DNA from: an uncultured candidatus Brocadiaceae bacterium
GTDB lineage: Bacteria > Planctomycetota > UBA1135 > UBA2386
Length of the DNA: 64,000 nt
Direction of reading: 5' to 3'
Assembly: GCA_964469555.1 (NCBI GenBank)
Contig: CAYYAQ010000002.1
Coordinates: 1,842 to 65,841 of the forward strand
Below, piece by piece: positions 1 through 64,000 of this stretch; the stretch's first letter is position 1; every line of letters starts with the position of its first letter. The notes under the pieces were generated by a model. The model searched no databases, was not told the DNA's origin, and worked only from the letters and a program-made list of their open reading frames with translations. Made by a program: the position numbers and the translations under genes.

Positions 1-97
1 CGTTGTAGCGCAGGTCACCCTTCACCTCTTCGAAGAGACGTTCCTTCTCCTCGTAGGGAATGTGCGCGTACTGACGGCCTGAGAGGTCCAGTCCCAT
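1..97 (-). CDS. 5' end of an unidentified gene (first 32 codons; continues beyond window start)
   Basis: Minus-strand ATG at 97-95 with GGAGGG about 11 nt upstream. Reads MGLDLSGRQYAHIPYEEKERLFEEVKGDLRYN to the window edge. Too short for the ORF track; no family recognised. Confidence 0.35.
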   Translation of the reverse strand, partial: MGLDLSGRQYAHIPYEEKERLFEEVKGDLRYN

Positions 98-233
98 CAG
101 ACCTTGAACCCTCCGACGTGATCATACGCCGTGATGTCTCTGGTACCATGGTGAGGCGAGCTGTGCTGGAAGCCGCCACGGCGATCAGATCCATCGATCA
201 TGGGGGTAACGTATCGAGGTAGAGGCGGCGGAG

Positions 234-554
234 CTACCGTGGATGTTGCGGCGTCCGGCGTTGCGCAACGCCTTGCGTAGCGTCAGCTAGAAAGCCCTCG
301 AAGAGCAGTTCGAGGAAGAACGCATCCTCATTCTAGAGGTTGCAGACCGTCGGTTGGCCGATGTTCAGGAACGGCACGTGTTCCAACTGTTGGTCCTTCG
401 TCGACTCGTAGATTTCCTCCACGCGGCGCAGGGCTTCCGCCAGCCGCTCTTTGGTGTAGGCGCCCTTGATACGGGTGTAGCCAACGGTCTGGATTTGCTC
501 GATCGATTCGCTCAGCTGCGACGTGCGGCAATCGACCTCACTGGCTGGATCGAC
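234..554 (-). pseudogene. remnant of a phytanoyl-CoA dioxygenase (PhyH)-like gene: no start codon, in-frame TAG, 3' truncated
   Basis: Minus frame reads TSQLSESIEQIQTVGYTRIKGAYTKERLAEALRRVEEIYESTKDQQLEHVPFLNIGQPTVCNL*NEDAFFLELLFEGFLADATQ. From memory this resembles the N-terminal third of PhyH-type dioxygenases. In-frame TAG at 335-333. The frame has no ATG/GTG/TTG, so it is absent from the ORF track. Confidence 0.4.
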
Positions 555-768
555 TCACCTGCGCCAGCGCCGGCGGCAGGACCGGGACTACCGGCTCGAG
601 CTCCCCCTGGTCATCCACCTGATGATCGAATCGTGCAGATCACGCAGATTCGACGGATCAGTTCGTCCGATATGGCGGTGCTTTTGACTTAGTGATGGAT
701 TCGGAATGCAGATTAAGCATTACCTGATGATCAGCTCTTCATGACCCAAGACCCGGATTTTCTCCCAC

Positions 769-2100
769 ATGACGGCGTTCCTGCTCCCCGCAAACAATGA
801 CCTGGTCGGTGCTGACATCGCCTGGCTGCTCGTCGCAGCGGCGATGGTGCTGCTGATGACCCCTGGTCTCGCCTTCTTCTACGGCGGCATGGTCCGCTCC
901 AAGAACGCCTTGAACACGATGATGATGAGCTTCGCCACGATGGGTGTCGTCGCCATCGTCTGGGCGATCGCGGGCTACAGCATCGCGTTTGCCCCGGGGA
1001 ATAGCCTGTTCGGTGGTGTGGGCTATTGCCTTCTCGCGGGGGTCGGTCTCGAGGCCAAGGGCACGGTGCCGCACCTGCTCTTCATGGCCTTCCAGGGCAT
1101 CTTCGCGATCATCACGGTCGCCCTGATTTCGGGAGCGGTGGTCGAACGGATGCGTTTCGGACCCTTTCTGGTGTTCGCCGCTCTCTGGACTCTCATCGTC
1201 TACGCGCCGATCTGCCATTGGGTGTGGAGTGAAGGCGGTTGGTTGTTCGAGTTCGGGGCGCTCGATTTTGCCGGGGGCACGGTAGTTCACATCAACGCTG
1301 GGGTCGCTGCGCTCGTCGCCGCGTCCATGTTGGGGTCTCGCCGCGACTACGGACGTCAGGCTCTGCTGCCGCACAACGTGCCGTATGTCCTGCTCGGTGC
1401 CGGGCTGCTGTGGTTCGGTTGGTTTGGCTTCAACGCTGGCAGCGCCCTGTCCGCGAATGGCACCGCGGCCTTGGCCTTCGTCAACACGCTCCTCGCCCCG
1501 GCGGCAGCCCTCGTGGTGTGGCTCGTCCTCGATCTGCAACGCACTGGCACGACCACGGCGGTTGGTGCTGCCACCGGCACCGTCGTCGGTCTCGTTGCAG
1601 TGACGCCCGCCGCGGGTTTCATCGGTCCGATGGCGGCGATCGTTGTCGGCGGCATCGCGGCGCTGCCCTGCTATTTCGCCATTCTCTTGCGTTCTCGTTC
1701 GCGCCTCGATGACTCCCTCGACGTTGCTTCGGCACACGGTCTCGGAGGCATGATCGGCGCGATCTTGGTCGGTGTGTTTGCCAAGGCCGAATGGGGTGGT
1801 GCCGATGGGCTGATCGCAGGGGCACCAGCGCAGGTCAGTATCCAAGCCATCGGTGTGCTCGCTGCCGCCGCCTACAGCGGTGTCGCTTCGTTTGCCCTGC
1901 TGAAAGCGATCTCTCTCTTTGCGAAGTTGCGGGTCGACGAACGGGATGAGGCTCGTGGACTCGATGTGCCGTTGCACGGCGAGCAGGCGCAGGGATCGGG
2001 CGAAGGTGCGATCCTCGTCATCCGCGACGAAACCCCGGTGTTCGATGCTCTCGTCACGAAGAACGCCATCACTGCCAAGAGCAGCGAGTGCTCACCATGA
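769..2100 (+). CDS. amtB: ammonium transporter (Amt/MEP family)
   Basis: 443-aa ORF with MTPGLAFFYGGMVRSKN, HINAGVAAL and WFGWFGFNAGS motifs and multiple TM segments. Its stop overlaps the ATG of the glnK remnant (ATGA at 2097-2100). Confidence 0.95.
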   Translation: MTAFLLPANNDLVGADIAWLLVAAAMVLLMTPGLAFFYGGMVRSKNALNTMMMSFATMGVVAIVWAIAGYSIAFAPGNSLFGGVGYCLLAGVGLEAKGTVPHLLFMAFQGIFAIITVALISGAVVERMRFGPFLVFAALWTLIVYAPICHWVWSEGGWLFEFGALDFAGGTVVHINAGVAALVAASMLGSRRDYGRQALLPHNVPYVLLGAGLLWFGWFGFNAGSALSANGTAALAFVNTLLAPAAALVVWLVLDLQRTGTTTAVGAATGTVVGLVAVTPAAGFIGPMAAIVVGGIAALPCYFAILLRSRSRLDDSLDVASAHGLGGMIGAILVGVFAKAEWGGADGLIAGAPAQVSIQAIGVLAAAAYSGVASFALLKAISLFAKLRVDERDEARGLDVPLHGEQAQGSGEGAILVIRDETPVFDALVTKNAITAKSSECSP

Positions 2101-2231
2101 AGCTAATCACGGCAGTCATCCGTCCCGAACAACTCAATCTCGTCCTCGAAGGTCTGTTCCGCGCCCAGGTGCACGCGGTGGACAGGGATTGCGTGCCCGC
2201 GGCAGAGCTGATCGGTCTTTTGGGAGATTGA
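2097..2231 (+). pseudogene. glnK: truncated, chimeric P-II (GlnK) remnant: 24 GlnK-like codons fused to a copy of the otsA-otsB 3' end
   Basis: MKLITAVIRPEQLNLVLEGLFRAQV matches the P-II N-terminus. From nt 2168 the ORF continues as HAVDRDCVPAAELIGLLGD*, identical to the C-terminus of the 13710-15983 ORF. 44 codons versus about 112 for P-II. Confidence 0.7.
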
Positions 2232-2241
2232 TCACGTCCCT
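2168..2241. repeat. 74-bp perfect inverted repeat, copy A (ectopic copy of the otsA-otsB 3' end plus 17 nt downstream)
   Basis: ggtgcacgcggtggacagggattgcgtgcccgcggcagagctgatcggtcttttgggagattgatcacgtccct is the exact reverse complement of 13700-13773 (checked base by base). The flanks diverge on both sides. Confidence 0.95.
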
Positions 2242-2418
2242 ATGTTCTCGGCGCCTTGCCGAGCCCCGATCTCAAGTTGCCAAGAGCCAAGTCGTCCGGA
2301 GGTTACACGGGCAAGAACTCGAACAACCCGGAGCACCCGCAGCAGAGTTCCTTCATGGTAGAGATGCTGGTCACGCGGAACGTGCGTCCAGCCCCGAGTT
2401 CGGTCAAGATCGTCGGTC

Positions 2419-2736
2419 ATGCAACTGACCGTGATCACTGAAGACGTCGTGCGCAGCATCGCGACTCTCGATCTGGCCTTCGAAGCCGTGGCCGCGGACG
2501 AAGCCAGGATCTTGCCTGTGGTTCTCGCCGAGACCGGACTGCCGAGCGCCCTCATCAGCGCCGGCTACCTCAACGGTCTGCGCACCGCCGCGGCCAACGC
2601 CGTCGCGATCGATCGGTTGGCACGCGAAGACTCGTCTGTCTTGGGTGTGCTGGGCGCGGGCCATCAGGCCGAGTTCGAAGTGCGCGCCGTCGCCGCCCGC
2701 CGCGGCATCGAAACCGTCAAGGTGTGGAAGCGTTAG
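2419..2736 (+). pseudogene. ornithine cyclodeaminase / mu-crystallin family remnant (internal deletion and C-terminal truncation)
   Basis: 105 aa versus about 320 expected. An N-terminal segment (MQLTVITEDVVRSIATLDLAFEAVAADEA) joins directly to the LRTAAANAVAIDRLA...LGAGHQAEFEVRAVAA...VKVWKR Rossmann start. Everything after that is missing. Confidence 0.6.
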
Positions 2737-2758
2737 TCGCGAGCGGGAAGAGAGACCC

Positions 2759-4072
2759 CTACTTGATCAACAGGTCCGCCGCGGCTTCGCGGTCCGAGGA
2801 CATCGAGAACTCCTTCACGACCGCGCGGCGATCGCGCTCGGACAGCTTCTGCAGCTCGCTGCGGAAGAGTTTCACGACTTTCATGCGAGTGCGGTCGAAC
2901 GAGAATGCGTCGAGCAGCCTCGCTGCGGAGGATCGCGTGAAGCCACCCTTGAAGTGAGGCTTTAGCAGTTCCAGGAACTTTAGCCGACCGCTGTCGAAGC
3001 TCCCGATCTTGGCGTACGCGACCAGGTCGTCGCCGTTCACGGGCGGGAAGTTGTGCGCGCACAGCGTCTTCAACGTCTCCCTCCGGCCCGAGTCGAACGA
3101 GTTCGTCCGGATGAAGGCCAGGGCTTCGTCGGTGCCGGTCAGGTGAACCTTCGCGATGACCTTGGACAGGATCGCCTTGCGACCCGATTCGAAGCTGGCG
3201 GTCTGCATGAGTGCTACCGCCTCGGTGCCGTTGAGCTTCGTTAGCTTTGGGGCGCCGAATTTGACGACCTTCTGCCGCCCGCTGTCGAAGCTCTGCAGCT
3301 TGACGTGCCGCGTCAGGGTGGCCGGGTCGATTTCTTCGAGCGTCGCGTAGATCGCGCCGATCAAGTTCGAGCGGTTGGAGTCGAAGTTCATCGATTCGAT
3401 CGCGACGTCGGCGCGCTTGCCCTTCAGTCGACCGCGCGGCAACAGGACCTCGACGCAGAGTTCCTGGCACACTTCTGGGAACGTGATCTCGTCGAGGATC
3501 GATTCGAGGTCGGCTGTCGAACCCGTGTCCGAACGCTTCAGGAGAATATCGCTCAATGCGACGATGGTCTTCTTGGCCTGCGTGGCGCTGATAAGTCGAC
3601 CGAAGCTCGCCGGACCGACATCACTGAGCCTCTTCGCGCCGGCGAGGAGCAGGTCGTCGATGACGTGAGAGTACTTGCCGTCGCCGCGGCTGTACACGAA
3701 AGTACGACCGTTGATGGTCGTGATGCTCACCGATTTCATGGACGAGTTGTCCGTGAGGCGCGGGGGAATCGCGACGGCCTCGGTCAGGAGCACCAGGTGC
3801 TCGCTGTCGATGGTCTTCACCGATTCGAGGGTTCGGACCAGCGCGTCGTGGTGCTCCTTCGTCTCGGGCAGCGGGACCGTGTCGAGCACCTTCCGGGTGG
3901 CCTCGAGGTCGGTCGTGCTGACCAGGACCTCCGCGCTCGGGAAAGCTTGCTGGAATCGTGGGCCGGTCCGCGGGGGAACCGTGCCGCTGGTGGTGCTGCT
4001 GTAGATGTCAACGCTGCAGCTAGGAAGCAGGAATGCGAGGGAGAGAAAGAGAGTCGTAGTGATGGCGCGCAT
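2759..4072 (-). CDS. lipoprotein with C-terminal tandem DUF4476-like repeats
   Basis: Signal peptide with lipobox (LAFLLPSC). The C-terminal half has six roughly 38-aa repeats carrying SF[DE]SGR-type motifs (QSFDSGRQ, ASFESGRK, NSFDSGRR, GSFDSGRL, FSFDRTRM, FSMSSDRE). Confidence 0.75.
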   Translation of the reverse strand: MRAITTTLFLSLAFLLPSCSVDIYSSTTSGTVPPRTGPRFQQAFPSAEVLVSTTDLEATRKVLDTVPLPETKEHHDALVRTLESVKTIDSEHLVLLTEAVAIPPRLTDNSSMKSVSITTINGRTFVYSRGDGKYSHVIDDLLLAGAKRLSDVGPASFGRLISATQAKKTIVALSDILLKRSDTGSTADLESILDEITFPEVCQELCVEVLLPRGRLKGKRADVAIESMNFDSNRSNLIGAIYATLEEIDPATLTRHVKLQSFDSGRQKVVKFGAPKLTKLNGTEAVALMQTASFESGRKAILSKVIAKVHLTGTDEALAFIRTNSFDSGRRETLKTLCAHNFPPVNGDDLVAYAKIGSFDSGRLKFLELLKPHFKGGFTRSSAARLLDAFSFDRTRMKVVKLFRSELQKLSERDRRAVVKEFSMSSDREAAADLLIK

Positions 4073-4444
4073 TTGGGCTATTGGGTTGGCGGAGGCTCGA
4101 GGATTCTACTGACGTGGACGGCACGGTTTCGATCTCGTCGTTGCTCGTTCGGAATGAACGACGGATATTGCGCTCTCAGTCAGGGAATCGGCGAAATACC
4201 GCCGGAGCGAATCCTTGGGCTCCCTGGAGAGCGGCTCCGCCGCGGCCCCAAGAGAGGGATGCGGAGGCGGTTGCACTCCCGGTTGCTCCGCAACGAGGGG
4301 CAGGCGGAGTTCGCGCGACGGTAGATTCGAAGAAGGTCTACGTGGCGTTTCGGTACGCGTCGGATCAGTCGGTGGACTGGATGGATCTTGGGACTCGGCC
4401 TCGTGGGTTCGAATGGCGTCCCGAATCTGCGCGCCAGCGGCAGC

Positions 4445-4744
4445 ATGAAAGCCGGGACCGAGATGACGTTGAATCTGAGCAGCGCCCGGCCGTCGAGTCC
4501 CGGCCTGCTGGTGTTCGGATCATCGCCGACATTCCAACCGTTCATGGGCGGCACGTTGGTGCCGAGGACCGACGTGATACAGTTCGGGCTCGGGACGGAT
4601 ACGAGGGGCGGACTGACGATCACTACGACCTGGCCGATCGGTTTCCCGCGCAACCTCTCACTCTATCTGCAGGTGTGGCTCGCCGACGGAAGCGCGAGGT
4701 TCGGTGCGTCGGCCATCAACGCCCTGCTCGGCGTGACGCGCTGA
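4445..4744 (+). CDS. small ORF encoding only the C-terminal domain shared with the 6161-7330 and 30627-30950 products (possible fragment)
   Basis: The track ORF starts at TTG 4388; the first ATG is at 4445. There is no signal peptide. The C-terminal pattern GGTLVP...LSLYLQVWLADGSARFGASAINALLGV resembles ...GLILYAEWYVVDPAINKAGIGTSGGLAITI at 30627-30950. Confidence 0.35.
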   Translation: MKAGTEMTLNLSSARPSSPGLLVFGSSPTFQPFMGGTLVPRTDVIQFGLGTDTRGGLTITTTWPIGFPRNLSLYLQVWLADGSARFGASAINALLGVTR

Positions 4745-4796
4745 GTGTCGCAGAGGTGCCTCGAAGACCGGCCCCCGAGGGGATAGGATCCGGTCG

Positions 4797-5183
4797 ATGG
4801 ACTTCATTCACGTCGGCCTCGTCAGTCAATCGCAAGAGAACGCCGATCGTTTCTTCGGTGAACTGCTCGGGCTCAAGAAGACCCGCACGAGTCAGCTCCC
4901 GCGGGAGATCACGCAGGGCCTCTTCGGCGTAGATCAGGACTGCGACCTGATCTACTACGGCGAATCCGGTCTCGTCTTCGAGGTCTTCGTCATGGGATGG
5001 AGCGAGCCGTCCGACCGCCGCATCAGCCACACCTGCATCGAGGTGGACGACCAGGCGGGCCTGCTCACGCGCTGCCGCGAAATGGGCTTCGAGGTTCGCG
5101 AGGTCAAAAAGGGCGAGAAGGTCATCGTGTTCATTGCGGACGCGGACGGCAACCTCTTCGAAGTGAAGGGTCGGGCAAGCTGA
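4797..5183 (+). CDS. VOC (glyoxalase/bleomycin-resistance/dioxygenase) family protein
   Basis: 128 aa. It has the pattern MDFIHVGLVSQSQENADRFFGELLGLKK ... HTCIEVDD ... DADGNLFEV, typical of a single VOC module. Confidence 0.75.
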   Translation: MDFIHVGLVSQSQENADRFFGELLGLKKTRTSQLPREITQGLFGVDQDCDLIYYGESGLVFEVFVMGWSEPSDRRISHTCIEVDDQAGLLTRCREMGFEVREVKKGEKVIVFIADADGNLFEVKGRAS

Positions 5184-5277
5184 GTCGGAATTCCCCGATC
5201 GCGGCTTGCAGGACGCAATGACACCCATAGTCTCCTGGCCCCTCACTCACAGTACTCAGTTCAGATAGAGAGATCCC

Positions 5278-6159
5278 ATGGCTGACCTCGACGGCGTCAA
5301 AGAAAGCAAACAGTTCTACGCGGACGTTCCCCAAGAATCCGACGGCTTCTTCTTGAAGGGCTCCAACAACCTGGATTGGGGCATGAAGAATCGCCTGGCG
5401 CGGATCTTCAACCCGAAGTCAGGGAACACCGTGATGTTGGCCTTCGACCACGGCTACTTCATGGGCGCGACCACGGGCCTCGAGCGCATCGACATCACCA
5501 TCAATCCGCTGATCCCGCACGCCGACACGCTCATGCTGACTCGCGGAGTTCTCCGCAGCCTCGTTCCCGCCGACACGCAGAAGTCGATCGTGCTGCGGGC
5601 GTCCGGTGGGCCGAGCATCCTCAGCGAACTCTCCAACGAGGGGATCGCGGTGGACATCGAGGAGTCGATCCGCCTGAACGTGTGTGCGATGGCCGTGCAG
5701 GTGTTCATCGGCGGCGAGTACGAGAAGCAGTCGATCATGAATCTCACAAAGCTGGTCGACATGGGCAACCGCTACGGCATCCCGACTCTCGCCGTGACCG
5801 CTGTTGGCAAGGACATGGCGCGCGACGCCAAGTATTTCCGTCTCGCGACCCGAATCTGCGCGGAGCTCGGCGCCCAATACCTGAAGACGTACTACGTCGA
5901 AGAGGGCTTCGAGACCGTGACATCGTGCTGCCCGGTCCCGATCGTGATCGCCGGTGGCAAGAAGCGCCCCGAACTCGACGCGCTCCAGATGGCGCACAAC
6001 GCGATCAATCAAGGCGCGCGCGGCGTCGACATGGGCCGCAACATCTTCCAGTCGGACGCGCCGACGGCGATGCTGCAGGCGGTCCGCGCTGTCGTTCACG
6101 ACGGCGAGTCACCGGAGCACGCGTTCGACCTCTACAACACGTTCAAGAACGAGGCGTGA
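5278..6159 (+). CDS. lsrF: LsrF-like class I aldolase / 3-hydroxy-5-phosphonooxypentane-2,4-dione thiolase family
   Basis: 293 aa, colinear with E. coli LsrF as I recall it (MADLD..., [64 protein letters not shown]). Confidence 0.85.
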
Positions 6160-6160
6160 G

Positions 6161-7330
6161 TCACTTCGCGTAGCGAAGGATCGGATTGTGGCCCGGGTCG
6201 ATGTACGGCCCGTATCCGTAGCTGCTCTTGGCCGTGGTGTTGTACTGGAACAACGCCGTCCGCCGCACGGCGCGCGGTTCCGTGGGGATCCGGATCATCG
6301 TGGCGCGGGACAGCTTCAGCCCCTTGGTTTGTGTGTCTTCGAACATCGCCTGCGCCCAGATCTCGAGGCCCGTGTGCGCCTTGTTGATCGGTACCAGCCC
6401 GTCGGGTGTGCCGCTCGGAAAGATGTAGCCACTCCACGCACCGGGAGCCGGTGACGCCAACCGGGTGTTTACCAGCAGGAACCTCCGTACGTCGAGGTAC
6501 AGCAGATTGCAGGTGATGCCCGTGAACGGAAAACCACTGGGGATGCCGACGAAGCTCACTACGTTCACAACGGGTCTGGCCCGAGCCGTGAAGTAGCTGA
6601 ACGTGAAGAGGCGGTGCTTGCCGCGGTACTTCGCGTCGTGGTGGTTGGAGCCGTACGCCGTGCAGTGCAGGAAGTTCGTCGCCGGCAGCGACCCAGCGCT
6701 GTCGATGCAGCCTCCTTTGGTCCCCGCCTTCCCGAAGTAGGTCTGCGGCGCCTCGTTGAAGGACGCGGATGGGAAGGCATCGAGGAAGTAGTGGTAGATC
6801 TTGCTCGTCGCCCAGGCGGCGTTGTTAGCCAACGTGCCGCCATTGAAATCGAAGTCGAGGCAGATGTCCTTGTTGCCCGTGTAAGGCCAGGTGGTCCCGA
6901 AGGGAAACCGCTTCGTCCACTTCGTGGGTAGGTTCGTCGGGGTGCCTATATTCGTGGGCCAGGTGATCGACCCGGAGAAGACGCGCGTGGGAGCGCCGTT
7001 CGGGTTGAGGCTGAACGTCGGGACGATGTTGTCCATGTCGCCCTCGCCGATGGACAACCTCACGTCCGACCACGTCCGGCCCATCGAGGACGTCGAGGTG
7101 CTCGCCCTGAAATCGATTCGCATCGCGACCTCCTTGACGAGCATGGTCGACTTGAGGAACTCGCCGTCGAACAGCATGTGTCGGGCGCTCGGATACGCGC
7201 CGAACAGGTAGGACTCGACATCGCCCTCGATGCTGAGAAGCCCGGTCGGGGAGGTGACGTGAGTCTGCGCCGTGGTGTGTCCGCAGAGGAGGAGCAGGAC
7301 GCTGAGCAGTGGTATTCGATTCCGGTGCAT
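6161..7330 (-). CDS. secreted hypothetical protein (uncharacterised family)
   Basis: Start taken at the internal ATG giving MHRNRIPLLSVLLLLCGHTTAQ (signal peptide). The C-terminal motif TGLEIWAQAMFEDTQTKGLKLSRATMIRI is related to the other two loci. No known domain recognised. Confidence 0.7.
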   Translation of the reverse strand: MHRNRIPLLSVLLLLCGHTTAQTHVTSPTGLLSIEGDVESYLFGAYPSARHMLFDGEFLKSTMLVKEVAMRIDFRASTSTSSMGRTWSDVRLSIGEGDMDNIVPTFSLNPNGAPTRVFSGSITWPTNIGTPTNLPTKWTKRFPFGTTWPYTGNKDICLDFDFNGGTLANNAAWATSKIYHYFLDAFPSASFNEAPQTYFGKAGTKGGCIDSAGSLPATNFLHCTAYGSNHHDAKYRGKHRLFTFSYFTARARPVVNVVSFVGIPSGFPFTGITCNLLYLDVRRFLLVNTRLASPAPGAWSGYIFPSGTPDGLVPINKAHTGLEIWAQAMFEDTQTKGLKLSRATMIRIPTEPRAVRRTALFQYNTTAKSSYGYGPYIDPGHNPILRYAK

Positions 7331-7448
7331 GGGGGGGCGGGGGCCTGGATTCGGCACCTTCCTATTAAACCGCATTCTCGATGGGTTTCGAGGGGGTCTG
7401 ATGAGGAACCTGTGGTGGCAATGCCATCGTGCCCTATCGGTGCAGTGT

Positions 7449-7800
7449 TCACCCTCCGAGCAGGCGTGCCGCCTCGTGTATCCCGCTTTCCTCGGCCCAT
7501 TCCGCGGTCGTTCCTTCGTAAGCTGTGTCGCGCAGTGTCCGGTCGGCGCCGCGCGCGATCAGCAGGGCGGTGGTCGCGAGGTTGCCGAACTGTGCGGCGA
7601 CGTGCAGGGCCGTCGCCCCGGTGCCGTGACCGGATCCGCCAAAGTCGCGCTCTAGGTTGACGTCCGCGCCGTGTGCGAGCAGCCACTCGATCGCGGGCAG
7701 CCGACCCCCGTAGGTCGCCCACAGGGGGGGCGTGCCGCGGTAGGCATTGCTGTCGAGCGCTAAATGTTGATGGATCGTCGGCGTGCCGGATGCTGTTTTC
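7449..7800 (-). pseudogene. ankyrin-repeat gene lacking any in-frame start codon (N-terminally truncated or frameshifted)
   Basis: A minus frame not in the ORF track reads ...HQHLALDSNAYRGTPPLWATYGGRLPAIEWLLAHGADVNLERDFGGSGHGTGATALHVAAQFGNLATTALLIARGADRTLRDTAYEGTTAEWAEESGIHEAARLLGG*. The frame is open from about 7865 but has no ATG/GTG/TTG. The nearest ATG (7812) is in another frame. Confidence 0.55.
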
Positions 7801-7826
7801 CAGCTCGCCCATGAGAAGATCCCAAC

Positions 7827-9485
7827 GTGCCGAACACCTTCGAAGCACTTCTCGCCGTGGCCCCCATCCTACTCGCGGCGGTCTTGCTGGTGGGGTTCCG
7901 GTGCCCGGCGCGCCTCGCGATGCCGATGGTCTATATTACCGCCGTCACCATCGCGGTGACGGCGTGGGATGTCGCCTGGGTTCAGATCGCCGCAGCGAGC
8001 GTGCAAGGGCTGTTCATCACCACGGACATCTTGCTGATCGTCTTCGGCGCGATCCTGTTGCTGAAGACCCTGGAACAGTCGGGCGGCATCGCCACGATCC
8101 GACGCAGCTTTAGTTCGATCAGCGACGACCCGCGCGTGCAGGTCGTGATCATCGCGTGGTTGTTCGGCTCCTTGATCGAAGGGTCTGCGGGTTTCGGCAC
8201 GCCCGCGGCGGTGGCCGCGCCGCTGTTGGTGGCTCTCGGATTCCCGGCAGCCTGCGCAGTCATGATCGGCATGATGATCCAGAGCACGCCCGTGACATTC
8301 GGCGCTGCGGGTACGCCGATCCTCGTCGGCGTGCGCGGTGGGATGGGCAATGAGGAGATCGTCGCGGCTCCGGCGGCGCTCGACGCATACCTGCAGGAAG
8401 TGACCGTACGGGCCGCGGGATTGCACGCGATCACGGGAACACTCATCCCACTCCTGATGGTCGTCTTGATGACGCGGTACTTCGGTTCTCGACGATCTTT
8501 CACCGACGGCCTCTCGATCGCGCCGTTCGCGATCTTCGGTGGGCTCGCGTTCACGGTGCCTTACTGGCTCGCCGCGGTATTCTTCGGACCCGAGTTCCCT
8601 TCGCTGCTCGGCTCGATGGTGGGGCTAGTGATCGTGACGACCGCCGCGCGGCGTGGATTCCTGATTCCTGCAGATCGCTGGCGGTTCCCATCTGCGGATG
8701 AATGGCCAACAGAGTGGCGAGGCAAGCTCGGCGTGGACACCTCGGTTGACGAAGGCCGCCCGGTGATCTCGGTGTTCGCCGCGTGGTTCCCCTACGTTCT
8801 CGCGGCCCTGTTGTTGCTCGCGACGCGGCTCGGTCAGCTGCCGTTCGGCGGATGGCTGAAGGCTGCCAAGATCGAATGGCAGAACATCTTCGGTACGGAG
8901 ATTAGCGCGTCGACCACGCCGCTGTACTTGCCCGCGTTCGTTCTGCTGGTCGTCGTGGGGGTGACGTTCTTCCTGCACCGAATGACCGGCCCGATGATCC
9001 GCCGCGCCGCGACCGATGCGTCGAAACTCCTCATCGGCGCCGGGTTCGTCCTGGTATTCACGGTGCCGATGGTGCGCGTCTACATCAACTCGGGCGGGAA
9101 CGAAGCGGGATTGCCGAGCATGCCGCTCGTGATGGCGGACTGGGTCGCGACGAACGTCGGTTCGGTCTGGCCGATGTTCGCGGGCGCGATCGGCGCACTC
9201 GGCGCATTCATCGCCGGCAGCAACACCGTGAGCAACCTGATGTTCTCGAGCTTTCAACACGGCGTCGCCGAACGGATCGGTGAGCCGAGCGCCATGATCG
9301 TCGCGTTGCAGGCGGTGGGCGCGGCGGCTGGCAACATGATCGCGATCCACAACGTCGTCGCGGCTTCGGCGACGGTCGGGCTCCTGGGTTGCGAGGGCGC
9401 CACGCTGCGCAAGACCCTGCTCCCGACGCTGTACTACCTGGTCGTCATCGGCGTGCTCGGCCTGTGCGCCGTGCGGTTCTTCTAG
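7827..9485 (+). CDS. lctP: L-lactate permease (LctP family)
   Basis: 552 aa, polytopic. Contains [27 protein letters not shown] and [12 protein letters not shown], typical of LctP/LldP. GTG start. Confidence 0.9.
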
Positions 9486-9592
9486 CTCACGTCAACTGAG
9501 CGGCGCCCGAATGGCGCCAACTGCGGCACGCGACGGGCGTATTCGCGGTAGGCCGCTCCGTGCTCGGGGACGAGGTCTCGCTTCTCCTCGTT

Positions 9593-10051
9593 TTATCCCG
9601 ACTCGCCCGCTTCTTCCCCATCTCGCGGGGGACGCCCGATCAGATGGTTCACGTAGCAAGCCGCGAACAGCACCCCGGCACCGGCGTGGATCCAACCGAG
9701 GGCGCTGCGAAACGTCTCACTCTCGACGACCTGCAGGCAGTAGCCACCGAGTACGAGCGGCACGAACAGGAGCACCAGGACGATGCCGGTGTTGCGTCGA
9801 TGGGCATTCTTGAAGCCGATGCGTTTCCAGATGTGGTCGATCCAGATGAAGCCAACGGCGAAGACGAGCACCGGCGCGACGACGATGTGGATGGCGGTGA
9901 GAAGCGGTTGCCAGCGATGTTCGACGGCGAACATCTCCAACTCGGTCTCCTCGGGGGGCGAGGACAGGAACACGATCCACAGGAGCCAGAACCCGGTCGC
10001 GGCCATCGCGGTGATGGCGAGGTGCAGGATCCAGGCCGTGGTGCGGCTCAT
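9593..10051 (-). CDS. 4-TM His-rich membrane protein (possible b-type cytochrome / DUF4405-like)
   Basis: Start taken at the ATG giving MSRTTAWILHLAITAMAATGFW; it overlaps the upstream stop (ATGA at 10048-10051). Four hydrophobic helices carry His residues (ILHLAI, AIHIVV, GWIHAG, YVNHLI). The upstream part of the 372-aa track ORF is Arg-rich noise. Confidence 0.65.
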   Translation of the reverse strand: MSRTTAWILHLAITAMAATGFWLLWIVFLSSPPEETELEMFAVEHRWQPLLTAIHIVVAPVLVFAVGFIWIDHIWKRIGFKNAHRRNTGIVLVLLFVPLVLGGYCLQVVESETFRSALGWIHAGAGVLFAACYVNHLIGRPPRDGEEAGESG

Positions 10052-10665
10052 CGCTTGGCGCCTTTTGCCTGCGTCTTTGCTTTGCCCTTGTTCTTCGGTT
10101 TGGGGTCTTTCTTGCTGGGTTCCTTCGCGGTCGGCTTGCCGAAGACAGTCTGGTGTAGCGCGAGGATCCGATCGACGCAGCGCGTCATCGCGCGCACGGT
10201 GAGGGTGGCGCCGGTGATGCGCGGGACGTCCTTGCCGGGGCGTACCTGACCGAGTCGTTTCTTGGCCAGCTTGCCGACCCACTTCTTGGGCGCGGCGTAG
10301 CGTTTGGGCTCGGCGAAGGCGAGGACCTCCACCCGATCGACCGTCAGTCTGGGAGTGACGACCACCATCAGGAGCTGCTTCTTGCTGCGGACCTTGTGCA
10401 CGTCGAACCACGCGGTGCCGACGAGCGTCTTGCCGCGGCGCGCGATGTACGCGAAGGCCATCGACTTCGTGAACTTCCGGCCAGTGAGCTTGCCGAGGGC
10501 GAGCCGCTGCTTCTCGGTCAGCGTGATGGTGCGACGCTCGACCGCGCACTTGGGGAAGGCGAGTTTCAGCGCCTTCTCGGTCGTCATCTTCACCTGGCCG
10601 TGTGCGCAGGGAGCGACCAGAAGCAACGCCACGGCGATCTGGAGGTGGCGTCGGATATCGGGCAT
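10048..10665 (-). CDS. secreted FMN-binding domain protein with ApbE flavinylation motif
   Basis: Signal peptide (VALLLVAPCAHGQ). Contains the VPRITGATLTVRAM motif ([ST]GA[TS] flavinylation site). Lys-rich tail. Its ATG overlaps the porin stop (TGATG at 10663-10667). Confidence 0.75.
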   Translation of the reverse strand: MPDIRRHLQIAVALLLVAPCAHGQVKMTTEKALKLAFPKCAVERRTITLTEKQRLALGKLTGRKFTKSMAFAYIARRGKTLVGTAWFDVHKVRSKKQLLMVVVTPRLTVDRVEVLAFAEPKRYAAPKKWVGKLAKKRLGQVRPGKDVPRITGATLTVRAMTRCVDRILALHQTVFGKPTAKEPSKKDPKPKNKGKAKTQAKGAKR

Positions 10666-11933
10666 CAGAACACGTATCCGAAGGAGATCTGGAAGCGATC
10701 GTCGCCCTCATCGAGCGCCTGGAAGTCCGCCTTGATCACGACCTCGTCGATCGGTCGGTAGTGAACGCCCAGCGTCAGGATCGTCTCCTTTTGTGTGCGA
10801 TCGGGCATGTAACCCCGCGCCATCTTGGCCTGGGTATCGATCATTTCGTACCGGAAGTACGGCATCACGGTCTGCGTGGACTCCGAGCTGACGAGTTTCA
10901 TCACGTCGTAGCCGACTTCGCCGTAGTAGCCGTGCATCCGCTTGGCGAGGTTCTCGCCGGTGTTCATGTTGAACGTGCCGGTGTTCTCGAGGAACGCGGA
11001 CGCGTAGAGACCGCGGACAAACCACCCGTCGGCTTGGTACTGGGCGTGGCCTTCGACGATCGTGGTGCGCATCGCGGGGATCTTGTAGGTCTTGGTGCCC
11101 TCCTTGTGCACGCCATCCTGTCCCGTGTCACCGTAGAACACGGACGCGCCGACGGTGAACCCGCAGTCGCAACTCCAGTCGAGCCCCCCGACGTAGGCGA
11201 AGTCATCGGCGGCCGAGCGGTTGCCCTTCTGCCGGCCGCCACGCAGACCCTTCTTGTCGAATTCCTCGCCGTTGAGGCTCGTGAACACGTTCGACTTGTA
11301 GCTGAGGTTGCCACACGCGCCGTGGATGCCGAGTCCGGTTTCACGCCATGTCGTGGGAATGATGCGACGTTCGGTCTCGGGGCGTTGGGCCGACAGGTAG
11401 GTCGTCGGCTCGTGCATCTCGTTGATGAAACCCATTGGCACGAGGAGCAAGCCTGCGCGGACGTTGAACCCTTCGCAGGCCATGTACTCGAGGTAGGAGA
11501 ACTCGACCGACGCGGAGCCACCGCCGGAACTCGTGCCCGAGCTGCTGCTCGTCGAACCGTGCTCGTATTCGATCTCGCTGTTGAAGACCCACTTCTCGTC
11601 AAACTTGTAGCCGACGTAGAGAACCGTCCGGAGAGCATCGAAGACGTCGGTCGCTCCGGATATCTGTTGGTAGAGGAACTCGCCGTAGCCGCCGATCGAA
11701 ATACCCTCGTCCTGGGCGTAGACCTTGGATGCGGCTGGCCCCAGCCCGAACTTGCTCTCGCCGAGGGCAGGGACGAAGCTGCCGAACTGCAGCCGTTCGA
11801 TTTCCTCGCTGTAGGCTTCTTTGAGTTGCTGGTGGTCCTTCTCGAGTTTCTCGAGTCGTTCCGTGACCGTCTGGGCGGCGAGGATCGAGGGGAAGAGGAA
11901 TGTCAGGCAGATGGCGATGGGCGCGGTTCGCAT
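10665..11933 (-). CDS. outer-membrane beta-barrel porin-like protein (porin O/P-like, N-terminal coiled coil)
   Basis: Signal peptide, coiled-coil TVTERLEKLEKDHQQLKEAY, alternating aromatic/Gly-rich strands, and a C-terminal ...ISFGYVF. Confidence 0.7.
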   Translation of the reverse strand: MRTAPIAICLTFLFPSILAAQTVTERLEKLEKDHQQLKEAYSEEIERLQFGSFVPALGESKFGLGPAASKVYAQDEGISIGGYGEFLYQQISGATDVFDALRTVLYVGYKFDEKWVFNSEIEYEHGSTSSSSGTSSGGGSASVEFSYLEYMACEGFNVRAGLLLVPMGFINEMHEPTTYLSAQRPETERRIIPTTWRETGLGIHGACGNLSYKSNVFTSLNGEEFDKKGLRGGRQKGNRSAADDFAYVGGLDWSCDCGFTVGASVFYGDTGQDGVHKEGTKTYKIPAMRTTIVEGHAQYQADGWFVRGLYASAFLENTGTFNMNTGENLAKRMHGYYGEVGYDVMKLVSSESTQTVMPYFRYEMIDTQAKMARGYMPDRTQKETILTLGVHYRPIDEVVIKADFQALDEGDDRFQISFGYVF

Positions 11934-11950
11934 TGTGAGATTTTCGCAGG

Positions 11951-12976
11951 TCAGTGGGGGAGGGGGAATTCAAGCGGTATGGAGCCGCGCAACCCGGGAG
12001 TCCGATGCGAGCGGAAGCCGCCAGCGGTTCTCTCGAGGAAGAGCGCTTCCACGCCGGGGAGTTCGGTGGCGAGCTTCAGGCCCTCGATGGGGCCCAGGAC
12101 GAACAGCGCCGTTGACAGGCAGTCGGCGGCGCACCCGGCGTAGTCGTCGCCGGCGACCACGACCGTGACTGCGCCCCAGTCGTCGACTGGTCGACCGGTG
12201 CGCGGATCGAGGATGTGCGAGTAGCGTTTTCCGCCGACGTGGATCGCGCGCTCGCTGTTGCCGGACGTGGCCGCGGATCCGCTCGGAGGCAGTTCGATCG
12301 CGCCGATCACCATGTCGCGTCGATCCGGGTTCGCGACGCAGATGCTCCCCGGTTCTCCATCGCGATACCACCAGGCGAGCTGACCGCCGAAGTCGAAGTT
12401 CACGGCGGCCACGCCGTCGATTCTCCGGGCTGTGCGGATCGCGTCGTCGATGGCGAGCCCTTTCACGAATCCGCCCTCGGCGAGGAGCGCGTTTCGCTGG
12501 CGAGTCACGCTGTCCTTGCCGACCAGGAAGTGCTGCATCCCGCTGGCCGCTCGTGCCAGCGCGATGGTCGCGGCGCCGGGGGCGGTCGAGGGAGCGGGGC
12601 CACGGCGGCCCCCCCAGGCCTCGAGCAGGCGACCGATGGCCGGGTCGAAGGCTCCGCCTGTGCGGTCCGACCAACGGCAAGCGAGATGGAGTCCGGCGAG
12701 GAAGCGGGCATCGACCGGCGTCGGGACCCCGACCGCCGTGTCGTGGAGGCGCCGAAGCACGCTGTCCGCGCGCCAACTGCTCCATCGTTGATCCGCCGCA
12801 AGCACTGTATTAATAGATGCTTCTGCCGCTTCCTCGGCCTGGCTGCAGGTCGTCGCGGTGACCCGGATCCCGAGCTGCGTGCCCATGGTGATCACCACGC
12901 GGTCGGCCATCTCGGCGCGCGGCAGGGCGCAGCCGGAGACCAGATAGAGGGTGACACAGGCGAATCGAGTCAGCAT
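11951..12976 (-). CDS. apbE: ApbE-family FAD:protein FMN transferase (lipoprotein)
   Basis: Start chosen to give MLTRFACVTLYLVSGC (lipobox). Contains GGAFDPAIG, GGFVKGLAID and YSHILDPRTGRP, typical of ApbE. Confidence 0.9.
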   Translation of the reverse strand: MLTRFACVTLYLVSGCALPRAEMADRVVITMGTQLGIRVTATTCSQAEEAAEASINTVLAADQRWSSWRADSVLRRLHDTAVGVPTPVDARFLAGLHLACRWSDRTGGAFDPAIGRLLEAWGGRRGPAPSTAPGAATIALARAASGMQHFLVGKDSVTRQRNALLAEGGFVKGLAIDDAIRTARRIDGVAAVNFDFGGQLAWWYRDGEPGSICVANPDRRDMVIGAIELPPSGSAATSGNSERAIHVGGKRYSHILDPRTGRPVDDWGAVTVVVAGDDYAGCAADCLSTALFVLGPIEGLKLATELPGVEALFLERTAGGFRSHRTPGLRGSIPLEFPLPH

Positions 12977-13129
12977 GGGATGGACATTATTGAGATGTAG
13001 TCTCAATTACAACCCCAACGCCCTGTCCGGTCCCGCTATTTCGAGCCTCGCGACCGGACCAACGATCGGTCGACGAACCGCGGTTGACCACCACTTTTGG
13101 CAAGACTCCCCGCTACGTTACCGACCCGC

Positions 13130-13600
13130 ATGACCGACAACCCCGAAGTCCGCGGCTGCGTGTTGCCACTCAGTCTTCACTACAGCATCACCGAGAACAC
13201 GTGGGTGCGTGTCCATGATGATGGCACGGCGACCGTCGGCATGACTGACGTCGCGCAGAACCTCGCGGGTCCCCTTCTACACGCGAAAGCCAAGAGGGTC
13301 GGCACCGTGCGCAAGAAGGGCAAACCGGTCGCCACCGTCGAGAGCAGCAAGTGGGTGGGGCCGGTCAAGTCGCCGATCTCGGGCGAGGTCATCGAAGTGA
13401 ACGCTGCGCTCGTGAACGACGCGTCGATCGTCAACCGCAGCCCCTACAAGAACGGCTGGATCGTGAGGATGCAGCCCAGCAACCTCGACGCCGAACTCGC
13501 GGAGTTGCTCACTGGTCAGGCCGCGGTCGACGCCTACAAGGCGCGGATCGAATCCGAAGACTTGAAGGCGTGTGATCACGTCGAAGGGTTTGAGATCTGA
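13130..13600 (+). CDS. GcvH-like lipoyl-carrier protein (orphan, copy 1)
   Basis: Start at ATG 13130 (MTDNPEV). GcvH fold pattern with lipoyl-lysine context VESSKWVGPVKSPISGEV. No gcvP or gcvT nearby. Confidence 0.8.
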   Translation: MTDNPEVRGCVLPLSLHYSITENTWVRVHDDGTATVGMTDVAQNLAGPLLHAKAKRVGTVRKKGKPVATVESSKWVGPVKSPISGEVIEVNAALVNDASIVNRSPYKNGWIVRMQPSNLDAELAELLTGQAAVDAYKARIESEDLKACDHVEGFEI

Positions 13601-13699
13601 CATGCCGCTCAGCTGCGAGGAGGCTCCCTCCTGCCCGTCATGCGACTCACGCCGCCCGCGTCGTTGGCGGTCGCACAAGATCGTTGCACAACTCAATAC

Positions 13700-13773
13700 A
13701 GGGACGTGATCAATCTCCCAAAAGACCGATCAGCTCTGCCGCGGGCACGCAATCCCTGTCCACCGCGTGCACC
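13700..13773. repeat. 74-bp perfect inverted repeat, copy B (native 3' end of the otsA-otsB fusion gene)
   Basis: Exact reverse complement of 2168-2241. Covers the last 19 codons, the stop and 10 downstream nt of the 13710-15983 gene. Confidence 0.95.
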
Positions 13774-15983
13774 AGGTCGCGCAGCAGCGCACGGACCTTC
13801 TCCGGGGACTCGATGGTGAATCTCGCGTCGTCGACCGAACCCCCGACGTGCACGCTCACGGCATGAGATGGCAGCGCGCGGTACATGTCGATATCCGTCC
13901 GATCATCGCCGAGCGCGAGGATGAATGTGTCCGGCCCAGCGTCCTCGAGCACTTGACGAACGTAGTTGCCTTTGTTCACTCCAGCGGAGCGGACTTCGAT
14001 CACCTTGTTGCCGGAGATGACCTCGAGGCCGAGACCGGGGACGCGCTGTTCTAGCGACGCCATCAACTCGCGCGAACGCCACAGCCCGTAGTCGTCATCA
14101 GCCATCCGGTAGTGCCACGCTATGGAGAATCGCTTTTGCTCGAGCGTCGAACCCGGAACCTCGCGGCAGACTTCTTCTAGCATCTCCCGCACCTTGGGCA
14201 TCCACCCGAGGTCGTACGTGTGCGACTCTTGCCAATCTTCGCCGAGGCGCCGGTAGAGCGACCCGTGCTCGCACGACAGGTGGACCGGCAGTTCGCCGAA
14301 CCAGGTCTCGAGATTGCTACCCGTGCGCCCGCTCACGATGTGCACGTCAGTGTCGGGAATCCCGGTCAGAGCCCGAACCGTATCCAGAATCTCATCGGTC
14401 GGCTGCGCGAGTTCGGGCGTCGAGGTCAACTCACGGAGAGTCCCGTCATAGTCGAGGAGCACGATCCTGCGTTCCGCTCTCGCGAAGTCCGCGACGAGAG
14501 TCGTGATCGCGTCTCCACTCATCAGCGTGCGGTTGCGCAGGGCTCGACCCTTCTTGGCGGTCTCGTGAAGTTCCGCGAGGAATTCTCTCGCCCAGATCTT
14601 GCAGTCCATCTTCTCGACGCGCGCAATCATCGGACGCATACGATCCTCGCGCTCCTTGGGGTGAACGTCGAGCGCCTCCGTGATCGCATCCGCGGTCCGT
14701 TCGATGTTCCAAGGATTGACGAGAATCGACTCGCCCAGCACCTGCGCCGCGCCGGCAAACTCGCTGAGGATCAGGATGCCGTTCCCGTGCTGTTGGCACA
14801 GGACGAACTCCTGGGCGACGAGGTTCATGCCGTCGCGCACCGGCGTGACGATTCCGACATCGGAGAATTGATAGAGCGCGACGAGGTGCTCGGGTTTCAC
14901 TTCGCGGTGGATGTACTCGACGGGCGTGTGCCCCGGCCCGCCGAACCTCCCGTTGATCCGACCGACGTAACCCTCGATCTCGGCCTTGAGGTCCCGATAC
15001 TCGGGAGTCGCCAGGCGAGACGGCACGATGACTTGCAGCAACGTCGTCGTCTCGGCACGTCGCGGATCCTTCTCCAGGTAGCGCTCGAATGCCTTGAGCT
15101 TGAGGAGCACGCCCTTCGTGTAGTCGAGGCGCTCGACCCCGAGCAACACTCTTCGGCCCTGGTATCGCCGCCTCAGTTTTTGCTGGTATTCAAACGTCGC
15201 CTCGCGCGCCGCGACGGAGCGGAAGTAGTCGGTATCGATGCCGATCGGGTTGCGTCCGATGCCGATGCGCCGATTCTCGAAGCTGATGCCGTCAGGGTCC
15301 GAGTCCAATCCGAGGACGCGGAGGCAAGACGTCCGGAAGTGCTGCGCGTATCCGTTCGTGTGGAACGCGACGTAGTCCGCACCGAGGACGCCACGGAGCA
15401 ATTCCTCGCGGTGCGGGAGCAACTGGAAGATCTCGGACGAGGGCCACGGGATGTGCATGAAGAACCCGATCTCCAGGTCGGGGCACTCCGCACGCAGCAT
15501 CCCCGGGACCAGCATCAGGTGGAAGTCGTGGATCCACACGCGATCGCCGGGCACGCAGTGCTCGAGGATCTTGTCTGCGAACCGTCGATTGATCCTGCAG
15601 TACGACTCCCAGGCATCGATCTCGTAGGTGACCTTGTCCGTGAAGTAGTGGAACAACGGCCACAAGATCTGATTGCAGTACTCGGTGTAGTAGCTGGCCT
15701 CTTCTGCCGCAGACAGGAAGACGGGAAAGAGGTCGTCCTTCGCCAGCGTCGACTCGATGTCATCGCGTAGAGACTCTGGACTCTCACACCCGGGCCAGCC
15801 CACCCACGAGAAGTCCGACTCGGTCTTCACCCCCGCCATCGCGGACGCCAGGCCACCGTTGCTCGCCTTGGAACTCCAAGCGCCATCGGTGATTCGGAGA
15901 CTGACAGGCAGCCGGTTGCTGACGACGATCAGTCGATGTGTAGTTGCGGCCATACCTGTGGCGATAATTGAATCGGGGGTCAT
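13710..15983 (-). CDS. otsA: bifunctional trehalose-6-phosphate synthase / phosphatase (OtsA-OtsB fusion)
   Basis: 757 aa. GT20 part (HRLIVVSNRLPV, VWIHDFHLMLVP) followed by a HAD phosphatase part (IVLLDYDGTL, GDDRTD). An alternative start is the second ATG, 10 codons in. Confidence 0.9.
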   Translation of the reverse strand: MTPDSIIATGMAATTHRLIVVSNRLPVSLRITDGAWSSKASNGGLASAMAGVKTESDFSWVGWPGCESPESLRDDIESTLAKDDLFPVFLSAAEEASYYTEYCNQILWPLFHYFTDKVTYEIDAWESYCRINRRFADKILEHCVPGDRVWIHDFHLMLVPGMLRAECPDLEIGFFMHIPWPSSEIFQLLPHREELLRGVLGADYVAFHTNGYAQHFRTSCLRVLGLDSDPDGISFENRRIGIGRNPIGIDTDYFRSVAAREATFEYQQKLRRRYQGRRVLLGVERLDYTKGVLLKLKAFERYLEKDPRRAETTTLLQVIVPSRLATPEYRDLKAEIEGYVGRINGRFGGPGHTPVEYIHREVKPEHLVALYQFSDVGIVTPVRDGMNLVAQEFVLCQQHGNGILILSEFAGAAQVLGESILVNPWNIERTADAITEALDVHPKEREDRMRPMIARVEKMDCKIWAREFLAELHETAKKGRALRNRTLMSGDAITTLVADFARAERRIVLLDYDGTLRELTSTPELAQPTDEILDTVRALTGIPDTDVHIVSGRTGSNLETWFGELPVHLSCEHGSLYRRLGEDWQESHTYDLGWMPKVREMLEEVCREVPGSTLEQKRFSIAWHYRMADDDYGLWRSRELMASLEQRVPGLGLEVISGNKVIEVRSAGVNKGNYVRQVLEDAGPDTFILALGDDRTDIDMYRALPSHAVSVHVGGSVDDARFTIESPEKVRALLRDLVHAVDRDCVPAAELIGLLGD

Positions 15984-16027
15984 TCAGGGAATGGGGACGC
16001 AGCCATTCAGGCCGCGGGTGGCGAGTG

Positions 16028-17779
16028 ATGGAGTACGGGGTTATCGGCAATTGCGCCCACAGCGCTTTGGCAGAAGCGGGCCGCATTGTGTGGTTATGTT
16101 GGCCACGCATGGACAGCAGTCCCGTATTCGGATCGCTGCTCGACGAGGAGAAGGGTGGCCGGTTCGAGGTTGAGGCCATCGACCTGCGGGACGTGCAGCA
16201 GGAGTATGTCGAAAATACCAACATCCTCCGCACGGTCTTCACGAGTGACTCGGGGTGTTTCGAGCTCCTGGACTTCGCGCCGCGTTTCAGCAAGCACGGT
16301 CGCCCATTCAAGCCGAGAATGCTCGTGCGCATCCTCCGACCGCTCAAGGGTGAGCCGCTGGTGCGCGTCCGGATCGATCCGACGTACCACTACGGTCGGG
16401 TCGAGATCACGAGGTGGACGGCCAGCAACCACATCGAATTCAACGGCCTGCCAGCGCCGCTCCGACTCACGTCGAACATCCCGCTGACGTACCTGAACGA
16501 GGGTCGGAGTTTCGTCCTGGCGCAGGAGTCCCACCTCGTGCTCACCTACGGCGAACCCCTCCAAGAATCGATCGAGCACACGTCGAATCACTACTACGAA
16601 CGCACGCGTGACTACTGGCGGAGCTGGGTCAAGCGGTCTCGCATTCCGAGGGACTACCAAAAGGAAGTCATTCGCTCGGCGTTGGTGCTGAAGCTGCACC
16701 AGTTCGAGGAGACCGGCGCAATCATCGCGTCAACCACTACGAGCCTGCCCGAGTTTCCAGGGTCTGGACGCTGCTGGGACTACCGGTTTTGCTGGCTGCG
16801 GGACGCGTACTTCTCGTTGAACGCGTTCGAACGACTCGGTCACTTCGACGAGATGGAGTGCTTCCTGATCTACCTGCGCTCCATACTGGATACGCACGGT
16901 GATGATCTCCAACCTCTCTACGGCATCCTCGGCGAAGCCGAGTTGACAGAGGAGATCCTCGATCACCTCGATGGTTTCCGAGGCGAGAAGCCGGTGCGGA
17001 TCAGCAACCAGGCGCACGAACACGTTCAGAACGACGTCTACGGCGAGATGATCCTGGCGATCAGCCGGATGCTCCTGGACTCACGATTCGTCGGGTCCGA
17101 AGGCCTGGACGGCGCGGGCCCGCTCATGGAGCAGCTGCTCGGACAGATCGAGCAGCGGCTGGAAGACCCGGACGCCGGACTGTGGAAGTCGCGCGGTCAG
17201 GTACAGCTGCACACGTTCACATTGCTGACACACTGGGCCGGTGCCAGGCGCGCCGCAGAAGTCGGAACGATCATCGACAGCAGCAAGCTGCGCGACCGGG
17301 CGCACCGCGTGATGAAGCGGGTGCGGAGCATCATCGAGACGCGGTGCTTCGATGACGAGTCAGGCGCTCTGACTCAAGCCGCCGACACCAAGAACCTGGA
17401 CGCGGCGATGCTCCTGGCGCTGCACTTTGGCTTCTGGGAACGCGGCGATCCGGCGGCAGCGCGACACGTCGACGCCATCCGTGACCAGTTGAGCGTCAAC
17501 GGCCTGCTGAAACGCTACAACGTCGAAGACGACTTCGGCGAGCCGGAGGCGGCGTTCACGGTGTGTTCGTTCTGGCTGGTCGAAGCGCTGGCGATCGTCG
17601 GAAAGACAAACGAAGCGCGCCTGCTGTTCGAGAGACTACTCGGTCACGGCAACAAGCTCGGCCTGTTCAGCGAAAACGTCCTTCCGGCGACCGGACAGAT
17701 GTCCGGAAACTTCCCGCAGACATACTCGCACGTCGGCTTGATCAATGCAGCGTTCCGATTGTCGCGGAGTTGGGAGTAG
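16028..17779 (+). CDS. glycoside hydrolase family 15 (glucoamylase/trehalase-like)
   Basis: Start at the ATG giving MEYGVIGNCAHSALAEAGRIVWLCWPRMDSSPVFGSLLD. Contains CWLRDA and an (alpha/alpha)6 catalytic-region pattern. Divergent from otsA-otsB. Confidence 0.9.
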   Translation: MEYGVIGNCAHSALAEAGRIVWLCWPRMDSSPVFGSLLDEEKGGRFEVEAIDLRDVQQEYVENTNILRTVFTSDSGCFELLDFAPRFSKHGRPFKPRMLVRILRPLKGEPLVRVRIDPTYHYGRVEITRWTASNHIEFNGLPAPLRLTSNIPLTYLNEGRSFVLAQESHLVLTYGEPLQESIEHTSNHYYERTRDYWRSWVKRSRIPRDYQKEVIRSALVLKLHQFEETGAIIASTTTSLPEFPGSGRCWDYRFCWLRDAYFSLNAFERLGHFDEMECFLIYLRSILDTHGDDLQPLYGILGEAELTEEILDHLDGFRGEKPVRISNQAHEHVQNDVYGEMILAISRMLLDSRFVGSEGLDGAGPLMEQLLGQIEQRLEDPDAGLWKSRGQVQLHTFTLLTHWAGARRAAEVGTIIDSSKLRDRAHRVMKRVRSIIETRCFDDESGALTQAADTKNLDAAMLLALHFGFWERGDPAAARHVDAIRDQLSVNGLLKRYNVEDDFGEPEAAFTVCSFWLVEALAIVGKTNEARLLFERLLGHGNKLGLFSENVLPATGQMSGNFPQTYSHVGLINAAFRLSRSWE

Positions 17780-17789
17780 CTGGGAGTTC

Positions 17790-20057
17790 CTACTTGCGGA
17801 GTTGAATCGGTCGCGCATCCAACACGAACACGCTTCGACCATGGGTGGCGATGACGATCTCGTGGTCGCGGGGATGGACGACCAGGTCGTGAACGGGAGT
17901 AGTCGGTAGTTTCGCGCAGAGCGAGTGCCATTTCTTGCCCCTGTCGACTGACGTGTAGACCCCGAGATCAGTGCCGACGTACAGGATGTTCTCGGCGCCC
18001 GGGTCCTCGCGCACCACGTTGATCGATTCCGACGGCAGATTGCCGGCGATGGACCGGAACGTCTCACCGAGGTCCTCGGAAACGAACACGTACCTCTCGA
18101 AGTCGTCTTCTCGAAAACCCGTCGCTGAGACATACACCCGACCCTCGACGTACTTGGACGCGACGACGCGGCTGATCCACTTCTTCGGCAGTCCCCCACC
18201 GACCTTCTTCCACGACTTGCCCCCGTCCCGAGTCACGTGGAGGCTGCCGCCTTCGGTGCCGGCGTAGAGCAAACCCTTCTTCGTCGGCGACTCGGAGATC
18301 ATCGTGATCGTCCCGAATGGAACGACGGCGCGTTCGCCTTCCCCGGCGTCGGAGAGGTCCGGGCTGATCGCAGTCCATGCGTCACCGCGATTGGCAGACA
18401 TCAACATCTTGTTGCCGCCGGCGTAGAGCGTCCGTGGATCGTGATGCGAGATGACGAAAGGCGTGTACCACCCGAACCGCCATCTGCCCTCATTACGCTT
18501 CGGGCGTGGACGGACGGACTTCGCCTTGCCGGTCAGCACCGGGCCGGTGATATCCATGCGTCGCATCGACCCGTGCTGGTGTTCGTAGTACACGATGTTC
18601 TCCTCGGTCGGATCCTTCAACGTGACGAACCCATCGCCGCCGGTCCACTGGTCGAGGAACACGTGGCGCCAAGGATCGTTCTCGAAGGGCTTGATGCTCG
18701 CGTTGCTCGGTCCGTAGAGCGACCCGTTATCCTGCGTACCACCGTAGATGCGGTAGGGCTTTGCGTTGTCTACGGACACGAAGTAGAACTCACCAATCGG
18801 CAGGTTGTTGATGTGCAACCACGTGTTCCCGCGATCGTGCGAAGTGAACAGCCCACCGTCGTTGCCGAGGATCAGCCGGCCCGAATCGCGGGGATCGATC
18901 CACAGGTCGTGGTGGTCGAGGTGCATGACCTTGCCCTCGGTGTCGTGCACTCGGAGGATCTTCTCGCCGATGCGGGCGAACGTCTTGCCCCCATCTTCGG
19001 AGTGGTACATCCGATTGCCGAGGATGAACACATCGTTCGGGTCGTCCGGTGACACGCGCACGTCGCAGAACTTCCATCCGTAGATCGTGAACACCGGGTA
19101 GAGGTCGCCCTCGTTCACCTTCCGCCATGCGCCGCCCTTGTCTTCCGAACGGTACAGCTCCGCCCCGACAATGCTGCGCCGGCGACCGCGCTTGGACGCC
19201 GCGTGGTTGTCGACGAACGCGTAGACGATGTTCGGTTGGCTCTGCGACACCGCGATCCCCGCCCGACCCGTGGATCCCTTGGGCAAACCCTTCGTCATCC
19301 GCTTCCACGTCTCGCCAGCGTCCACAGTCTTGTAGAGCCCGCTCTCTTCGCCCTGCGTCGGCTGCCAGGCCGCGGCGTACAGGATGTCGCTGTCGGAAGG
19401 ATCCATCACGAGATCGACGACGCCCGTCCGATCACTGATGTAGAGGACCTTCTTCCAGCTCTTGCCGCCGTCCGAGGTCCGGAAGACACCGCGCTCCTCG
19501 TTGCGCGACCAGAAGTGACCGATCGCGGCGACGTACACGACGTCCGGATTCTTCGGATGGATGACGACCGTGCCGATGTGATGCGTGTCCCACAGGCCCA
19601 TGTTCTTCCACGTTTCTCCGCCGTCGATCGAACGGAACACGCCGGTTCCCGCGAACGAATAGCCGCTGTGCCTCGGCTGTGTCTCACCGGTTCCCACCCA
19701 CACGATGTCCGGATTCGACCGGGAGATGGCGATATCGCCGATCGTGAACGTCGACTCGTGCTCGAAGATGGGCTGCCAGCTCATCCCGTTGTTCGTCGTC
19801 TTCCACAGGTTGCCCGAACCCGGACCGACGTAGATCGTGTGTGGTCGCGTCGGGTGCACGGCGATCGACTCGATGCGCCCGCCCTGCAACCGTGGGCCGA
19901 CGGCGCGCCAGCGAAGATCCTTGAACAGGGACTCCTTCGCCATGCGCGCGTGCTGCTCCCAGGACTTCATGCGCGTCGCAGGACTGGTAGCACTATCCCC
20001 AACCTGCGCGAGGAGCGGACCGGACACGAGCGCGAACGAAAGGAACAGCGATCTCAT
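17790..20057 (-). CDS. secreted BNR/Asp-box repeat protein (sortilin/VPS10-like beta-propeller)
   Basis: Start at MRSLFLSFALVSGPLLAQ. More than 10 Asp-box motifs (SxDxGxxW: SIDGGETW, TSDGGKSW, TVDAGETW, SEDGGKTF, TRDGGKSW and others). Confidence 0.85.
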   Translation of the reverse strand: MRSLFLSFALVSGPLLAQVGDSATSPATRMKSWEQHARMAKESLFKDLRWRAVGPRLQGGRIESIAVHPTRPHTIYVGPGSGNLWKTTNNGMSWQPIFEHESTFTIGDIAISRSNPDIVWVGTGETQPRHSGYSFAGTGVFRSIDGGETWKNMGLWDTHHIGTVVIHPKNPDVVYVAAIGHFWSRNEERGVFRTSDGGKSWKKVLYISDRTGVVDLVMDPSDSDILYAAAWQPTQGEESGLYKTVDAGETWKRMTKGLPKGSTGRAGIAVSQSQPNIVYAFVDNHAASKRGRRRSIVGAELYRSEDKGGAWRKVNEGDLYPVFTIYGWKFCDVRVSPDDPNDVFILGNRMYHSEDGGKTFARIGEKILRVHDTEGKVMHLDHHDLWIDPRDSGRLILGNDGGLFTSHDRGNTWLHINNLPIGEFYFVSVDNAKPYRIYGGTQDNGSLYGPSNASIKPFENDPWRHVFLDQWTGGDGFVTLKDPTEENIVYYEHQHGSMRRMDITGPVLTGKAKSVRPRPKRNEGRWRFGWYTPFVISHHDPRTLYAGGNKMLMSANRGDAWTAISPDLSDAGEGERAVVPFGTITMISESPTKKGLLYAGTEGGSLHVTRDGGKSWKKVGGGLPKKWISRVVASKYVEGRVYVSATGFREDDFERYVFVSEDLGETFRSIAGNLPSESINVVREDPGAENILYVGTDLGVYTSVDRGKKWHSLCAKLPTTPVHDLVVHPRDHEIVIATHGRSVFVLDARPIQLRK

Positions 20058-20105
20058 GACGCCGATGACAGGTCCAACACCGAGAGAAGTCAATCCGCCG
20101 CCTTT

Positions 20106-20489
20106 CTATACTGTGCCTTCACCTATCGGAAGAATCCCACTAGTCGTCGTCCATCGTGATGCGTCGACGGGCTGGCCGTCGTAGTGCGCGTAGAAGATCA
20201 GCGTCCGCATCGCGCCCTCGCGCTTGATCTCACCGAACACGGCGGGAAATGCTCCGCGCACTCTCAGCAGCTGCATCTTCACGCCACGCTTTCCGAACGC
20301 CTTCACGATCCACTCCGCGTTGCGCACGATGTTCTTGCGATCCCGAGAGACGTTCGGAATCGAAAGCAGTTCGACGAACTCGTCGACGATCGCTCTCTCG
20401 TGCTGTTCGCGCCACACGCGGACGGCAGCCGCTGGCTCGACGTCGACCTGAGGAAGAAGCACGAGCAACGATAGAAGAACTGTGGTCAT
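20106..20489 (-). pseudogene. N-terminal fragment of an M20-family peptidase/dipeptidase
   Basis: 127 aa versus about 450 expected. ELLSIPNVS...NAEWIVKAFGKRGVKMQLL...TLIFYAHYDGQPVD is the M20 N-terminal pattern. It then runs into unrelated sequence and a stop 49 nt upstream of the BNR gene start. Confidence 0.6.
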
Positions 20490-20574
20490 GGTGGATCCGT
20501 AGTTGTCCGCATCCTACCTCGCCGGAATCGATAAACCGGACCGACTCCCCGTCGTTTCGAGTAACGTTCGCACC

Positions 20575-21681
20575 ATGCCTCCCTTCGCGATAGCACTGAT
20601 CGTCCTGGCCCAGATGCCCACGCCCACGGCGCAGGATCCGGACCGCGAACGACGCGAGGAGCGACGGGTACAGAAGCTCCTGACGGAACTGGAGAGTGGA
20701 GACCCGCCGCGCATCGCTCGGGGCGCGTTCGACGCCGGCGAAAATGGTCTGAAGAAAACCATCCCGGGACTTCGCAAGGCGCTGCGGGAACTCGCCAAGA
20801 TGGACGACAACACGGCATTGCAGCCCCGCGCAGCGGTGCTCGACGCGCTGGTTCGGCTCGGCGGGAAGGCGCGGCCGAAAGACCTCGATCAGTGTCTGGG
20901 GAAGTACGTGCTGCCCACGACGATGATCCTGATGTCAGGCGCGCCCGAGGAATACGAGGATCAACTCACCGAGGTGTTCAAGAACAACGCGGACCACCGC
21001 ACGCAGTTCTGCTGGTTGGCCGCCGGCAACATGCTGGCGAAAATGCGATCGAAGAAGTTCGTTCGGCTGCTACTCAACCGGATGCGAGTGGTCGTGAACA
21101 TCAAGGTGATTCGCCCAGGCGACGACCTGACGGTCCGGGTCCGGACTCTCATCGGACTCGGTGGGAGCGCCGGCAGCACCCGGTACTTCTATCTGAACAA
21201 GTTCCCGCCCTTCGGCCTCTACGAGCTGGGCAGCACGCAGAAGAAGGGAGACCTGTCCATCACGAAGGGCTCCGTGCCGATCTTCGGACGGCGCCTTCTC
21301 CCGAATCAGCGCAACAAGATTCGGCTACGCAGTTCTTTTCGGCACATCGACTTCACGGGCCGCAATCTCGAGTGGCTCGCGAATCTCCTTCGAACCGAAG
21401 TGAAGAAGCTGCCGATGAGCGCGGACGTCGACGACACGATCTTCTACTCGGACAACAAGAGCTACGCCCGCGACATCGGGCGCATTCGCGACAAGGTGCG
21501 TGGCTCCCACCGGGCGCTCGCGAATCGCCTCCGCGTCGCCGGTCTGCTGACAGCGAACGCGAAAATTCGCGCTTCCGTCGACATCAGGATCTTTGTCCAC
21601 GATCGCCGACCGAGTGACAAGCCTCCGTTGCCGGAGATCGAGTCCGTCGAGATCCACGGCCAGACACGGAAGAAGAAGTAG
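20575..21681 (+). CDS. secreted hypothetical protein
   Basis: Start at MPPFAIALIVLAQMPTPTAQ (signal-like). Coding-like composition over about 368 aa. No domain recognised. Confidence 0.6.
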   Translation: MPPFAIALIVLAQMPTPTAQDPDRERREERRVQKLLTELESGDPPRIARGAFDAGENGLKKTIPGLRKALRELAKMDDNTALQPRAAVLDALVRLGGKARPKDLDQCLGKYVLPTTMILMSGAPEEYEDQLTEVFKNNADHRTQFCWLAAGNMLAKMRSKKFVRLLLNRMRVVVNIKVIRPGDDLTVRVRTLIGLGGSAGSTRYFYLNKFPPFGLYELGSTQKKGDLSITKGSVPIFGRRLLPNQRNKIRLRSSFRHIDFTGRNLEWLANLLRTEVKKLPMSADVDDTIFYSDNKSYARDIGRIRDKVRGSHRALANRLRVAGLLTANAKIRASVDIRIFVHDRRPSDKPPLPEIESVEIHGQTRKKK

Positions 21682-21883
21682 CGCTCGGGGCTCCCCTCGG
21701 GCGTCCTCCTTGGCCCGGAGTAGCGCCGGGGTGAATAGCCCTGGATGGTCCAAGCCAGTCCAGCGTCGCGCGGACCTGAGGACGCCGGTGAGTCACCCCT
21801 CAGGAACGCAAACCCCTTGCCAACGAACCCCGGGACACCGCCGCAGTGGAGCCGAGTTGCGGTTCTGGCGATGGCTATAGTGA

Positions 21884-22612
21884 ATGGTTCGGGCTAGTAT
21901 TGCACTCCACCGCATGAAGCTCTCCCCGCTAATCCAAGGATGGCTCGTTGGTCCCCTGGCCCTCTTCTTGAGGATGCTCAGCAAGACTTGGCGGGTGCGA
22001 GAGCAGGGGTTCCCTTGTCCGACCCCCGAGAGCCAGTGCATCGATGCGATCTACCACGGGGACATCCTGTACTTCCTGTCGATCTACCGCGACACGAACT
22101 GCGCGACGATGGTCAGCGAGCACCGCGACGGCGAGATGATCGCGGGCGTCGTCGAGAAGTTCGGCGGCCACGTCACCCGCGGCTCATCGACGCGCGGGGG
22201 GGCACGGGCCTACCTCGAGATGCTCAAGAGCCACAAGGACAAGGGTATGGTCGTAACGCCAGACGGCCCCCGCGGACCAAGAGGCGTCGTGCAGGAAGGC
22301 ATCATCAAGATGGCTTCCGATTCCGGACGCTCCATTCGACCACACGGCTACGCGGCCCAAACGGTCAAGCAGTTCAAGTCGTGGGACGAGTTCAAAATGC
22401 CGTACCCGTTCACACGAGTCGTCGATTTCGTCGGAGACCCGCTGCACGTGCCGCCGCGCATCGACCGCGCCACGCGCCAGGAGCTCGCGAGGGAACTCGA
22501 ACTTCGGCTCGAGGAGGCCAAGCGGCAGGCGGAGATCACCCTGGCTCGGTGGATTCGCCGACCGGTCGCCGAACTGGGCGCCGAGGATCACGACGCCCGA
22601 CCCAGCACCTGA
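21884..22612 (+). CDS. DUF374 lysophospholipid-acyltransferase-like protein
   Basis: Contains SEHRDGEMIAGVVEKFGGHVTRGSSTRGGARA and VVTPDGPRGPRG, the DUF374 signature as I recall it. The start may instead be ATG 21914. Confidence 0.75.
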   Translation: MVRASIALHRMKLSPLIQGWLVGPLALFLRMLSKTWRVREQGFPCPTPESQCIDAIYHGDILYFLSIYRDTNCATMVSEHRDGEMIAGVVEKFGGHVTRGSSTRGGARAYLEMLKSHKDKGMVVTPDGPRGPRGVVQEGIIKMASDSGRSIRPHGYAAQTVKQFKSWDEFKMPYPFTRVVDFVGDPLHVPPRIDRATRQELARELELRLEEAKRQAEITLARWIRRPVAELGAEDHDARPST

Positions 22613-22727
22613 CACGCCGCCGGGGTTATCAGTTTGTGTTGTGGCTCACCGCGCCGCCCAAAGCTACGATTAATGCTCCTTACAGCTGCCCCTCTCTCCA
22701 CTAGAACTGAATACGAGGAACTCAACG

Positions 22728-23009
22728 GTGACATCAGCAAGTGCACGACACATCTTGGTCAAGACAAAAGACGCGTGTGAAGATCTGAAGGTTCAGATCG
22801 AAGGAGGCGCAGAATTCGTCGATCTGGCGAAAAACCACTCGGACTGCCCCTCCGGGGCGACGGGCGGAGACCTGGGTGAGTTCTCGCCGGGCCAGATGGT
22901 TCTTGAATTCGACGAGGTCGTGTTCAAGGCCGAAGTCGGCAAGGTGCACGGCCCGGTCCAGACCCAGTTCGGATTTCACCTGATCGAGATCACGAGCCGA
23001 ACGGACTAG
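22728..23009 (+). CDS. ppiC: parvulin-type peptidyl-prolyl cis-trans isomerase
   Basis: 93 aa. ARHILVKT...CPSGATGGDLGEFSPGQMVLEFDEVVF...VQTQFGFHLIEI matches PpiC. GTG start. Confidence 0.85.
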   Translation: MTSASARHILVKTKDACEDLKVQIEGGAEFVDLAKNHSDCPSGATGGDLGEFSPGQMVLEFDEVVFKAEVGKVHGPVQTQFGFHLIEITSRTD

Positions 23010-23419
23010 CTTTCGACACGCCGGCGGCTGCCGCGGAACACGAACACACCCAGCACCACGACAGCCGCGTCGACCAGGAACGCGATCATCGGCGAAGAAC
23101 CGCCGAGGCCGCCAAAACACTGGCAGTCGATCAGCAGTGCGCGCGACATCGCGGTACCGTTGGCTGCGGCGAAGACGAGGCCGAGCAGGACAGCCCACGA
23201 GGCCGCCGCGCGACGGTGCCAACCGGTGAGCAACGCCGCGCCGACGACGAGCTCGATCGTGGGAAGCAAGGCGCCGACCAAGACGGTCGTCCAGGCTGGG
23301 AGAATGTCGTAGGCAGCCGTGGCCATCACCGGCATGCGCGCATCGACCGATTTCAGGGCGCCGCTCGCGAGGAACACGCAACCGAGCACCACGCAGGAGA
23401 TGTCTCCGATCACCCTCAC
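23006..23419 (-). CDS. MauE/DoxX-like membrane protein
   Basis: GTG start at 23419 overlapping the upstream stop. VIGDISCVVLGCVFLASGALKSVD...AAYDILP...LLPTIELVVGAALL matches the MauE pattern. Upstream ORF sequence is non-coding-like. Confidence 0.6.
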   Translation of the reverse strand: MRVIGDISCVVLGCVFLASGALKSVDARMPVMATAAYDILPAWTTVLVGALLPTIELVVGAALLTGWHRRAAASWAVLLGLVFAAANGTAMSRALLIDCQCFGGLGGSSPMIAFLVDAAVVVLGVFVFRGSRRRVES

Positions 23420-23829
23420 GGTCTGTTCCCCCACACGACGAAACCAGCGTCTCGCACACCCAGCGTCTCGCACACCGCGCGCGCGACCTTCAGGCCGGCG
23501 TCGCGATCGTCGGGAGACACGAGGAACATGAGATGCTTGGCCGTCGCTCTCTGCCTGAAGCGTTCGAGAATCGCCATCGACTGCGGCATCGGCAACTGCC
23601 ACGCCAGCTGGCCACCGACTATGGGCAGTGCCTGCGTGCGGCGCAGATCCACGGGTTGGAACTCCGCCTTCTCGATCGAGCGGAGCGCGGATTCCCGCGA
23701 ATACGCCACGACGACGGGTCGCCGTTCGACCTTCGCCGCCAACTCGCCCGGCGCCGTGAGGACGACATCCCACAGAATCAGGTGGCGCAGCAAGGCGACG
23801 ACGAGGGCGAGACCGAGAAGCCGGATCAC
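23416..23829 (-). CDS. membrane-anchored protein of unknown function
   Basis: GTG at 23829 overlaps the upstream stop (GTGA). N-terminal TM helix (VIRLLGLALVVALLRHLILW) followed by a roughly 110-aa soluble domain. No motif recognised. Confidence 0.5.
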   Translation of the reverse strand: MIRLLGLALVVALLRHLILWDVVLTAPGELAAKVERRPVVVAYSRESALRSIEKAEFQPVDLRRTQALPIVGGQLAWQLPMPQSMAILERFRQRATAKHLMFLVSPDDRDAGLKVARAVCETLGVRDAGFVVWGNRP

Positions 23830-24296
23830 TTGACCTCCGCCTCGATCATCAGGATGTAGGGCGCGTCGGGGATCACGTCGGTAAAGATCTTCGCGAGCTC
23901 CCACATCGATCCAGACATGGTGTCCGTCGTATCGAGATGCAGGACGATCTTGTCGGTTCCGCCCGCTGGAGTCGCCTTCGAGGGGAGCGAGACGCGAACG
24001 CAACCACACGACGAGGTCGCCCTCGAGATCTTCACTGGCTGGTCCGAGCGGTTCTCGAATGTGAATTCAACCGTCGTCGCGCCACGGGACAGCACGCCCA
24101 GCTGTCGGTGGATGGTCTCGAACTGCAGGTGGCTCGGGCTCTTCATCTCCCAAAAGACCCCGCGCTGGAGCGCTTGCAGCGAGCGACGCACGGACTCCGG
24201 GCCGTACTTCGCAAGCAATGGGGGGACGATGGCCAGCAGTCCGGTGACCAGAACCGTGGGGATCAGTGAGCGGGGCTTGTCATCTCCCTTCATCAC
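23826..24296 (-). CDS. DUF1573 domain protein with N-terminal membrane anchor
   Basis: Contains FTFENRSDQPVKISRATSSCGCV...KIVLHLD, the DUF1573 signature (FxFxN...SCGC). Confidence 0.7.
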   Translation of the reverse strand: MMKGDDKPRSLIPTVLVTGLLAIVPPLLAKYGPESVRRSLQALQRGVFWEMKSPSHLQFETIHRQLGVLSRGATTVEFTFENRSDQPVKISRATSSCGCVRVSLPSKATPAGGTDKIVLHLDTTDTMSGSMWELAKIFTDVIPDAPYILMIEAEVK

Positions 24297-24306
24297 CGCC
24301 TCCGCA

Positions 24307-24690
24307 TCAGAAATACATCACGTGGTCCGCATTCAGAGACAGATCGATGATGCTCGTCGCACCCAGGATCTCCACGTCGTCGATCACGTCATCGAGCGTC
24401 ATGTCGAAGAGCAGCAGACTCTGCTGACACACGCGGAGCTTGACCTCGGACTCGATGGTCTGCTCGAGCATCGTCTTCAGAGTCACGTCGCTGGTGGGGT
24501 CCAGCTGCACTTTCTCTGCCGCGCCCTTCCTCAGTTGGTTGGTGCCGTCCATCGTGAACCAGACCATCACTTCCATCTCCATCGCCGCCGCCGCCATCGC
24601 GTAGAACAACGGGGAATACGTGCGGTTCGGCGTCTCCACGCCATGGGTTTGGATAACGAGGATCTTCTTGCCTTCGGGGTCTTCGGTCAT
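24307..24690 (-). CDS. DsrE/DsrF-like sulfur-relay family protein
   Basis: Start at the ATG giving MTEDPEGKKILVIQTHGVETPNRTYSPLFYAMAAAAMEMEVMVWFTMDG, with conserved Cys context KLRVCQQS. Its start lies 1 nt after the upstream stop. Confidence 0.7.
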   Translation of the reverse strand: MTEDPEGKKILVIQTHGVETPNRTYSPLFYAMAAAAMEMEVMVWFTMDGTNQLRKGAAEKVQLDPTSDVTLKTMLEQTIESEVKLRVCQQSLLLFDMTLDDVIDDVEILGATSIIDLSLNADHVMYF

Positions 24691-24691
24691 T

Positions 24692-25756
24692 TCAGCTTCC
24701 TTGAGGTTGTCTCCGGAGTTCGAGGATCGCGTCCACCCACTCTTCAATCAACAAATTGGCGACCAACGAATCGGTCGGCGGCGCGCATTCTTCGTGGTAT
24801 TGCCGCACCGCGTGACGCACGGACTCGGGCGACAATTTCACGCCCCGCAGCGCTGCGGCCAGTCCGTCGGCCCGTGTGTCGTCTCGCGTGAGCGCGACGT
24901 CTTCGATGAGGCCGCCCCGCATCGTCGCCGTGATGCTCATGAATTCCTGGGTCGATTCGACGACGTGCACATCCTCGTGAATCTTCACCCCTCGCCAACG
25001 CAGGCCGCCGGGTTGGCGCACGAACTCTGCCGAGAGGAACCGTTTGTCCGCCGCCTCGATGCTCGCAACTTCCCTCGCGGTCAAATCACCGGGATCGGCG
25101 CGGCGACCGAGCGCCGCTCCGCACTTGGCCCGATAGACCGCCGCGACCTCCGAAGCGGGTGGAACCGGAACACCCTCGTTGCGCATCGAGGTCATGTATC
25201 GACGCAGGCTCATGCCCACTTGCTCGCGAAACATCGGTGACGGGGCACGCAGCACATTCGCCATCACGTCGGTATCGAAGTCGAAGATGAAGTTCCCGAC
25301 GAGGACTTCCGCGTTGCCAATGCGAGCAGCGCCGGTGCCCGCGATCTTTCGACCATCGACGTGCACGTCGTTGACCGGTCGAAACTCCGCGTCGATTCCG
25401 AACTCGCGGTAGGTCTCGACGATCGGACGAGCGAAGAGTTCGAAACGCTGTTCGACGCGGGCGGGAAGAGAATCGTTCGCCATTATCCACTGCACGAAGA
25501 GTTGGTCGGAGTCGAGGAACACCGCGCCCCCACCCGTCTCACGCCGCAGGATCGGAAGCCCTCGACGCTCGCAGAACTCGACGTCGAGTTCCCGTTCGAC
25601 GTCTTGGTGAAACCCGACGCACACGTACGGATCACCGGGCGTCGCGATGACGATGGTGTCGGGTGTGCCCGCGGTTCGCGCGTAGGCGAGGCCGTGGTAG
25701 ATCGTCTGCGAGCGAAGGTGTGGGACCGTTCCCGCCTCGTGGATGCGAATGTTCAT
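24692..25756 (-). CDS. lipoate-protein ligase family protein (LplA-like with fused accessory domain), copy 1
   Basis: 354 aa. BPL/LPL catalytic pattern (RRETGGGAVFLD, VDGRKIAGTGAA) plus a C-terminal roughly 100-aa domain. Confidence 0.8.
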   Translation of the reverse strand: MNIRIHEAGTVPHLRSQTIYHGLAYARTAGTPDTIVIATPGDPYVCVGFHQDVERELDVEFCERRGLPILRRETGGGAVFLDSDQLFVQWIMANDSLPARVEQRFELFARPIVETYREFGIDAEFRPVNDVHVDGRKIAGTGAARIGNAEVLVGNFIFDFDTDVMANVLRAPSPMFREQVGMSLRRYMTSMRNEGVPVPPASEVAAVYRAKCGAALGRRADPGDLTAREVASIEAADKRFLSAEFVRQPGGLRWRGVKIHEDVHVVESTQEFMSITATMRGGLIEDVALTRDDTRADGLAAALRGVKLSPESVRHAVRQYHEECAPPTDSLVANLLIEEWVDAILELRRQPQGS

Positions 25757-25771
25757 CTCGGCGCTGGCCCG

Positions 25772-26029
25772 TCAGTGAGTCTTCTTGACCAAGAACCGGA
25801 ACTTGCCGTCGTCCCTTTCCTCGGACAGCATCAATACGTGCCGTGTCTGATTCTCCCAGGCTTTCATGTCGGGAACCGCGCCCGGGTCCGTCGAGATCAT
25901 CTCGAGCACCTGCCCGATCTCCATCTTCTTGATCGCGCGCTGGGTCTTGACGATGGGGAGGGGGCAGATGAGCCCCGAGCAGTCGAGAAACTGATCCGGG
26001 TCATGGTTCAAGTTCGGGTCCTCCAACAA
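25772..26029 (-). CDS. tusA: TusA/SirA-family sulfur carrier
   Basis: 85 aa. LDCSGLICPLPIVKTQRAIKKMEIGQVLEMISTDPGAVPDM contains the CPxP active-site motif. Confidence 0.85.
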   Translation of the reverse strand: MLEDPNLNHDPDQFLDCSGLICPLPIVKTQRAIKKMEIGQVLEMISTDPGAVPDMKAWENQTRHVLMLSEERDDGKFRFLVKKTH

Positions 26030-26092
26030 AGTTGGGTTTGGGATTCTGGTGGCGCGAAGCGGGGTTTATCGAAGCAGGATGCAACGGACCGA

Positions 26093-29000
26093 TCAACTCG
26101 GATGTCCTACGGGGTGGTCGCCCGAGCCAAGTCGCCAGCCCACAACTCCCCGCGAGGAATGCGCACTCGCCGCACCCGGGGATGCGATCGGCTTGCAGAC
26201 GAAGAACGTGGCGCTCAAGCCCGCGTCAGACTCCACCATGAAACTCTCGGCGACGTCGCTTTTCGTCGCGTCATGGTGGCTCTTCAGCAACCGACGCAGA
26301 GTTTGGATGTGCTCGCTGTCCAGATCGTGGGGCTCGATGTACTCGATATTCAGGCTGTGCCTCTGATCCTTCCTCACGAAGACCATGCCACCCGTCATGC
26401 CTGCCCCGAGGTTCGCGCCCACTTCACCGAGGATCAAGACCAGACCCAGCGTCATGTACTCGCACCCGTGCATGCCGACGCCCTCGACGACCGCGGTCGC
26501 GCCGCTGTTGCGCACTGCAAAGCGGTCGCCGGCACGCCCGTAAGCAAACAACTCGCCGCCAGTCGCCCCGTAGAGCACGCAGTTGCCGATGATCGCGTTC
26601 TGTGACGGCGCGTAGCTCACGGTGTTTGGCGGTCGAATCGTGATGCGTCCACCGGACATCGACTTGGCCACAGAATCGTTGGCTTCGCCGACGAGATGAA
26701 TCGTGATGCCGGTAGTCAAGAACACGCCGAGGCCTTGCCCGGCGCTCCCAGTCAGGTTCAGCCGAACCGTGTCCGAGGCGAGATCCAGCTCTTCGTCGGT
26801 CGGCGTTGCCTTCTCCGATCCGTCTTCGGCTGCCGCCGCGATCCGTTCCATCCGCAATTCGTGCTTGCGTCGGGCAACGGCGTAGCAGAGGCGCGCGGGC
26901 ACGGCACGATCGGTGGGACGAATCCGAAGGTCGAGTTCGACGGCACGACCCCCGAGAGCGCTCGCAGACTCCTCGAGCACGTGGGCGTTGAGATCTCCCA
27001 ATCTTCGCTGCGGTCGCGGCAAGCTCTCGGTCATCTCCACCGGGGCGAGGAGATCGTCCAGTGACAGGTGCCGCTTCTCGCAGAAAACCGCGTAATCCGA
27101 CGCGGAACCCAGCAAGTCGACACGCCCACGCAACTCCGAAAGGCCTCGGACGCCGACCTCTGCCATGCGCTGCCGTGCATCCGTGGCGATCTCGCGCAAC
27201 AACGCGACGATCGCGCTTGGATTCCCACGGTAGTGTTTGCGGTACTTCGCAGCCTGAGTGGCGATCCCTGTCGGACAGGTGTTCTTCTCGCACACACGGG
27301 CCATGATGCAACCCTGGGCGATGAGGAGGAGCTTGCCGAACGCGAAGCCGTCGGCACCGAGAGCCGCCGCGACGACGACATCCCGTCCCGTCGAGAATCC
27401 GCCATCGACGCGAAGCTGCACGCGTTCGCGCAACCCGTGCTGGCTGAGTGCCCGGTGGACTTCAGACAACCCGAGTTCCCACGGGAGCCCAGCGTGCTTC
27501 ATCGAGCTTAGGGGCGCCGCGCCGGTGCCCCCATCACCACCGGATACCATTACGATGTCCGCGCCGGCCTTGGCGACGCCCACGGCGATCGTTCCGATGT
27601 TCGAGTTGGCGACGAGCTTGACGCCGATCGGGGCAGTTGGCGAGAACTCGCGAAGCTCGTGTATGAGCCCCGAGAGGTCCTCGATGCTGTAGATGTCGTG
27701 CAGTGGCGGCGGTGAGATCAGATCCGTGCCGGGCGTCGCATGCCTCGCGCGGGCGATCGCTTCGTCGACCTTCACGCCCATCAGTTGTCCGCCCTCGCCA
27801 GGCTTGGCGCCTTGGGCGACCTTGATTTCGAACGCCTTGCCAGTGGCCAGGTACTCGGCGGTCACGCCAAACCGTGCCGAGGCGACCTGCTTGATCGTCG
27901 CTGTCGTTCCGTCGACGTAATAGTAAGGGTTCTCTCCACCCTCACCGCTGTTGCTGAATCCGCCGATCTCGCGCATCGCGAGGATGATGTCCCGCTGCGA
28001 CTCGGGGCTGATCGCGCCGAACGACATCGCCCCGGACACGAATGTCGTCATGATCTCTGCCACGGACTGGACATCATCCACGTCGACGGGAGTGCCAGGC
28101 TGCAGCGCGATCAGGTCGCGCACGTGCAGCGGCGCATCCGCGCGCCCAGCGGACGCGAACGACTCGTAGTCCTGAGTGTCCACCGACTGCAGATCTTCTT
28201 TCTTGGAACTATGCAGCAGACGGGATCGAGCCGTCGTCATGCCGTGCTTCTCGCCGTTCTCGCCGCGCGACTGCTCGCGCAGCTGGAACGTCGACGGACG
28301 CGGGCCGAATCCCGGCTCGGACGCTCGTTCGAGAATCGCGGCGCCGATGTCGTCGAGTTCGAGACCGCCGATCGGACTCTGCAAGCCGGGGAAGTACTTC
28401 GCGATCAGTCCAGGCCCGAGACCCAGGGCCGCGTGCAACTTCGAACTCTGGTAGCTGCGCACGACCGAGATGCCGGCCTTGCTCATCGCCTTGAGGAGTC
28501 CCTCCTCGAATGCGCGGACCAACTTGTTCTCGTCGCCGGCGTCCTGCGCGTAATGGAGCGCGAGACGCGGGCAGACGGCGGTCGCTCCGAAACTGATGAG
28601 CGCGGAGACCGCGTGCACGGACCGCGCATCACCCGTGTCGACGACCAGGGACGCGTCGAGCCGCCGTCCGGCGCGATTCAGTATGCGCACAACGGAACGG
28701 AGACCCAAGAGACTCGGGACGGGCGGACGCTCGGCAGAGGCGTTGCGATCGCTCAGGATCAGGATCGAGAACCCCTGATCGCGGGCGCGGAGCGCTTCGG
28801 TGCCGATCTCTTCGAGTCGCTGTCGCAGTCCAGACGACCCCGCAGCGGAGTCGAGCACGAGGTCGATCTCGCAACTTCGGAGCCTGCTCGACTCCGCACC
28901 AGATCCAGTCAGCCGTCGCATCGCCGCCATGTGACCGAGACTCAGGACCGGCGAATCGACCTCGAACACGGGCTCGAGCGGCAACATCTCCTTTGGCGCG

Positions 29001-30556
29001 AAGATATTCGGCTTTGGCCCCAAGAAGGTCCGCAGGTCCGTCACCAACCGCTCGCGCAGGTAGTCCAGGGGCGGGTTGGTGACCTGCGCGAAGTGCTGGT
29101 AGAGGAAGTCGAAGAGCGGACGTGGCTCGTCGGACAGGATCGCGATCCGCGCGGTATCCCCCATCGAACCGATCGGCTCCTTGCCCTTCTCGCACATCGG
29201 TCGAATTACGCGTCGAATCTCTTCGGCCGTCACGCCGAACAACCACTCAACCTCGGGATCGACAGACTCCGTCACCGAGTCCGGATACAACGCCTCCGCG
29301 CGCGGTTCGAACTGCGCGTCGGCGTTCTCCCGCGAGTCGGACGGATCGCGAAAATAGACACGACCGCTATCGAGGTCGACGCGGATGGCGGAGCCAGCAC
29401 CGAGCGCACCCTTGGCGATCACCGCGTCGTCGGCGCGATCGAACACGCCGGCTTCCGACGCGAGGTAGAAGCAGTCCTCGGTCTCTGCAAAACGGCACGG
29501 TCGGAAACCGTTTCGGTCGAGTCGCGCACCGACCGTCTTGCCATCGGCGTAGGCGATCAACGCCGGCCCGTCCCAGGGCTCGAGCGCGCGGCTCCAGAAT
29601 CGGTAGTAGCCCGACTCGGCTTGGGCCGGCGGCATCAGGAGTGCGAGCAGATCCTCGACGTGGCGCATCGAGCTGCGATGCGTCAATGCCTCGACCATCT
29701 CGTTGAGGCTGCCCGAGTCGCTGATCTCGGTGCGGGTCAGAAGCTCCTCGGACGGCAGGCCAAGGTCGATCTCGCGGGACCGCGCCCACGTTCGATTGCC
29801 GCGGATCGTGTTGATCTCACCGTTGTGGCAGAGCACGCGGAACGGTTGCGCCTTGTCCCAGGTGGAGCGCGTGTTCGTACTGAAGCGCCGGTGGAACAGA
29901 GTGAAGCGCGTGGTGAACCGTGGATCCCGCAGGTCGAGGTAGAATCGAGAGAGATCCTCGGAATTGGTCAGCGCCTTGTAGACGCAGGTGTCAGGCGACA
30001 ACGATGCGAAGAAGAACGCGCGGTGCAAGCCGGCCCCCTTGAGGCGGCGGCGCAACTCCTGCTTGCCGCGGTAGAGCAACGACTCGTATGACGCCGTCGT
30101 GGCGCAGTGTTCGGGCCTCTTGAGTGTGGCGTGCAGGATTCTCGGCATGCACTCCCTGGCCTGGGGCCCCAGCACGGAAGAGTCCGTGGGCACCTCGCGC
30201 AGATTAACCACGTCGAGCCCGAAGAACTCGAACGTCACCTGGAAGACGTCGATGGCACGCTGATAAACCCACGGGTCGTCGGTGACGAAGATGGTCGCCA
30301 GTGCGACCGAATCCGGCTCGATTCCGAGCAGTTCGTACGGGATGTCGGTCAGAACCCCTGCCCCGTCGCCGCTGCGACCGTCGGCGGCACACGCCCCTCG
30401 ATGTTCGAGGTTCTCGAGAGCTCGAAGAGCGTCTTTCAGCGTGTCGTGGTCGCGGGCGCCGTCGCGACGAACTACAAAGCCTACCCCGCAGGCGGAGTGT
30501 TCCGCCTCGGGCTGTCGCGTCGGCTCTTCATCGTCGTTCTCGATCACGACCAACAC
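26093..30556 (-). CDS. gltB: glutamate synthase large subunit
   Basis: 1487 aa. N-terminal Ntn amidotransferase Cys (CGVGFVV), an FMN/Fe-S domain (SGGDGGTGAAP) and a C-terminal GXGXG beta-helix. No gltD adjacent. Confidence 0.95.
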   Translation of the reverse strand: MLVVIENDDEEPTRQPEAEHSACGVGFVVRRDGARDHDTLKDALRALENLEHRGACAADGRSGDGAGVLTDIPYELLGIEPDSVALATIFVTDDPWVYQRAIDVFQVTFEFFGLDVVNLREVPTDSSVLGPQARECMPRILHATLKRPEHCATTASYESLLYRGKQELRRRLKGAGLHRAFFFASLSPDTCVYKALTNSEDLSRFYLDLRDPRFTTRFTLFHRRFSTNTRSTWDKAQPFRVLCHNGEINTIRGNRTWARSREIDLGLPSEELLTRTEISDSGSLNEMVEALTHRSSMRHVEDLLALLMPPAQAESGYYRFWSRALEPWDGPALIAYADGKTVGARLDRNGFRPCRFAETEDCFYLASEAGVFDRADDAVIAKGALGAGSAIRVDLDSGRVYFRDPSDSRENADAQFEPRAEALYPDSVTESVDPEVEWLFGVTAEEIRRVIRPMCEKGKEPIGSMGDTARIAILSDEPRPLFDFLYQHFAQVTNPPLDYLRERLVTDLRTFLGPKPNIFAPKEMLPLEPVFEVDSPVLSLGHMAAMRRLTGSGAESSRLRSCEIDLVLDSAAGSSGLRQRLEEIGTEALRARDQGFSILILSDRNASAERPPVPSLLGLRSVVRILNRAGRRLDASLVVDTGDARSVHAVSALISFGATAVCPRLALHYAQDAGDENKLVRAFEEGLLKAMSKAGISVVRSYQSSKLHAALGLGPGLIAKYFPGLQSPIGGLELDDIGAAILERASEPGFGPRPSTFQLREQSRGENGEKHGMTTARSRLLHSSKKEDLQSVDTQDYESFASAGRADAPLHVRDLIALQPGTPVDVDDVQSVAEIMTTFVSGAMSFGAISPESQRDIILAMREIGGFSNSGEGGENPYYYVDGTTATIKQVASARFGVTAEYLATGKAFEIKVAQGAKPGEGGQLMGVKVDEAIARARHATPGTDLISPPPLHDIYSIEDLSGLIHELREFSPTAPIGVKLVANSNIGTIAVGVAKAGADIVMVSGGDGGTGAAPLSSMKHAGLPWELGLSEVHRALSQHGLRERVQLRVDGGFSTGRDVVVAAALGADGFAFGKLLLIAQGCIMARVCEKNTCPTGIATQAAKYRKHYRGNPSAIVALLREIATDARQRMAEVGVRGLSELRGRVDLLGSASDYAVFCEKRHLSLDDLLAPVEMTESLPRPQRRLGDLNAHVLEESASALGGRAVELDLRIRPTDRAVPARLCYAVARRKHELRMERIAAAAEDGSEKATPTDEELDLASDTVRLNLTGSAGQGLGVFLTTGITIHLVGEANDSVAKSMSGGRITIRPPNTVSYAPSQNAIIGNCVLYGATGGELFAYGRAGDRFAVRNSGATAVVEGVGMHGCEYMTLGLVLILGEVGANLGAGMTGGMVFVRKDQRHSLNIEYIEPHDLDSEHIQTLRRLLKSHHDATKSDVAESFMVESDAGLSATFFVCKPIASPGAASAHSSRGVVGWRLGSGDHPVGHPS

Positions 30557-30626
30557 GATAACTTCCGGTCGATCTTGGGCCCCTACACATTCCGATCACA
30601 CTTCGGGCAAGTTCAGAGCACAAAGC

Positions 30627-31163
30627 TCACTTCAGGATCGTGATGGCCAACCCGCCGGAGGTCCCGATGCCGGCCTTGTTGATCGCCGGGTCGACTACGT
30701 ACCACTCCGCGTACAGGATCAGTCCCGCGAACGACGGAACTGGCGGAATCGGCAGGCTCTGAAGCGCTTTGCCGCTGCTGTCCGTCGTCGTCCCAAGGAG
30801 GAGGTCGAGCGAGAGCAACAGGTGGCAACCCGGTGCATCCATGAACCCGAGTTCGAGCGAGGTAGTCTTGAGTCCGAGGCAACAGGTGGCGGGCTTCGTC
30901 GCAGGAGCCCCCGACAGCGCAACCGCGAACTTGGGTGAACCCAGGGGGGCCGCGACCGCGCCGATCATCGCAACGGACCGACCGAGACGCGCCGCCGCAG
31001 CGGCTTGACTGGCGCCCTTGCCTCCCGCGCCAGTGGAGTGCCCGGTGCCCAGGATCGTCTCTCCCCGGCCCGGGTGGCGCGGGACACGAATGGTCAAGTC
31101 TTGGTTTAGAGACCCAAAGACCGCGACGTCGAGCGAGCCGAACTCAGGCGTTGGAGGTGCCAC
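30627..31163 (-). pseudogene. chimeric ORF: about 70 codons of a ribokinase N-terminus fused to the C-terminal domain of the secreted-protein family
   Basis: The N-terminal VAVFGSLNQDLTIRVPRHPGRGETILG...GGKGASQAAAAARLGRSVAMIGAV is the ribokinase/PfkB start. From about nt 30950 it switches to ...CHLLLSLDLLLGTTTDSSGKALQSLPIPPVPSFAGLILYAEWYVVDPAINKAGIGTSGGLAITILK. Confidence 0.55.
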
Positions 31164-31208
31164 GGCTCGAAGTGTCGAGATCGACCGTCCACGCGGTCAA
31201 GGAGATTC

Positions 31209-34200
31209 CTACTTGCGTTTCGTAAGCTTGATACCGAAACGACCCCCCGGACCGATCTGCAAGGTCCCCTGCGGAATGCTGATCTTGACCAATCTCGGCG
31301 GGACGATGGCTCCCGACGACAACATGCGCGACGGGCGGATCGTCACGCGGTACTTCCCGGGAAGCAGTCCTTCGACGCGGAACCCGTAAGAACGATCGAA
31401 CTCGACGGTGCGCTCGATCTTCACCGCACCCGCGTCGATCCTCACGAAGTCCACTTTCGATCCCACCCAAAGACCGGAGTCTATCGAGATGGGCACCGCA
31501 ACTCCGGCGGCTACGACGAGCGCTTCGAGCTGGAAGGAGAGAGCGCGCGGGAAGTTCACGGCTACGTCCTTCCTGGACAACCATCCGTGCGCGGCATGCT
31601 CACCGCGCAGGGAGTACCGACCCGCGGGCACCGACAGCGGGAACCAGCCACCGCTGTCGGTGCGCGCCCGCATTCGGCAACGGGCCCCAGCCTTGTCGAC
31701 GCCTTCCAACGTGAGGTCAAAGCCGGAAGCGTGGTTCTTCTTGGCCGTGGTCAACGAGACGTCCACGAGTAGGAGCGCGATCTGAATGCCGACACCGGCA
31801 CGCGTCGCGAGCACCGACTTCGACCACAAGTACTCGTTCGGCGAACCCGCGGGGATCTTCGTGCCCGCGATCACCGCGACGTGCAGTGGTCGCTTCGATT
31901 CGATGCCGGTATCGAACGCACCATTTCCAGCGATGCTGTACCACATCCACCGTCCATTACGCTCGACGCCGAGCTTCAATCCACTCGCGGGTTGTGGCTC
32001 GATGCGCACGACTCCGCGCAGAACGATCGGGCTCGTGTCCTCGACCTCTTCGGGCTTCTCCTCTTCGGGTGGAAGCGCCTCGAGCATCACCGTCTCCTCG
32101 GCGCGGGACTCGAGCATCAGCTCCTTCACCGTCTTCAACCCGTCCTCCGGGAACAACAGCGGAAGGAGGAGGCTCGGGTGCTTCATCCGCCCCGGCAGCT
32201 TCACGACGCGCAACTCCCACTGTCCGCACTCCAGCGGCGGGAGACGATACGTCCCGTCCCTCCGCACGGCGATGAACACCGGCGATACTCCCAACGCCGC
32301 CGGTGGATCTTGAACCCGGCGTCGCGACTGAGCCAACACCGTCCACTGAGTTAGTGGTGCTTCGCCTCGCTCCGTCACGCGACCCACGATCAGCCCGCGC
32401 TGTCGCAGCGCGATCGAGAGTCGATCGACCCCCGCCCCGGCGCGCACGGTGCACGCGCCCAGTTCGGTCGAGAGCGTCCCTACCGAGTGGCGTCGATCGC
32501 GACTGCGTTGGAGCGTGATCGCGCCCTCCTCGTCGGTCTGGCCGATCAAAACGGGGAACTCGTGCACGCGGTCGACCTCTTCGGACGCTCGGGCGTAGAC
32601 GGGGTAGTCGCTGAGGCGCTGGAACCGAGGATTATCGAATGACACAACCGTCGGTTCGAGAGGCACGAGTTGGGAATCGACGTGCTCAAAGCCGTCGACA
32701 TCGAGCGCCAATGCGGTGGAAGAGTGGCCCTCCGCGCTGACGATGAGGATCCACTGCCCGACCGGAACGTCGTAAATCTTGACCACACCCAGCGCTTCAT
32801 CCGTGCGACGTCCCGCGAGATCGAGCGGTTCTACGCAGCCGAGTTGATGCATGGTCAGCATGCCGATCGGCAACTCTGGCGCGAACTTCCCCGGAAGGAG
32901 ACGAACGACCACAGTATCTTCCAAGGGAGTGATCGCGGAACCAACGCGCGCGGTGACACGAATCGTCACCTCGAATCTGCGCGGCATCGCGATCGAGATC
33001 CGACCCGTCGGCGACAGAGCTTCCGTCACGTGCCACGGCTCACCGACGCGGCGGCGCACCGCCACGGTCACGAGACGCTTCTCATCCCACGCCGCCTGGA
33101 GTTCGCCGGAGGCGTCCGTCGATCCCACCCGCCGGATCGGCGTACACGTCGCGGTCTTCGAGAACCTTCCGATCATCACCTCCGCGTCGGGAAGCGGGTC
33201 ACCGTTCTCATCGCGGACGAGCACCCGGATGTTGCCCAGGCGCTGCACGACGAACTGGCCTACGTCGTGGTTCTCGCCGCGAACGAGCATCGTCACGCGC
33301 TTGCGTCGGATTCCCTCGCCGGACACAACCAGTGTCAAGTCGTCGGTACGAGTCGCCACCCATTCGAATCGACCGTTCTCGTCCGTCGTGGCCGAGCGCG
33401 CGAGGATCCGATCATGGATCGCGCGGAACCACTGGGGCACGGTGACGACCTGCGTGCTCCGCCCCATCTTCACGACCATGCCGCCCTCGGGCTCGAACTC
33501 GTCGGCGCACACTTGTTCGAGCGCGGCCCCCACCATGCCGAGAGAACCCCCGGCAACCCACGGGAACCCCGCGTGGCGGAGACGCGCGCCGACGACCGGA
33601 AAGCCAAGCTTGTCGACGACCCGCCCGCGCATCACCTTGCGTCGACCGAGGCGGAGTTCGCCGAGATCGACGACGGCCTTCGGTTCGGGGGTGTGGTCGA
33701 CGAGATGCCAGTCGACGCGGTCGGTGCCGGAAGCCACCACTACGAGGAACAACCCCGACGGCTTGACGCGACCGATCGTGAACTTGCCCCTGTCGTCAGT
33801 GGTCGCCGTGCCGGCCACGAACTTCGGCGCGGCAGTACAACTCGGGAGTCCCGACGCCTCCACGACGAGCAGGTCGGGGTGAAGACGAACGATCTCGACG
33901 AGAATCCCGGAGAGGCCCACGCCACTGTCACCGAGTACGCGACCGGCAAACGTGATGAGCGACCTGTCGATCTTCGGTCGTTTCTCCTCCACCGTCTTGG
34001 GTTCGCTGGCGGAACGAATGGCGGGCAAGCCCCGCTTAGGCTCCGGGATGAACTCACGCTCCTCGACCGGCTGCGGATCAGGTTCGCTGCCGAACGGATC
34101 CCACGCGAACACGCCGAGCGTGATCGCCCCGCCCACGCCAGCCAACCACGCGATCGTCCGCCCGATACCTGCTCCCGCAGCAGTCTTGGCCGCGGTCGTC

Positions 34201-34922
34201 GCGAGCGCCGGCCCCGCGACAGCCGCGGACGTGGACAACGCGCCCGTCGCGGCAGCAGCAGTGGCTGCAACGGTTGTGGCGGCGACGGTTGTCACGACGC
34301 CCTCACTCGCCGCAGCAGCGGCTTCGAGGACCGTCTCGCGCACGTTCGGGAGTGCGTAGCCTGTCGTCGCCATCGCGACAAGCGCCGTCGCTAAACTCGC
34401 CGGCAGCAGTCGGCGCAGGCGATCGGTACCCCGTCTGATCTGCGTCTTGATCGTCTGCGGCGAGACACCCCGCGCATGGCCGATCTCCGTCGGCGTCAGC
34501 CCGTGGATCAGGCGGAGTGTCAGGACTTCTCGATAGGCTTGCGGTAGTTCGTCGAGCGCCTTCGCGAGTGCCTCCTGGAACTCCTTCATCTCCGCGGCGT
34601 CATCAGGAATCGCCTCGCCACCATGCCCAGTCAGCCGATCCGCGTTCAGCTTGCGCCCAGCCTGACGGCGGTGCTTCTTCGCCTCCTTGATCAGGATGCC
34701 GACCAACCAGGGCCGCACGGGTCGACCGGAGTCGAACGTGTGCGCGATCTCGATCGCGCGGAGGAACGTCATCTGCACCAGGTCCTCAGCCACGCCACCG
34801 TCGCCCGCGACGTGGTTGGCGAGCAAGAGCAACTGCGGCGCGCAGACGTCGAAGACGCGAGCCAGATCCTCAGGTGATTCGCTGACGCAGTAGGAATCGA
34901 AGGCGTGGTCGGCTGACGTCAT
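31209..34922 (-). CDS. ECF-type sigma-70 domain fused to a membrane anchor and a roughly 960-aa extracytoplasmic domain with carboxypeptidase-regulatory-like repeats
   Basis: aa 1-172 carry sigma regions 2 and 4 (DLVQMTFLRAIE, PWLVGILIKEAKKHRR, YREVLTLRLIHGLTPTEIGHARGVSPQTIKTQIRRG). An Ala/Thr-rich hydrophobic stretch and a TM helix (IAWLAGVGGAITLGVFAW) follow. Then come repeated beta-sandwich-like units (GRVLGDSGVGLSGILVEIV, GRVVDKLGFPVVGARLRH, IRVLVRDENGDPLPDAEVMIG). GAGGAG lies 8 nt before the ATG. Confidence 0.8.
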   Translation of the reverse strand: MTSADHAFDSYCVSESPEDLARVFDVCAPQLLLLANHVAGDGGVAEDLVQMTFLRAIEIAHTFDSGRPVRPWLVGILIKEAKKHRRQAGRKLNADRLTGHGGEAIPDDAAEMKEFQEALAKALDELPQAYREVLTLRLIHGLTPTEIGHARGVSPQTIKTQIRRGTDRLRRLLPASLATALVAMATTGYALPNVRETVLEAAAAASEGVVTTVAATTVAATAAAATGALSTSAAVAGPALATTAAKTAAGAGIGRTIAWLAGVGGAITLGVFAWDPFGSEPDPQPVEEREFIPEPKRGLPAIRSASEPKTVEEKRPKIDRSLITFAGRVLGDSGVGLSGILVEIVRLHPDLLVVEASGLPSCTAAPKFVAGTATTDDRGKFTIGRVKPSGLFLVVVASGTDRVDWHLVDHTPEPKAVVDLGELRLGRRKVMRGRVVDKLGFPVVGARLRHAGFPWVAGGSLGMVGAALEQVCADEFEPEGGMVVKMGRSTQVVTVPQWFRAIHDRILARSATTDENGRFEWVATRTDDLTLVVSGEGIRRKRVTMLVRGENHDVGQFVVQRLGNIRVLVRDENGDPLPDAEVMIGRFSKTATCTPIRRVGSTDASGELQAAWDEKRLVTVAVRRRVGEPWHVTEALSPTGRISIAMPRRFEVTIRVTARVGSAITPLEDTVVVRLLPGKFAPELPIGMLTMHQLGCVEPLDLAGRRTDEALGVVKIYDVPVGQWILIVSAEGHSSTALALDVDGFEHVDSQLVPLEPTVVSFDNPRFQRLSDYPVYARASEEVDRVHEFPVLIGQTDEEGAITLQRSRDRRHSVGTLSTELGACTVRAGAGVDRLSIALRQRGLIVGRVTERGEAPLTQWTVLAQSRRRVQDPPAALGVSPVFIAVRRDGTYRLPPLECGQWELRVVKLPGRMKHPSLLLPLLFPEDGLKTVKELMLESRAEETVMLEALPPEEEKPEEVEDTSPIVLRGVVRIEPQPASGLKLGVERNGRWMWYSIAGNGAFDTGIESKRPLHVAVIAGTKIPAGSPNEYLWSKSVLATRAGVGIQIALLLVDVSLTTAKKNHASGFDLTLEGVDKAGARCRMRARTDSGGWFPLSVPAGRYSLRGEHAAHGWLSRKDVAVNFPRALSFQLEALVVAAGVAVPISIDSGLWVGSKVDFVRIDAGAVKIERTVEFDRSYGFRVEGLLPGKYRVTIRPSRMLSSGAIVPPRLVKISIPQGTLQIGPGGRFGIKLTKRK

Positions 34923-34988
34923 GGTCGGTTCTCCTCGGACTGACCGATATCTCCATGAGCGGGCGCCGGGGGTTCACGATTCTGACGA

Positions 34989-35684
34989 TTATCTCGGTTC
35001 GACCTCTTCAGGCGAGGAGTGAATCGTCTGAATCGCCTCTGCCAGTTCGATTTGTGACGGTTCGAGCACTGCGTCGCTGAGCGCCGTCTTCACGGTCTCG
35101 AGGAGCTTGGGAACCAGGTCCGCGAGACGCTCGGCCTCGGAGAGGATGGTGCTCAAGAACTCATCCTGGGTATCGGCATTGATCTCGTTGCAGTTGATGA
35201 GGGTCTCCGCGCACGCGCGGATACACGCGATCGGCGCCTGCATCTCGTAGTTCACGAAACCCATGATGTCGACACGAGGGCGCTCCTTCTCCGCGCGCCT
35301 CATCTGATACTGTTGCAACGCCGCGTTCAAGACGCAGGAGAACGACCGTTCGGAGCACGGTGTCTTGAGGAAGCGAAACACCTCGTTCTTGTTGATCGTC
35401 TGCACCGCGAGGTCGTGGTGGCTTCCACCGGTGAGCAGAACACGGACGGTGCAAGGATCGATGGCCCGCACTCGCTTCAGGAACACGTTTCGATCCATGT
35501 CCCGCAATCGATAGTCAGCCACCACGACCGCGAAAGGTCCGGAGTCGGCCAGGATCTTGAGTGCCTCCCCGCTTCCCTCGGACATCGTGATGTCGTAGTC
35601 GTCGCCGAAGCGCTCGCACACCGCCACTCGGGTCTTCTCGTTCTTGTCGACCAACAAGATCGTCTCGTTCAGCGACTCGGTCAT
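34989..35684 (-). CDS. response-regulator receiver domain fused to a degenerate HisKA-like dimerisation domain
   Basis: REC pattern (ILLVDKNE..., VVVADYRLRDMD, RFLKTPC). It is followed by GFVNYEMQAPIACI where an H-box (SHELRTPL) would be, with Tyr in place of His. No ATPase domain. Confidence 0.75.
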   Translation of the reverse strand: MTESLNETILLVDKNEKTRVAVCERFGDDYDITMSEGSGEALKILADSGPFAVVVADYRLRDMDRNVFLKRVRAIDPCTVRVLLTGGSHHDLAVQTINKNEVFRFLKTPCSERSFSCVLNAALQQYQMRRAEKERPRVDIMGFVNYEMQAPIACIRACAETLINCNEINADTQDEFLSTILSEAERLADLVPKLLETVKTALSDAVLEPSQIELAEAIQTIHSSPEEVEPR

Positions 35685-35746
35685 TCGGGGCCCTCTCCTT
35701 ATCGACTTGTCGGAAGGAGAGGGCGACTGACCCGTGCGGTTTCGGG

Positions 35747-36838
35747 CTACGACTTGATCTTACCTGACAGACGGCCAGTGCGATGGTGGATCTCGCGCAA
35801 TACACGCCCACCTTCCGTGCAATCGATGAGCCGATTGACGAAGTAGAACAGGTACATCGTCGACAGCCATTGCGTGAAGTCTGCCTGCGAACGGCAGTGC
35901 TTCCGCAAGTTGAGCATGACCCAGGAGAAGTGCTGCCAGGTGTCGAAACAGGAGTCGCAGTCACGGTCGACTCCGGTACAGCAACGGCGAGCGGTCACGA
36001 AATCCGCGTTGTACGACCGGAAGTGCGGGTTGTAGGCGTTGCCGTTGAGGATCCGCTCCGCGTTGACCGGATGGTCCGCGGTGATGCTCGTGCAGGTCGA
36101 ATGACCCCACGTCTCGCCAAAGAGTTCGCCGGTGGAGACGACCTCGGCGAGGCGAGATGTCATCAGGACGTCCTCCGGGTGGCGAGCGATCGCCGCATCG
36201 ATCGCGTCGCGGACGGCGGCGAAGCCCTGCGCGTAGTCGAGTCGTCCACCGCGGTGCTCGAGGTCACCGTAGAAGTTGAACAACACCCGGTTGCCGTTCT
36301 CGACACACCGCGCGACCACGCCTTCGACTTCGTTCGCATATCCGGGCGCGACCGTGTAGTAGAAGAACGCGCGCGGATCTCCGGCGTAGTTGCGCAAAGC
36401 CTGTTCGAAGACGTCGAGACGCCCACCGCCGCGCAGTTTCTTGTCGGCCTCGTGATCGCCCCACACCGAGACGCCGATCGGCAGATCTTCGAACCCCTCG
36501 TGAGGAATCCGCTTCAGGCCATTGGTCGCGACGCTCAGTCGGAACGCGTCGTAGAGCTTCTTCAAGCAATCGAGTTCCAGGCTCGGCTCGCCGCCGACGA
36601 CGGTGACGAAGTTCGTCCCGCGCGCGCGTTCTCGGACGATGAACTCGTCGAGGTCCGCATGGCTCGCCGCCCGATGTGCGTCCATGCCTTCCGCGAAGAA
36701 GTAGCAACCCTCACACCGGATGTTGCACGCATGCGTCAGATCAACGGAGATGGAACGGATCGGACCCGCCGCGCGGACCGCGTCGTGAAGTTCCCGCAAG
36801 AACGGATCACTCAACCAGGTCTGGATCCTTTCGCTCAT
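35747..36838 (-). CDS. radical-SAM enzyme, unknown function (third radical-SAM gene of the operon)
   Basis: CNIRCEGC (CxxxCxxC) at about aa 38. C-terminal Cys patch RRCCTGVDRDCDSC. Its ATG overlaps the upstream stop (ATGA at 36835-36838). Confidence 0.85.
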   Translation of the reverse strand: MSERIQTWLSDPFLRELHDAVRAAGPIRSISVDLTHACNIRCEGCYFFAEGMDAHRAASHADLDEFIVRERARGTNFVTVVGGEPSLELDCLKKLYDAFRLSVATNGLKRIPHEGFEDLPIGVSVWGDHEADKKLRGGGRLDVFEQALRNYAGDPRAFFYYTVAPGYANEVEGVVARCVENGNRVLFNFYGDLEHRGGRLDYAQGFAAVRDAIDAAIARHPEDVLMTSRLAEVVSTGELFGETWGHSTCTSITADHPVNAERILNGNAYNPHFRSYNADFVTARRCCTGVDRDCDSCFDTWQHFSWVMLNLRKHCRSQADFTQWLSTMYLFYFVNRLIDCTEGGRVLREIHHRTGRLSGKIKS

Positions 36839-37938
36839 TTCTTCTCGGGCGACTCGCCGAACACTTCAGACGGTCGCATCTCGCTCCGAATCGTCTCGAG
36901 ATCCTCGCCGTTGGGCTGGAATGGGTAGTCTCGGTACTCCTCGCTTGGTCGGTACGAACCGAACGGTCGATTGCAGGCGACTTCGCCCTGCCGATTGGGA
37001 CACCCATCGGTCATGAACGGAACACCACTATTCGTCGCTTCCGCCACCGTCGACTGCAGCGCGTCGACATCCATCAGCGCGCCTTCGTCGTCGAACGTGA
37101 TCTTCCCGCGTTCGAGCCCCTTGTGCTCGATGAGGTGCTTGACGAGCTGAATGCGTCGCAGCCGTTGAATCGGCGCGCGCGGAACATCTTGCATCGCCGT
37201 GTCGGGCTCGGGATTGAAGGAGAAGAGGTAGGCCGCGATCTGTTCGGAATGCAACTTGTGGAACAGGTCGACGAGGTCACGGTCCATCTCCGCGATCCCG
37301 ACGACTACGTGGAAGTTGACCTTGTACGGTCCGAATCGCCGTCGCGCCGCGCGGGCGATCTCCCAGTGCTGGTCCCAATCGTGCGGACCACGCACGCCGC
37401 TGCCGCGCGTTTCTTCAAACACTTCCTCGGACGCGGCGTCGAGACCGATGCCGATAATGTCGACGCCAGCCTTCTGGATCGCGGCCAGTCGATCTTCGTT
37501 CAGCAGTCCCGAACTCACGAGCGCCGAGATCGGCACGTCCGGCGCGGCGTGTCGCACACGTTCGGTCATGTCGATCAGGTCGCGGTACGCGCGGCCATCG
37601 TGAACCTGCGCGATGCACACACGACCGACGCCACCATTCGTCTCCACATCACGCTCGCCGATCTTCTCGGCGACGATGTCCGTGCGGAACAACGGCCAAC
37701 TCACGCGGATGAAAGTGTTGTCCTGGGCCAGGCCTGCGCGTTCGCGGGCGAGGCCGCAATAACTGCAGTTCGCCGCGCAGCCCGCAGGGTAGTTCTGCAG
37801 CAGGTTGATGCAGCCGCAGCCACAACGGGAGATCTTGCCCGGCTTGAGGCCAAGCTCGATCGCGGCGGCCATGCTGATCCTCACCCACTCGGGGCTGAGG
37901 TGCTGTTCGCTCTTTTCTGTCAGTAGTTCGACGGTCAA
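36835..37938 (-). CDS. radical-SAM enzyme, LipS1/LipS2-like candidate
   Basis: CAANCSYC radical-SAM motif preceded by a CGCGC cluster. Start is TTG 37938 (TTGA overlap) or the downstream ATG giving MAAAIELG. The upstream part of the track ORF is Arg-rich noise. Confidence 0.8.
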   Translation of the reverse strand: MTVELLTEKSEQHLSPEWVRISMAAAIELGLKPGKISRCGCGCINLLQNYPAGCAANCSYCGLARERAGLAQDNTFIRVSWPLFRTDIVAEKIGERDVETNGGVGRVCIAQVHDGRAYRDLIDMTERVRHAAPDVPISALVSSGLLNEDRLAAIQKAGVDIIGIGLDAASEEVFEETRGSGVRGPHDWDQHWEIARAARRRFGPYKVNFHVVVGIAEMDRDLVDLFHKLHSEQIAAYLFSFNPEPDTAMQDVPRAPIQRLRRIQLVKHLIEHKGLERGKITFDDEGALMDVDALQSTVAEATNSGVPFMTDGCPNRQGEVACNRPFGSYRPSEEYRDYPFQPNGEDLETIRSEMRPSEVFGESPEKK

Positions 37939-38885
37939 AAGGCCACTCCACAACACGCGTTGATGAAATCTGGTTCGAAGCCACGTTCCTGGGCGTACGC
38001 GACGATGCCGTCCGCTGGATATGCGATGCCGTTGAACCCCGCGTCCACGGCGAGGCGGTCGATCTTCTCCTTCATCGCGCCGAGGGGCCGCGCGCACCCG
38101 AGCATGACCTCGGTGTTCGGCAACGCCGTGCGCGACGCTTCGAAGAACCCGCCGATCTCTCTGAGCGACGGCGGGACGACACCTGACATGTTGGCGCCTC
38201 CGAGCGGCATGAGCACGACCAACACGAGCAGGCGCGGCGGGTGACGCAACACCATCTGCAGCGCGCGCTCCTCGCCCAGCATTCTGCCGAAGTGCAACCC
38301 GAGGATGATGTGGGGCACCGTGGGCACGCGATTGCGTTCGAGGCGTTCGAGACAGGCGTCGTAATCATCTGGCGTGGACTCGAGGTGGTAGACGTCGCGG
38401 ATCGTGTCCTCGTGGCCGATCAGGTCGACCATCGCGCCGCCGATGCCGACTTCGGCGAGCCCCGCGCACGTCTCCTCGTCCGGGAGACCCGGGTGCACTC
38501 GGATGACCATGTCCAGCTCACGCCGCACTCGAATCAGGTCCTGCATGTGCGGGAGCAGCGGCACGCGACCCTTCTTGTCGCTTCCGCCCGAGATCAGCAC
38601 ACCGCGGGCACCGCGCTCTTTCAGGCCGGCGCAGAGATCGAACAGGGTCCCGTCGTGCGCCCCGAGGTCCGTCATGCCGTGCAGCACCTTCATGTTGCAG
38701 TGCTCGCAACTCAGCGCGCACGCATTGCCGGTCACGCTGATCGACACGAACTCCGCCGCGTCCTGGCTCGTGAACTCCGAAGTCGAGTACCGCTTGAGTC
38801 CCGGCGCGTGGAAACGCATTCGGTTCGGGAAGTTCGACCGACGAATCTCCATGCACTCTGGACTCACTTGATGAAGATCCATCAT
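37935..38885 (-). CDS. radical-SAM enzyme, LipS1/LipS2-like candidate
   Basis: 316 aa. Contains a CALSCEHC motif and a TIM-barrel-like pattern. Its ATG overlaps the ligase stop (ATGA at 38882-38885). Confidence 0.85.
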   Translation of the reverse strand: MMDLHQVSPECMEIRRSNFPNRMRFHAPGLKRYSTSEFTSQDAAEFVSISVTGNACALSCEHCNMKVLHGMTDLGAHDGTLFDLCAGLKERGARGVLISGGSDKKGRVPLLPHMQDLIRVRRELDMVIRVHPGLPDEETCAGLAEVGIGGAMVDLIGHEDTIRDVYHLESTPDDYDACLERLERNRVPTVPHIILGLHFGRMLGEERALQMVLRHPPRLLVLVVLMPLGGANMSGVVPPSLREIGGFFEASRTALPNTEVMLGCARPLGAMKEKIDRLAVDAGFNGIAYPADGIVAYAQERGFEPDFINACCGVAF

Positions 38886-39979
38886 GTGTCTACTCCTCCC
38901 GGACTGACGAAGCAGCCGTAGGGCGGCTCGACTGCGAAGGCGGCGGCGGTCGCGCTCAGGATCGCTTCGGTCACGGCGCCGGGCGAGATGTCGGTACCCG
39001 GATGAGTCCGCGCCCAGGCTCGAACGGTAGCCTCGACACCCGAATCCTCACAGGAGTGCCAACGCAGCTTCCATTCGAGATCCGCGATGGCGTCGTCGTC
39101 GGCGAAGAAGTCGCCGCGGATGTGCACGGCCTTGAGCATGCGGCCTGCGAGAGCGACGTGTACATCCAACGTGCCGGCGGATGTGTCGATCGAAGCCGAA
39201 CCAGCGGCGTCCCGCACATCCCCGCGACAAGACACCCATTCGTCGGACCGGTACTTCTCAGTAGCGAGTGTCTCGATCGAGTTCTCCTCGTCCGAGCTGA
39301 GTCGCGACGGTTCGATAGCGACGCCAAAGGAACTCGCGAAGCTCTCCGCAACCTTCGCCTGGACATCCGCCATCACCACCCCGCGACACCACTCGCGCAC
39401 CGTGGTCGTGCGTCGCGCCACGACGCGCAGCTCGCGCTCGGTGTTCTGTTCGAACGGAGACCGCAACACATTCGTCATCAACTCGACATCCAGATCCACG
39501 AGCAACGACGCGTGGAAAAGCAATCCGCCCGACGGATCCCGGTAGATCCCCAACCCTGCGATCTTGCGACCGGCAACCTCGAGGTCGTTCTTTCCGCGGA
39601 AGGCCGCGTCGATTCCGAAGTGACGCAGCGCCCGCGACAGGCCGTCCGAGAACCGGGCCATCAGCTCTCGAGGTCGACCGTGCCGGTCGCCCCTGCCTCT
39701 GAGTGCGAGCGCGACGCCGAGTTGATCGGGCCCCATCAGAATCGCGCCGCCGCCGGTGGGACGCCGTGACACTTGCACATCGTGTTCATCGCAAAACGAG
39801 AGTCGGATCTCGTTGTCGACATCCTGGAAACGACCGACGAGCGCGCAGTGCGGACGGTATGTGTAGAGCTTGAGCGTGGGCGGCGACCGGCCAACTCCTA
39901 CCTCGCGGACAAGGACCTCGTCACCCGCGAGACCCTGGTGGGCGGAGACGCCCGCCGCAGCGAGGAACCGCCACGCCAT
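38882..39979 (-). CDS. lipoate-protein ligase family protein (LplA-like with fused accessory domain), copy 2
   Basis: Contains RRPTGGGAILMG and VAGRKIAGLGIY plus a C-terminal accessory domain. Start is ATG 39979 (TGATG overlap) or TTG 39982. Confidence 0.85.
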   Translation of the reverse strand: MAWRFLAAAGVSAHQGLAGDEVLVREVGVGRSPPTLKLYTYRPHCALVGRFQDVDNEIRLSFCDEHDVQVSRRPTGGGAILMGPDQLGVALALRGRGDRHGRPRELMARFSDGLSRALRHFGIDAAFRGKNDLEVAGRKIAGLGIYRDPSGGLLFHASLLVDLDVELMTNVLRSPFEQNTERELRVVARRTTTVREWCRGVVMADVQAKVAESFASSFGVAIEPSRLSSDEENSIETLATEKYRSDEWVSCRGDVRDAAGSASIDTSAGTLDVHVALAGRMLKAVHIRGDFFADDDAIADLEWKLRWHSCEDSGVEATVRAWARTHPGTDISPGAVTEAILSATAAAFAVEPPYGCFVSPGGVDT

Positions 39980-40425
39980 CAATCAGCTCCCGGTTCCGAT
40001 TCGAAACGGGCCGCGGCGGCAGCGACCCACTTGGGGATCGCGGCGCCGGACACGAGCGTCGCGGCATCAGCATCCCAATCCGTCGCCGCGATCTCGACGA
40101 GCCAGCCGCGGTCGTAGGAATCCGTGTTCACGATAAGCGGATCTGCGAGCACTGCGTCATTTCGTCCCGTGATCGTGCCCGAGATCGGCGCGACGATGTT
40201 CGTCGTCATCTTTGCGGCCTCGAGCGTCCCGATCGACTCGCCTCGCGCAACCTGCGTACCCACGTCCTTCAGCGCCACGTAGGCGAGCTCGCCCAGCGAC
40301 TCGAGACCGATCGCGTCGATGCCGACGCGCACGTTACCGGTGTCGGCGTCAGGCTTCGCCCAGAGGTGGTGCTCCCTCTGGTAGTGACGGTCTTCTGGGA
40401 TATGGAACGAACGATCGGCGGTCAT
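39979..40425 (-). CDS. GcvH-like lipoyl-carrier protein (LbpA-like), copy 2
   Basis: Only the last 148 aa of the 438-aa track ORF are coding-like. They start at MTADRSFHIPEDRHYQREHHLWAK and contain the lipoyl-lysine context LEAAKMTTNIVAPISG. Confidence 0.8.
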   Translation of the reverse strand: MTADRSFHIPEDRHYQREHHLWAKPDADTGNVRVGIDAIGLESLGELAYVALKDVGTQVARGESIGTLEAAKMTTNIVAPISGTITGRNDAVLADPLIVNTDSYDRGWLVEIAATDWDADAATLVSGAAIPKWVAAAAARFESEPGAD

Positions 40426-40627
40426 GGCGGAACTCTCGGTGACACAAGGGGCTGGAATCGTAGCGGCACCGACCCGTGAGACGAATGATCCAATCACCCT
40501 CATCTTTGGGAGAAAACTCGCGACCATCGACATCCAGCAGGATCGCCCAGCTCGGACTCCCAGAGCCGGAAGAGGACTCGCGCGTTCATGGGAACGGCAT
40601 CCGCAATACCCGGCTCCGCGACCGGCG

Positions 40628-41074
40628 TTACGCCAGGATCTCGGTGACGACGCGGCCTTCGACGTCGGTGAGTCGGCGCTGGATGCCGTCGGGGTTGTGG
40701 TCGCGACCCCAGACGACGCGATCGATCTTCGTGGGCTTGGCGAGCTCGATCTGCACCCAGCCGCGACCGCTCTGGTTCGAGATCCAACTGCGTTCGTTGC
40801 CGTACCGACCATCGTTGATGTGCGAGAGTTTGTGGCGCACGTTGCTCGGATAGTCGCCGGATGACGTCGCCTTGGCACCCACGATCGCGAAGGCGATGTT
40901 GGCAGACGTCTCGCCGGTTGAGTAGACCTCGAGCTCGTCGATGCACGGCTCCAACCCAGCATCTCGGAGACCACTCCACAGCGGTTGACTCCCGATGTCG
41001 CCTGCGCCATCGGCGAAAACCTGTTGGTCGATCGTGCCGAGAGATCGGCGACTCGCGGGACCTGTCGCGCGCAA
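40628..41074 (-). pseudogene. discoidin (F5/8 type C)-like domain fragment
   Basis: CIDELEVY ... HINDGRYGNERSWISNQSGRGWVQIELAKPTKIDRVVWGRDHNP resembles one discoidin domain plus the tail of a preceding one. No signal peptide or plausible N-terminus, and the C-terminus ends abruptly. Confidence 0.4.
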
Positions 41075-41267
41075 CCCGGCGGCGGTACGACGAGGTCGTA
41101 CGAACTGGAACGCGGTATAGGACTTGGCGCAACAGCAAGCGTTCCACTCAGCATCCAGCAGGCGACGGACGAAGAGTTTCTGACCTCTTCAGCGAGGACC
41201 CAACATGGAGGCACGACGAAGCGCCGCCAGAATCGACAGAAGCACTCGACACACGAACTGCCGAAGT

Positions 41268-41486
41268 GTTCCGGGACTGAACTTGATTCAAACACTGAAC
41301 CGCCACAACCAGGATATTCCGTTCGTTCTGTTCTCGGCGCACGATCCCAGGCGCGGGGTCACTGACCAGGTGTCAGCCGCCCTGGTCAAGTCGAAGACGA
41401 GCACGCAGATGCTCGCGGACACGATCACCTCTCTCGCGCACAAGCCGATTGGCGCAGTGGAACCGCGAACTCAGGGGCAGTCATGA
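41268..41486 (+). pseudogene. C-terminal half of a response-regulator receiver domain (N-terminally truncated)
   Basis: GLNLIQTLNRHNQDIPFVLFSAHDPRRGVTDQVSAALVKSKTSTQMLADTI matches REC helices 3-5. The phospho-acceptor half is absent. Its stop overlaps the next start (ATGA at 41483-41486). Confidence 0.45.
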
Positions 41487-41878
41487 CCGCAAGACCACTC
41501 GAGAAGATCCTCCTCGTCGAGGACGATACGGACATCCAGGAAGTGGCCCTGATCTCACTCGTATCCATCGGTGGCTACACGGTGAAGGTATGCGACGACG
41601 GCATGGAAGCCGTTCTCTCCGCGCCGAAGTTTGTTCCGGACCTGATCCTCATGGACTTGATGATGCCGAACATGGACGGTCCGACCACGATGGAGGAGTT
41701 GCGCAACATCCCCGAGACAGCTGATATCCCCGTCGTGTTAATGACCGCCAAGGTGCAGGCAGAAGATCGCCGGCGCTACGACGCGATGGGCGCGCTGGGA
41801 GTCATCGCCAAGCCATTCGACCCGCTGGCGTTGACGCCTCGCCTGGAGGCGATGTGGGAAGCGCACCACATGGACTGA
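41483..41878 (+). CDS. single-domain response regulator (CheY-like)
   Basis: 131 aa. Contains ILLVEDDTDI, DLILMDLMMPNMDG and VVLMTAK motifs. Confidence 0.9.
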   Translation: MTARPLEKILLVEDDTDIQEVALISLVSIGGYTVKVCDDGMEAVLSAPKFVPDLILMDLMMPNMDGPTTMEELRNIPETADIPVVLMTAKVQAEDRRRYDAMGALGVIAKPFDPLALTPRLEAMWEAHHMD

Positions 41879-41967
41879 GCCGAGCCGGAGACACTCGTGA
41901 TCGCACTGCTACCGCGCTCTCCGCGCCAGCGAGGATCGCGTCGGCAGGGAATGCCGATAAACACGCC

Positions 41968-42210
41968 ATGAGATTGGGTCGATTTGTGGTGATGCTGGCC
42001 GTGCTGTCACTGACGGCGTGCGGTTCAAAGGACAAGGAAAAGGCTGAAGGGGCCAAGGCTGATGACAAACAGCCGGGCAACATCCTCACGCTCCCGATTA
42101 CCGCGCCGATGGCGGCGCGGCGACGGTTGATCCACGACATGGACAAGAACAAGAACGCTGCGCGCGAGCGAAAGAAGCAGTTCGATTCGGTGATCAACGG
42201 CGGTCGCTGA
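41968..42210 (+). CDS. small lipoprotein, unknown function
   Basis: MRLGRFVVMLAVLSLTAC lipobox followed by a Lys-rich 60 aa. Start chosen inside the 41854-42210 track ORF. Confidence 0.5.
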   Translation: MRLGRFVVMLAVLSLTACGSKDKEKAEGAKADDKQPGNILTLPITAPMAARRRLIHDMDKNKNAARERKKQFDSVINGGR

Positions 42211-42217
42211 GCAAGCG

Positions 42218-42721
42218 CTACTTGTCGCCGAGCTGCATGCAGCACTTCTTGAACTTCTTGCCACTGCCGCACGGACACGGGTCATTGCGACCGGTTTTCT
42301 GAGCCCGGTGCACGATCGTCTTGGTCTTCCCGGTCACGGCGATGCCGTCCCGGTGGGCGATTCCCGACGCGACGGCTTCGCGAAACGCGGCGGCGTGCTC
42401 CTCGAGTGCGCGGCGCTGTTCGAACGCCGCGACGACGACTTCGGTCTCGTCGAGATGCGCGAGGTAGGCGGCGATCACATTCTCGGTCGCGGTTGCGAGT
42501 GGATCCTTCACCCCAAAGTGCCGCGGCAGAATCTCCGTCAGGACGGCGGACAACTCCTCGCCATCCAGCAGGCGCGGTGCCTTGCCAGCGTCGACATAGC
42601 ACGCGGTAAGGAACCGCTGGACGACGGCGCGGATGTCCTCGGTCTTGGCTGCGTCGATCGTGACCGCGTGAGACGAGTCGAGGAACGCGGCACTATCGAG
42701 CAACACTCGACGCTCTGTCAC
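42218..42721 (-). CDS. SEC-C metal-binding motif protein
   Basis: C-terminal [17 protein letters not shown]. Its GTG start overlaps the sulfatase stop (GTGA). Confidence 0.8.
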
Positions 42722-44133
42722 TTCGCGGCCCCCAGTCGCCTCGGCATCTTGGCGCCGGTGTCGCGAAGCCAGGCTTTGAGTTTCCCTTTGAGTTCTGCCG
42801 TCTTCGCGGGCAGCACCGCAGAGAGGTCGCGAGTCTCAGAGATGTCCGCGGACAGGTCGTAGAGTTCGGTCGAGTCGTCGCCGTAGTGAAGGATGAGCTT
42901 GTGGCGCCCCGCTCGAATCGCCCCACCCAGACGGTTCTTGCCGTGGAACGCGTAGTTCGGGTAGTGGAAGTAGATCGCTTCGCGACCGAGATCGCCGGAC
43001 CTCCGGAGAATGGGCGTGAGGTCGCAGCCATCCAAAGGACTGGCTGGATCAGGCCGCAGTCCGACCGCGGTGAGAAACGTGGGAAAGAAGTCCATGCTGA
43101 TCACCGGCTCGGCACTCATCGTGGCCGGCGACGTGACCCCGGGCCAACGCACGATGAGTGGAACGCGCGTCCCCCCCTCGTAGAGGAATCCCTTGCCCTT
43201 GCGCAGTGGTCGGTTGTCGGCAACGCCAGAGTACCCGCCGTTGTCCGAGGTGAAGACGACGAGCGTGTTGTCCGCAAGACCGAGCTCGTCAAGGCGCGTG
43301 AGAACGCGACCGACGGCCTTGTCCATGGCCTCGATCATCGCGCCGTACCTCGTGTCGTTGAGCCCTGGTCCCGTTCGCGTCTTGTACTTCTTCAGAAGTT
43401 CGTCGGGCGCCTCCATCGGCCAGTGCACGGTGTAGTGCGAAAGATTCAGGTAGAAGGGCTTGCCGTCTCGTTTCGACTGCTCGAGGAACGCGATCGCTTC
43501 GTCGGCGAGTCGATAGGGGAGGTACTCGCCTTTCTTGCGGTCGGGGAGCGCGTAGATGTTGTAGGGATCGAAGAACGTCGACGGACCGCCGCGCGCGTTG
43601 CCGCCGATGTTGATGTCGAAGCCCTGGTGCTCGGGGTGGTAGCGGGCGTCGCCCTTGCCCCCGTCCTTGCCCGACCAGTCGCCGCAAATGTGCCACTTGC
43701 CCATGAACGCGGTGCGGTAGCCGACGGTCTTGAGTCGCTCCGCGATGGTCACGTACTCGAGACCCAGGTGATCGATGCACTCGGCGGGACCGAGTTTCGC
43801 GTTCTTCGGCGTGAAGCGTTTCTGATCGGGAAGGTGATTGGTGATGCCGAGCCGAGCTGGAGCGAGGCCGGTGAGCACGGCGGCACGCGTCGGCGAACAG
43901 ACCGGCGCCGCGGCGTAGGCGTCGGTGAAGCGCATGCCCTGTTTGGCAAGCCGGTCGATGTTGGGAGTCTCGACCAGCTTGTTGCCCTGGCAGGCGACGT
44001 CCATCCAACCGAGGTCATCGATGAAGATGAAGAGGATGTTCGGTCGCTTGACGGGACGTTCGGAGCCGATCGAACAGGAGGAAACGACCCAGAGGGCAGC
44101 CGCGACGAGAACGATGGAAGGAAGTCTGGTCAT
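42718..44133 (-). CDS. sulfatase (arylsulfatase A family, Cys-type)
   Basis: Start at [20 protein letters not shown]. Contains [12 protein letters not shown] and [11 protein letters not shown]. The upstream 120 codons of the track ORF are non-coding-like. Confidence 0.9.
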
Positions 44134-44209
44134 GTTGATTCGATGCGCGGAGATTCTAGTCGGCGATTCCCCCGGCGCTTCGCTATCTTGCCGGCCCCTG
44201 GAGCTAATC

Positions 44210-44638
44210 ATGAAGATGAAGACCCTGACCCTTCTCACCCTGTCCCTCGTTTTATCGTGCTCGTGTGCATCGGCACCCCAGTACTTCCGCGACAGTGAGT
44301 CAAAACTGCCGTTCAGTTCCGCGGTGCGAGTCGGCAACCTGGTCTTCGTGTCCGGACATCTCGGCCGCGACAAGACGACCGGCAACGCGCCCGCAGATGT
44401 CGCAGAGGAAGTGCGCCTGATGCTGGACGCCTTCGCGGCCTCCTTGGCGAAAGCGGGCATGACGATGGACAACCTCGTCGCCGTGCAGGTGCACTGCACG
44501 GACTTGAGCCACTACACGACCTTCAACGACATCTACCGCAAGCGCTTCGAGAAGAACTTCCCCACGCGGGCCTTCATCGGCGCCGGCTCGCTCCTTCGCG
44601 GATGCCGATTCGAGATCCTCGGCACCGCCGCCGACTGA
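44210..44638 (+). CDS. RidA/YjgF/L-PSP family protein with lipoprotein signal
   Basis: MKMKTLTLLTLSLVLSC, then VRVGNLVFVSGHLG...PTRAFIGAGSLLRGCRFEI. Confidence 0.8.
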   Translation: MKMKTLTLLTLSLVLSCSCASAPQYFRDSESKLPFSSAVRVGNLVFVSGHLGRDKTTGNAPADVAEEVRLMLDAFAASLAKAGMTMDNLVAVQVHCTDLSHYTTFNDIYRKRFEKNFPTRAFIGAGSLLRGCRFEILGTAAD

Positions 44639-44642
44639 CGAA

Positions 44643-46166
44643 TCAGGGCCCGGAGTTTCGCGCGACCAGCCAGCGGTTGGCGAAGATCAACGCTGCCAGG
44701 ACTATTGCGAACTGGAACAGGACCGTGCCGGCGTTGAACTCGCGGAGCGGATGCCACCAGTCGTCCGCCCCCTGAGAGGCGTCGTACAACCACCAGACGA
44801 GCAACACGAGGGCCTGCAAGGGCACCAGGACGGCGATGATGACGTCCCACCACCGACCGATGTGGATGTTCGAGTCCGCATGGTTGAGGTGCTCTTCACG
44901 GAAGCGACGCACGCCGGAGCAAATCACGGCAATCGCGAAGAACAGTCCCGCCAGGATCAGGCCGACCCCCCACACCCAGTCCTGGTTGCGGAAGACCTCC
45001 ATGAAAAGCACCGACGGCAAGCCGAGCAGAAAGCCGACAACACCCACGATGCGGATCGCCTTGCGCCGCTCGACGCCTGCGTCAACAAACGTCCGGGTCA
45101 CCAGCTCGACCATCGACACGAGACTCGTGAACGCGGCGAAGGACAGGGCGAGAAAGAACAACACCATGAAGAACGTGCCCCACGGCAGTGTGGCGAATAG
45201 CCGCGGCATCCAGACGAACGTCAAACCTTCGTTGTTCTGCTGGAAGATCGTCGTTTGCACGAGTTCGGGTGTCAGCGCCTGCCCCGACTCGATCGCGGCC
45301 TCGAGCTTCGGGAAGCCCTTCAGTGCCTCCGGATTCGCGACCAGATCCGGCACGACCGAGAACACGGTGCACAAGATCATCATCGCCGCGAGCAGGGAGA
45401 TCGCGTTGTTCGCAATCGGCAGGATCACGCCGTTGAGCGCCGTGTCCTCCTTCTCGCGAAGGTACGCCGCGTAGCACAGCACCAGACCGAATCCGGCGCC
45501 CGTATCCCACGCGTTCTGGGTCAGGGCTTCCAGCCACAGCGTTGGCTCCGAGAGCCGCGACCAGTCGACGCTGAAGAGATAGTCCAGCCCTTCACCAGCG
45601 CCGGGCAGGGTCAACGCGCGCACGGTCAGCACGATGACGAGCACGATCAGCGATGGCATCAACAGCTTGCCGACCTTCTCGATCGAACGCACACCTCGCC
45701 CCACCACGAACGCCGCACCGCCGATCATCAGCCCGTGCGTGAGAGCCGGCCACCATGAGGTGCTGTACTCCGCCCAGAACTCCCCCGGAGATTCCCCAGG
45801 GATCTCGCCGGTCACGGAGGCGACGAAGAAGCGCAGCGTCCAACCCGCGACGACCGAGTACGTGAACATGATCCCCGACGTCACGACCACCGCGAACGCA
45901 CCCATCCACGCCCAGCGCGGACCGATCGCTTTCATCAACGTACGGATCGGACCTCGACGGTGCTTCCGCCCGAGCCCGAACTCCAACAGGATGAGTGGAA
46001 TCGACCAGATCACCAGGAACACCACCCACGGGATCAAGAACTCGCCACCGCCGTTCTTCGCGGCGATGCGCGGGAACCGCCAGATGTTCCCGGTGCCGAC
46101 CGCCATGCCGAGCATGGCGAGCATCATTCCCCAACGCGAACCGAAGCGCTCGGGTTGTTCGGTCAC
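44643..46166 (-). CDS. sodium-dependent transporter, NSS/SNF family
   Basis: Contains [28 protein letters not shown] and about 12 TM segments. Its start overlaps the upstream stop. Confidence 0.9.
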
Positions 46167-47269
46167 GCCGTCAGATCGACGACCGGATCGCCGAGCACGT
46201 CCATCCGCGGCGCGATGCCGAGACCGGGTTCTGTCGACGCGCGCATCCGCCCATTGTCACGCTGCGGTGCACCCTCGGCGGTACTGACGGTGACGTAGCT
46301 GTTGAAGTCGGTCGCCGTGAACAGGAGTTCGGTCGGCGTGCTGTGCGCCAGGTGCGAGATCGCCGCCGTGACGATGTCGCCGCCCCAGCTGTCCTCGATC
46401 GTCATGGCGATGCCGAGCGCAACACACAGGTCCCGCGCCTGCTTGGCCTTCGTCAGCCCGCCGAACTTGCTGATCTTGATGTTGATGCAGTCCATCGCGG
46501 CGTCGGCGTGACCGCGCAACAAGACATCGAGCCCATCGATCGACTCGTCCATGACAAACGGATGATCCGTGTGCCTGCGGATGCTGAGGCATTCCTCGTA
46601 CGAATCGCACGGCTGTTCGATGTAGACATCGACGTCTTTCACGCCGCGCACGACGCGCATCGCGTCCTTCATCAACCAACCGGTGTTCGCGTCGGCGATC
46701 AGCACGTCACCGGACTGCATCAACGCGCCGACAGCCTTGATCCTCTCGATGTCGACGTCCGGATCACCGCCCACCTTGAGCTGGAACCGCCGGTAACCCT
46801 CGTCCCGATAGCCCGCGACCTTGGCCGCCATCGCTTCGGGTTCCTCCTGGGAGATCGCGCGGTAGAGCACGAAGTCTTCGCCGAATCGTCCACCGAGCAG
46901 AGTCACCACGGGTTGACCGGTCACCTTGCCGAGGATGTCCCAGCACGCCATGTCGATCGCCGACTTCACGTAGGGATGACCCTTGAGCGCCGCGTCCATC
47001 ATGCGGTTGAGCGGCCAGAGCTGCGTCGGGTCCATGCCGAAGAGGTGCGGGGCGAGTTCGGCGATGCCCGTCCGGGCTCCGCTGCCGTACGCCGGGAGGT
47101 AGAACGGCCCGAGGGGGCAGACTTCGCCGAATCCAACGAGACCCGATTCCGTCTCGATACGGACGATCGTGCAGTCGAACACATCGACGGACTTGCCACC
47201 TGACCACTTGTAGCTCCCCTCGTGTAGGGGAAGGTCGACCTGGAACGCGGAGATTCGTTTGATACGCAT
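46163..47269 (-). CDS. enolase-superfamily enzyme (mandelate racemase / muconate lactonising family)
   Basis: Start at MRIKRISAF. Metal ligands are in DANTGW, IEQP and MDES contexts. Also contains KISKFGG. Confidence 0.85.
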
Positions 47270-47356
47270 GGGCCGCGCAGCATAGCGCGGCGGACCGCGC
47301 AATCTACCGAGCTCTTGACAGTGCGGCCCGCGGGCCGGAACGTGTACGCCCCCCCC

Positions 47357-48565
47357 GTGCATAGCAAACCATTCACTGTCAACGGTCGAACCTATCGACC
47401 GCCGTCCCGACCCATTGTCGTCATCTGCATCGACGGCTGCGCCGACGAGTATCTGAGCGCCGCGATGTGCCGAGACCGCCTGCCGAACATCCAGAAGATG
47501 GCGGCCCAGGGCTACCGCGGAATGTGCCGCGCGGCTCTCCCGGCGTTCACGAACGTCAACAACGCCGCGATCTGCACCGGACTGCCACCATCGAAGACGG
47601 GCATCTGCGGCAACTACTTCCTCGACCCGGATACCGGCGAAGAGGTGATGTCGAATTCGGCGAAATATCTCCTCGCCGACAACCTCCTCGTCGCAGCCGC
47701 GGACGCGGATCGAAAGGTCGCGTTTGTCACCTCGAAGGACAAGCTGCGCAAGTTCCTGTCCGAAGGACTGAACGGGATCGCATTCTCAGCCGAGAAAGCG
47801 GACGCGGACATCGAGGCGATGGTCGGCCAGAGCAGGCCCGACATCTATAGCGCCGCGGCGAGCGTTTTCGTCTTGCAAGCCGGCGTCGCGATGGTCCGAC
47901 AAGAGAAAGCCGACTTCCTGTATCTCTCGTTGACCGACTACATCCAGCACAAGCACGCACCCGACGAGGAAGAGGCGCTGCAGTTCTACGAGGATCTCGA
48001 CCGCGAGATCGGACTCCTTCTCGAACTCGGGTGCACGATCGGGATCACGGCGGACCACGGGATGAACGCGAAGCACGGTCTGGACGGCGCGCCGAATGTT
48101 CTCTACCTCGAGTCCGAGTTGGCAGCGAAGTTCGGAGACGGCATCCGCGTAATCTGCCCGATCACCGACCCGTACGTCGTGCACCATGGCGCGCTCGGCG
48201 GTGCCGTGACCGTGTTCCTGCCCCCCGAAGCAAACCGCGCCGAGGTCGCCGCGTGGATCGCCGGACTCGATCGCGTGTCCGAAGTGTTCACGCGGGAACT
48301 CGCCGCAAAGAAACTCGAACTCGTGCCGGATCGCATCGGAGACATCTACGTGCTGGCGGAGCGAGACGCCGTCCTCGGTCGCACCGCCGAGCACCACGAC
48401 CTGTCGGGATTGGATCGCCCCCTGCGTTCGCACGGTGGGCGCTACGAAGAAATGGTCCCGCTCATCGTCTCCGAACCGCTATCGTCCGACTACCGGATGA
48501 AGGCGCTAGGGGACCCCCGCAACTTCGACATCTTCGACTTCGTCTGCAACGGAGCCGCGCAGTGA
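47357..48565 (+). CDS. phnA: phosphonoacetate hydrolase
   Basis: Colinear with Pseudomonas PhnA as I recall it ([62 protein letters not shown]). GTG start at 47357. Confidence 0.9.
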
Positions 48566-49974
48566 AAACCCCGTGCTACATCGGGGGTAAGGCGGTCACG
48601 AGTGAGACATTGCTCGACGTCATCTACCCCTACACGGGAGAGATCGTGGGCCAGGTGTGCATGGTCGGTCAGCCCGAACTCGAGCGCGCGATCACCTCGA
48701 TGCGGGCCGGCGGCGATCCGCTAACGCGGCATCAGCGCTTCGAGATCCTCGACTCCGCACGCCGGTTGCTGGGCGAGCGTGCCGACGAATTCGCCAACCT
48801 GATCCGCAGCGAGTCGGGCCTGTGCATGCGTGAGACCCGCTACGAGGTGGGACGCGCCCAGGACGTGCTGCAGTTCGCTTCGATGGAAGCGCTGAAGGAC
48901 GACGGGCAGATCTTCTCCTGCGATGTCACGCCGCACGGCAAAGCGCGCAAGATCTTCACGACGCGCGAGCCCTTGCGATCCATCGCGGCGATCACGCCGT
49001 TCAACCACCCGCTCAACCAGGTTGCGCACAAGCTGGCGCCTGCAATCGCAGTGGGTGCGCCGATGATTCTCAAGCCATCGGAGAAGACTCCGCTCACGGC
49101 GATTCGTCTCGCCGAGCTCTTCTACGAGGCAGGATTGCCAGGATGGATGCTCAGCGTGCTCGTCGGACCGATCGACACCGTCGTTGAACCGATGATTCGC
49201 GACGAGCGGATCGAATTGGTCAGCTTCACGGGCAGCATCGCGATCGGCAAGCACATCGCGGACATCGCCGGCTACAAGAAGATCTGTCTGGAACTCGGCG
49301 GCAACTCGCCGTTGATCGTTCTGGAAGACGCGGACCTTCAGAAAGCCGTCGGTCTGGCAGCCGAGGGTTGCTACCGGAACTCGGGTCAACGCTGTACCGC
49401 AGTCAAGCGCATCCTCGTACACCGCGACATCGTCGACGGGTTCACTTCGGCAATGGTCGAGAAGACGAAGGAATATCGGGCCGGTGATCCAGCGGATCCC
49501 GAGACGCGCGTCGGGACGGTCATCGACGAAGCCGCCGCGATCGACCTCGAACGGCGGGTCCAAGACGCGACCGCCGCGGGCGCGCGGGTATTGATCGGTG
49601 GCGGTCGCGATGGCGCGCAGATGGAAGCGACAGTGATCGCGGAGGTGCCGAGGGACGTCGAGATGGTTCGCACGGAGTCGTTCGGTCCGCTGGCCCCCAT
49701 CATCGCAATCGACGACCTCGACGACGCGATCGACCTCGCGAACTCCACAGGCTACGCGCTGTCGTGCGGGATCGTCACCAACGACCTCTCACGCGCGCTC
49801 GAGGCGGTGAAACGCGTGCGCACGGGCACGGTCAACGTCAACGAAATACCGGGCTACCGGATCGAGTGTTCGCCCTTTGGTGGTGTCGAGAACTCCGGTC
49901 TCGGGATCAAGGAGGGCGTCATCGAGGAGATGAAGTTCATGACGAACGTCAAGACGTTCTCGTTGCCGTGGTAG
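48562..49974 (+). CDS. phnY: aldehyde dehydrogenase, PhnY-like (phosphonoacetaldehyde dehydrogenase candidate)
   Basis: ALDH pattern (ITPFNHPL, KPSEKTPL, ELGGNSP, Cys in GQRCTAV). Its GTG overlaps the phnA stop (GTGA). Confidence 0.8.
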   Translation: MKTPCYIGGKAVTSETLLDVIYPYTGEIVGQVCMVGQPELERAITSMRAGGDPLTRHQRFEILDSARRLLGERADEFANLIRSESGLCMRETRYEVGRAQDVLQFASMEALKDDGQIFSCDVTPHGKARKIFTTREPLRSIAAITPFNHPLNQVAHKLAPAIAVGAPMILKPSEKTPLTAIRLAELFYEAGLPGWMLSVLVGPIDTVVEPMIRDERIELVSFTGSIAIGKHIADIAGYKKICLELGGNSPLIVLEDADLQKAVGLAAEGCYRNSGQRCTAVKRILVHRDIVDGFTSAMVEKTKEYRAGDPADPETRVGTVIDEAAAIDLERRVQDATAAGARVLIGGGRDGAQMEATVIAEVPRDVEMVRTESFGPLAPIIAIDDLDDAIDLANSTGYALSCGIVTNDLSRALEAVKRVRTGTVNVNEIPGYRIECSPFGGVENSGLGIKEGVIEEMKFMTNVKTFSLPW

Positions 49975-51032
49975 TCGCGAAGCTCCAGGTCTTCGACGGC
50001 GCCAGGCAACCATTCCGCGCCGAGGAGCGCGAGTTCAACCCCAAGGATCTCGCGCCAGGCGAAGCGCTCGTGGAGATCTCGCTGGCGACGGTGTGTGGCT
50101 CCGACCTCCACACCTTCGACGGCAAGCGCGTCGAGGACACGCCGTGCGTCCTCGGTCACGAGGCGGTCGGACGCGTGGTCGCCGTCGCGGACCAAACCGA
50201 CGTCGCGGTCGGCGACCGGGTCACGTGGTCGATCGCGGACAGCTGCGGCGAATGCCCGGCGTGCACGAGCTTCGGATTGCCGGAGAAGTGCGAGCGTCTG
50301 TTCAAGTACGGGCACGCACCGCTCACGAACGGTTCGGGGTTGAACGGCAGCTATGCATCGCACATCGTCGTGCGCCGCGGAACCCACGTCGTTCGTCTAC
50401 CCGATGAGGTCGTGGACGCGGTGGCGGCACCCGCCAACTGCGCTCTCGCAACGATGGTCAATGCGATTTCGGGCACGCCAAAGAATGTGAAGAAGGTCGT
50501 GATCCAAGGCGGGGGGTTGCTCGGTATATACGGCTGCGCGTTGCTCCGCGAACGTGGCGTACCCGACGTGTACTGCACGGACCTGGACACGCGCCGCTTC
50601 GACATCATCGAGCGCTTCGGCGGCAAGGCAGTCGACGCCTCGCAAGCCGACTCGGATCTCGACTCGGTTCGCGGACAGATCGATGCGGTGTTCGAGGTCG
50701 CGGGTGTGAAGGAGCTGATTCCTCAGGGCGTCTCGTTGCTGCGCCCGGGAGGATTCTACGGGTTGGTCGGTCTGGTCCATCCCGATTCCGCGCTGGGCAT
50801 TACCGCGGAACAGCTGATCCGGAAATGCCTCACACTCCGAGGATTTCACAACTACTCGCCGGACCACCTCGATGCCGCGGTCGAATTCCTCGCGCGCCAC
50901 GTCGGGAAGTTGCCGTTCGAGGATCTCGTCGGCCCTCCTGTCGATCTCACGCGATTGGATGAGGCGTTCGCGAGTACGCGGAGGCGCGACGAGTTCAGGG
51001 TCTCCGTCTGCCACGGTGCGACCGGGAAATAG
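49968..51032 (+). CDS. zinc-dependent alcohol dehydrogenase (phosphonate-cluster-associated type)
   Basis: Contains CGSDLH, GHEAVGRV and CGECPACTS, plus a GGGLLG Rossmann motif. Its start overlaps the phnY stop. Confidence 0.85.
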   Translation: MVVAKLQVFDGARQPFRAEEREFNPKDLAPGEALVEISLATVCGSDLHTFDGKRVEDTPCVLGHEAVGRVVAVADQTDVAVGDRVTWSIADSCGECPACTSFGLPEKCERLFKYGHAPLTNGSGLNGSYASHIVVRRGTHVVRLPDEVVDAVAAPANCALATMVNAISGTPKNVKKVVIQGGGLLGIYGCALLRERGVPDVYCTDLDTRRFDIIERFGGKAVDASQADSDLDSVRGQIDAVFEVAGVKELIPQGVSLLRPGGFYGLVGLVHPDSALGITAEQLIRKCLTLRGFHNYSPDHLDAAVEFLARHVGKLPFEDLVGPPVDLTRLDEAFASTRRRDEFRVSVCHGATGK

Positions 51033-51043
51033 ACTGCCGGACC

Positions 51044-51365
51044 ATGCCCGCAGGAACCATAGTGATCCACGTCCTGCGTCCGATCGAAGACGTGTTCGCC
51101 TTCGTCGGCGACCTGGAGACCGCTCCACAATGGGTGCCCGATCTTGTTTCGATGCGAAAGGTGACCGAAGGGGCCATCGCGATTCCAGGTGCGTTACGCG
51201 CTCGAATCGGACGAGGGTGGAACGAAGCTCACCCACGACTACACGATGCAGATGACTGATTGTTTCTGGATCATGACTCCGTTCGTCCACGGCTGGGTGA
51301 AGAAGAACTCCCGCGCAGGGTTGGACAATCTTCGGAAGCTGCTGACGAGCGAAGCCGAGTCGTAG
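51044..51365 (+). pseudogene. SRPBCC (START/polyketide-cyclase-like) gene with internal deletion and frameshift
   Basis: Frame A: MPAGTIVIHVLRPIEDVFAFVGDLETAPQWVPDLVSMRKVTEGAIAI. Frame +1 from about 51186: QVRYALESDEGGTKLTHDYTMQMTDCFWIMTPFVHGWVKKNSRAGLDNLRKLLTSEAES*. Together that is about 106 aa versus about 145 expected. Confidence 0.6.
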
Positions 51366-51413
51366 TCGCCCTCGTGCGCCTCATTTGCCGGCGCGCCTCC
51401 GCGCTCTTCGAAC

Positions 51414-52985
51414 CTACTTCGCAGGCGGCATCTGCAGTGGTTCTGGCTCGCCGGTCTTGCGGTCGACGGGCCACTGCGCGTCCAGACGCGACATCTCCGC
51501 CTGAAGAGTGCCCGCGAGTTTCGAAAGTCGTGCAGGTTCGGATTCGGCCAGGTTGTGGGTCTCCGAGATGTCCGTCTCCAGGTCATACAGCTCCCACCGC
51601 CGTGCGTTGTAGAAGTAGATCACCTTCCACCTCCCCTCGCGCATCGCGCTGTGCGGTTCGTATCCTGGTCCGCGCGGCCCCCACACGTGAGGGTAGTGAA
51701 AGACGAGCCGCCGGTTCGGTTTTGACTTCTCGCCCAGCCAGTACGGTCGCATGTCGTGACCATCGATCGCTCGGTCCTTTGGAATCTCGGCGCCGGCGAC
51801 TCCCAGCAGCGTCGGGAACAGGTCCTCACAGATCAACGGCTGGTCGGAACTCGAGCCCGCCTCGAGCGGCAATTGTTTTTGAACTGCTGCCTTCGCATCG
51901 GGCTTCGCCCAACAAACGAGGAAGGGGACGCGAGTTCCACCTTCATACGCCGACGCCTTGCCCGCGCGCAACGGCCAGTTGTGCGAATTGGCCCCGGTGT
52001 TTCGTGGAGACTTGCCGCGGGCGTGCGCGCTCAACCCACCGTTGTCCGACGTGAAGATGACCAAGGTGTTCTCAGCGACGCCGAGCATTTCGAAATGATC
52101 GAGAAGCGACTGCAGGCTCGCATCCATGCCTTCGACCATCGACGCGTAGCGCTGCTCGGCTACCGGAATGTCGATCTCGGTCTTGTCGTACTTCCGACCG
52201 CGGTAGTTCTGCATGAACCTACCGTGCGGTCGAATCGGCGCGTGCACGGCATAGTGTGCCATGTAGAGGTAGAACGGTTTCTTCGCACCGACCGCGCTCG
52301 ACACCGCCTTCTTGGCTTCGGTAGTACACGCGTCGGTCAAGTGTACGTCCTTGCCGTGGTACGCCTCGAGACCCGGTATCCCCCAGGGCAGCGTGCGCCC
52401 ACCTTTCTTCTTGTTGCCGAAGTTCGTCTTGCCGTGGTACGACCCCGGCCCGCCGGCAGCGTGACCCGCGATGTTGACATCGAATCCGAGGTTTCGAGGA
52501 TCGCTACCCTTCGTTCCATGCGCGCCCCAGTGCGCCTTGCCGCAGTGGATCGTGAAGTAGCCCGCCTTGCGAAGAAGCACCGCGAGCGTGGCGTCACTCG
52601 GCTGGAGTCCGTCCTTCTGCCAGTTCTTCGGTGGACCAACACGGCCCCACTTGCCGGACTGATCCTTGCCCTTCGTCAACGTCCAGTTGGTCACGTGGTG
52701 CCGTACCGGGTTTTGACCCGTCATGATGGATGTGCGGGTAGGGCTGCAGACGGAGTGACTGTAGGCGTTCGTGAACCGCACTCCCTGCGCGGCCAGCCGT
52801 TCCATCGCCGGCGTTCGGAAGTGATCGTTGAACTTCGTACGCTTCGACCAAAACGCGACGGACGTGTCCTGCCATCCCATGTCATCCACGAGAAACAAGA
52901 GGATGTTCGGTCGGGATTGCGCGCTCAGCGGCGCGATCGTCGCGACGATCCAGAGAACGAAGACGAGGGTCCTGTCGAAGTGCAC
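51414..52985 (-). CDS. sulfatase (Cys-type)
   Basis: GTG start giving VHFDRTLVFVLWIVATIAPLSAQ. Contains NILLFLVDDMGW and CSPTRTSIMTG. Confidence 0.9.
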   Translation of the reverse strand: MHFDRTLVFVLWIVATIAPLSAQSRPNILLFLVDDMGWQDTSVAFWSKRTKFNDHFRTPAMERLAAQGVRFTNAYSHSVCSPTRTSIMTGQNPVRHHVTNWTLTKGKDQSGKWGRVGPPKNWQKDGLQPSDATLAVLLRKAGYFTIHCGKAHWGAHGTKGSDPRNLGFDVNIAGHAAGGPGSYHGKTNFGNKKKGGRTLPWGIPGLEAYHGKDVHLTDACTTEAKKAVSSAVGAKKPFYLYMAHYAVHAPIRPHGRFMQNYRGRKYDKTEIDIPVAEQRYASMVEGMDASLQSLLDHFEMLGVAENTLVIFTSDNGGLSAHARGKSPRNTGANSHNWPLRAGKASAYEGGTRVPFLVCWAKPDAKAAVQKQLPLEAGSSSDQPLICEDLFPTLLGVAGAEIPKDRAIDGHDMRPYWLGEKSKPNRRLVFHYPHVWGPRGPGYEPHSAMREGRWKVIYFYNARRWELYDLETDISETHNLAESEPARLSKLAGTLQAEMSRLDAQWPVDRKTGEPEPLQMPPAK

Positions 52986-53127
52986 GGGGACATGATGCCC
53001 GATGTCACCTGAGACGGCACGTTCGTCATCTACTTCCTCGGCGTACACGGTCGGATGCCTCCCGGGATCGATGGGAAGCGGAACACGGTCTTCGTTCCCC
53101 ACACGGCGAGCTCGCGTGACGGCAGCT

Positions 53128-54951
53128 TCATGCTTGCGCTCCTCGTTGCGTCCCGTCGATCCGCCAGTCGACGAGCGGAACCAACTCCGCCGCCCAGTCG
53201 CGCGACGATCGTCTGCGAGGTGCGCCGAATCGCACCCACCACCCGCGACGCGTCGCGTTCCCCTTCGCGTCGACAACACGTCCACGCACGGCAAATTCGT
53301 TGCTCGTAATCGCGTCTCCGGTCGGCGTGTCCACGACGGCCATGTAGCAGTAGCGGCTGTCCTGGTCGCAGACCGTTTCGGCGTTGATATGCATGACGTA
53401 GGTGCCCGGTGGGTCCAGGAACCACGCTCCTACGTCCTTGCTACCTCGCTTGCGCCGGAACCAGTCGAGAAACGCCTGGTTGCCCGCTGTGGGTTCGTAC
53501 TCGAGCACTGCTGCAAACGGCCAGGCCTTGCCCGTACTCGTGACGACCTTGTCCTTTCGCCAATGCCGCACGCCACTCCCGGACACGGGTCCGAGTGCGA
53601 TCACAGGCTTGCCCTTCTCGATACGCCAGCCGGACGTGTGCGCTTCGGCTCGGCGGGCAAGTGCCTTTTGAATAACGTTGCGATGGCGGGCACGGACGAA
53701 CGGACGCGTGTAGATGTAGAGCGCGACATGCGGGGCGCACGCGGACTCCCTGGCGGCGAGTTGCACGGGCTTGCCCACGAGCCAGGTCCGGAGCTTGTTC
53801 TCGAGTTCCACGACTCCGAAACCGAAGACGTTCTTTAGTGCGATCGTGACCGCCGTTCCGCGCTTGATCTCACGGGCGAGACGACCGACGTGCGGACCGC
53901 TGTGCTCGCTGATGCAATACGACACAAGGGCGAACGACACAACGTGTTCTTCCGGCGTGAGGTCAGCCAGATCCTTGCCGAAGACCGTCGGGATTCGGGG
54001 AAGCGTGCCGTCGCTGGCCATGGCCTTCGCGGCATCGAGCCACTTACCGCGCCGGAACCTCAGCGGAGCCTGGGCCCGCTCGTGGTAGCAGGAGTTGGTG
54101 CAGATGCCGCCGCCGGCGCGCGCCTCGAAGTAGTGCGCGAGGCCTCCATCGAGCCAGCCGTGGCCGCGCTCACCAATCCATCCAGAGGGCGCGATGTTCG
54201 ACAGCAGGAGGTGCACGACGTTGTGCGCGAGGTTTCGGTGCAGCGCTGCGTCGTCGCGAAGATCCGCGACGTCGTGGTGCATCGCGTAGATCATGGCGTC
54301 GCCGAGACGTTTGATACCGACTCCCTGGTGGACGAGGCCGGTCGCGTTCGGGCAAACGCGGCGGTGGTCGGATCCGCGTTGTTGGACGAGGACGTAGAGC
54401 CTTGGCGACGGCAACACGCGACCGACGGGCCACGCGACAGTCTTCACATACACAGGAAGGGCGGGGAAGTCCGTCGCCTTCAATCCCAGGGTTTCGACAA
54501 AGCTCCGCCGCGTGTCCCCGATGCGCCTCGCGTAGATGTGCATCAGGAGATGAGAATCGCTGGACGGGCCGGATTCGATCTTCGCGGGAGCGAAGACGAG
54601 ATCGAGGTTCGGGGTGCGGCAGTGCATGGCCACCCGGAGTCGGCCCTTCTCATTTTCCGCGGCCTTCAGGAGATCATTGCGACGGGACTCGAGCCAGTTC
54701 CGCACAAGGGATCGCCGCGCGAGGATCGACTTGTCGGAGCTGGCGTGGTCGCACCTTGGACAGGAGACTCGGTTTGCGCCGCGACACTGTGCGCACGCGA
54801 AAGCCACGCTGCACAGCACATCCGCCCGTTCGTGGACCAGCGGGCATCGCTTGCACGCGACGGCGCCCGTGCCCTTGCAGGTCGCGCACGCACTCTGGCC
54901 GGGCAGTGTCGATGCCAGCGTGAGCAACGCGAGGCAGACGTACTTCCACAT
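53128..54951 (-). CDS. secreted protein with two DnaJ-type CxxCxGxG zinc-finger modules and a large uncharacterised domain
   Basis: Signal peptide (MWKYVCLALLTLASTLPGQS). Contains CATCKGTGAVACKRC and CAQCRGANRVSCPRC. Mid-protein AHNVVH resembles a degenerate HExxH. Confidence 0.7.
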   Translation of the reverse strand: MWKYVCLALLTLASTLPGQSACATCKGTGAVACKRCPLVHERADVLCSVAFACAQCRGANRVSCPRCDHASSDKSILARRSLVRNWLESRRNDLLKAAENEKGRLRVAMHCRTPNLDLVFAPAKIESGPSSDSHLLMHIYARRIGDTRRSFVETLGLKATDFPALPVYVKTVAWPVGRVLPSPRLYVLVQQRGSDHRRVCPNATGLVHQGVGIKRLGDAMIYAMHHDVADLRDDAALHRNLAHNVVHLLLSNIAPSGWIGERGHGWLDGGLAHYFEARAGGGICTNSCYHERAQAPLRFRRGKWLDAAKAMASDGTLPRIPTVFGKDLADLTPEEHVVSFALVSYCISEHSGPHVGRLAREIKRGTAVTIALKNVFGFGVVELENKLRTWLVGKPVQLAARESACAPHVALYIYTRPFVRARHRNVIQKALARRAEAHTSGWRIEKGKPVIALGPVSGSGVRHWRKDKVVTSTGKAWPFAAVLEYEPTAGNQAFLDWFRRKRGSKDVGAWFLDPPGTYVMHINAETVCDQDSRYCYMAVVDTPTGDAITSNEFAVRGRVVDAKGNATRRGWWVRFGAPRRRSSRDWAAELVPLVDWRIDGTQRGAQA

Positions 54952-55141
54952 GACGTGACCTTACCGCATCTCATCGAAAGAGTGCGCGCGATCGGGCGGG
55001 GCCCCTTCCCGACCGGAGCGCGGATGGGTAAATCAAGGGGTGCCCCGCCTCCTGCTATCTACCAAGACCATCCATTCATCGGAGACACGGCATCTCGCAC
55101 AACAGCGTCTCCAACTGCATCGTCTTTCCAGTCAGCGGCAC

Positions 55142-55381
55142 CTGATCCACCCCGGTCGATACAAGGTGCGTGAGACGTTCTCGCCTTCACACATCCACAC
55201 CTAGGTCGAAGCCAAGGGCTACAAGACGCTGATCACACAGCTGTACTTCAAGGGCGACCCGTTCAACAAGACGGACCGGTTCATCAAGGGCTCGCTGATC
55301 ATCGACCCGAAGAGAATCCGGCTCGGCAGCGATCGCTCCTACAAGCCCGGCGTGCTCGACATCGTGCTGAAGAAGGCGTAG
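55142..55381 (+). pseudogene. C-terminal remnant of an intradiol-dioxygenase-like gene with in-frame TAG
   Basis: Reads ...LIHPGRYKVRETFSPSHIHT*VEAKGYKTLITQLYFKGDPFNKTDRF.... This matches the RPxHIHFKV.A.GY..L.TQLYF.GD pattern. The TAG at 55202-55204 sits where a Lys is expected. No start codon and no upstream catalytic part. Confidence 0.5.
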
Positions 55382-55388
55382 CCGCGGC

Positions 55389-55754
55389 CTACTTCGCTTC
55401 GAGGATCTCGATGTCGTACCCGTCGGGATCCCTGACGAAGATGTAGTTCGAGCTCGCCTCGGGCTTGCTGCGCCGGTACCACCAGCCGCGCTCCTCGACT
55501 TGCCCAACGATCGGCTCGAGGTCATCCACATGGAAGGCGAGGTGGCCGAACTGATTGCCAAGCTCGTAGTCGCGGTCGTCGTGGTTGTGGGTCAGCTCGA
55601 TGTGGTAGTTTCCGGATTCATCGGTGAGGAACACCAGAGTCGCCTCGTCGCCGATCGTCTTCCGGCGCACTTCTCGCATGCCCAGGAATTCGGTATAGAA
55701 AGCCAGAGTCGCGTCGAGGTTCTTAACACGGATCATCGTGTGGGCGAGCTTCAT
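55389..55754 (-). CDS. gloA: lactoylglutathione lyase-like VOC protein
   Basis: 121 aa. Contains LAHTMIRVKNLDATLAFYTEFLGM, HIELTHN, FGHLAF and DPDGYDIEI. Confidence 0.8.
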   Translation of the reverse strand: MKLAHTMIRVKNLDATLAFYTEFLGMREVRRKTIGDEATLVFLTDESGNYHIELTHNHDDRDYELGNQFGHLAFHVDDLEPIVGQVEERGWWYRRSKPEASSNYIFVRDPDGYDIEILEAK

Positions 55755-55777
55755 GCACCTATAGTATAGGCGCAGCG

Positions 55778-56254
55778 ATGACGAACGAGACGGAAGACCA
55801 GGCTCTCCAGGACAGGTTCGCGCCGACGAACGGGTGCTTCGGGTGCGGCCCAGCGAACGAAAAGGGGTTGCGCATCAGGAGCTTCGTCCGCGCCGACGAG
55901 GTCGTGTGCGAATGGCGCGCAAAGCCCCACCACCAGGCATTCCCGGGAATGGTAAACGGCGGTATCTGCGGTGCGCTGCTCGACTGTCACAGCAACTGGA
56001 CTGCCGCCTGGCACCTGATGCGAGAGAACTCGCTCGACGCGCCGCCGTGCACGGTGACCGCGGAGTTCACCGTGAAGCTGATGGCGCCGACGCCGCTCGA
56101 CCAATTGCTCACGATCCGCGCTCGCGTCACGGAATCGTCCAGGCGAATGGCGATCGTCGAGGCGACGATCGAAGCGAACGGCACAGTGACCTGCACGTGT
56201 CGCGGCGTCTTCATCGCTGTTCAGGAAGGACACCCCGCTTTCAATCGCTGGTAG
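55778..56254 (+). CDS. PaaI-family hotdog-fold thioesterase
   Basis: Contains CFGCGPANEKGLRI, GMVNGGICGALLDC and a hotdog core pattern. Confidence 0.8.
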   Translation: MTNETEDQALQDRFAPTNGCFGCGPANEKGLRIRSFVRADEVVCEWRAKPHHQAFPGMVNGGICGALLDCHSNWTAAWHLMRENSLDAPPCTVTAEFTVKLMAPTPLDQLLTIRARVTESSRRMAIVEATIEANGTVTCTCRGVFIAVQEGHPAFNRW

Positions 56255-56332
56255 ACGCATCGATGATGAAGCGCACAGGGGGGACCTGACTCGCCGGAGG
56301 TGAATCTCGACGCGTTGAGGGTTTAGTGGGTC

Positions 56333-56551
56333 GTGTTCATGCCCGTCCTGCTCGTGACGATACTCATGGCGATGTTGGGGCCAGCCAAACTCGGTTGGAC
56401 GTTCGGCATCGTCTACGGCAGTGGCGCGGTGGCGATGTTCTGGTTGGTGTGCGGGGGCTCCGTCAGGTTGGGGCGAGTGGTCCGCGTCATCATCCCTCCG
56501 GACGAGCGGGGCGCGCGCTCCCAACTCGGCATGCCCGACAAGGACTGGTAG
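56333..56551 (+). CDS. small two-TM membrane protein (hypothetical)
   Basis: 72 aa with two hydrophobic helices. Only weak support (GTG start, no homolog recognised). Confidence 0.3.
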   Translation: MFMPVLLVTILMAMLGPAKLGWTFGIVYGSGAVAMFWLVCGGSVRLGRVVRVIIPPDERGARSQLGMPDKDW

Positions 56552-56618
56552 AAAGTGCGCCATCTTCTCCGCGGGAACTGGTTCCCCCGGGGGAGATGCG
56601 ATGGCTATCTCTTAGTCT

Positions 56619-57485
56619 TTGCGCACTGTGAGAATCCAGAAAGCAGTCATCACCGCCGCGGGTCCAACGCAACGATCGCTTCCCCTGCAGACCCTCGTCG
56701 ATCGCGACGGCACAGAAAAGTCCGCACTCGCGATCATTCTCGAGGAAGCGCAGAGCGCCAACATCGAGGACGTGTGCGTCATCGTACACCCGGGAGACGA
56801 AGAGGCCTACGCCGCGGCGCTCTCGACCTCGGCACTCCGCATCACCTACACCCCACAGGACGCGCCGCGCGGCTACGGACACGCGCTCTTCTGCGCCCGG
56901 GAGTTCGTCGGTGACGACCCGTTCCTCCACTTCGTCAGTGATCACCTCTACGTCGGCCACGGCGAGAAGACCTGCGCACAGGAACTCGTCACCGTGGCGG
57001 AGAGGGAGTCGGCCGCGGTCTCCGCCGTGCAGGCGACGCGCGAGAGCATGCTCCCCTACTACGGCGCCGTCGGCGGCCAACGCGTCCCGAACCGCAACGA
57101 CATCTACGCCGTCCAACACGTGGTCGAGAAACCGACCCCCACCCAAGCGGAGCAGGACCTGCTCGTGCCGGGACTGCGCGCGGGCCACTACCTGTGTCTG
57201 TTCGGAATGCACTCGCTCACCCCGACCGTCATGGATCTTCTCGCCGAGGACGTCGAGGCCGCCGGTGATTCGCAGGTCAACCTCGCGGGCGCGCTCGCGC
57301 GGCTCGCCAACAAGGAACGCTACCTCGCGTTCGAAGTACCCGGTCGCCGCTACAACATCGGCGTGAAGTACGGACTCCTCAACGCCCAGCTTGCCCTCGC
57401 GCTCAGCGGCGTCGATCGCATGGAAGTTCTCACACAACTCGTCGAACTCCTCGCCACGCGCGAAATCACCGCGAACGCCGACTGA
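56619..57485 (+). CDS. sugar-1-phosphate nucleotidyltransferase (GalU-like)
   Basis: KAVITAAGPTQRSLPLQTLVDRDG at the N-terminus, plus PRGYGHAL. Length fits GalU/NTP-transferase. The start may be GTG 56628. Confidence 0.75.
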   Translation: MRTVRIQKAVITAAGPTQRSLPLQTLVDRDGTEKSALAIILEEAQSANIEDVCVIVHPGDEEAYAAALSTSALRITYTPQDAPRGYGHALFCAREFVGDDPFLHFVSDHLYVGHGEKTCAQELVTVAERESAAVSAVQATRESMLPYYGAVGGQRVPNRNDIYAVQHVVEKPTPTQAEQDLLVPGLRAGHYLCLFGMHSLTPTVMDLLAEDVEAAGDSQVNLAGALARLANKERYLAFEVPGRRYNIGVKYGLLNAQLALALSGVDRMEVLTQLVELLATREITANAD

Positions 57486-57493
57486 CGCCCACG

Positions 57494-60400
57494 ATGACGA
57501 GCCGCCTGATCGCGATCATCGAGTCCGCCGACCCAGCGGTCCGCAACACGCCCCTCGAACGCGTGTGTCAGGATGCCACGGTGTCCGAGCTCCTCGAAGA
57601 GTGCAAAGCCCTCGACCGATTCCGGCACACGAGCGACAACCTCTACTACCGCGTCCGCGCTCTGTTCTTCCTCTACGCGATCCACCGGTTCCATCTGCCG
57701 CGCTGCCCTGATCTCGAGAGACGCGGTCTGATCCCGTTCGACGGATACAACCAACTCCTGTCCCGCCGGTTCGAAGAGGCCATCGCCCTGTTCCTCACGC
57801 AGCTTGACTCGCACGGACCCAGCGACGCGATATCGAGCGCACTCAGCGTGGCCTATCACCAGCTCGGATTTCAAACCCTCGCCGACCAGGTGCGCCGCAG
57901 CGTCCGCTCCGCCCGCGGCAACCAGTGGATGTTCCGCATCGGCCATCCGAAGGACCAACCGCTCCGCATCCGCCGGGAACTCCGCGCCCGCGAACACGAC
58001 GACGCACCGTATCCCCTGCTTCGCGAGCAGACGCCGGTCCGCATGGATCTCACGCACAGTGGATGGAGCGACATCTTCTTCCTCGGCATGGACTACCCGG
58101 AGGCCGCGAAGGTCCTGAACATCTCCGTCGACCTCACGGTTCGCGGGCGCGACGGCGCGCCGCAGCCGCCGATCGAGACGTTCTTTCGCGTCATCGACGA
58201 ACCACTGTTGCGACTGACGAGCGTCGACCTCGCCGCCACCGCCGACATCACCGAACTCGACGAAGTCTTCGACTACGCGAAGGACTACCTCGGCTTGCTC
58301 AAGGCGGCGGTGATCGCCGCCGGCATCGTCCCCCCAGGTGTCGAGGGGTCCGGCGAAAGCCTCGTCGATCTGCTGGCCAGGTTGACTGGTCGCGGACACG
58401 GCATCGAGCTCGTCAGTCACGTCCACGCCATCCCGAAAGGCTCGCGTCTCGCCGTGTCCACCAATCTGCTCGGATCCTTGATCGCGGTGTGCATGCGCGC
58501 GACGGGACAGACCGCGAGCATCGAAGGCGTCCTTCAGGAAAACGAACGCCGCATCGTCGCCGCCCGCGCAATTCTCGGCGAATGGCTCGGCGGTTCCGGC
58601 GGCGGGTGGCAGGACTCCGGCGGCGTGTGGCCCGGCATGAAACTGATCACCGGCCAACTCGCGGAAGAAGGCGATCCGGAGTTCAACATCAGCCGCGGTC
58701 GGTTGTTGCCGAGCCACCGCATCCTCGGCGACAAGGACGCGAGCGCGGAGGTACGACGCGAACTCCAGGACAGCATGGTGCTGGTTCACGGCGGCATGGC
58801 GCAGAACGTCGGCCCGGTCCTCGAGATGGTTACCGAGAAGTACCTGCTCCGCTCGGAAAAGGAATGGTCCAGCCGACAGGAAGCTCTCGACGTGTTGACG
58901 TCCATCCTCGACGCGCTTCGCACCGGCGACGTGCCGACGATCGGCGCGGCGACGACCCGCAACTTCGAAGGACCGATTCAGGGCATCATCCCGTGGGCGT
59001 CCAACGAGTTCACGGAGCGCATCATTCGCGAGATTCGCGAGCGACACGGCGATAACTACCTCGGGTTCACCATGCTCGGCGGCATGTCCGGCGGCGGCAT
59101 GGGGTTCATGTTCAAACCGGAGGTCCGCCTCGCCGCGCAGGACGACTTGCTCGAGATCATGATCGCAGCGAAGAACGACCTGCAGAGCGGGTTGCCGTTC
59201 GCCATGGATCCGGTCGTCTACGACTTCGAGATCAACGACAGCGGGACCCGGTGCTCGATCCTCCGCGGCAGCGACGCGCTCCTCCCGGCGGAGTACTACA
59301 CGCTCACAGTCCCCGGCCTGCTCCGCGTCGGTCGACGCGCGCTGCCCGCGGCACGGCGCGCGGAGCTCGACCGCTTCGGCAACGCGTGCCGCAACCGGAG
59401 CGAACTGCAATGGGTGGTCCCCGCACTGTTCGACCGGTTGTTCCCTCGATTACGCGGACGCGACAAGGAGAACACCTCGCTCGCGCAACTTCTGAAGGAG
59501 GGCGGGTTCGACACGAGCTTGCACGAAGAGATCCGGACGGACCTTCGCGAAGGTCGCATCGGTCTCGCGCAAAACCGGCTGCCCAGCAACACCGACATCC
59601 GCGACACCAAGGGTGAGCAGGTGATCAACACGCTGGGCGGGTTGCCGGCGTCAGATCGAAAGAAGGGCGAGGCGGCCCTCGCCGCCGGCGAAGTCGCCGT
59701 GGTCACGCTGGCCGCTGGTGCCGGAAGCCGTTGGACGCAGGGCGCGGGAGTGGTCAAGGCGCTGAACCCGTTCTGTCGACTCGCCGGCAAACACCGGACA
59801 TTCCTCGAGGTGCATCTGGCGAAAAGCCGCCGCTCGAGTCGCGCGAGCGGCCAGATGCCTCTACACGTGATCACGACGAGCTACTTCACGCACGGTCCGA
59901 TCGCGAAGCATCTCGAAAACCGAGACCACTACGGATTCCGTGAACACCTCCGACTCTCTCCGGGCCGCACCGTCGGACTCCGGATGGTGCCGATGGAACG
60001 CGATCTGCGATTCGCCTGGGAAGAGATGCCGCAGCAGAGGCTCGACGAGCAGGCGCAGAAGGTGCGCGACAGCCTGCACACAGCGCTGATCGGCTGGGCG
60101 CACGACAAGGGCGAAGCCAGCGACTACACCGACAACCTTCCGCTGCAGTGCATGCATCCTGTCGGCCATTGGTTCGAAGTACCGAACCTCCTGCGCAACG
60201 GCGTGATGCTCGGCATGCTCGAGCAGCGACCGCAGCTAAAGTACCTGCTGCTGCACAATATCGACACGCTCGGTGCGGATCTCGATCCGGCGCTGCTCGG
60301 GGCGCACATCAACCGCGGATCATGTTTGAGCTTCGAAGTCATTCCGCGGCGCATCGAGGATCGCGGCGGAGGACTCGCGAGCGTCGACGGTCGCCCCCGG

Positions 60401-60814
60401 TTGCTCGAAGGGCTCGCGATGCCGCGGGAAGAGGACGAATTCCGGTTGTCGTACTACAACTCGTTGACGACGTGGATCGAGATCGATTCACTCCTGGCCT
60501 ACATGGGCCTGACGCGAGGCGACCTCGACGACACCTGGAAGGTCGATCGTGCGGTGCGCAAGGCCAGCGCCAAGATGCCGACCTACATCACGCTCAAGGA
60601 AGTGAAGAAGCGGTGGGGCCACGGACAGGAAGACGTCTTTCCTGTGACGCAGTTCGAGAAGCTGTGGGGTGACATGTCGGCGATCACCGACATCGACTGC
60701 AGCTTCTTCGTCGTGCCCCGGTCGCGCGGCCAGCAACTGAAAGACCCGGATCAACTCGACGGTTGGTTGCGCGACGGTTCCGCCGCCCACATCGAGACGA
60801 TCTGCGAGTGGTGA
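57494..60814 (+). CDS. large fusion: N-terminal domain, GHMP-kinase-like region and C-terminal UDPGP-type (eukaryotic-like) NDP-sugar pyrophosphorylase
   Basis: 1106 aa. GHMP-like motifs: IPKGSRLAVSTNLLGSLIAV, GGSGGGWQDSGGVWPG and LGGMSGGGMGFMF. The C-terminal 450 aa contain VVTLAAGAGSRWTQGAGVVKALNPF and LLLHNIDTLGADLDP, typical of UDPGP/UAP-type enzymes. Confidence 0.8.
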   Translation: MTSRLIAIIESADPAVRNTPLERVCQDATVSELLEECKALDRFRHTSDNLYYRVRALFFLYAIHRFHLPRCPDLERRGLIPFDGYNQLLSRRFEEAIALFLTQLDSHGPSDAISSALSVAYHQLGFQTLADQVRRSVRSARGNQWMFRIGHPKDQPLRIRRELRAREHDDAPYPLLREQTPVRMDLTHSGWSDIFFLGMDYPEAAKVLNISVDLTVRGRDGAPQPPIETFFRVIDEPLLRLTSVDLAATADITELDEVFDYAKDYLGLLKAAVIAAGIVPPGVEGSGESLVDLLARLTGRGHGIELVSHVHAIPKGSRLAVSTNLLGSLIAVCMRATGQTASIEGVLQENERRIVAARAILGEWLGGSGGGWQDSGGVWPGMKLITGQLAEEGDPEFNISRGRLLPSHRILGDKDASAEVRRELQDSMVLVHGGMAQNVGPVLEMVTEKYLLRSEKEWSSRQEALDVLTSILDALRTGDVPTIGAATTRNFEGPIQGIIPWASNEFTERIIREIRERHGDNYLGFTMLGGMSGGGMGFMFKPEVRLAAQDDLLEIMIAAKNDLQSGLPFAMDPVVYDFEINDSGTRCSILRGSDALLPAEYYTLTVPGLLRVGRRALPAARRAELDRFGNACRNRSELQWVVPALFDRLFPRLRGRDKENTSLAQLLKEGGFDTSLHEEIRTDLREGRIGLAQNRLPSNTDIRDTKGEQVINTLGGLPASDRKKGEAALAAGEVAVVTLAAGAGSRWTQGAGVVKALNPFCRLAGKHRTFLEVHLAKSRRSSRASGQMPLHVITTSYFTHGPIAKHLENRDHYGFREHLRLSPGRTVGLRMVPMERDLRFAWEEMPQQRLDEQAQKVRDSLHTALIGWAHDKGEASDYTDNLPLQCMHPVGHWFEVPNLLRNGVMLGMLEQRPQLKYLLLHNIDTLGADLDPALLGAHINRGSCLSFEVIPRRIEDRGGGLASVDGRPRLLEGLAMPREEDEFRLSYYNSLTTWIEIDSLLAYMGLTRGDLDDTWKVDRAVRKASAKMPTYITLKEVKKRWGHGQEDVFPVTQFEKLWGDMSAITDIDCSFFVVPRSRGQQLKDPDQLDGWLRDGSAAHIETICEW

Positions 60815-60924
60815 GGCGGGTCTCCGGAACGATGATTTGGCCACGGCTCGTAGGGAGCTCCCTGCAGCATGATCGCATGGTATGTCCGCCCTGGATTCAA
60901 GCGCACGGGCCCCTCGGGTCTTGC

Positions 60925-61515
60925 CTACCGCTTGACCTTGTCCTTCGATTTCTTGGCCGCCTTGCCGCGGGCACTCTCGCCGTAGCGAAGCTCGACCATC
61001 GAGAGCCCCTCGCCCATGAACGTCATGACGAACAACCGGTCGTGCACGTCGTCGACGATCAACCCGCGCCGCGTGAGGCCGGTGACCTTGCCGCCGAGCT
61101 TCGCGATCAGGGGCGGCAGCGTGTTGCTGTGACCGGCGACTACGGCTACCGAACCGGTCGGTAGCGCGCGAATCGCGGCGGCCTGCTTGTCAGGCTTCGG
61201 CGAAGAGATGAGTTCGACCTTCAGTCCCGCAGCCTTCGCGAGCGGAGCGATGGTCCCACGCGTGCGCGGGTAGTCTGTCGAAAACACGTGGGTGATTCCG
61301 GTCGAACCGAGCAATCGCTGCAGCGCCTTGGCGCGCTTCTCGCCTTCGGGAGCCAGGAGTCGTTTCGGACGCGGGCCCGTCTCCGCGTGGCGCACGAAGA
61401 AGACAGTGACGGGCTTCGCCGTTTGCAGGCTGGTGGTGTTCTCCCGCCGCAGATCTCCGGCGACGAACGCGAGGGCAGCGACGGCGCCGACGACAATGTG
61501 TTGGTAGTGCTTCAT
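60925..61515 (-). CDS. histidine phosphatase (phosphoglycerate-mutase-like/SixA-like) with signal anchor
   Basis: Contains VFFVRHAETG (RHG motif) and VVAGHSNTL. Lys-rich tail. Confidence 0.75.
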   Translation of the reverse strand: MKHYQHIVVGAVAALAFVAGDLRRENTTSLQTAKPVTVFFVRHAETGPRPKRLLAPEGEKRAKALQRLLGSTGITHVFSTDYPRTRGTIAPLAKAAGLKVELISSPKPDKQAAAIRALPTGSVAVVAGHSNTLPPLIAKLGGKVTGLTRRGLIVDDVHDRLFVMTFMGEGLSMVELRYGESARGKAAKKSKDKVKR

Positions 61516-61674
61516 GATTCACCGGGTTCGAAGCGGAGGACTATACCTTCACGACCCGCGTAACTCTGGTAGTAGGGCCAAGGTGTCGCGCCCTGTATCG
61601 GGATCGTCCCGATCCGACCAGCGCGCGCCGCCTGGGCAGAGGCGCATCCGTGGATAATCAAGTACGTTCCGCAC

Positions 61675-63252
61675 ATGTGCAACCTCACGCCCCTCGTGCT
61701 CACGATTCTCGCCCCCCTCGTCTCAGCGCAGCAGGACAAACTCGACGACGGCATCCCCGCTGGCGATGGAAACGTCGCCGTGTTCGTGCGGATGACCGAC
61801 CAGATCCTGAAGAGCGGTGCAGACTACGGCGCGTACTGCACGAAACACAAGAACATCAAGCGGCGCGAACACCGCGTCGAAGTAATCAAGACGCTGAGGG
61901 CGAAGAGCGACGCGTCGTGGAAGAGTCTCGAGAAACTCCTGGGCGAGTTGGCCGACGACATCAAGTTCGTCCAGCGTTACTGGGTCGTCAATGGTTTCGC
62001 TTGTCTCGCAACGGGTGAGGCTTGCCACAAACTGGCGAAGAACGCAAACGTGTCGTTCGTCTACCGGCAACCCCGCAACCTCCCCGCCCTGCACAACGCA
62101 CCGCAGCGCGGACGGAGGGTCAGACAACCAAACCAGGGGGCGGGGAACAAACTACTCGCGAAGAAGGCGCTCGCGCTTCTCGAAGAGGGTGCCAAGGCGA
62201 AGTTCCCGCCGTTCGACAAACTGCAACCGACGTGGAATATCACGCAGATCAAGGCAGTGGACGCGTGGAAGACCGGGGCGTTCGGTCAGGGAATCACGGC
62301 GGCCTTGATTGATTCAGGTCTCGTCGTGACACCGGCGTTGTCGAGCGCGTTGTGGCGGAACGAGAAGGAAGAACTCAACGGCAAGGATGACGACGGCAAC
62401 GGATTCATCGACGACCTGTTTGGGTACGACTTCAACTCGAACACTGGAATCAGCATCGGCGAGCCGGGACGGTGTCACGGTTCGATGTGCGGCGGGATCA
62501 TCGCGGGGCGACCGATAGAGGTCGACGGCAAGTACCTGGTCACAGGTGTCGCGCCGAAGTCGCGGTTGATGGTGATCCGCGGCATGGGACTGATCAAGTC
62601 ATACGAATACGCCCTCGCCAACGGCGCCGACATCGTCTCGATGAGCTACATGTGGAACATGCAACTCGGAAACTGGCGCGGTATCTATCGACTGGCGCAC
62701 GAGCACATGACGATTGCCGGTGTCGTGTCTGCCGGAGGTTCGGGGAACTCCGGAAGGGCTCCGCGCAGCAGGCAAATCGGACTGCCGAAGGACATCCCAT
62801 GCGTCATCGCGGCTTCTGGCCTCGACCAGAACAACAAGATGCCGGCGTTCAGTAGCAAGGGGCCGTGCACATGGGACGGAGTGAAGTTCTACGACGACTT
62901 CCCCGAGGACAAGCCATTGATGAAGCCGGACGTGACGACGTTCATCACCGGATACCCGGTTTGGACCGACCTTCGTCGCGCCATGCGCGGTTGGAGAAAG
63001 GTCCACGACGCGGGCGACAACGTGGGCCTCGTCGTCGGCCCGCAAGGCAATTCACTCTCCGGCCCGCACGCCGGTGCCGTCGCTGCACTGATGCTCTCCG
63101 CCAACCCGGACCTCCCCGCGTGGCGGGTCAAGGAACTGATGATGGCCACCTGCAAGAACCTCGGGAAGATCGGGCACGACACCAAGTTCGGCGCCGGCGC
63201 AGTCAACGCCCTAGCTGCCGTCAACGCCGCCCGCGCTGCGAAGACGCAGTAG
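61675..63252 (+). CDS. secreted subtilisin-like serine protease (S8)
   Basis: Signal peptide. Catalytic contexts are AALIDSG (Asp), CHGSMCGGIIAG (His) and GNSLSGPHAGAVAAL (Ser). Also has the DDDGNGFIDD motif. Confidence 0.9.
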   Translation: MCNLTPLVLTILAPLVSAQQDKLDDGIPAGDGNVAVFVRMTDQILKSGADYGAYCTKHKNIKRREHRVEVIKTLRAKSDASWKSLEKLLGELADDIKFVQRYWVVNGFACLATGEACHKLAKNANVSFVYRQPRNLPALHNAPQRGRRVRQPNQGAGNKLLAKKALALLEEGAKAKFPPFDKLQPTWNITQIKAVDAWKTGAFGQGITAALIDSGLVVTPALSSALWRNEKEELNGKDDDGNGFIDDLFGYDFNSNTGISIGEPGRCHGSMCGGIIAGRPIEVDGKYLVTGVAPKSRLMVIRGMGLIKSYEYALANGADIVSMSYMWNMQLGNWRGIYRLAHEHMTIAGVVSAGGSGNSGRAPRSRQIGLPKDIPCVIAASGLDQNNKMPAFSSKGPCTWDGVKFYDDFPEDKPLMKPDVTTFITGYPVWTDLRRAMRGWRKVHDAGDNVGLVVGPQGNSLSGPHAGAVAALMLSANPDLPAWRVKELMMATCKNLGKIGHDTKFGAGAVNALAAVNAARAAKTQ

Positions 63253-63253
63253 C

Positions 63254-63376
63254 TCACAAGAGCGCGAGGCGCACGTTGTCGCGCAGCGCGTCGGACGTCT
63301 CCCTCGTCTCGAACCAGCGCCACAGCTCCGGATCCCGACCCCGGAAGTGGTCGCGCACCGCGCGGTGGTACGGCAT
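63254..63376 (-). pseudogene. 40-codon N-terminal remnant of an unidentified gene, cut off 2 nt from the S8 protease stop
   Basis: MPYHRAVRDHFRGRDPELWRWFETRETSDALRDNVRLALL* looks like a genuine protein N-terminus. It stops immediately at the boundary with the convergent gene. Confidence 0.35.
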
Positions 63377-63656
63377 CGAGGTCTGGAGTTCACGTGGTCT
63401 CGCACTGGGCGAAATCTCTGAGTTCGATGCGGGGATCCCTGGTGTCAGCGGCGTCGACATGGACCAACCCATGATGCGCACAGACGCACTTCGATTCCAC
63501 CGCTCGGAGTCTCGGAACGGGTTGCTCCCGCGCGCATCTGGAGTTACGGGTGGCGGTGATCCTCCGCAGGATCGACCTCTCCTTTTTGCGGTGACGGGCA
63601 CCGGTCGGCGGACTATCTGAGCCGGCCCCCACCCCTTACTCGCACAAGAAGGTACC

Positions 63657-64000
63657 TTGAAGAAGCCAACCCCGGAAGGGTTTACTCTCATCGAATTGAT
63701 GGTCGTCATCACGATCATCGCGTTGCTCTCAGTCTCACTAATCGGCCCGATCAACAACGTGTTGCTCGCCGCAAAGAAGACCGCAGACACTGCGAATCTG
63801 CACTGGCACTACAGCGTCCTGCGATCCTACGAGCTTCGTCACAAGAGGCTGCCGACACCAGGCGGTCACAAGTTCGTCCTCGCGCCGTGGATTAGCGGCA
63901 CCGTGGAGCACACCGAGGCCAACCGCGACCGCTACTTCTCGAAGGCCCTCGACAGCGACGCACACGTCATCGACCTGATGGACGAATCAGAAGACGGCAT
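63657..64000 (+). CDS. prepilin-type N-terminal cleavage/methylation domain protein (pseudopilin-like), 3' partial
   Basis: TTG start, then KKPTPEGFTLIELMVVITIIALLS (class III signal). The frame is open to the window end, so it is not in the ORF track. Confidence 0.75.
   Translation, partial: MKKPTPEGFTLIELMVVITIIALLSVSLIGPINNVLLAAKKTADTANLHWHYSVLRSYELRHKRLPTPGGHKFVLAPWISGTVEHTEANRDRYFSKALDSDAHVIDLMDESEDG

Follow-up and report, generated by a model that had tools for sequence, protein, structure and literature searches.

Organization of the Predicted Flavinylation Locus

The window (the whole 64-kb stretch of DNA that was analyzed) carries, on its minus strand at 9593-12976, four co-directional genes encoding an ApbE-family flavin transferase, a porin, an FMN_bind flavoprotein and a small four-helix (4-TM) membrane protein, preceded by a palindromic operator (Table 1). 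A 17-nt gap (11934-11950) separates apbE from the porin gene, the stop and start codons of the porin and FMN_bind genes have one base in common at 10665 (TGATG), and the FMN_bind and 4-TM genes overlap by ATGA (10048-10051). Every detail of the cluster and spacing described in an earlier note on this DNA was borne out when the sequence and the open reading frame list were re-read. In the window itself, the neighbors of the operon are lactate permease, GcvH and trehalose genes, and iron genes such as feo and fur are absent next to it; feoAB is encoded elsewhere in the same genome.

Table 1. Features of the predicted flavinylation locus and the basis of their assignment.
Feature	Position	Strand	Basis
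ApbE-family FAD:protein FMN transferase, predicted lipoprotein	11951-12976	-	Pfam ApbE; lipobox YLVSG|C
Outer-membrane porin	10665-11933	-	Signal peptide, heptad helix, predicted 16-strand barrel, C-terminal FGYVF
Secreted FMN_bind flavoprotein, predicted ApbE substrate	10048-10665	-	Pfam FMN_bind
Flavinylation motif TGATLT, aa 151-156	10198-10215	-	GAT(L/M)(T/S) conservation
152-aa four-helix inner-membrane protein, candidate diheme cytochrome b	9593-10051	-	Invariant His, AF2 model
Fur-box-like palindromic operator ATTGAGA-N5-TCTCAAT	12989-13007	.	Perfect inverted repeat, conservation

Distribution and Conservation of the Module

The porin has 5911 homologs and was located in at least 591 species genomes; the module itself is taken to occur in some 590 bacterial species at a minimum, among them Saltatorellus ferox Poly30 (L038). 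In 80 species-representative loci retrieved with the porin, FMN_bind comes after the porin gene in 71 of the 72 that could be evaluated, the 4-TM gene comes after FMN_bind in 59 of 66, and the gene immediately before the porin is apbE in 43 of 68. The porin is thus syntenic in relatives, as the reading in the earlier note required. An independent sampling that started from the 4-TM protein gave three loci, likewise with porin, FMN_bind and ApbE genes. Species-representative genomes from many phyla have the porin, FMN_bind and 4-TM genes in this order. Such an arrangement goes far beyond what chance would give, and the four genes constitute a conserved module that has had no name so far.

Gene fusions are a further link between the parts. 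In P0095/L001, ApbE and the porin form a single reading frame, joined at the start of the mature coiled-coil helix, and seven of the eight long 4-TM family members scanned (445-545 aa) are 4-TM::ApbE fusions with a fifth hydrophobic segment, which would place ApbE in the periplasm.

Flavin Transferase and Flavoprotein

The ApbE protein (341 aa from its ATG) matches Pfam ApbE at 8.2e-53 (180 bits, cut-off 25.6), and the 205-aa FMN_bind protein, which has a signal peptide, matches Pfam FMN_bind at 7.7e-6 (26.9 bits, cut-off 22). The flavinylation motif has been defined as [S/T]GA[S/T] (PMC8238504), and Thr154 (nt 10204-10206) is the predicted FMN-carrying residue. The GAT(L/M)(T/S) site, including the threonine whose conservation the earlier note had relied on, is kept in 76 of the 76 orthologs that include this region; the few variants of the site are GST, GCT and GAS.

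The Four-Helix Membrane Protein

The 4-TM protein belongs to a family of 715 representatives at 50% identity and, like the porin, is annotated "hypothetical" in every source. Only five columns (G20, H55, H73, H122 and H136) are invariant among 71 homologs of 26-62% identity, so that the conserved histidines anticipated in the earlier note account for four of them. In the AF2 model, a four-helix bundle (pLDDT 91), they form two pairs on helices 2 and 4, spaced by 18 and 14 residues, respectively. The loop charges (acidic at 30-47 and 108-112, basic at 75-88) indicate an N-in/C-in topology, placing one histidine near each membrane face on each helix. The protein is a candidate for binding two b-type hemes, with H55/H122 on the periplasmic and H73/H136 on the cytoplasmic side of the modeled bundle.

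The assignment to DUF4405, cytochrome b561 or MsrQ suggested in the earlier note found sub-threshold matches only. The window protein reached no Pfam or NCBIfam cut-off (16 bits against Ni_hydr_CYTB, cut-off 30.1), the 71 homologs gave matches below the cut-off to Ni_hydr_CYTB (18/71) and DUF4405 (8/71, best E 0.0014), and a search of PDB sequences with the 4-TM profile returned no match. The best structural matches of the model, both weak (E 0.05, TM 0.58), were Hyd-1 cytochrome b and bc1 cytochrome b, which have the four-helix transmembrane bundle of the Ni_hydr_CYTB/cytochrome b561 family (HyaC, FdnI) and of bc1 cytochrome b. The placement of two histidines on each of helices 2 and 4 corresponds to the pattern of helices B and D in bc1 cytochrome b, with a spacing on helix 2 of 18 residues rather than 14, whereas HyaC and FdnI carry theirs on helices 1, 2 and 4. 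The apbE-linked DUF4405-type cytochromes b and FezC are likewise small polytopic proteins with four histidines as their most conserved residues, and apbE-linked DUF4405 proteins bind heme b (PMC11334425). However, a six-helix model has been described for DUF4405 (PMC11334425), its HMM likeness to the four-helix 4-TM protein is weak, and, unlike DUF4405/FezC, the latter occurs in Gram-negative phyla together with a porin.

The Porin and Possible Electron Transfer across the Outer Membrane

The porin (422 aa) has a periplasmic heptad helix at aa 23-46 following its signal peptide, and its AF2 model (pLDDT 82) shows 16 membrane strands and a long loop L3 at aa 165-196. Foldseek matched this model to OmpT, OmpU, OmpC and PhoE (E about 1e-13). 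The window porin reached no Pfam or NCBIfam cut-off and gave no Porin_O_P match; in its family, 14 of 33 relatives match Porin_O_P, down to 5.9e-11. With OprP/OprO (Porin_O_P) and with OmpF, OmpC, PhoE and OmpU it has in common the predicted 16-strand barrel, the long L3 and the C-terminal Phe. Unlike these porins, it has the N-terminal heptad helix, in which R26, E31 and L37 are nearly invariant, exceptionally conserved L3 and L4 loops, and a near-obligate genomic coupling to a redox pair. Invariance across phyla extends, beyond L3 and L4, to many Glu, His and Arg residues that face the lumen.

These peculiarities would fit a coupled trans-envelope conduit, a flavin analog of porin-cytochrome complexes, in which the coiled-coil stalk that the porin trimer extends into the periplasm would be the docking site of the flavoprotein, and of ApbE, and electrons would be passed to a substrate within the pore or beyond it, so that extracellular Fe(III) or Mn oxides would be reduced rather than solutes already inside. 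The porin almost never occurs without FMN_bind, the natural ApbE::porin fusion joins exactly where the conserved heptad helix begins, and the invariant loops and lumen residues exceed the needs of a general diffusion pore. However, 16 strands with a folded-in L3, as in OmpF and PhoE, are too narrow to enclose a flavodoxin-sized domain of roughly 170 aa; sheaths of the MtrB type are built of about 26 strands. The FMN_bind protein of the window has a Lys-rich tail that might have threaded the pore, but this tail is not conserved, and neither is the Ala of the sole [ST]GA[ST]-like site that the porin contains (SGAT, aa 92-95). MtrCAB/PioAB conduits resemble the module in encoding an outer-membrane beta-barrel with periplasmic and inner-membrane electron carriers; they thread multiheme c-type cytochromes through a much larger barrel, whereas the module has a flavoprotein carrier and a barrel of ordinary porin size. 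Such a conduit is considered improbable. Since the fold is an ordinary one with a constriction loop, the porin is more likely, on the basis of its model, a substrate channel than an electron path. The "envelope-spanning electron conduit" of the earlier note is accordingly better not taken to mean that electrons traverse the outer membrane.

Genomic Neighborhood and Upstream Operator

Among the neighbors, FeoA/FeoB together with Fur or DtxR-like regulators is the only functional theme that appears repeatedly in different phyla; most loci have no iron gene beside the module. feoAB adjoins the module in nine loci from several phyla, and feoA and feoB lie within a few kb of it in 8 of 80 loci, an adjacency of only about 10% in loci that are not phylogenetically independent. 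The genomes of these eight are labeled Verrucomicrobia, Kiritimatiellia, Omnitrophota, Thermoanaerobaculia and Gemmatimonadetes. Ranked by frequency, FeoA comes second among the Pfam families of immediate neighbors, behind a lineage-restricted Kdo kinase. Genes for fur or dtxR-like regulators adjoin the module in five loci, including L047 and L084 (fur) and L071 and L080 (a dtxR-like repressor directly upstream of the porin). On a Latescibacteria contig, the genes run dtxR-porin-apbE-FMN_bind-4TM-feoA; the next gene, encoding 636 aa, has no Pfam record and occupies the position that feoB has in L080. In one Bryobacteraceae genome, ChrA and ChrB genes are located 0.9 kb upstream of the module.

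The operator is an inverted repeat of perfect 7-5-7 symmetry. It lies upstream of apbE and ends 12 nt before the ATG, and no other such palindrome occurs in the window. It is kept in two relatives (L086 and L087) despite diverged flanking DNA. The exact TTGAGA-N5-TCTCAA was found in 18 loci and, with at most one mismatch, 50 sites were found in 44 sources (the window and 43 of 86 distinct loci, L002/L003 being counted as one place) over 946 kb scanned. By inspection against gene coordinates, all 50 lie just upstream of the first gene of the module and none elsewhere. The Fur box consensus, TGATAAT-n-ATTATCA, has a 7-1-7 architecture. The operator core, TGAGAnT-n-AnTCTCA, is also 7-1-7 and matches it at 10 of 14 positions, a likeness in architecture only, the half-site having G where classical Fur boxes carry T or A. 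In L047, which has a fur gene of its own, the box is retained and precedes fur-feoA-feoB-apbE-porin; the site before fur itself in L084 is a variant (TGAAAAT-T-ATTTTCA). No box was found upstream of the module in seven re-scanned loci with dtxR and/or feoAB (L025, L037, L060, L064, L071, L080 and L082). The regulator is most likely Fur, although the Fur-family paralogs Zur, Mur or PerR, or an unrelated regulator, may bind instead. Together, the feoAB, fur and dtxR neighbors and the conserved operator lend independent support to the iron link that the earlier note had made tentatively, and suggest envelope iron reduction for uptake.

The same architecture could serve another periplasmic reduction, such as manganese acquisition, reduction of an oxyanion (e.g., chromate) for which a Porin_O_P-type anion channel would be the entry route, or chemistry of repair or detoxification. 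The matches of porin relatives to the phosphate/anion-selective Porin_O_P, a conserved basic porin loop (GLRGGRQKGNR), the ChrA/ChrB locus and the lack of an adjacent iron gene at most loci agree with this, and DtxR-family repressors include Mn sensors, just as some FeoB paralogs carry Mn. However, the chromate neighborhood is a single case, no other theme than FeoA/FeoB with its regulators recurs across phyla, and an operator of Fur-box architecture precedes fur itself in two loci; a substrate of this kind is regarded as unlikely.

Proposed Role in Reductive Iron Uptake

The module is best read, with somewhat better than even confidence, as a metal-repressed, most likely Fur-controlled, reductive iron-acquisition system of the cell envelope. 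The ApbE lipoprotein would attach FMN covalently to Thr154 of the secreted FMN_bind protein, and the 152-aa inner-membrane protein would hold two b-type hemes through His55/His122 and His73/His136. Electrons from the quinol pool or a cytoplasmic donor would cross the inner membrane through the 4-TM protein to the flavoprotein, which would reduce Fe(III) species admitted to the periplasm by the dedicated porin; the resulting Fe(II) would be taken up through FeoAB or another ferrous transporter of equivalent function. In iron-replete cells, the palindrome would be occupied by a Fur-family repressor and the operon switched off.

Several observations count against parts of this scheme: feoAB is found at few loci and not beside the window operon, DtxR-family regulators and FeoB-like transporters serve manganese too, one locus lies beside chromate-resistance genes, the 4-TM protein falls below every cytochrome HMM cut-off with weak structural matches, and the usual requirement for Fe(III) chelates is a TonB-dependent receptor, not a 16-strand porin. 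Which way electrons flow is not fixed by the sequences either, and flavinylated systems could in principle operate in both directions (PMC8238504), so that electrons from a periplasmic or extracellular donor, e.g., Fe(II), might enter the quinone pool for respiration or oxidation instead of assimilation. Such a reversed flow is very improbable, since FeoAB co-location and iron-starvation-type regulation fit the production of Fe(II), not its consumption, and no conserved oxidase, cupredoxin or c-type cytochrome partner was found among the neighbors. Taken as a whole, the interpretation in the earlier note is supported, each computational attempt at refutation that was run having come out in its favor.

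Comparison with Known Iron Reduction Systems

Flavinylation clusters of the PepSY-like, MsrQ-like and P19 types have been tied to assimilatory iron reduction, and the PepSY-like ones are Fur-repressed (PMC8238504). Flavinylation-linked iron reductases are already known; here, they would occur with a near-obligate porin and a four-helix family lacking a Pfam model. Among the closest known systems are the PepSY-like/DUF2271/ApbE clusters (VciB, FoxB-type periplasmic ferric reductases; Meheust et al. 2021, PMC8238504; Huang et al. 2024, PMC11334425), with which the module would share a diheme inner-membrane protein with four axial histidines, a periplasmic ApbE-flavinylated protein and a link to iron assimilation with Fur repression, all three being predictions for the module. 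In contrast to these clusters, Pfam finds neither a PepSY_TM nor a DUF2271 domain in the module, the membrane protein belongs to the 4-TM family, the flavoprotein is of the FMN_bind type and the associated transporter is FeoAB instead of VIT1. An outer-membrane uptake component, TonB-related, is only sometimes found alongside the PepSY-like clusters, whereas the 16-strand porin is near-obligatory here.

In Bradyrhizobium, iron reduced in the periplasm has been documented to supply FeoAB (abstract of PMC10760861). FsrB-FeoAB of Bradyrhizobium japonicum, as described there, resembles the proposed module in periplasmic Fe(III) reduction by an inner-membrane heme reductase followed by FeoAB uptake. 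FsrB reduces iron itself, the abstract mentioning no flavinylated partner or dedicated porin, and the substrate of its pathway is given as ferric siderophores from the environment (PMC10760861).

Organization of the operon

The earlier note had described four minus-strand genes as one coupled operon, and reading positions 9450-13150 together with the ORF list confirmed that all four run in one direction. The junctions are also as claimed: from apbE onwards, a 17-nt gap, a one-base TGATG overlap and a four-base ATGA overlap. The flanks in the window carry genes for a lactate permease, a DeoC-type aldolase, GcvH, an OtsA::OtsB fusion and a GH15 enzyme. Because the flanking genes are on the opposite strand or functionally unrelated, the four genes are regarded as a self-contained unit. 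Sigma-70 promoter and terminator scans were uninformative.

Two other arrangements were seen in these flanks. The fused trehalose-6-phosphate synthase::phosphatase gene is head-to-head with the GH15/trehalase-like gene, their listed starts overlapping by 16 nt, and a gene for a 404-aa protein with a hydrophobic signal-like N-terminus lies between the aldolase and lactate permease genes.

Coordinates of the operon genes, the candidate operator and flanking features in the window
Feature	Position	Strand	Characteristics
ApbE	11951-12976	minus	ATG at 12976; N-terminus MLTRFACVTLYLVSGC, lipobox
Porin	10665-11933	minus	422 aa; no Pfam/NCBIfam match above cut-off
FMN_bind protein	10048-10665	minus	205 aa; Pfam FMN_bind
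Small membrane (4-TM) protein	9593-10051	minus	152 aa; no Pfam/NCBIfam match above cut-off
Candidate operator	12989-13007		ATTGAGA-N5-TCTCAAT
Uncharacterized protein	6161-7375	minus	404 aa; no Pfam match
Trehalose-6-phosphate synthase::phosphatase	13710-15983	minus	GT20 + Trehalose_PPase
GH15/trehalase-like protein	15968-17779	plus	

ApbE and the FMN-binding protein

The first gene encodes an ApbE that matches PF02424 over profile positions 1-266 (180.1 bits against a cut-off of 25.6, E = 8e-53) and falls below the E. coli equivalog NF007774 of NCBIfam (91 bits vs. 498). A lipobox read from its N-terminal sequence (MLTRFACVTLYLVSG directly before C) predicts an extracytosolic location. The FMN_bind protein scores 26.9 bits against a cut-off of 22 for PF04205 and carries TGATLT at residues 151-156. 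Since flavinylation motifs follow the rule [S/T]GA[S/T] (PMC8238504), Thr154 is the predicted attachment site of FMN. The core GAT(L/M)(T/S) was kept in 76 of the 76 orthologs that cover the region, with GST, GCT and GAS as rare variants, which bears out the proposal of a conserved flavinylatable site.

The C-terminal tail of the same protein (residues 173-205, window positions 10048-10146) is Lys/Pro-rich and strongly basic, with 12 K/R in 33 residues. KP-rich tails are also present in some Planctomycetota orthologs and are absent or acidic in most others; being variable or missing in a lineage-specific manner, the tail was ruled out as a functional element.

A conserved 16-stranded porin

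The porin has 5911 homologs in a 90%-clustered collection and occurs in no fewer than 591 genomes that represent species. As labeled, these include Planctomycetota, Gemmatimonadota, Acidobacteriota (Thermoanaerobaculia, Holophagales), Verrucomicrobiota, Kiritimatiellia, Myxococcota/'Deltaproteobacteria', Omnitrophota and one spirochaete, and a cultured strain, Saltatorellus ferox Poly30, is among them. Its AF2 model (pLDDT 82) has an N-terminal helix at residues 23-46, followed by the features of a classical porin fold, namely 16 antiparallel membrane strands, a long third loop L3 (residues 165-196) and a C-terminal aromatic residue. Foldseek matched the model to OmpT, OmpU, OmpC and PhoE (E about 1e-13, target-normalized TM up to 0.70). 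Porin_O_P (PF07396) gave no match to the window porin at E <= 1 and was matched by 14 of 33 relatives (best 5.9e-11), so the window porin is read here as belonging to a divergent sister group of Porin_O_P, outside it by the curated cut-off.

The mean column identity of the porin across phyla is 53%, which is unusual conservation for a porin and argues for a specific rather than a general pore. L3 is nearly fixed (P.G.IN..HEPT......RP.TE.RIIPTTWRE), L4 holds GLRGGRQKGNR, three histidines are invariant, and the conserved run SEIEYEH has alternating glutamates that probably face the lumen. The possibility that the porin is itself flavinylated, as is DUF3570, an ApbE substrate of about 420 aa (PMC8238504), was rejected: DUF3570 (PF12094) matched neither the window porin nor, among the best 25 families, its 33 relatives, and the SGAT at residues 92-95 is not conserved at Ala.

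A four-helix membrane protein with four invariant histidines

The 4-TM protein belongs to a family labeled 'hypothetical protein' in all sources. A single-sequence word-indexed search found only four relatives, and an exhaustive profile search found 715 representatives, clustered at 50% identity, at E <= 0.001 (407 at E <= 1e-10). In an alignment of 71 members with 26-62% identity to the window protein, just five columns are invariant, namely G20, H55, H73, H122 and H136; thus the His pairs on which the cytochrome proposal depended are conserved. The AlphaFold model built from this alignment is a confident four-helix bundle (pLDDT 91, pTM 0.84; helices 3-29, 48-78, 83-108 and 112-138), in which the four histidines sit on helices 48-78 and 112-138. 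With acidic loops at 30-47 and 108-112 and a strongly basic one at 75-88, the predicted topology is N-in/C-in, which would place H55 and H122 near the periplasmic side of the membrane and H73 and H136 near the cytoplasmic side. Cytochrome b of the bc1 complex shows the same distribution, with two histidines each on its second and fourth helices. By alignment and model, the four conserved histidines lie pairwise near both membrane faces, as in a diheme cytochrome b, and their layout is that expected of two bis-His hemes stacked through the membrane.

The earlier note had named HMM assignment of this protein (DUF4405, cytochrome b561, MsrQ-like) as a check; Pfam and NCBIfam gave sub-threshold matches at best and no named family. 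The window protein scores 16.0 bits against a cut-off of 30.1 for Ni_hydr_CYTB/cytochrome b561 (PF01292), which is sub-threshold in 18 of the 71 members; DUF4405 (PF14358) does not match it and is sub-threshold in 8 of 71 relatives. A profile search of PDB sequences found nothing, and the top PDB matches by Foldseek, E. coli hydrogenase-1 cytochrome b and bc1 cytochromes b, were weak (E 0.05, TM 0.58). The family is therefore unannotated and looks like a minimal diheme cytochrome b with putative heme binding.

Synteny, gene fusions and variant loci

The six-frame ORFs of 80 species loci were searched with profiles of the four proteins. In 71 of the 72 loci that have sufficient sequence, FMN_bind immediately follows the porin, in agreement with the expectation that the porin would be syntenic in relatives. 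The 4-TM gene directly follows FMN_bind in 59/66 (and is divergent in one more), and ApbE is directly upstream of the porin in 43/68 and anywhere in the locus in 47/68. Three further loci reached independently through the 4-TM protein, in Bryobacteraceae, in Latescibacteria and on a 9.3-Mb contig, also have the porin, FMN_bind and ApbE.

Gene fusions were found as well. One homolog (P0095) is an in-frame fusion in which ApbE runs into the mature coiled-coil end of the porin without an intervening signal peptide, and seven of eight scanned long members of the 4-TM family (445-545 aa) are 4-TM::ApbE fusions; in two of these read in sequence (P0160 and P0235), a fifth hydrophobic segment would place ApbE in the periplasm. 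The two kinds of fusion tie the parts of the module together. Physical coupling could be taken further, into a porin-flavoprotein conduit in which the porin, more than a passive inlet, would be the outer-membrane end of a complex, with the flavoprotein and ApbE on the periplasmic coiled-coil stalk of a presumed porin trimer, reducing metal at a pore lined by invariant Glu and His. This would be a flavin-based, heme-poor counterpart of porin-cytochrome conduits for iron acquisition in Planctomycetota, Gemmatimonadota, Acidobacteriota, Verrucomicrobiota and others, and it is considered unlikely. A conduit of the MtrAB type does not fit the modeled barrel, which has 16 strands with an internal L3 and is not wide enough to enclose a periplasmic redox protein.

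Variants of the module were also observed. In two loci (L057:8862-9398 and L081:8797-9309), the 4-TM protein is replaced by a different polytopic protein of about 170 aa in the order porin-FMN_bind-X-ApbE, and L078, with the same porin-FMN_bind-gap-ApbE spacing, probably has the same swap. The X protein has a conserved E(V)xHFHxF...LTHLMLF motif (HFH...TH), matches no Pfam family and is not similar to the 4-TM family; it resembles a membrane electron carrier that has been swapped in. In another locus (L085:2262-3599, protein P0223), a 4-TM member is called as one protein with an outer-membrane barrel of the Phenol_MetA_deg type. An internal segment resembling a signal peptide suggests that two neighboring genes were read through, and in that case there would be a second barrel downstream besides the porin upstream.

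Iron-related neighbors

All-against-all clustering of flanking ORFs gave no partner family in more than 13 loci and no universal partner, and the top clusters were lineage-restricted or resembled high-GC antisense ORFs. In a Pfam survey of 116 immediate neighbors, with the longest ORFs left out, FeoA was the second commonest family, behind a lineage-restricted Kdo kinase, and FeoB and iron-dependent repressor domains were also recurrent. Both feoA and feoB are beside the module in eight loci from at least five phylum-level groups. They abut it in the same orientation in L025, L047 and L080 and diverge from it in L060, L064 and L082. Furthermore, fur adjoins the module in L047 and L084, and a dtxR-like repressor gene immediately precedes the porin in L071 and L080. 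The Latescibacteria contig has the order dtxR-porin-apbE-FMN_bind-4TM-feoA, followed by a 636-aa gene, without a Pfam record, in the position that feoB has in L080.

A candidate operator upstream of the module

A perfect palindrome is located 12 nt upstream of the apbE ATG and is AT-rich within a genome of 63% GC. It is kept in a 96%-identical and a 65%-identical relative, though the surrounding DNA is unalignable. The sequence TTGAGA-N5-TCTCAA is exact in 18 of 87 fetched loci; with up to one mismatch, 50 sites were found in 44 sources, which are the window and 43 of 86 distinct loci, counting L002 and L003 as one place. Checked against the gene coordinates, every one of the 50 closely precedes the module's first gene, and the rest of the 946 kb contains no site. 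Allowing two mismatches adds a site at this position in about 14 further loci. No further copies were found in the 64-kb window.

The symmetrized consensus is ATTGAGA(C/A/T)T(C/G)A(G/T/A)TCTCAAT. The Fur box consensus is reportedly TGATAATnATTATCA, with the 7-1-7 arrangement of the Baichoo-Helmann model; the operator core has this 7-1-7 architecture and matches 10 of 14 positions of that consensus. Individual sites, such as that in L015 (ATTGAGAATGATTCTCAAT), are nearer still. In L047 the site is ahead of fur-feoA-feoB-apbE-porin, and in L084 a variant, TGAAAAT-T-ATTTTCA, is ahead of fur itself. Seven re-scanned dtxR/feoAB loci (L025, L037, L060, L064, L071, L080 and L082) have no box upstream of the module, and L047, with its own fur gene, retains it. 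There is good comparative evidence for a putative metal-responsive repression of the module, with a Fur-type repressor as the candidate regulator.

Proposed function in iron acquisition

Here it is proposed that the module most likely functions in reductive iron acquisition. The putative diheme cytochrome b would pass electrons to the ApbE-flavinylated periplasmic protein, which would reduce Fe(III) arriving through the dedicated porin, and the resulting Fe(II) would be delivered to FeoAB. The interpretation in the earlier note, an envelope electron conduit possibly reducing iron, is supported overall at the level of comparative genomics and structure prediction, except that 'conduit' should not be understood as electron passage through the porin and that the 4-TM protein is outside the named families. 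An alternative is the reduction of something other than iron, for instance Mn or an oxyanion (chromate among them), at which one locus could hint: in L088 (Bryobacteraceae, positions 706-3181), genes for a ChrA transporter, DUF1529 and ChrB_C are about 0.9 kb upstream of porin-FMN_bind-4TM-ApbE on the same strand. This is a single case, and iron is preferred over it, as well as over a reversed electron flow through the same components, because of the feo, fur, dtxR and operator evidence.

Comparison with known flavinylation-associated systems

Flavinylated envelope proteins are a recently recognized way to move electrons out of the cytoplasm, and many ApbE-bearing genomes are still without an assigned system (PMC8238504). 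The proposed function parallels that of the PepSY-like, MsrQ-like and P19 flavinylation-linked iron reductases proposed in the same study, and delivery of Fe(II) would parallel the FsrB-FeoAB route (PMC10760861). The apbE-linked, heme b-binding DUF4405 cytochromes are a parallel to the 4-TM protein; however, their model has six helices with four central His (PMC11334425), whereas that of the 4-TM protein has four helices. No operon protein matched, at E <= 1, the Pfam domains defining the five transmembrane classes of Meheust 2021 (NapH-like, PF12801; MsrQ-like, PF01794; PepSY-like, PF03929/PF16357; DsbD, PF02683; NQR/RNF-like, PF03116 with PF00175). Neither Meheust et al. (PMC8238504) nor its 2024 successor (PMC11334425) mentions a porin or FeoB in this context, and no description of the module turned up in full-text searches of the literature for systems combining ApbE with a porin or flavinylation with FeoB.

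The module is considered to add a class to the extracytosolic electron-transfer systems associated with flavinylation, one defined by an unannotated four-helix protein with four His and by an almost obligatory porin. It has its own cytochrome-like family (the 715 representatives) and a dedicated porin family (the 5911 homologs), and it occurs in at least 591 species, mostly of uncultured environmental phyla; the groups that carry it are abundant in soils, sediments and oceans. If the iron reading is true, it would be a siderophore-independent reductive uptake route in groups of little-known iron physiology. Additionally, the candidate iron-regulator binding motif is common to several phyla and would allow regulon prediction there, and Saltatorellus ferox Poly30, a cultured carrier with the module at about 5.283-5.286 Mb of NZ_CP036434.1, offers an experimental handle.

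Other genes adjacent to the module

A gene for a lipopolysaccharide kinase of the Kdo/WaaP family is an immediate neighbor of the module in nine Planctomycetota loci (L012-L046), which is probably lineage-specific synteny and not a functional partnership. In Saltatorellus ferox Poly30 (L038:9326-12067), the gene directly downstream of the module encodes a protein of 913 aa that starts with sigma-70 regions 2 and 4 and whose long C-terminal part is uncharacterized, and a GmrSD-type restriction enzyme is encoded further on.
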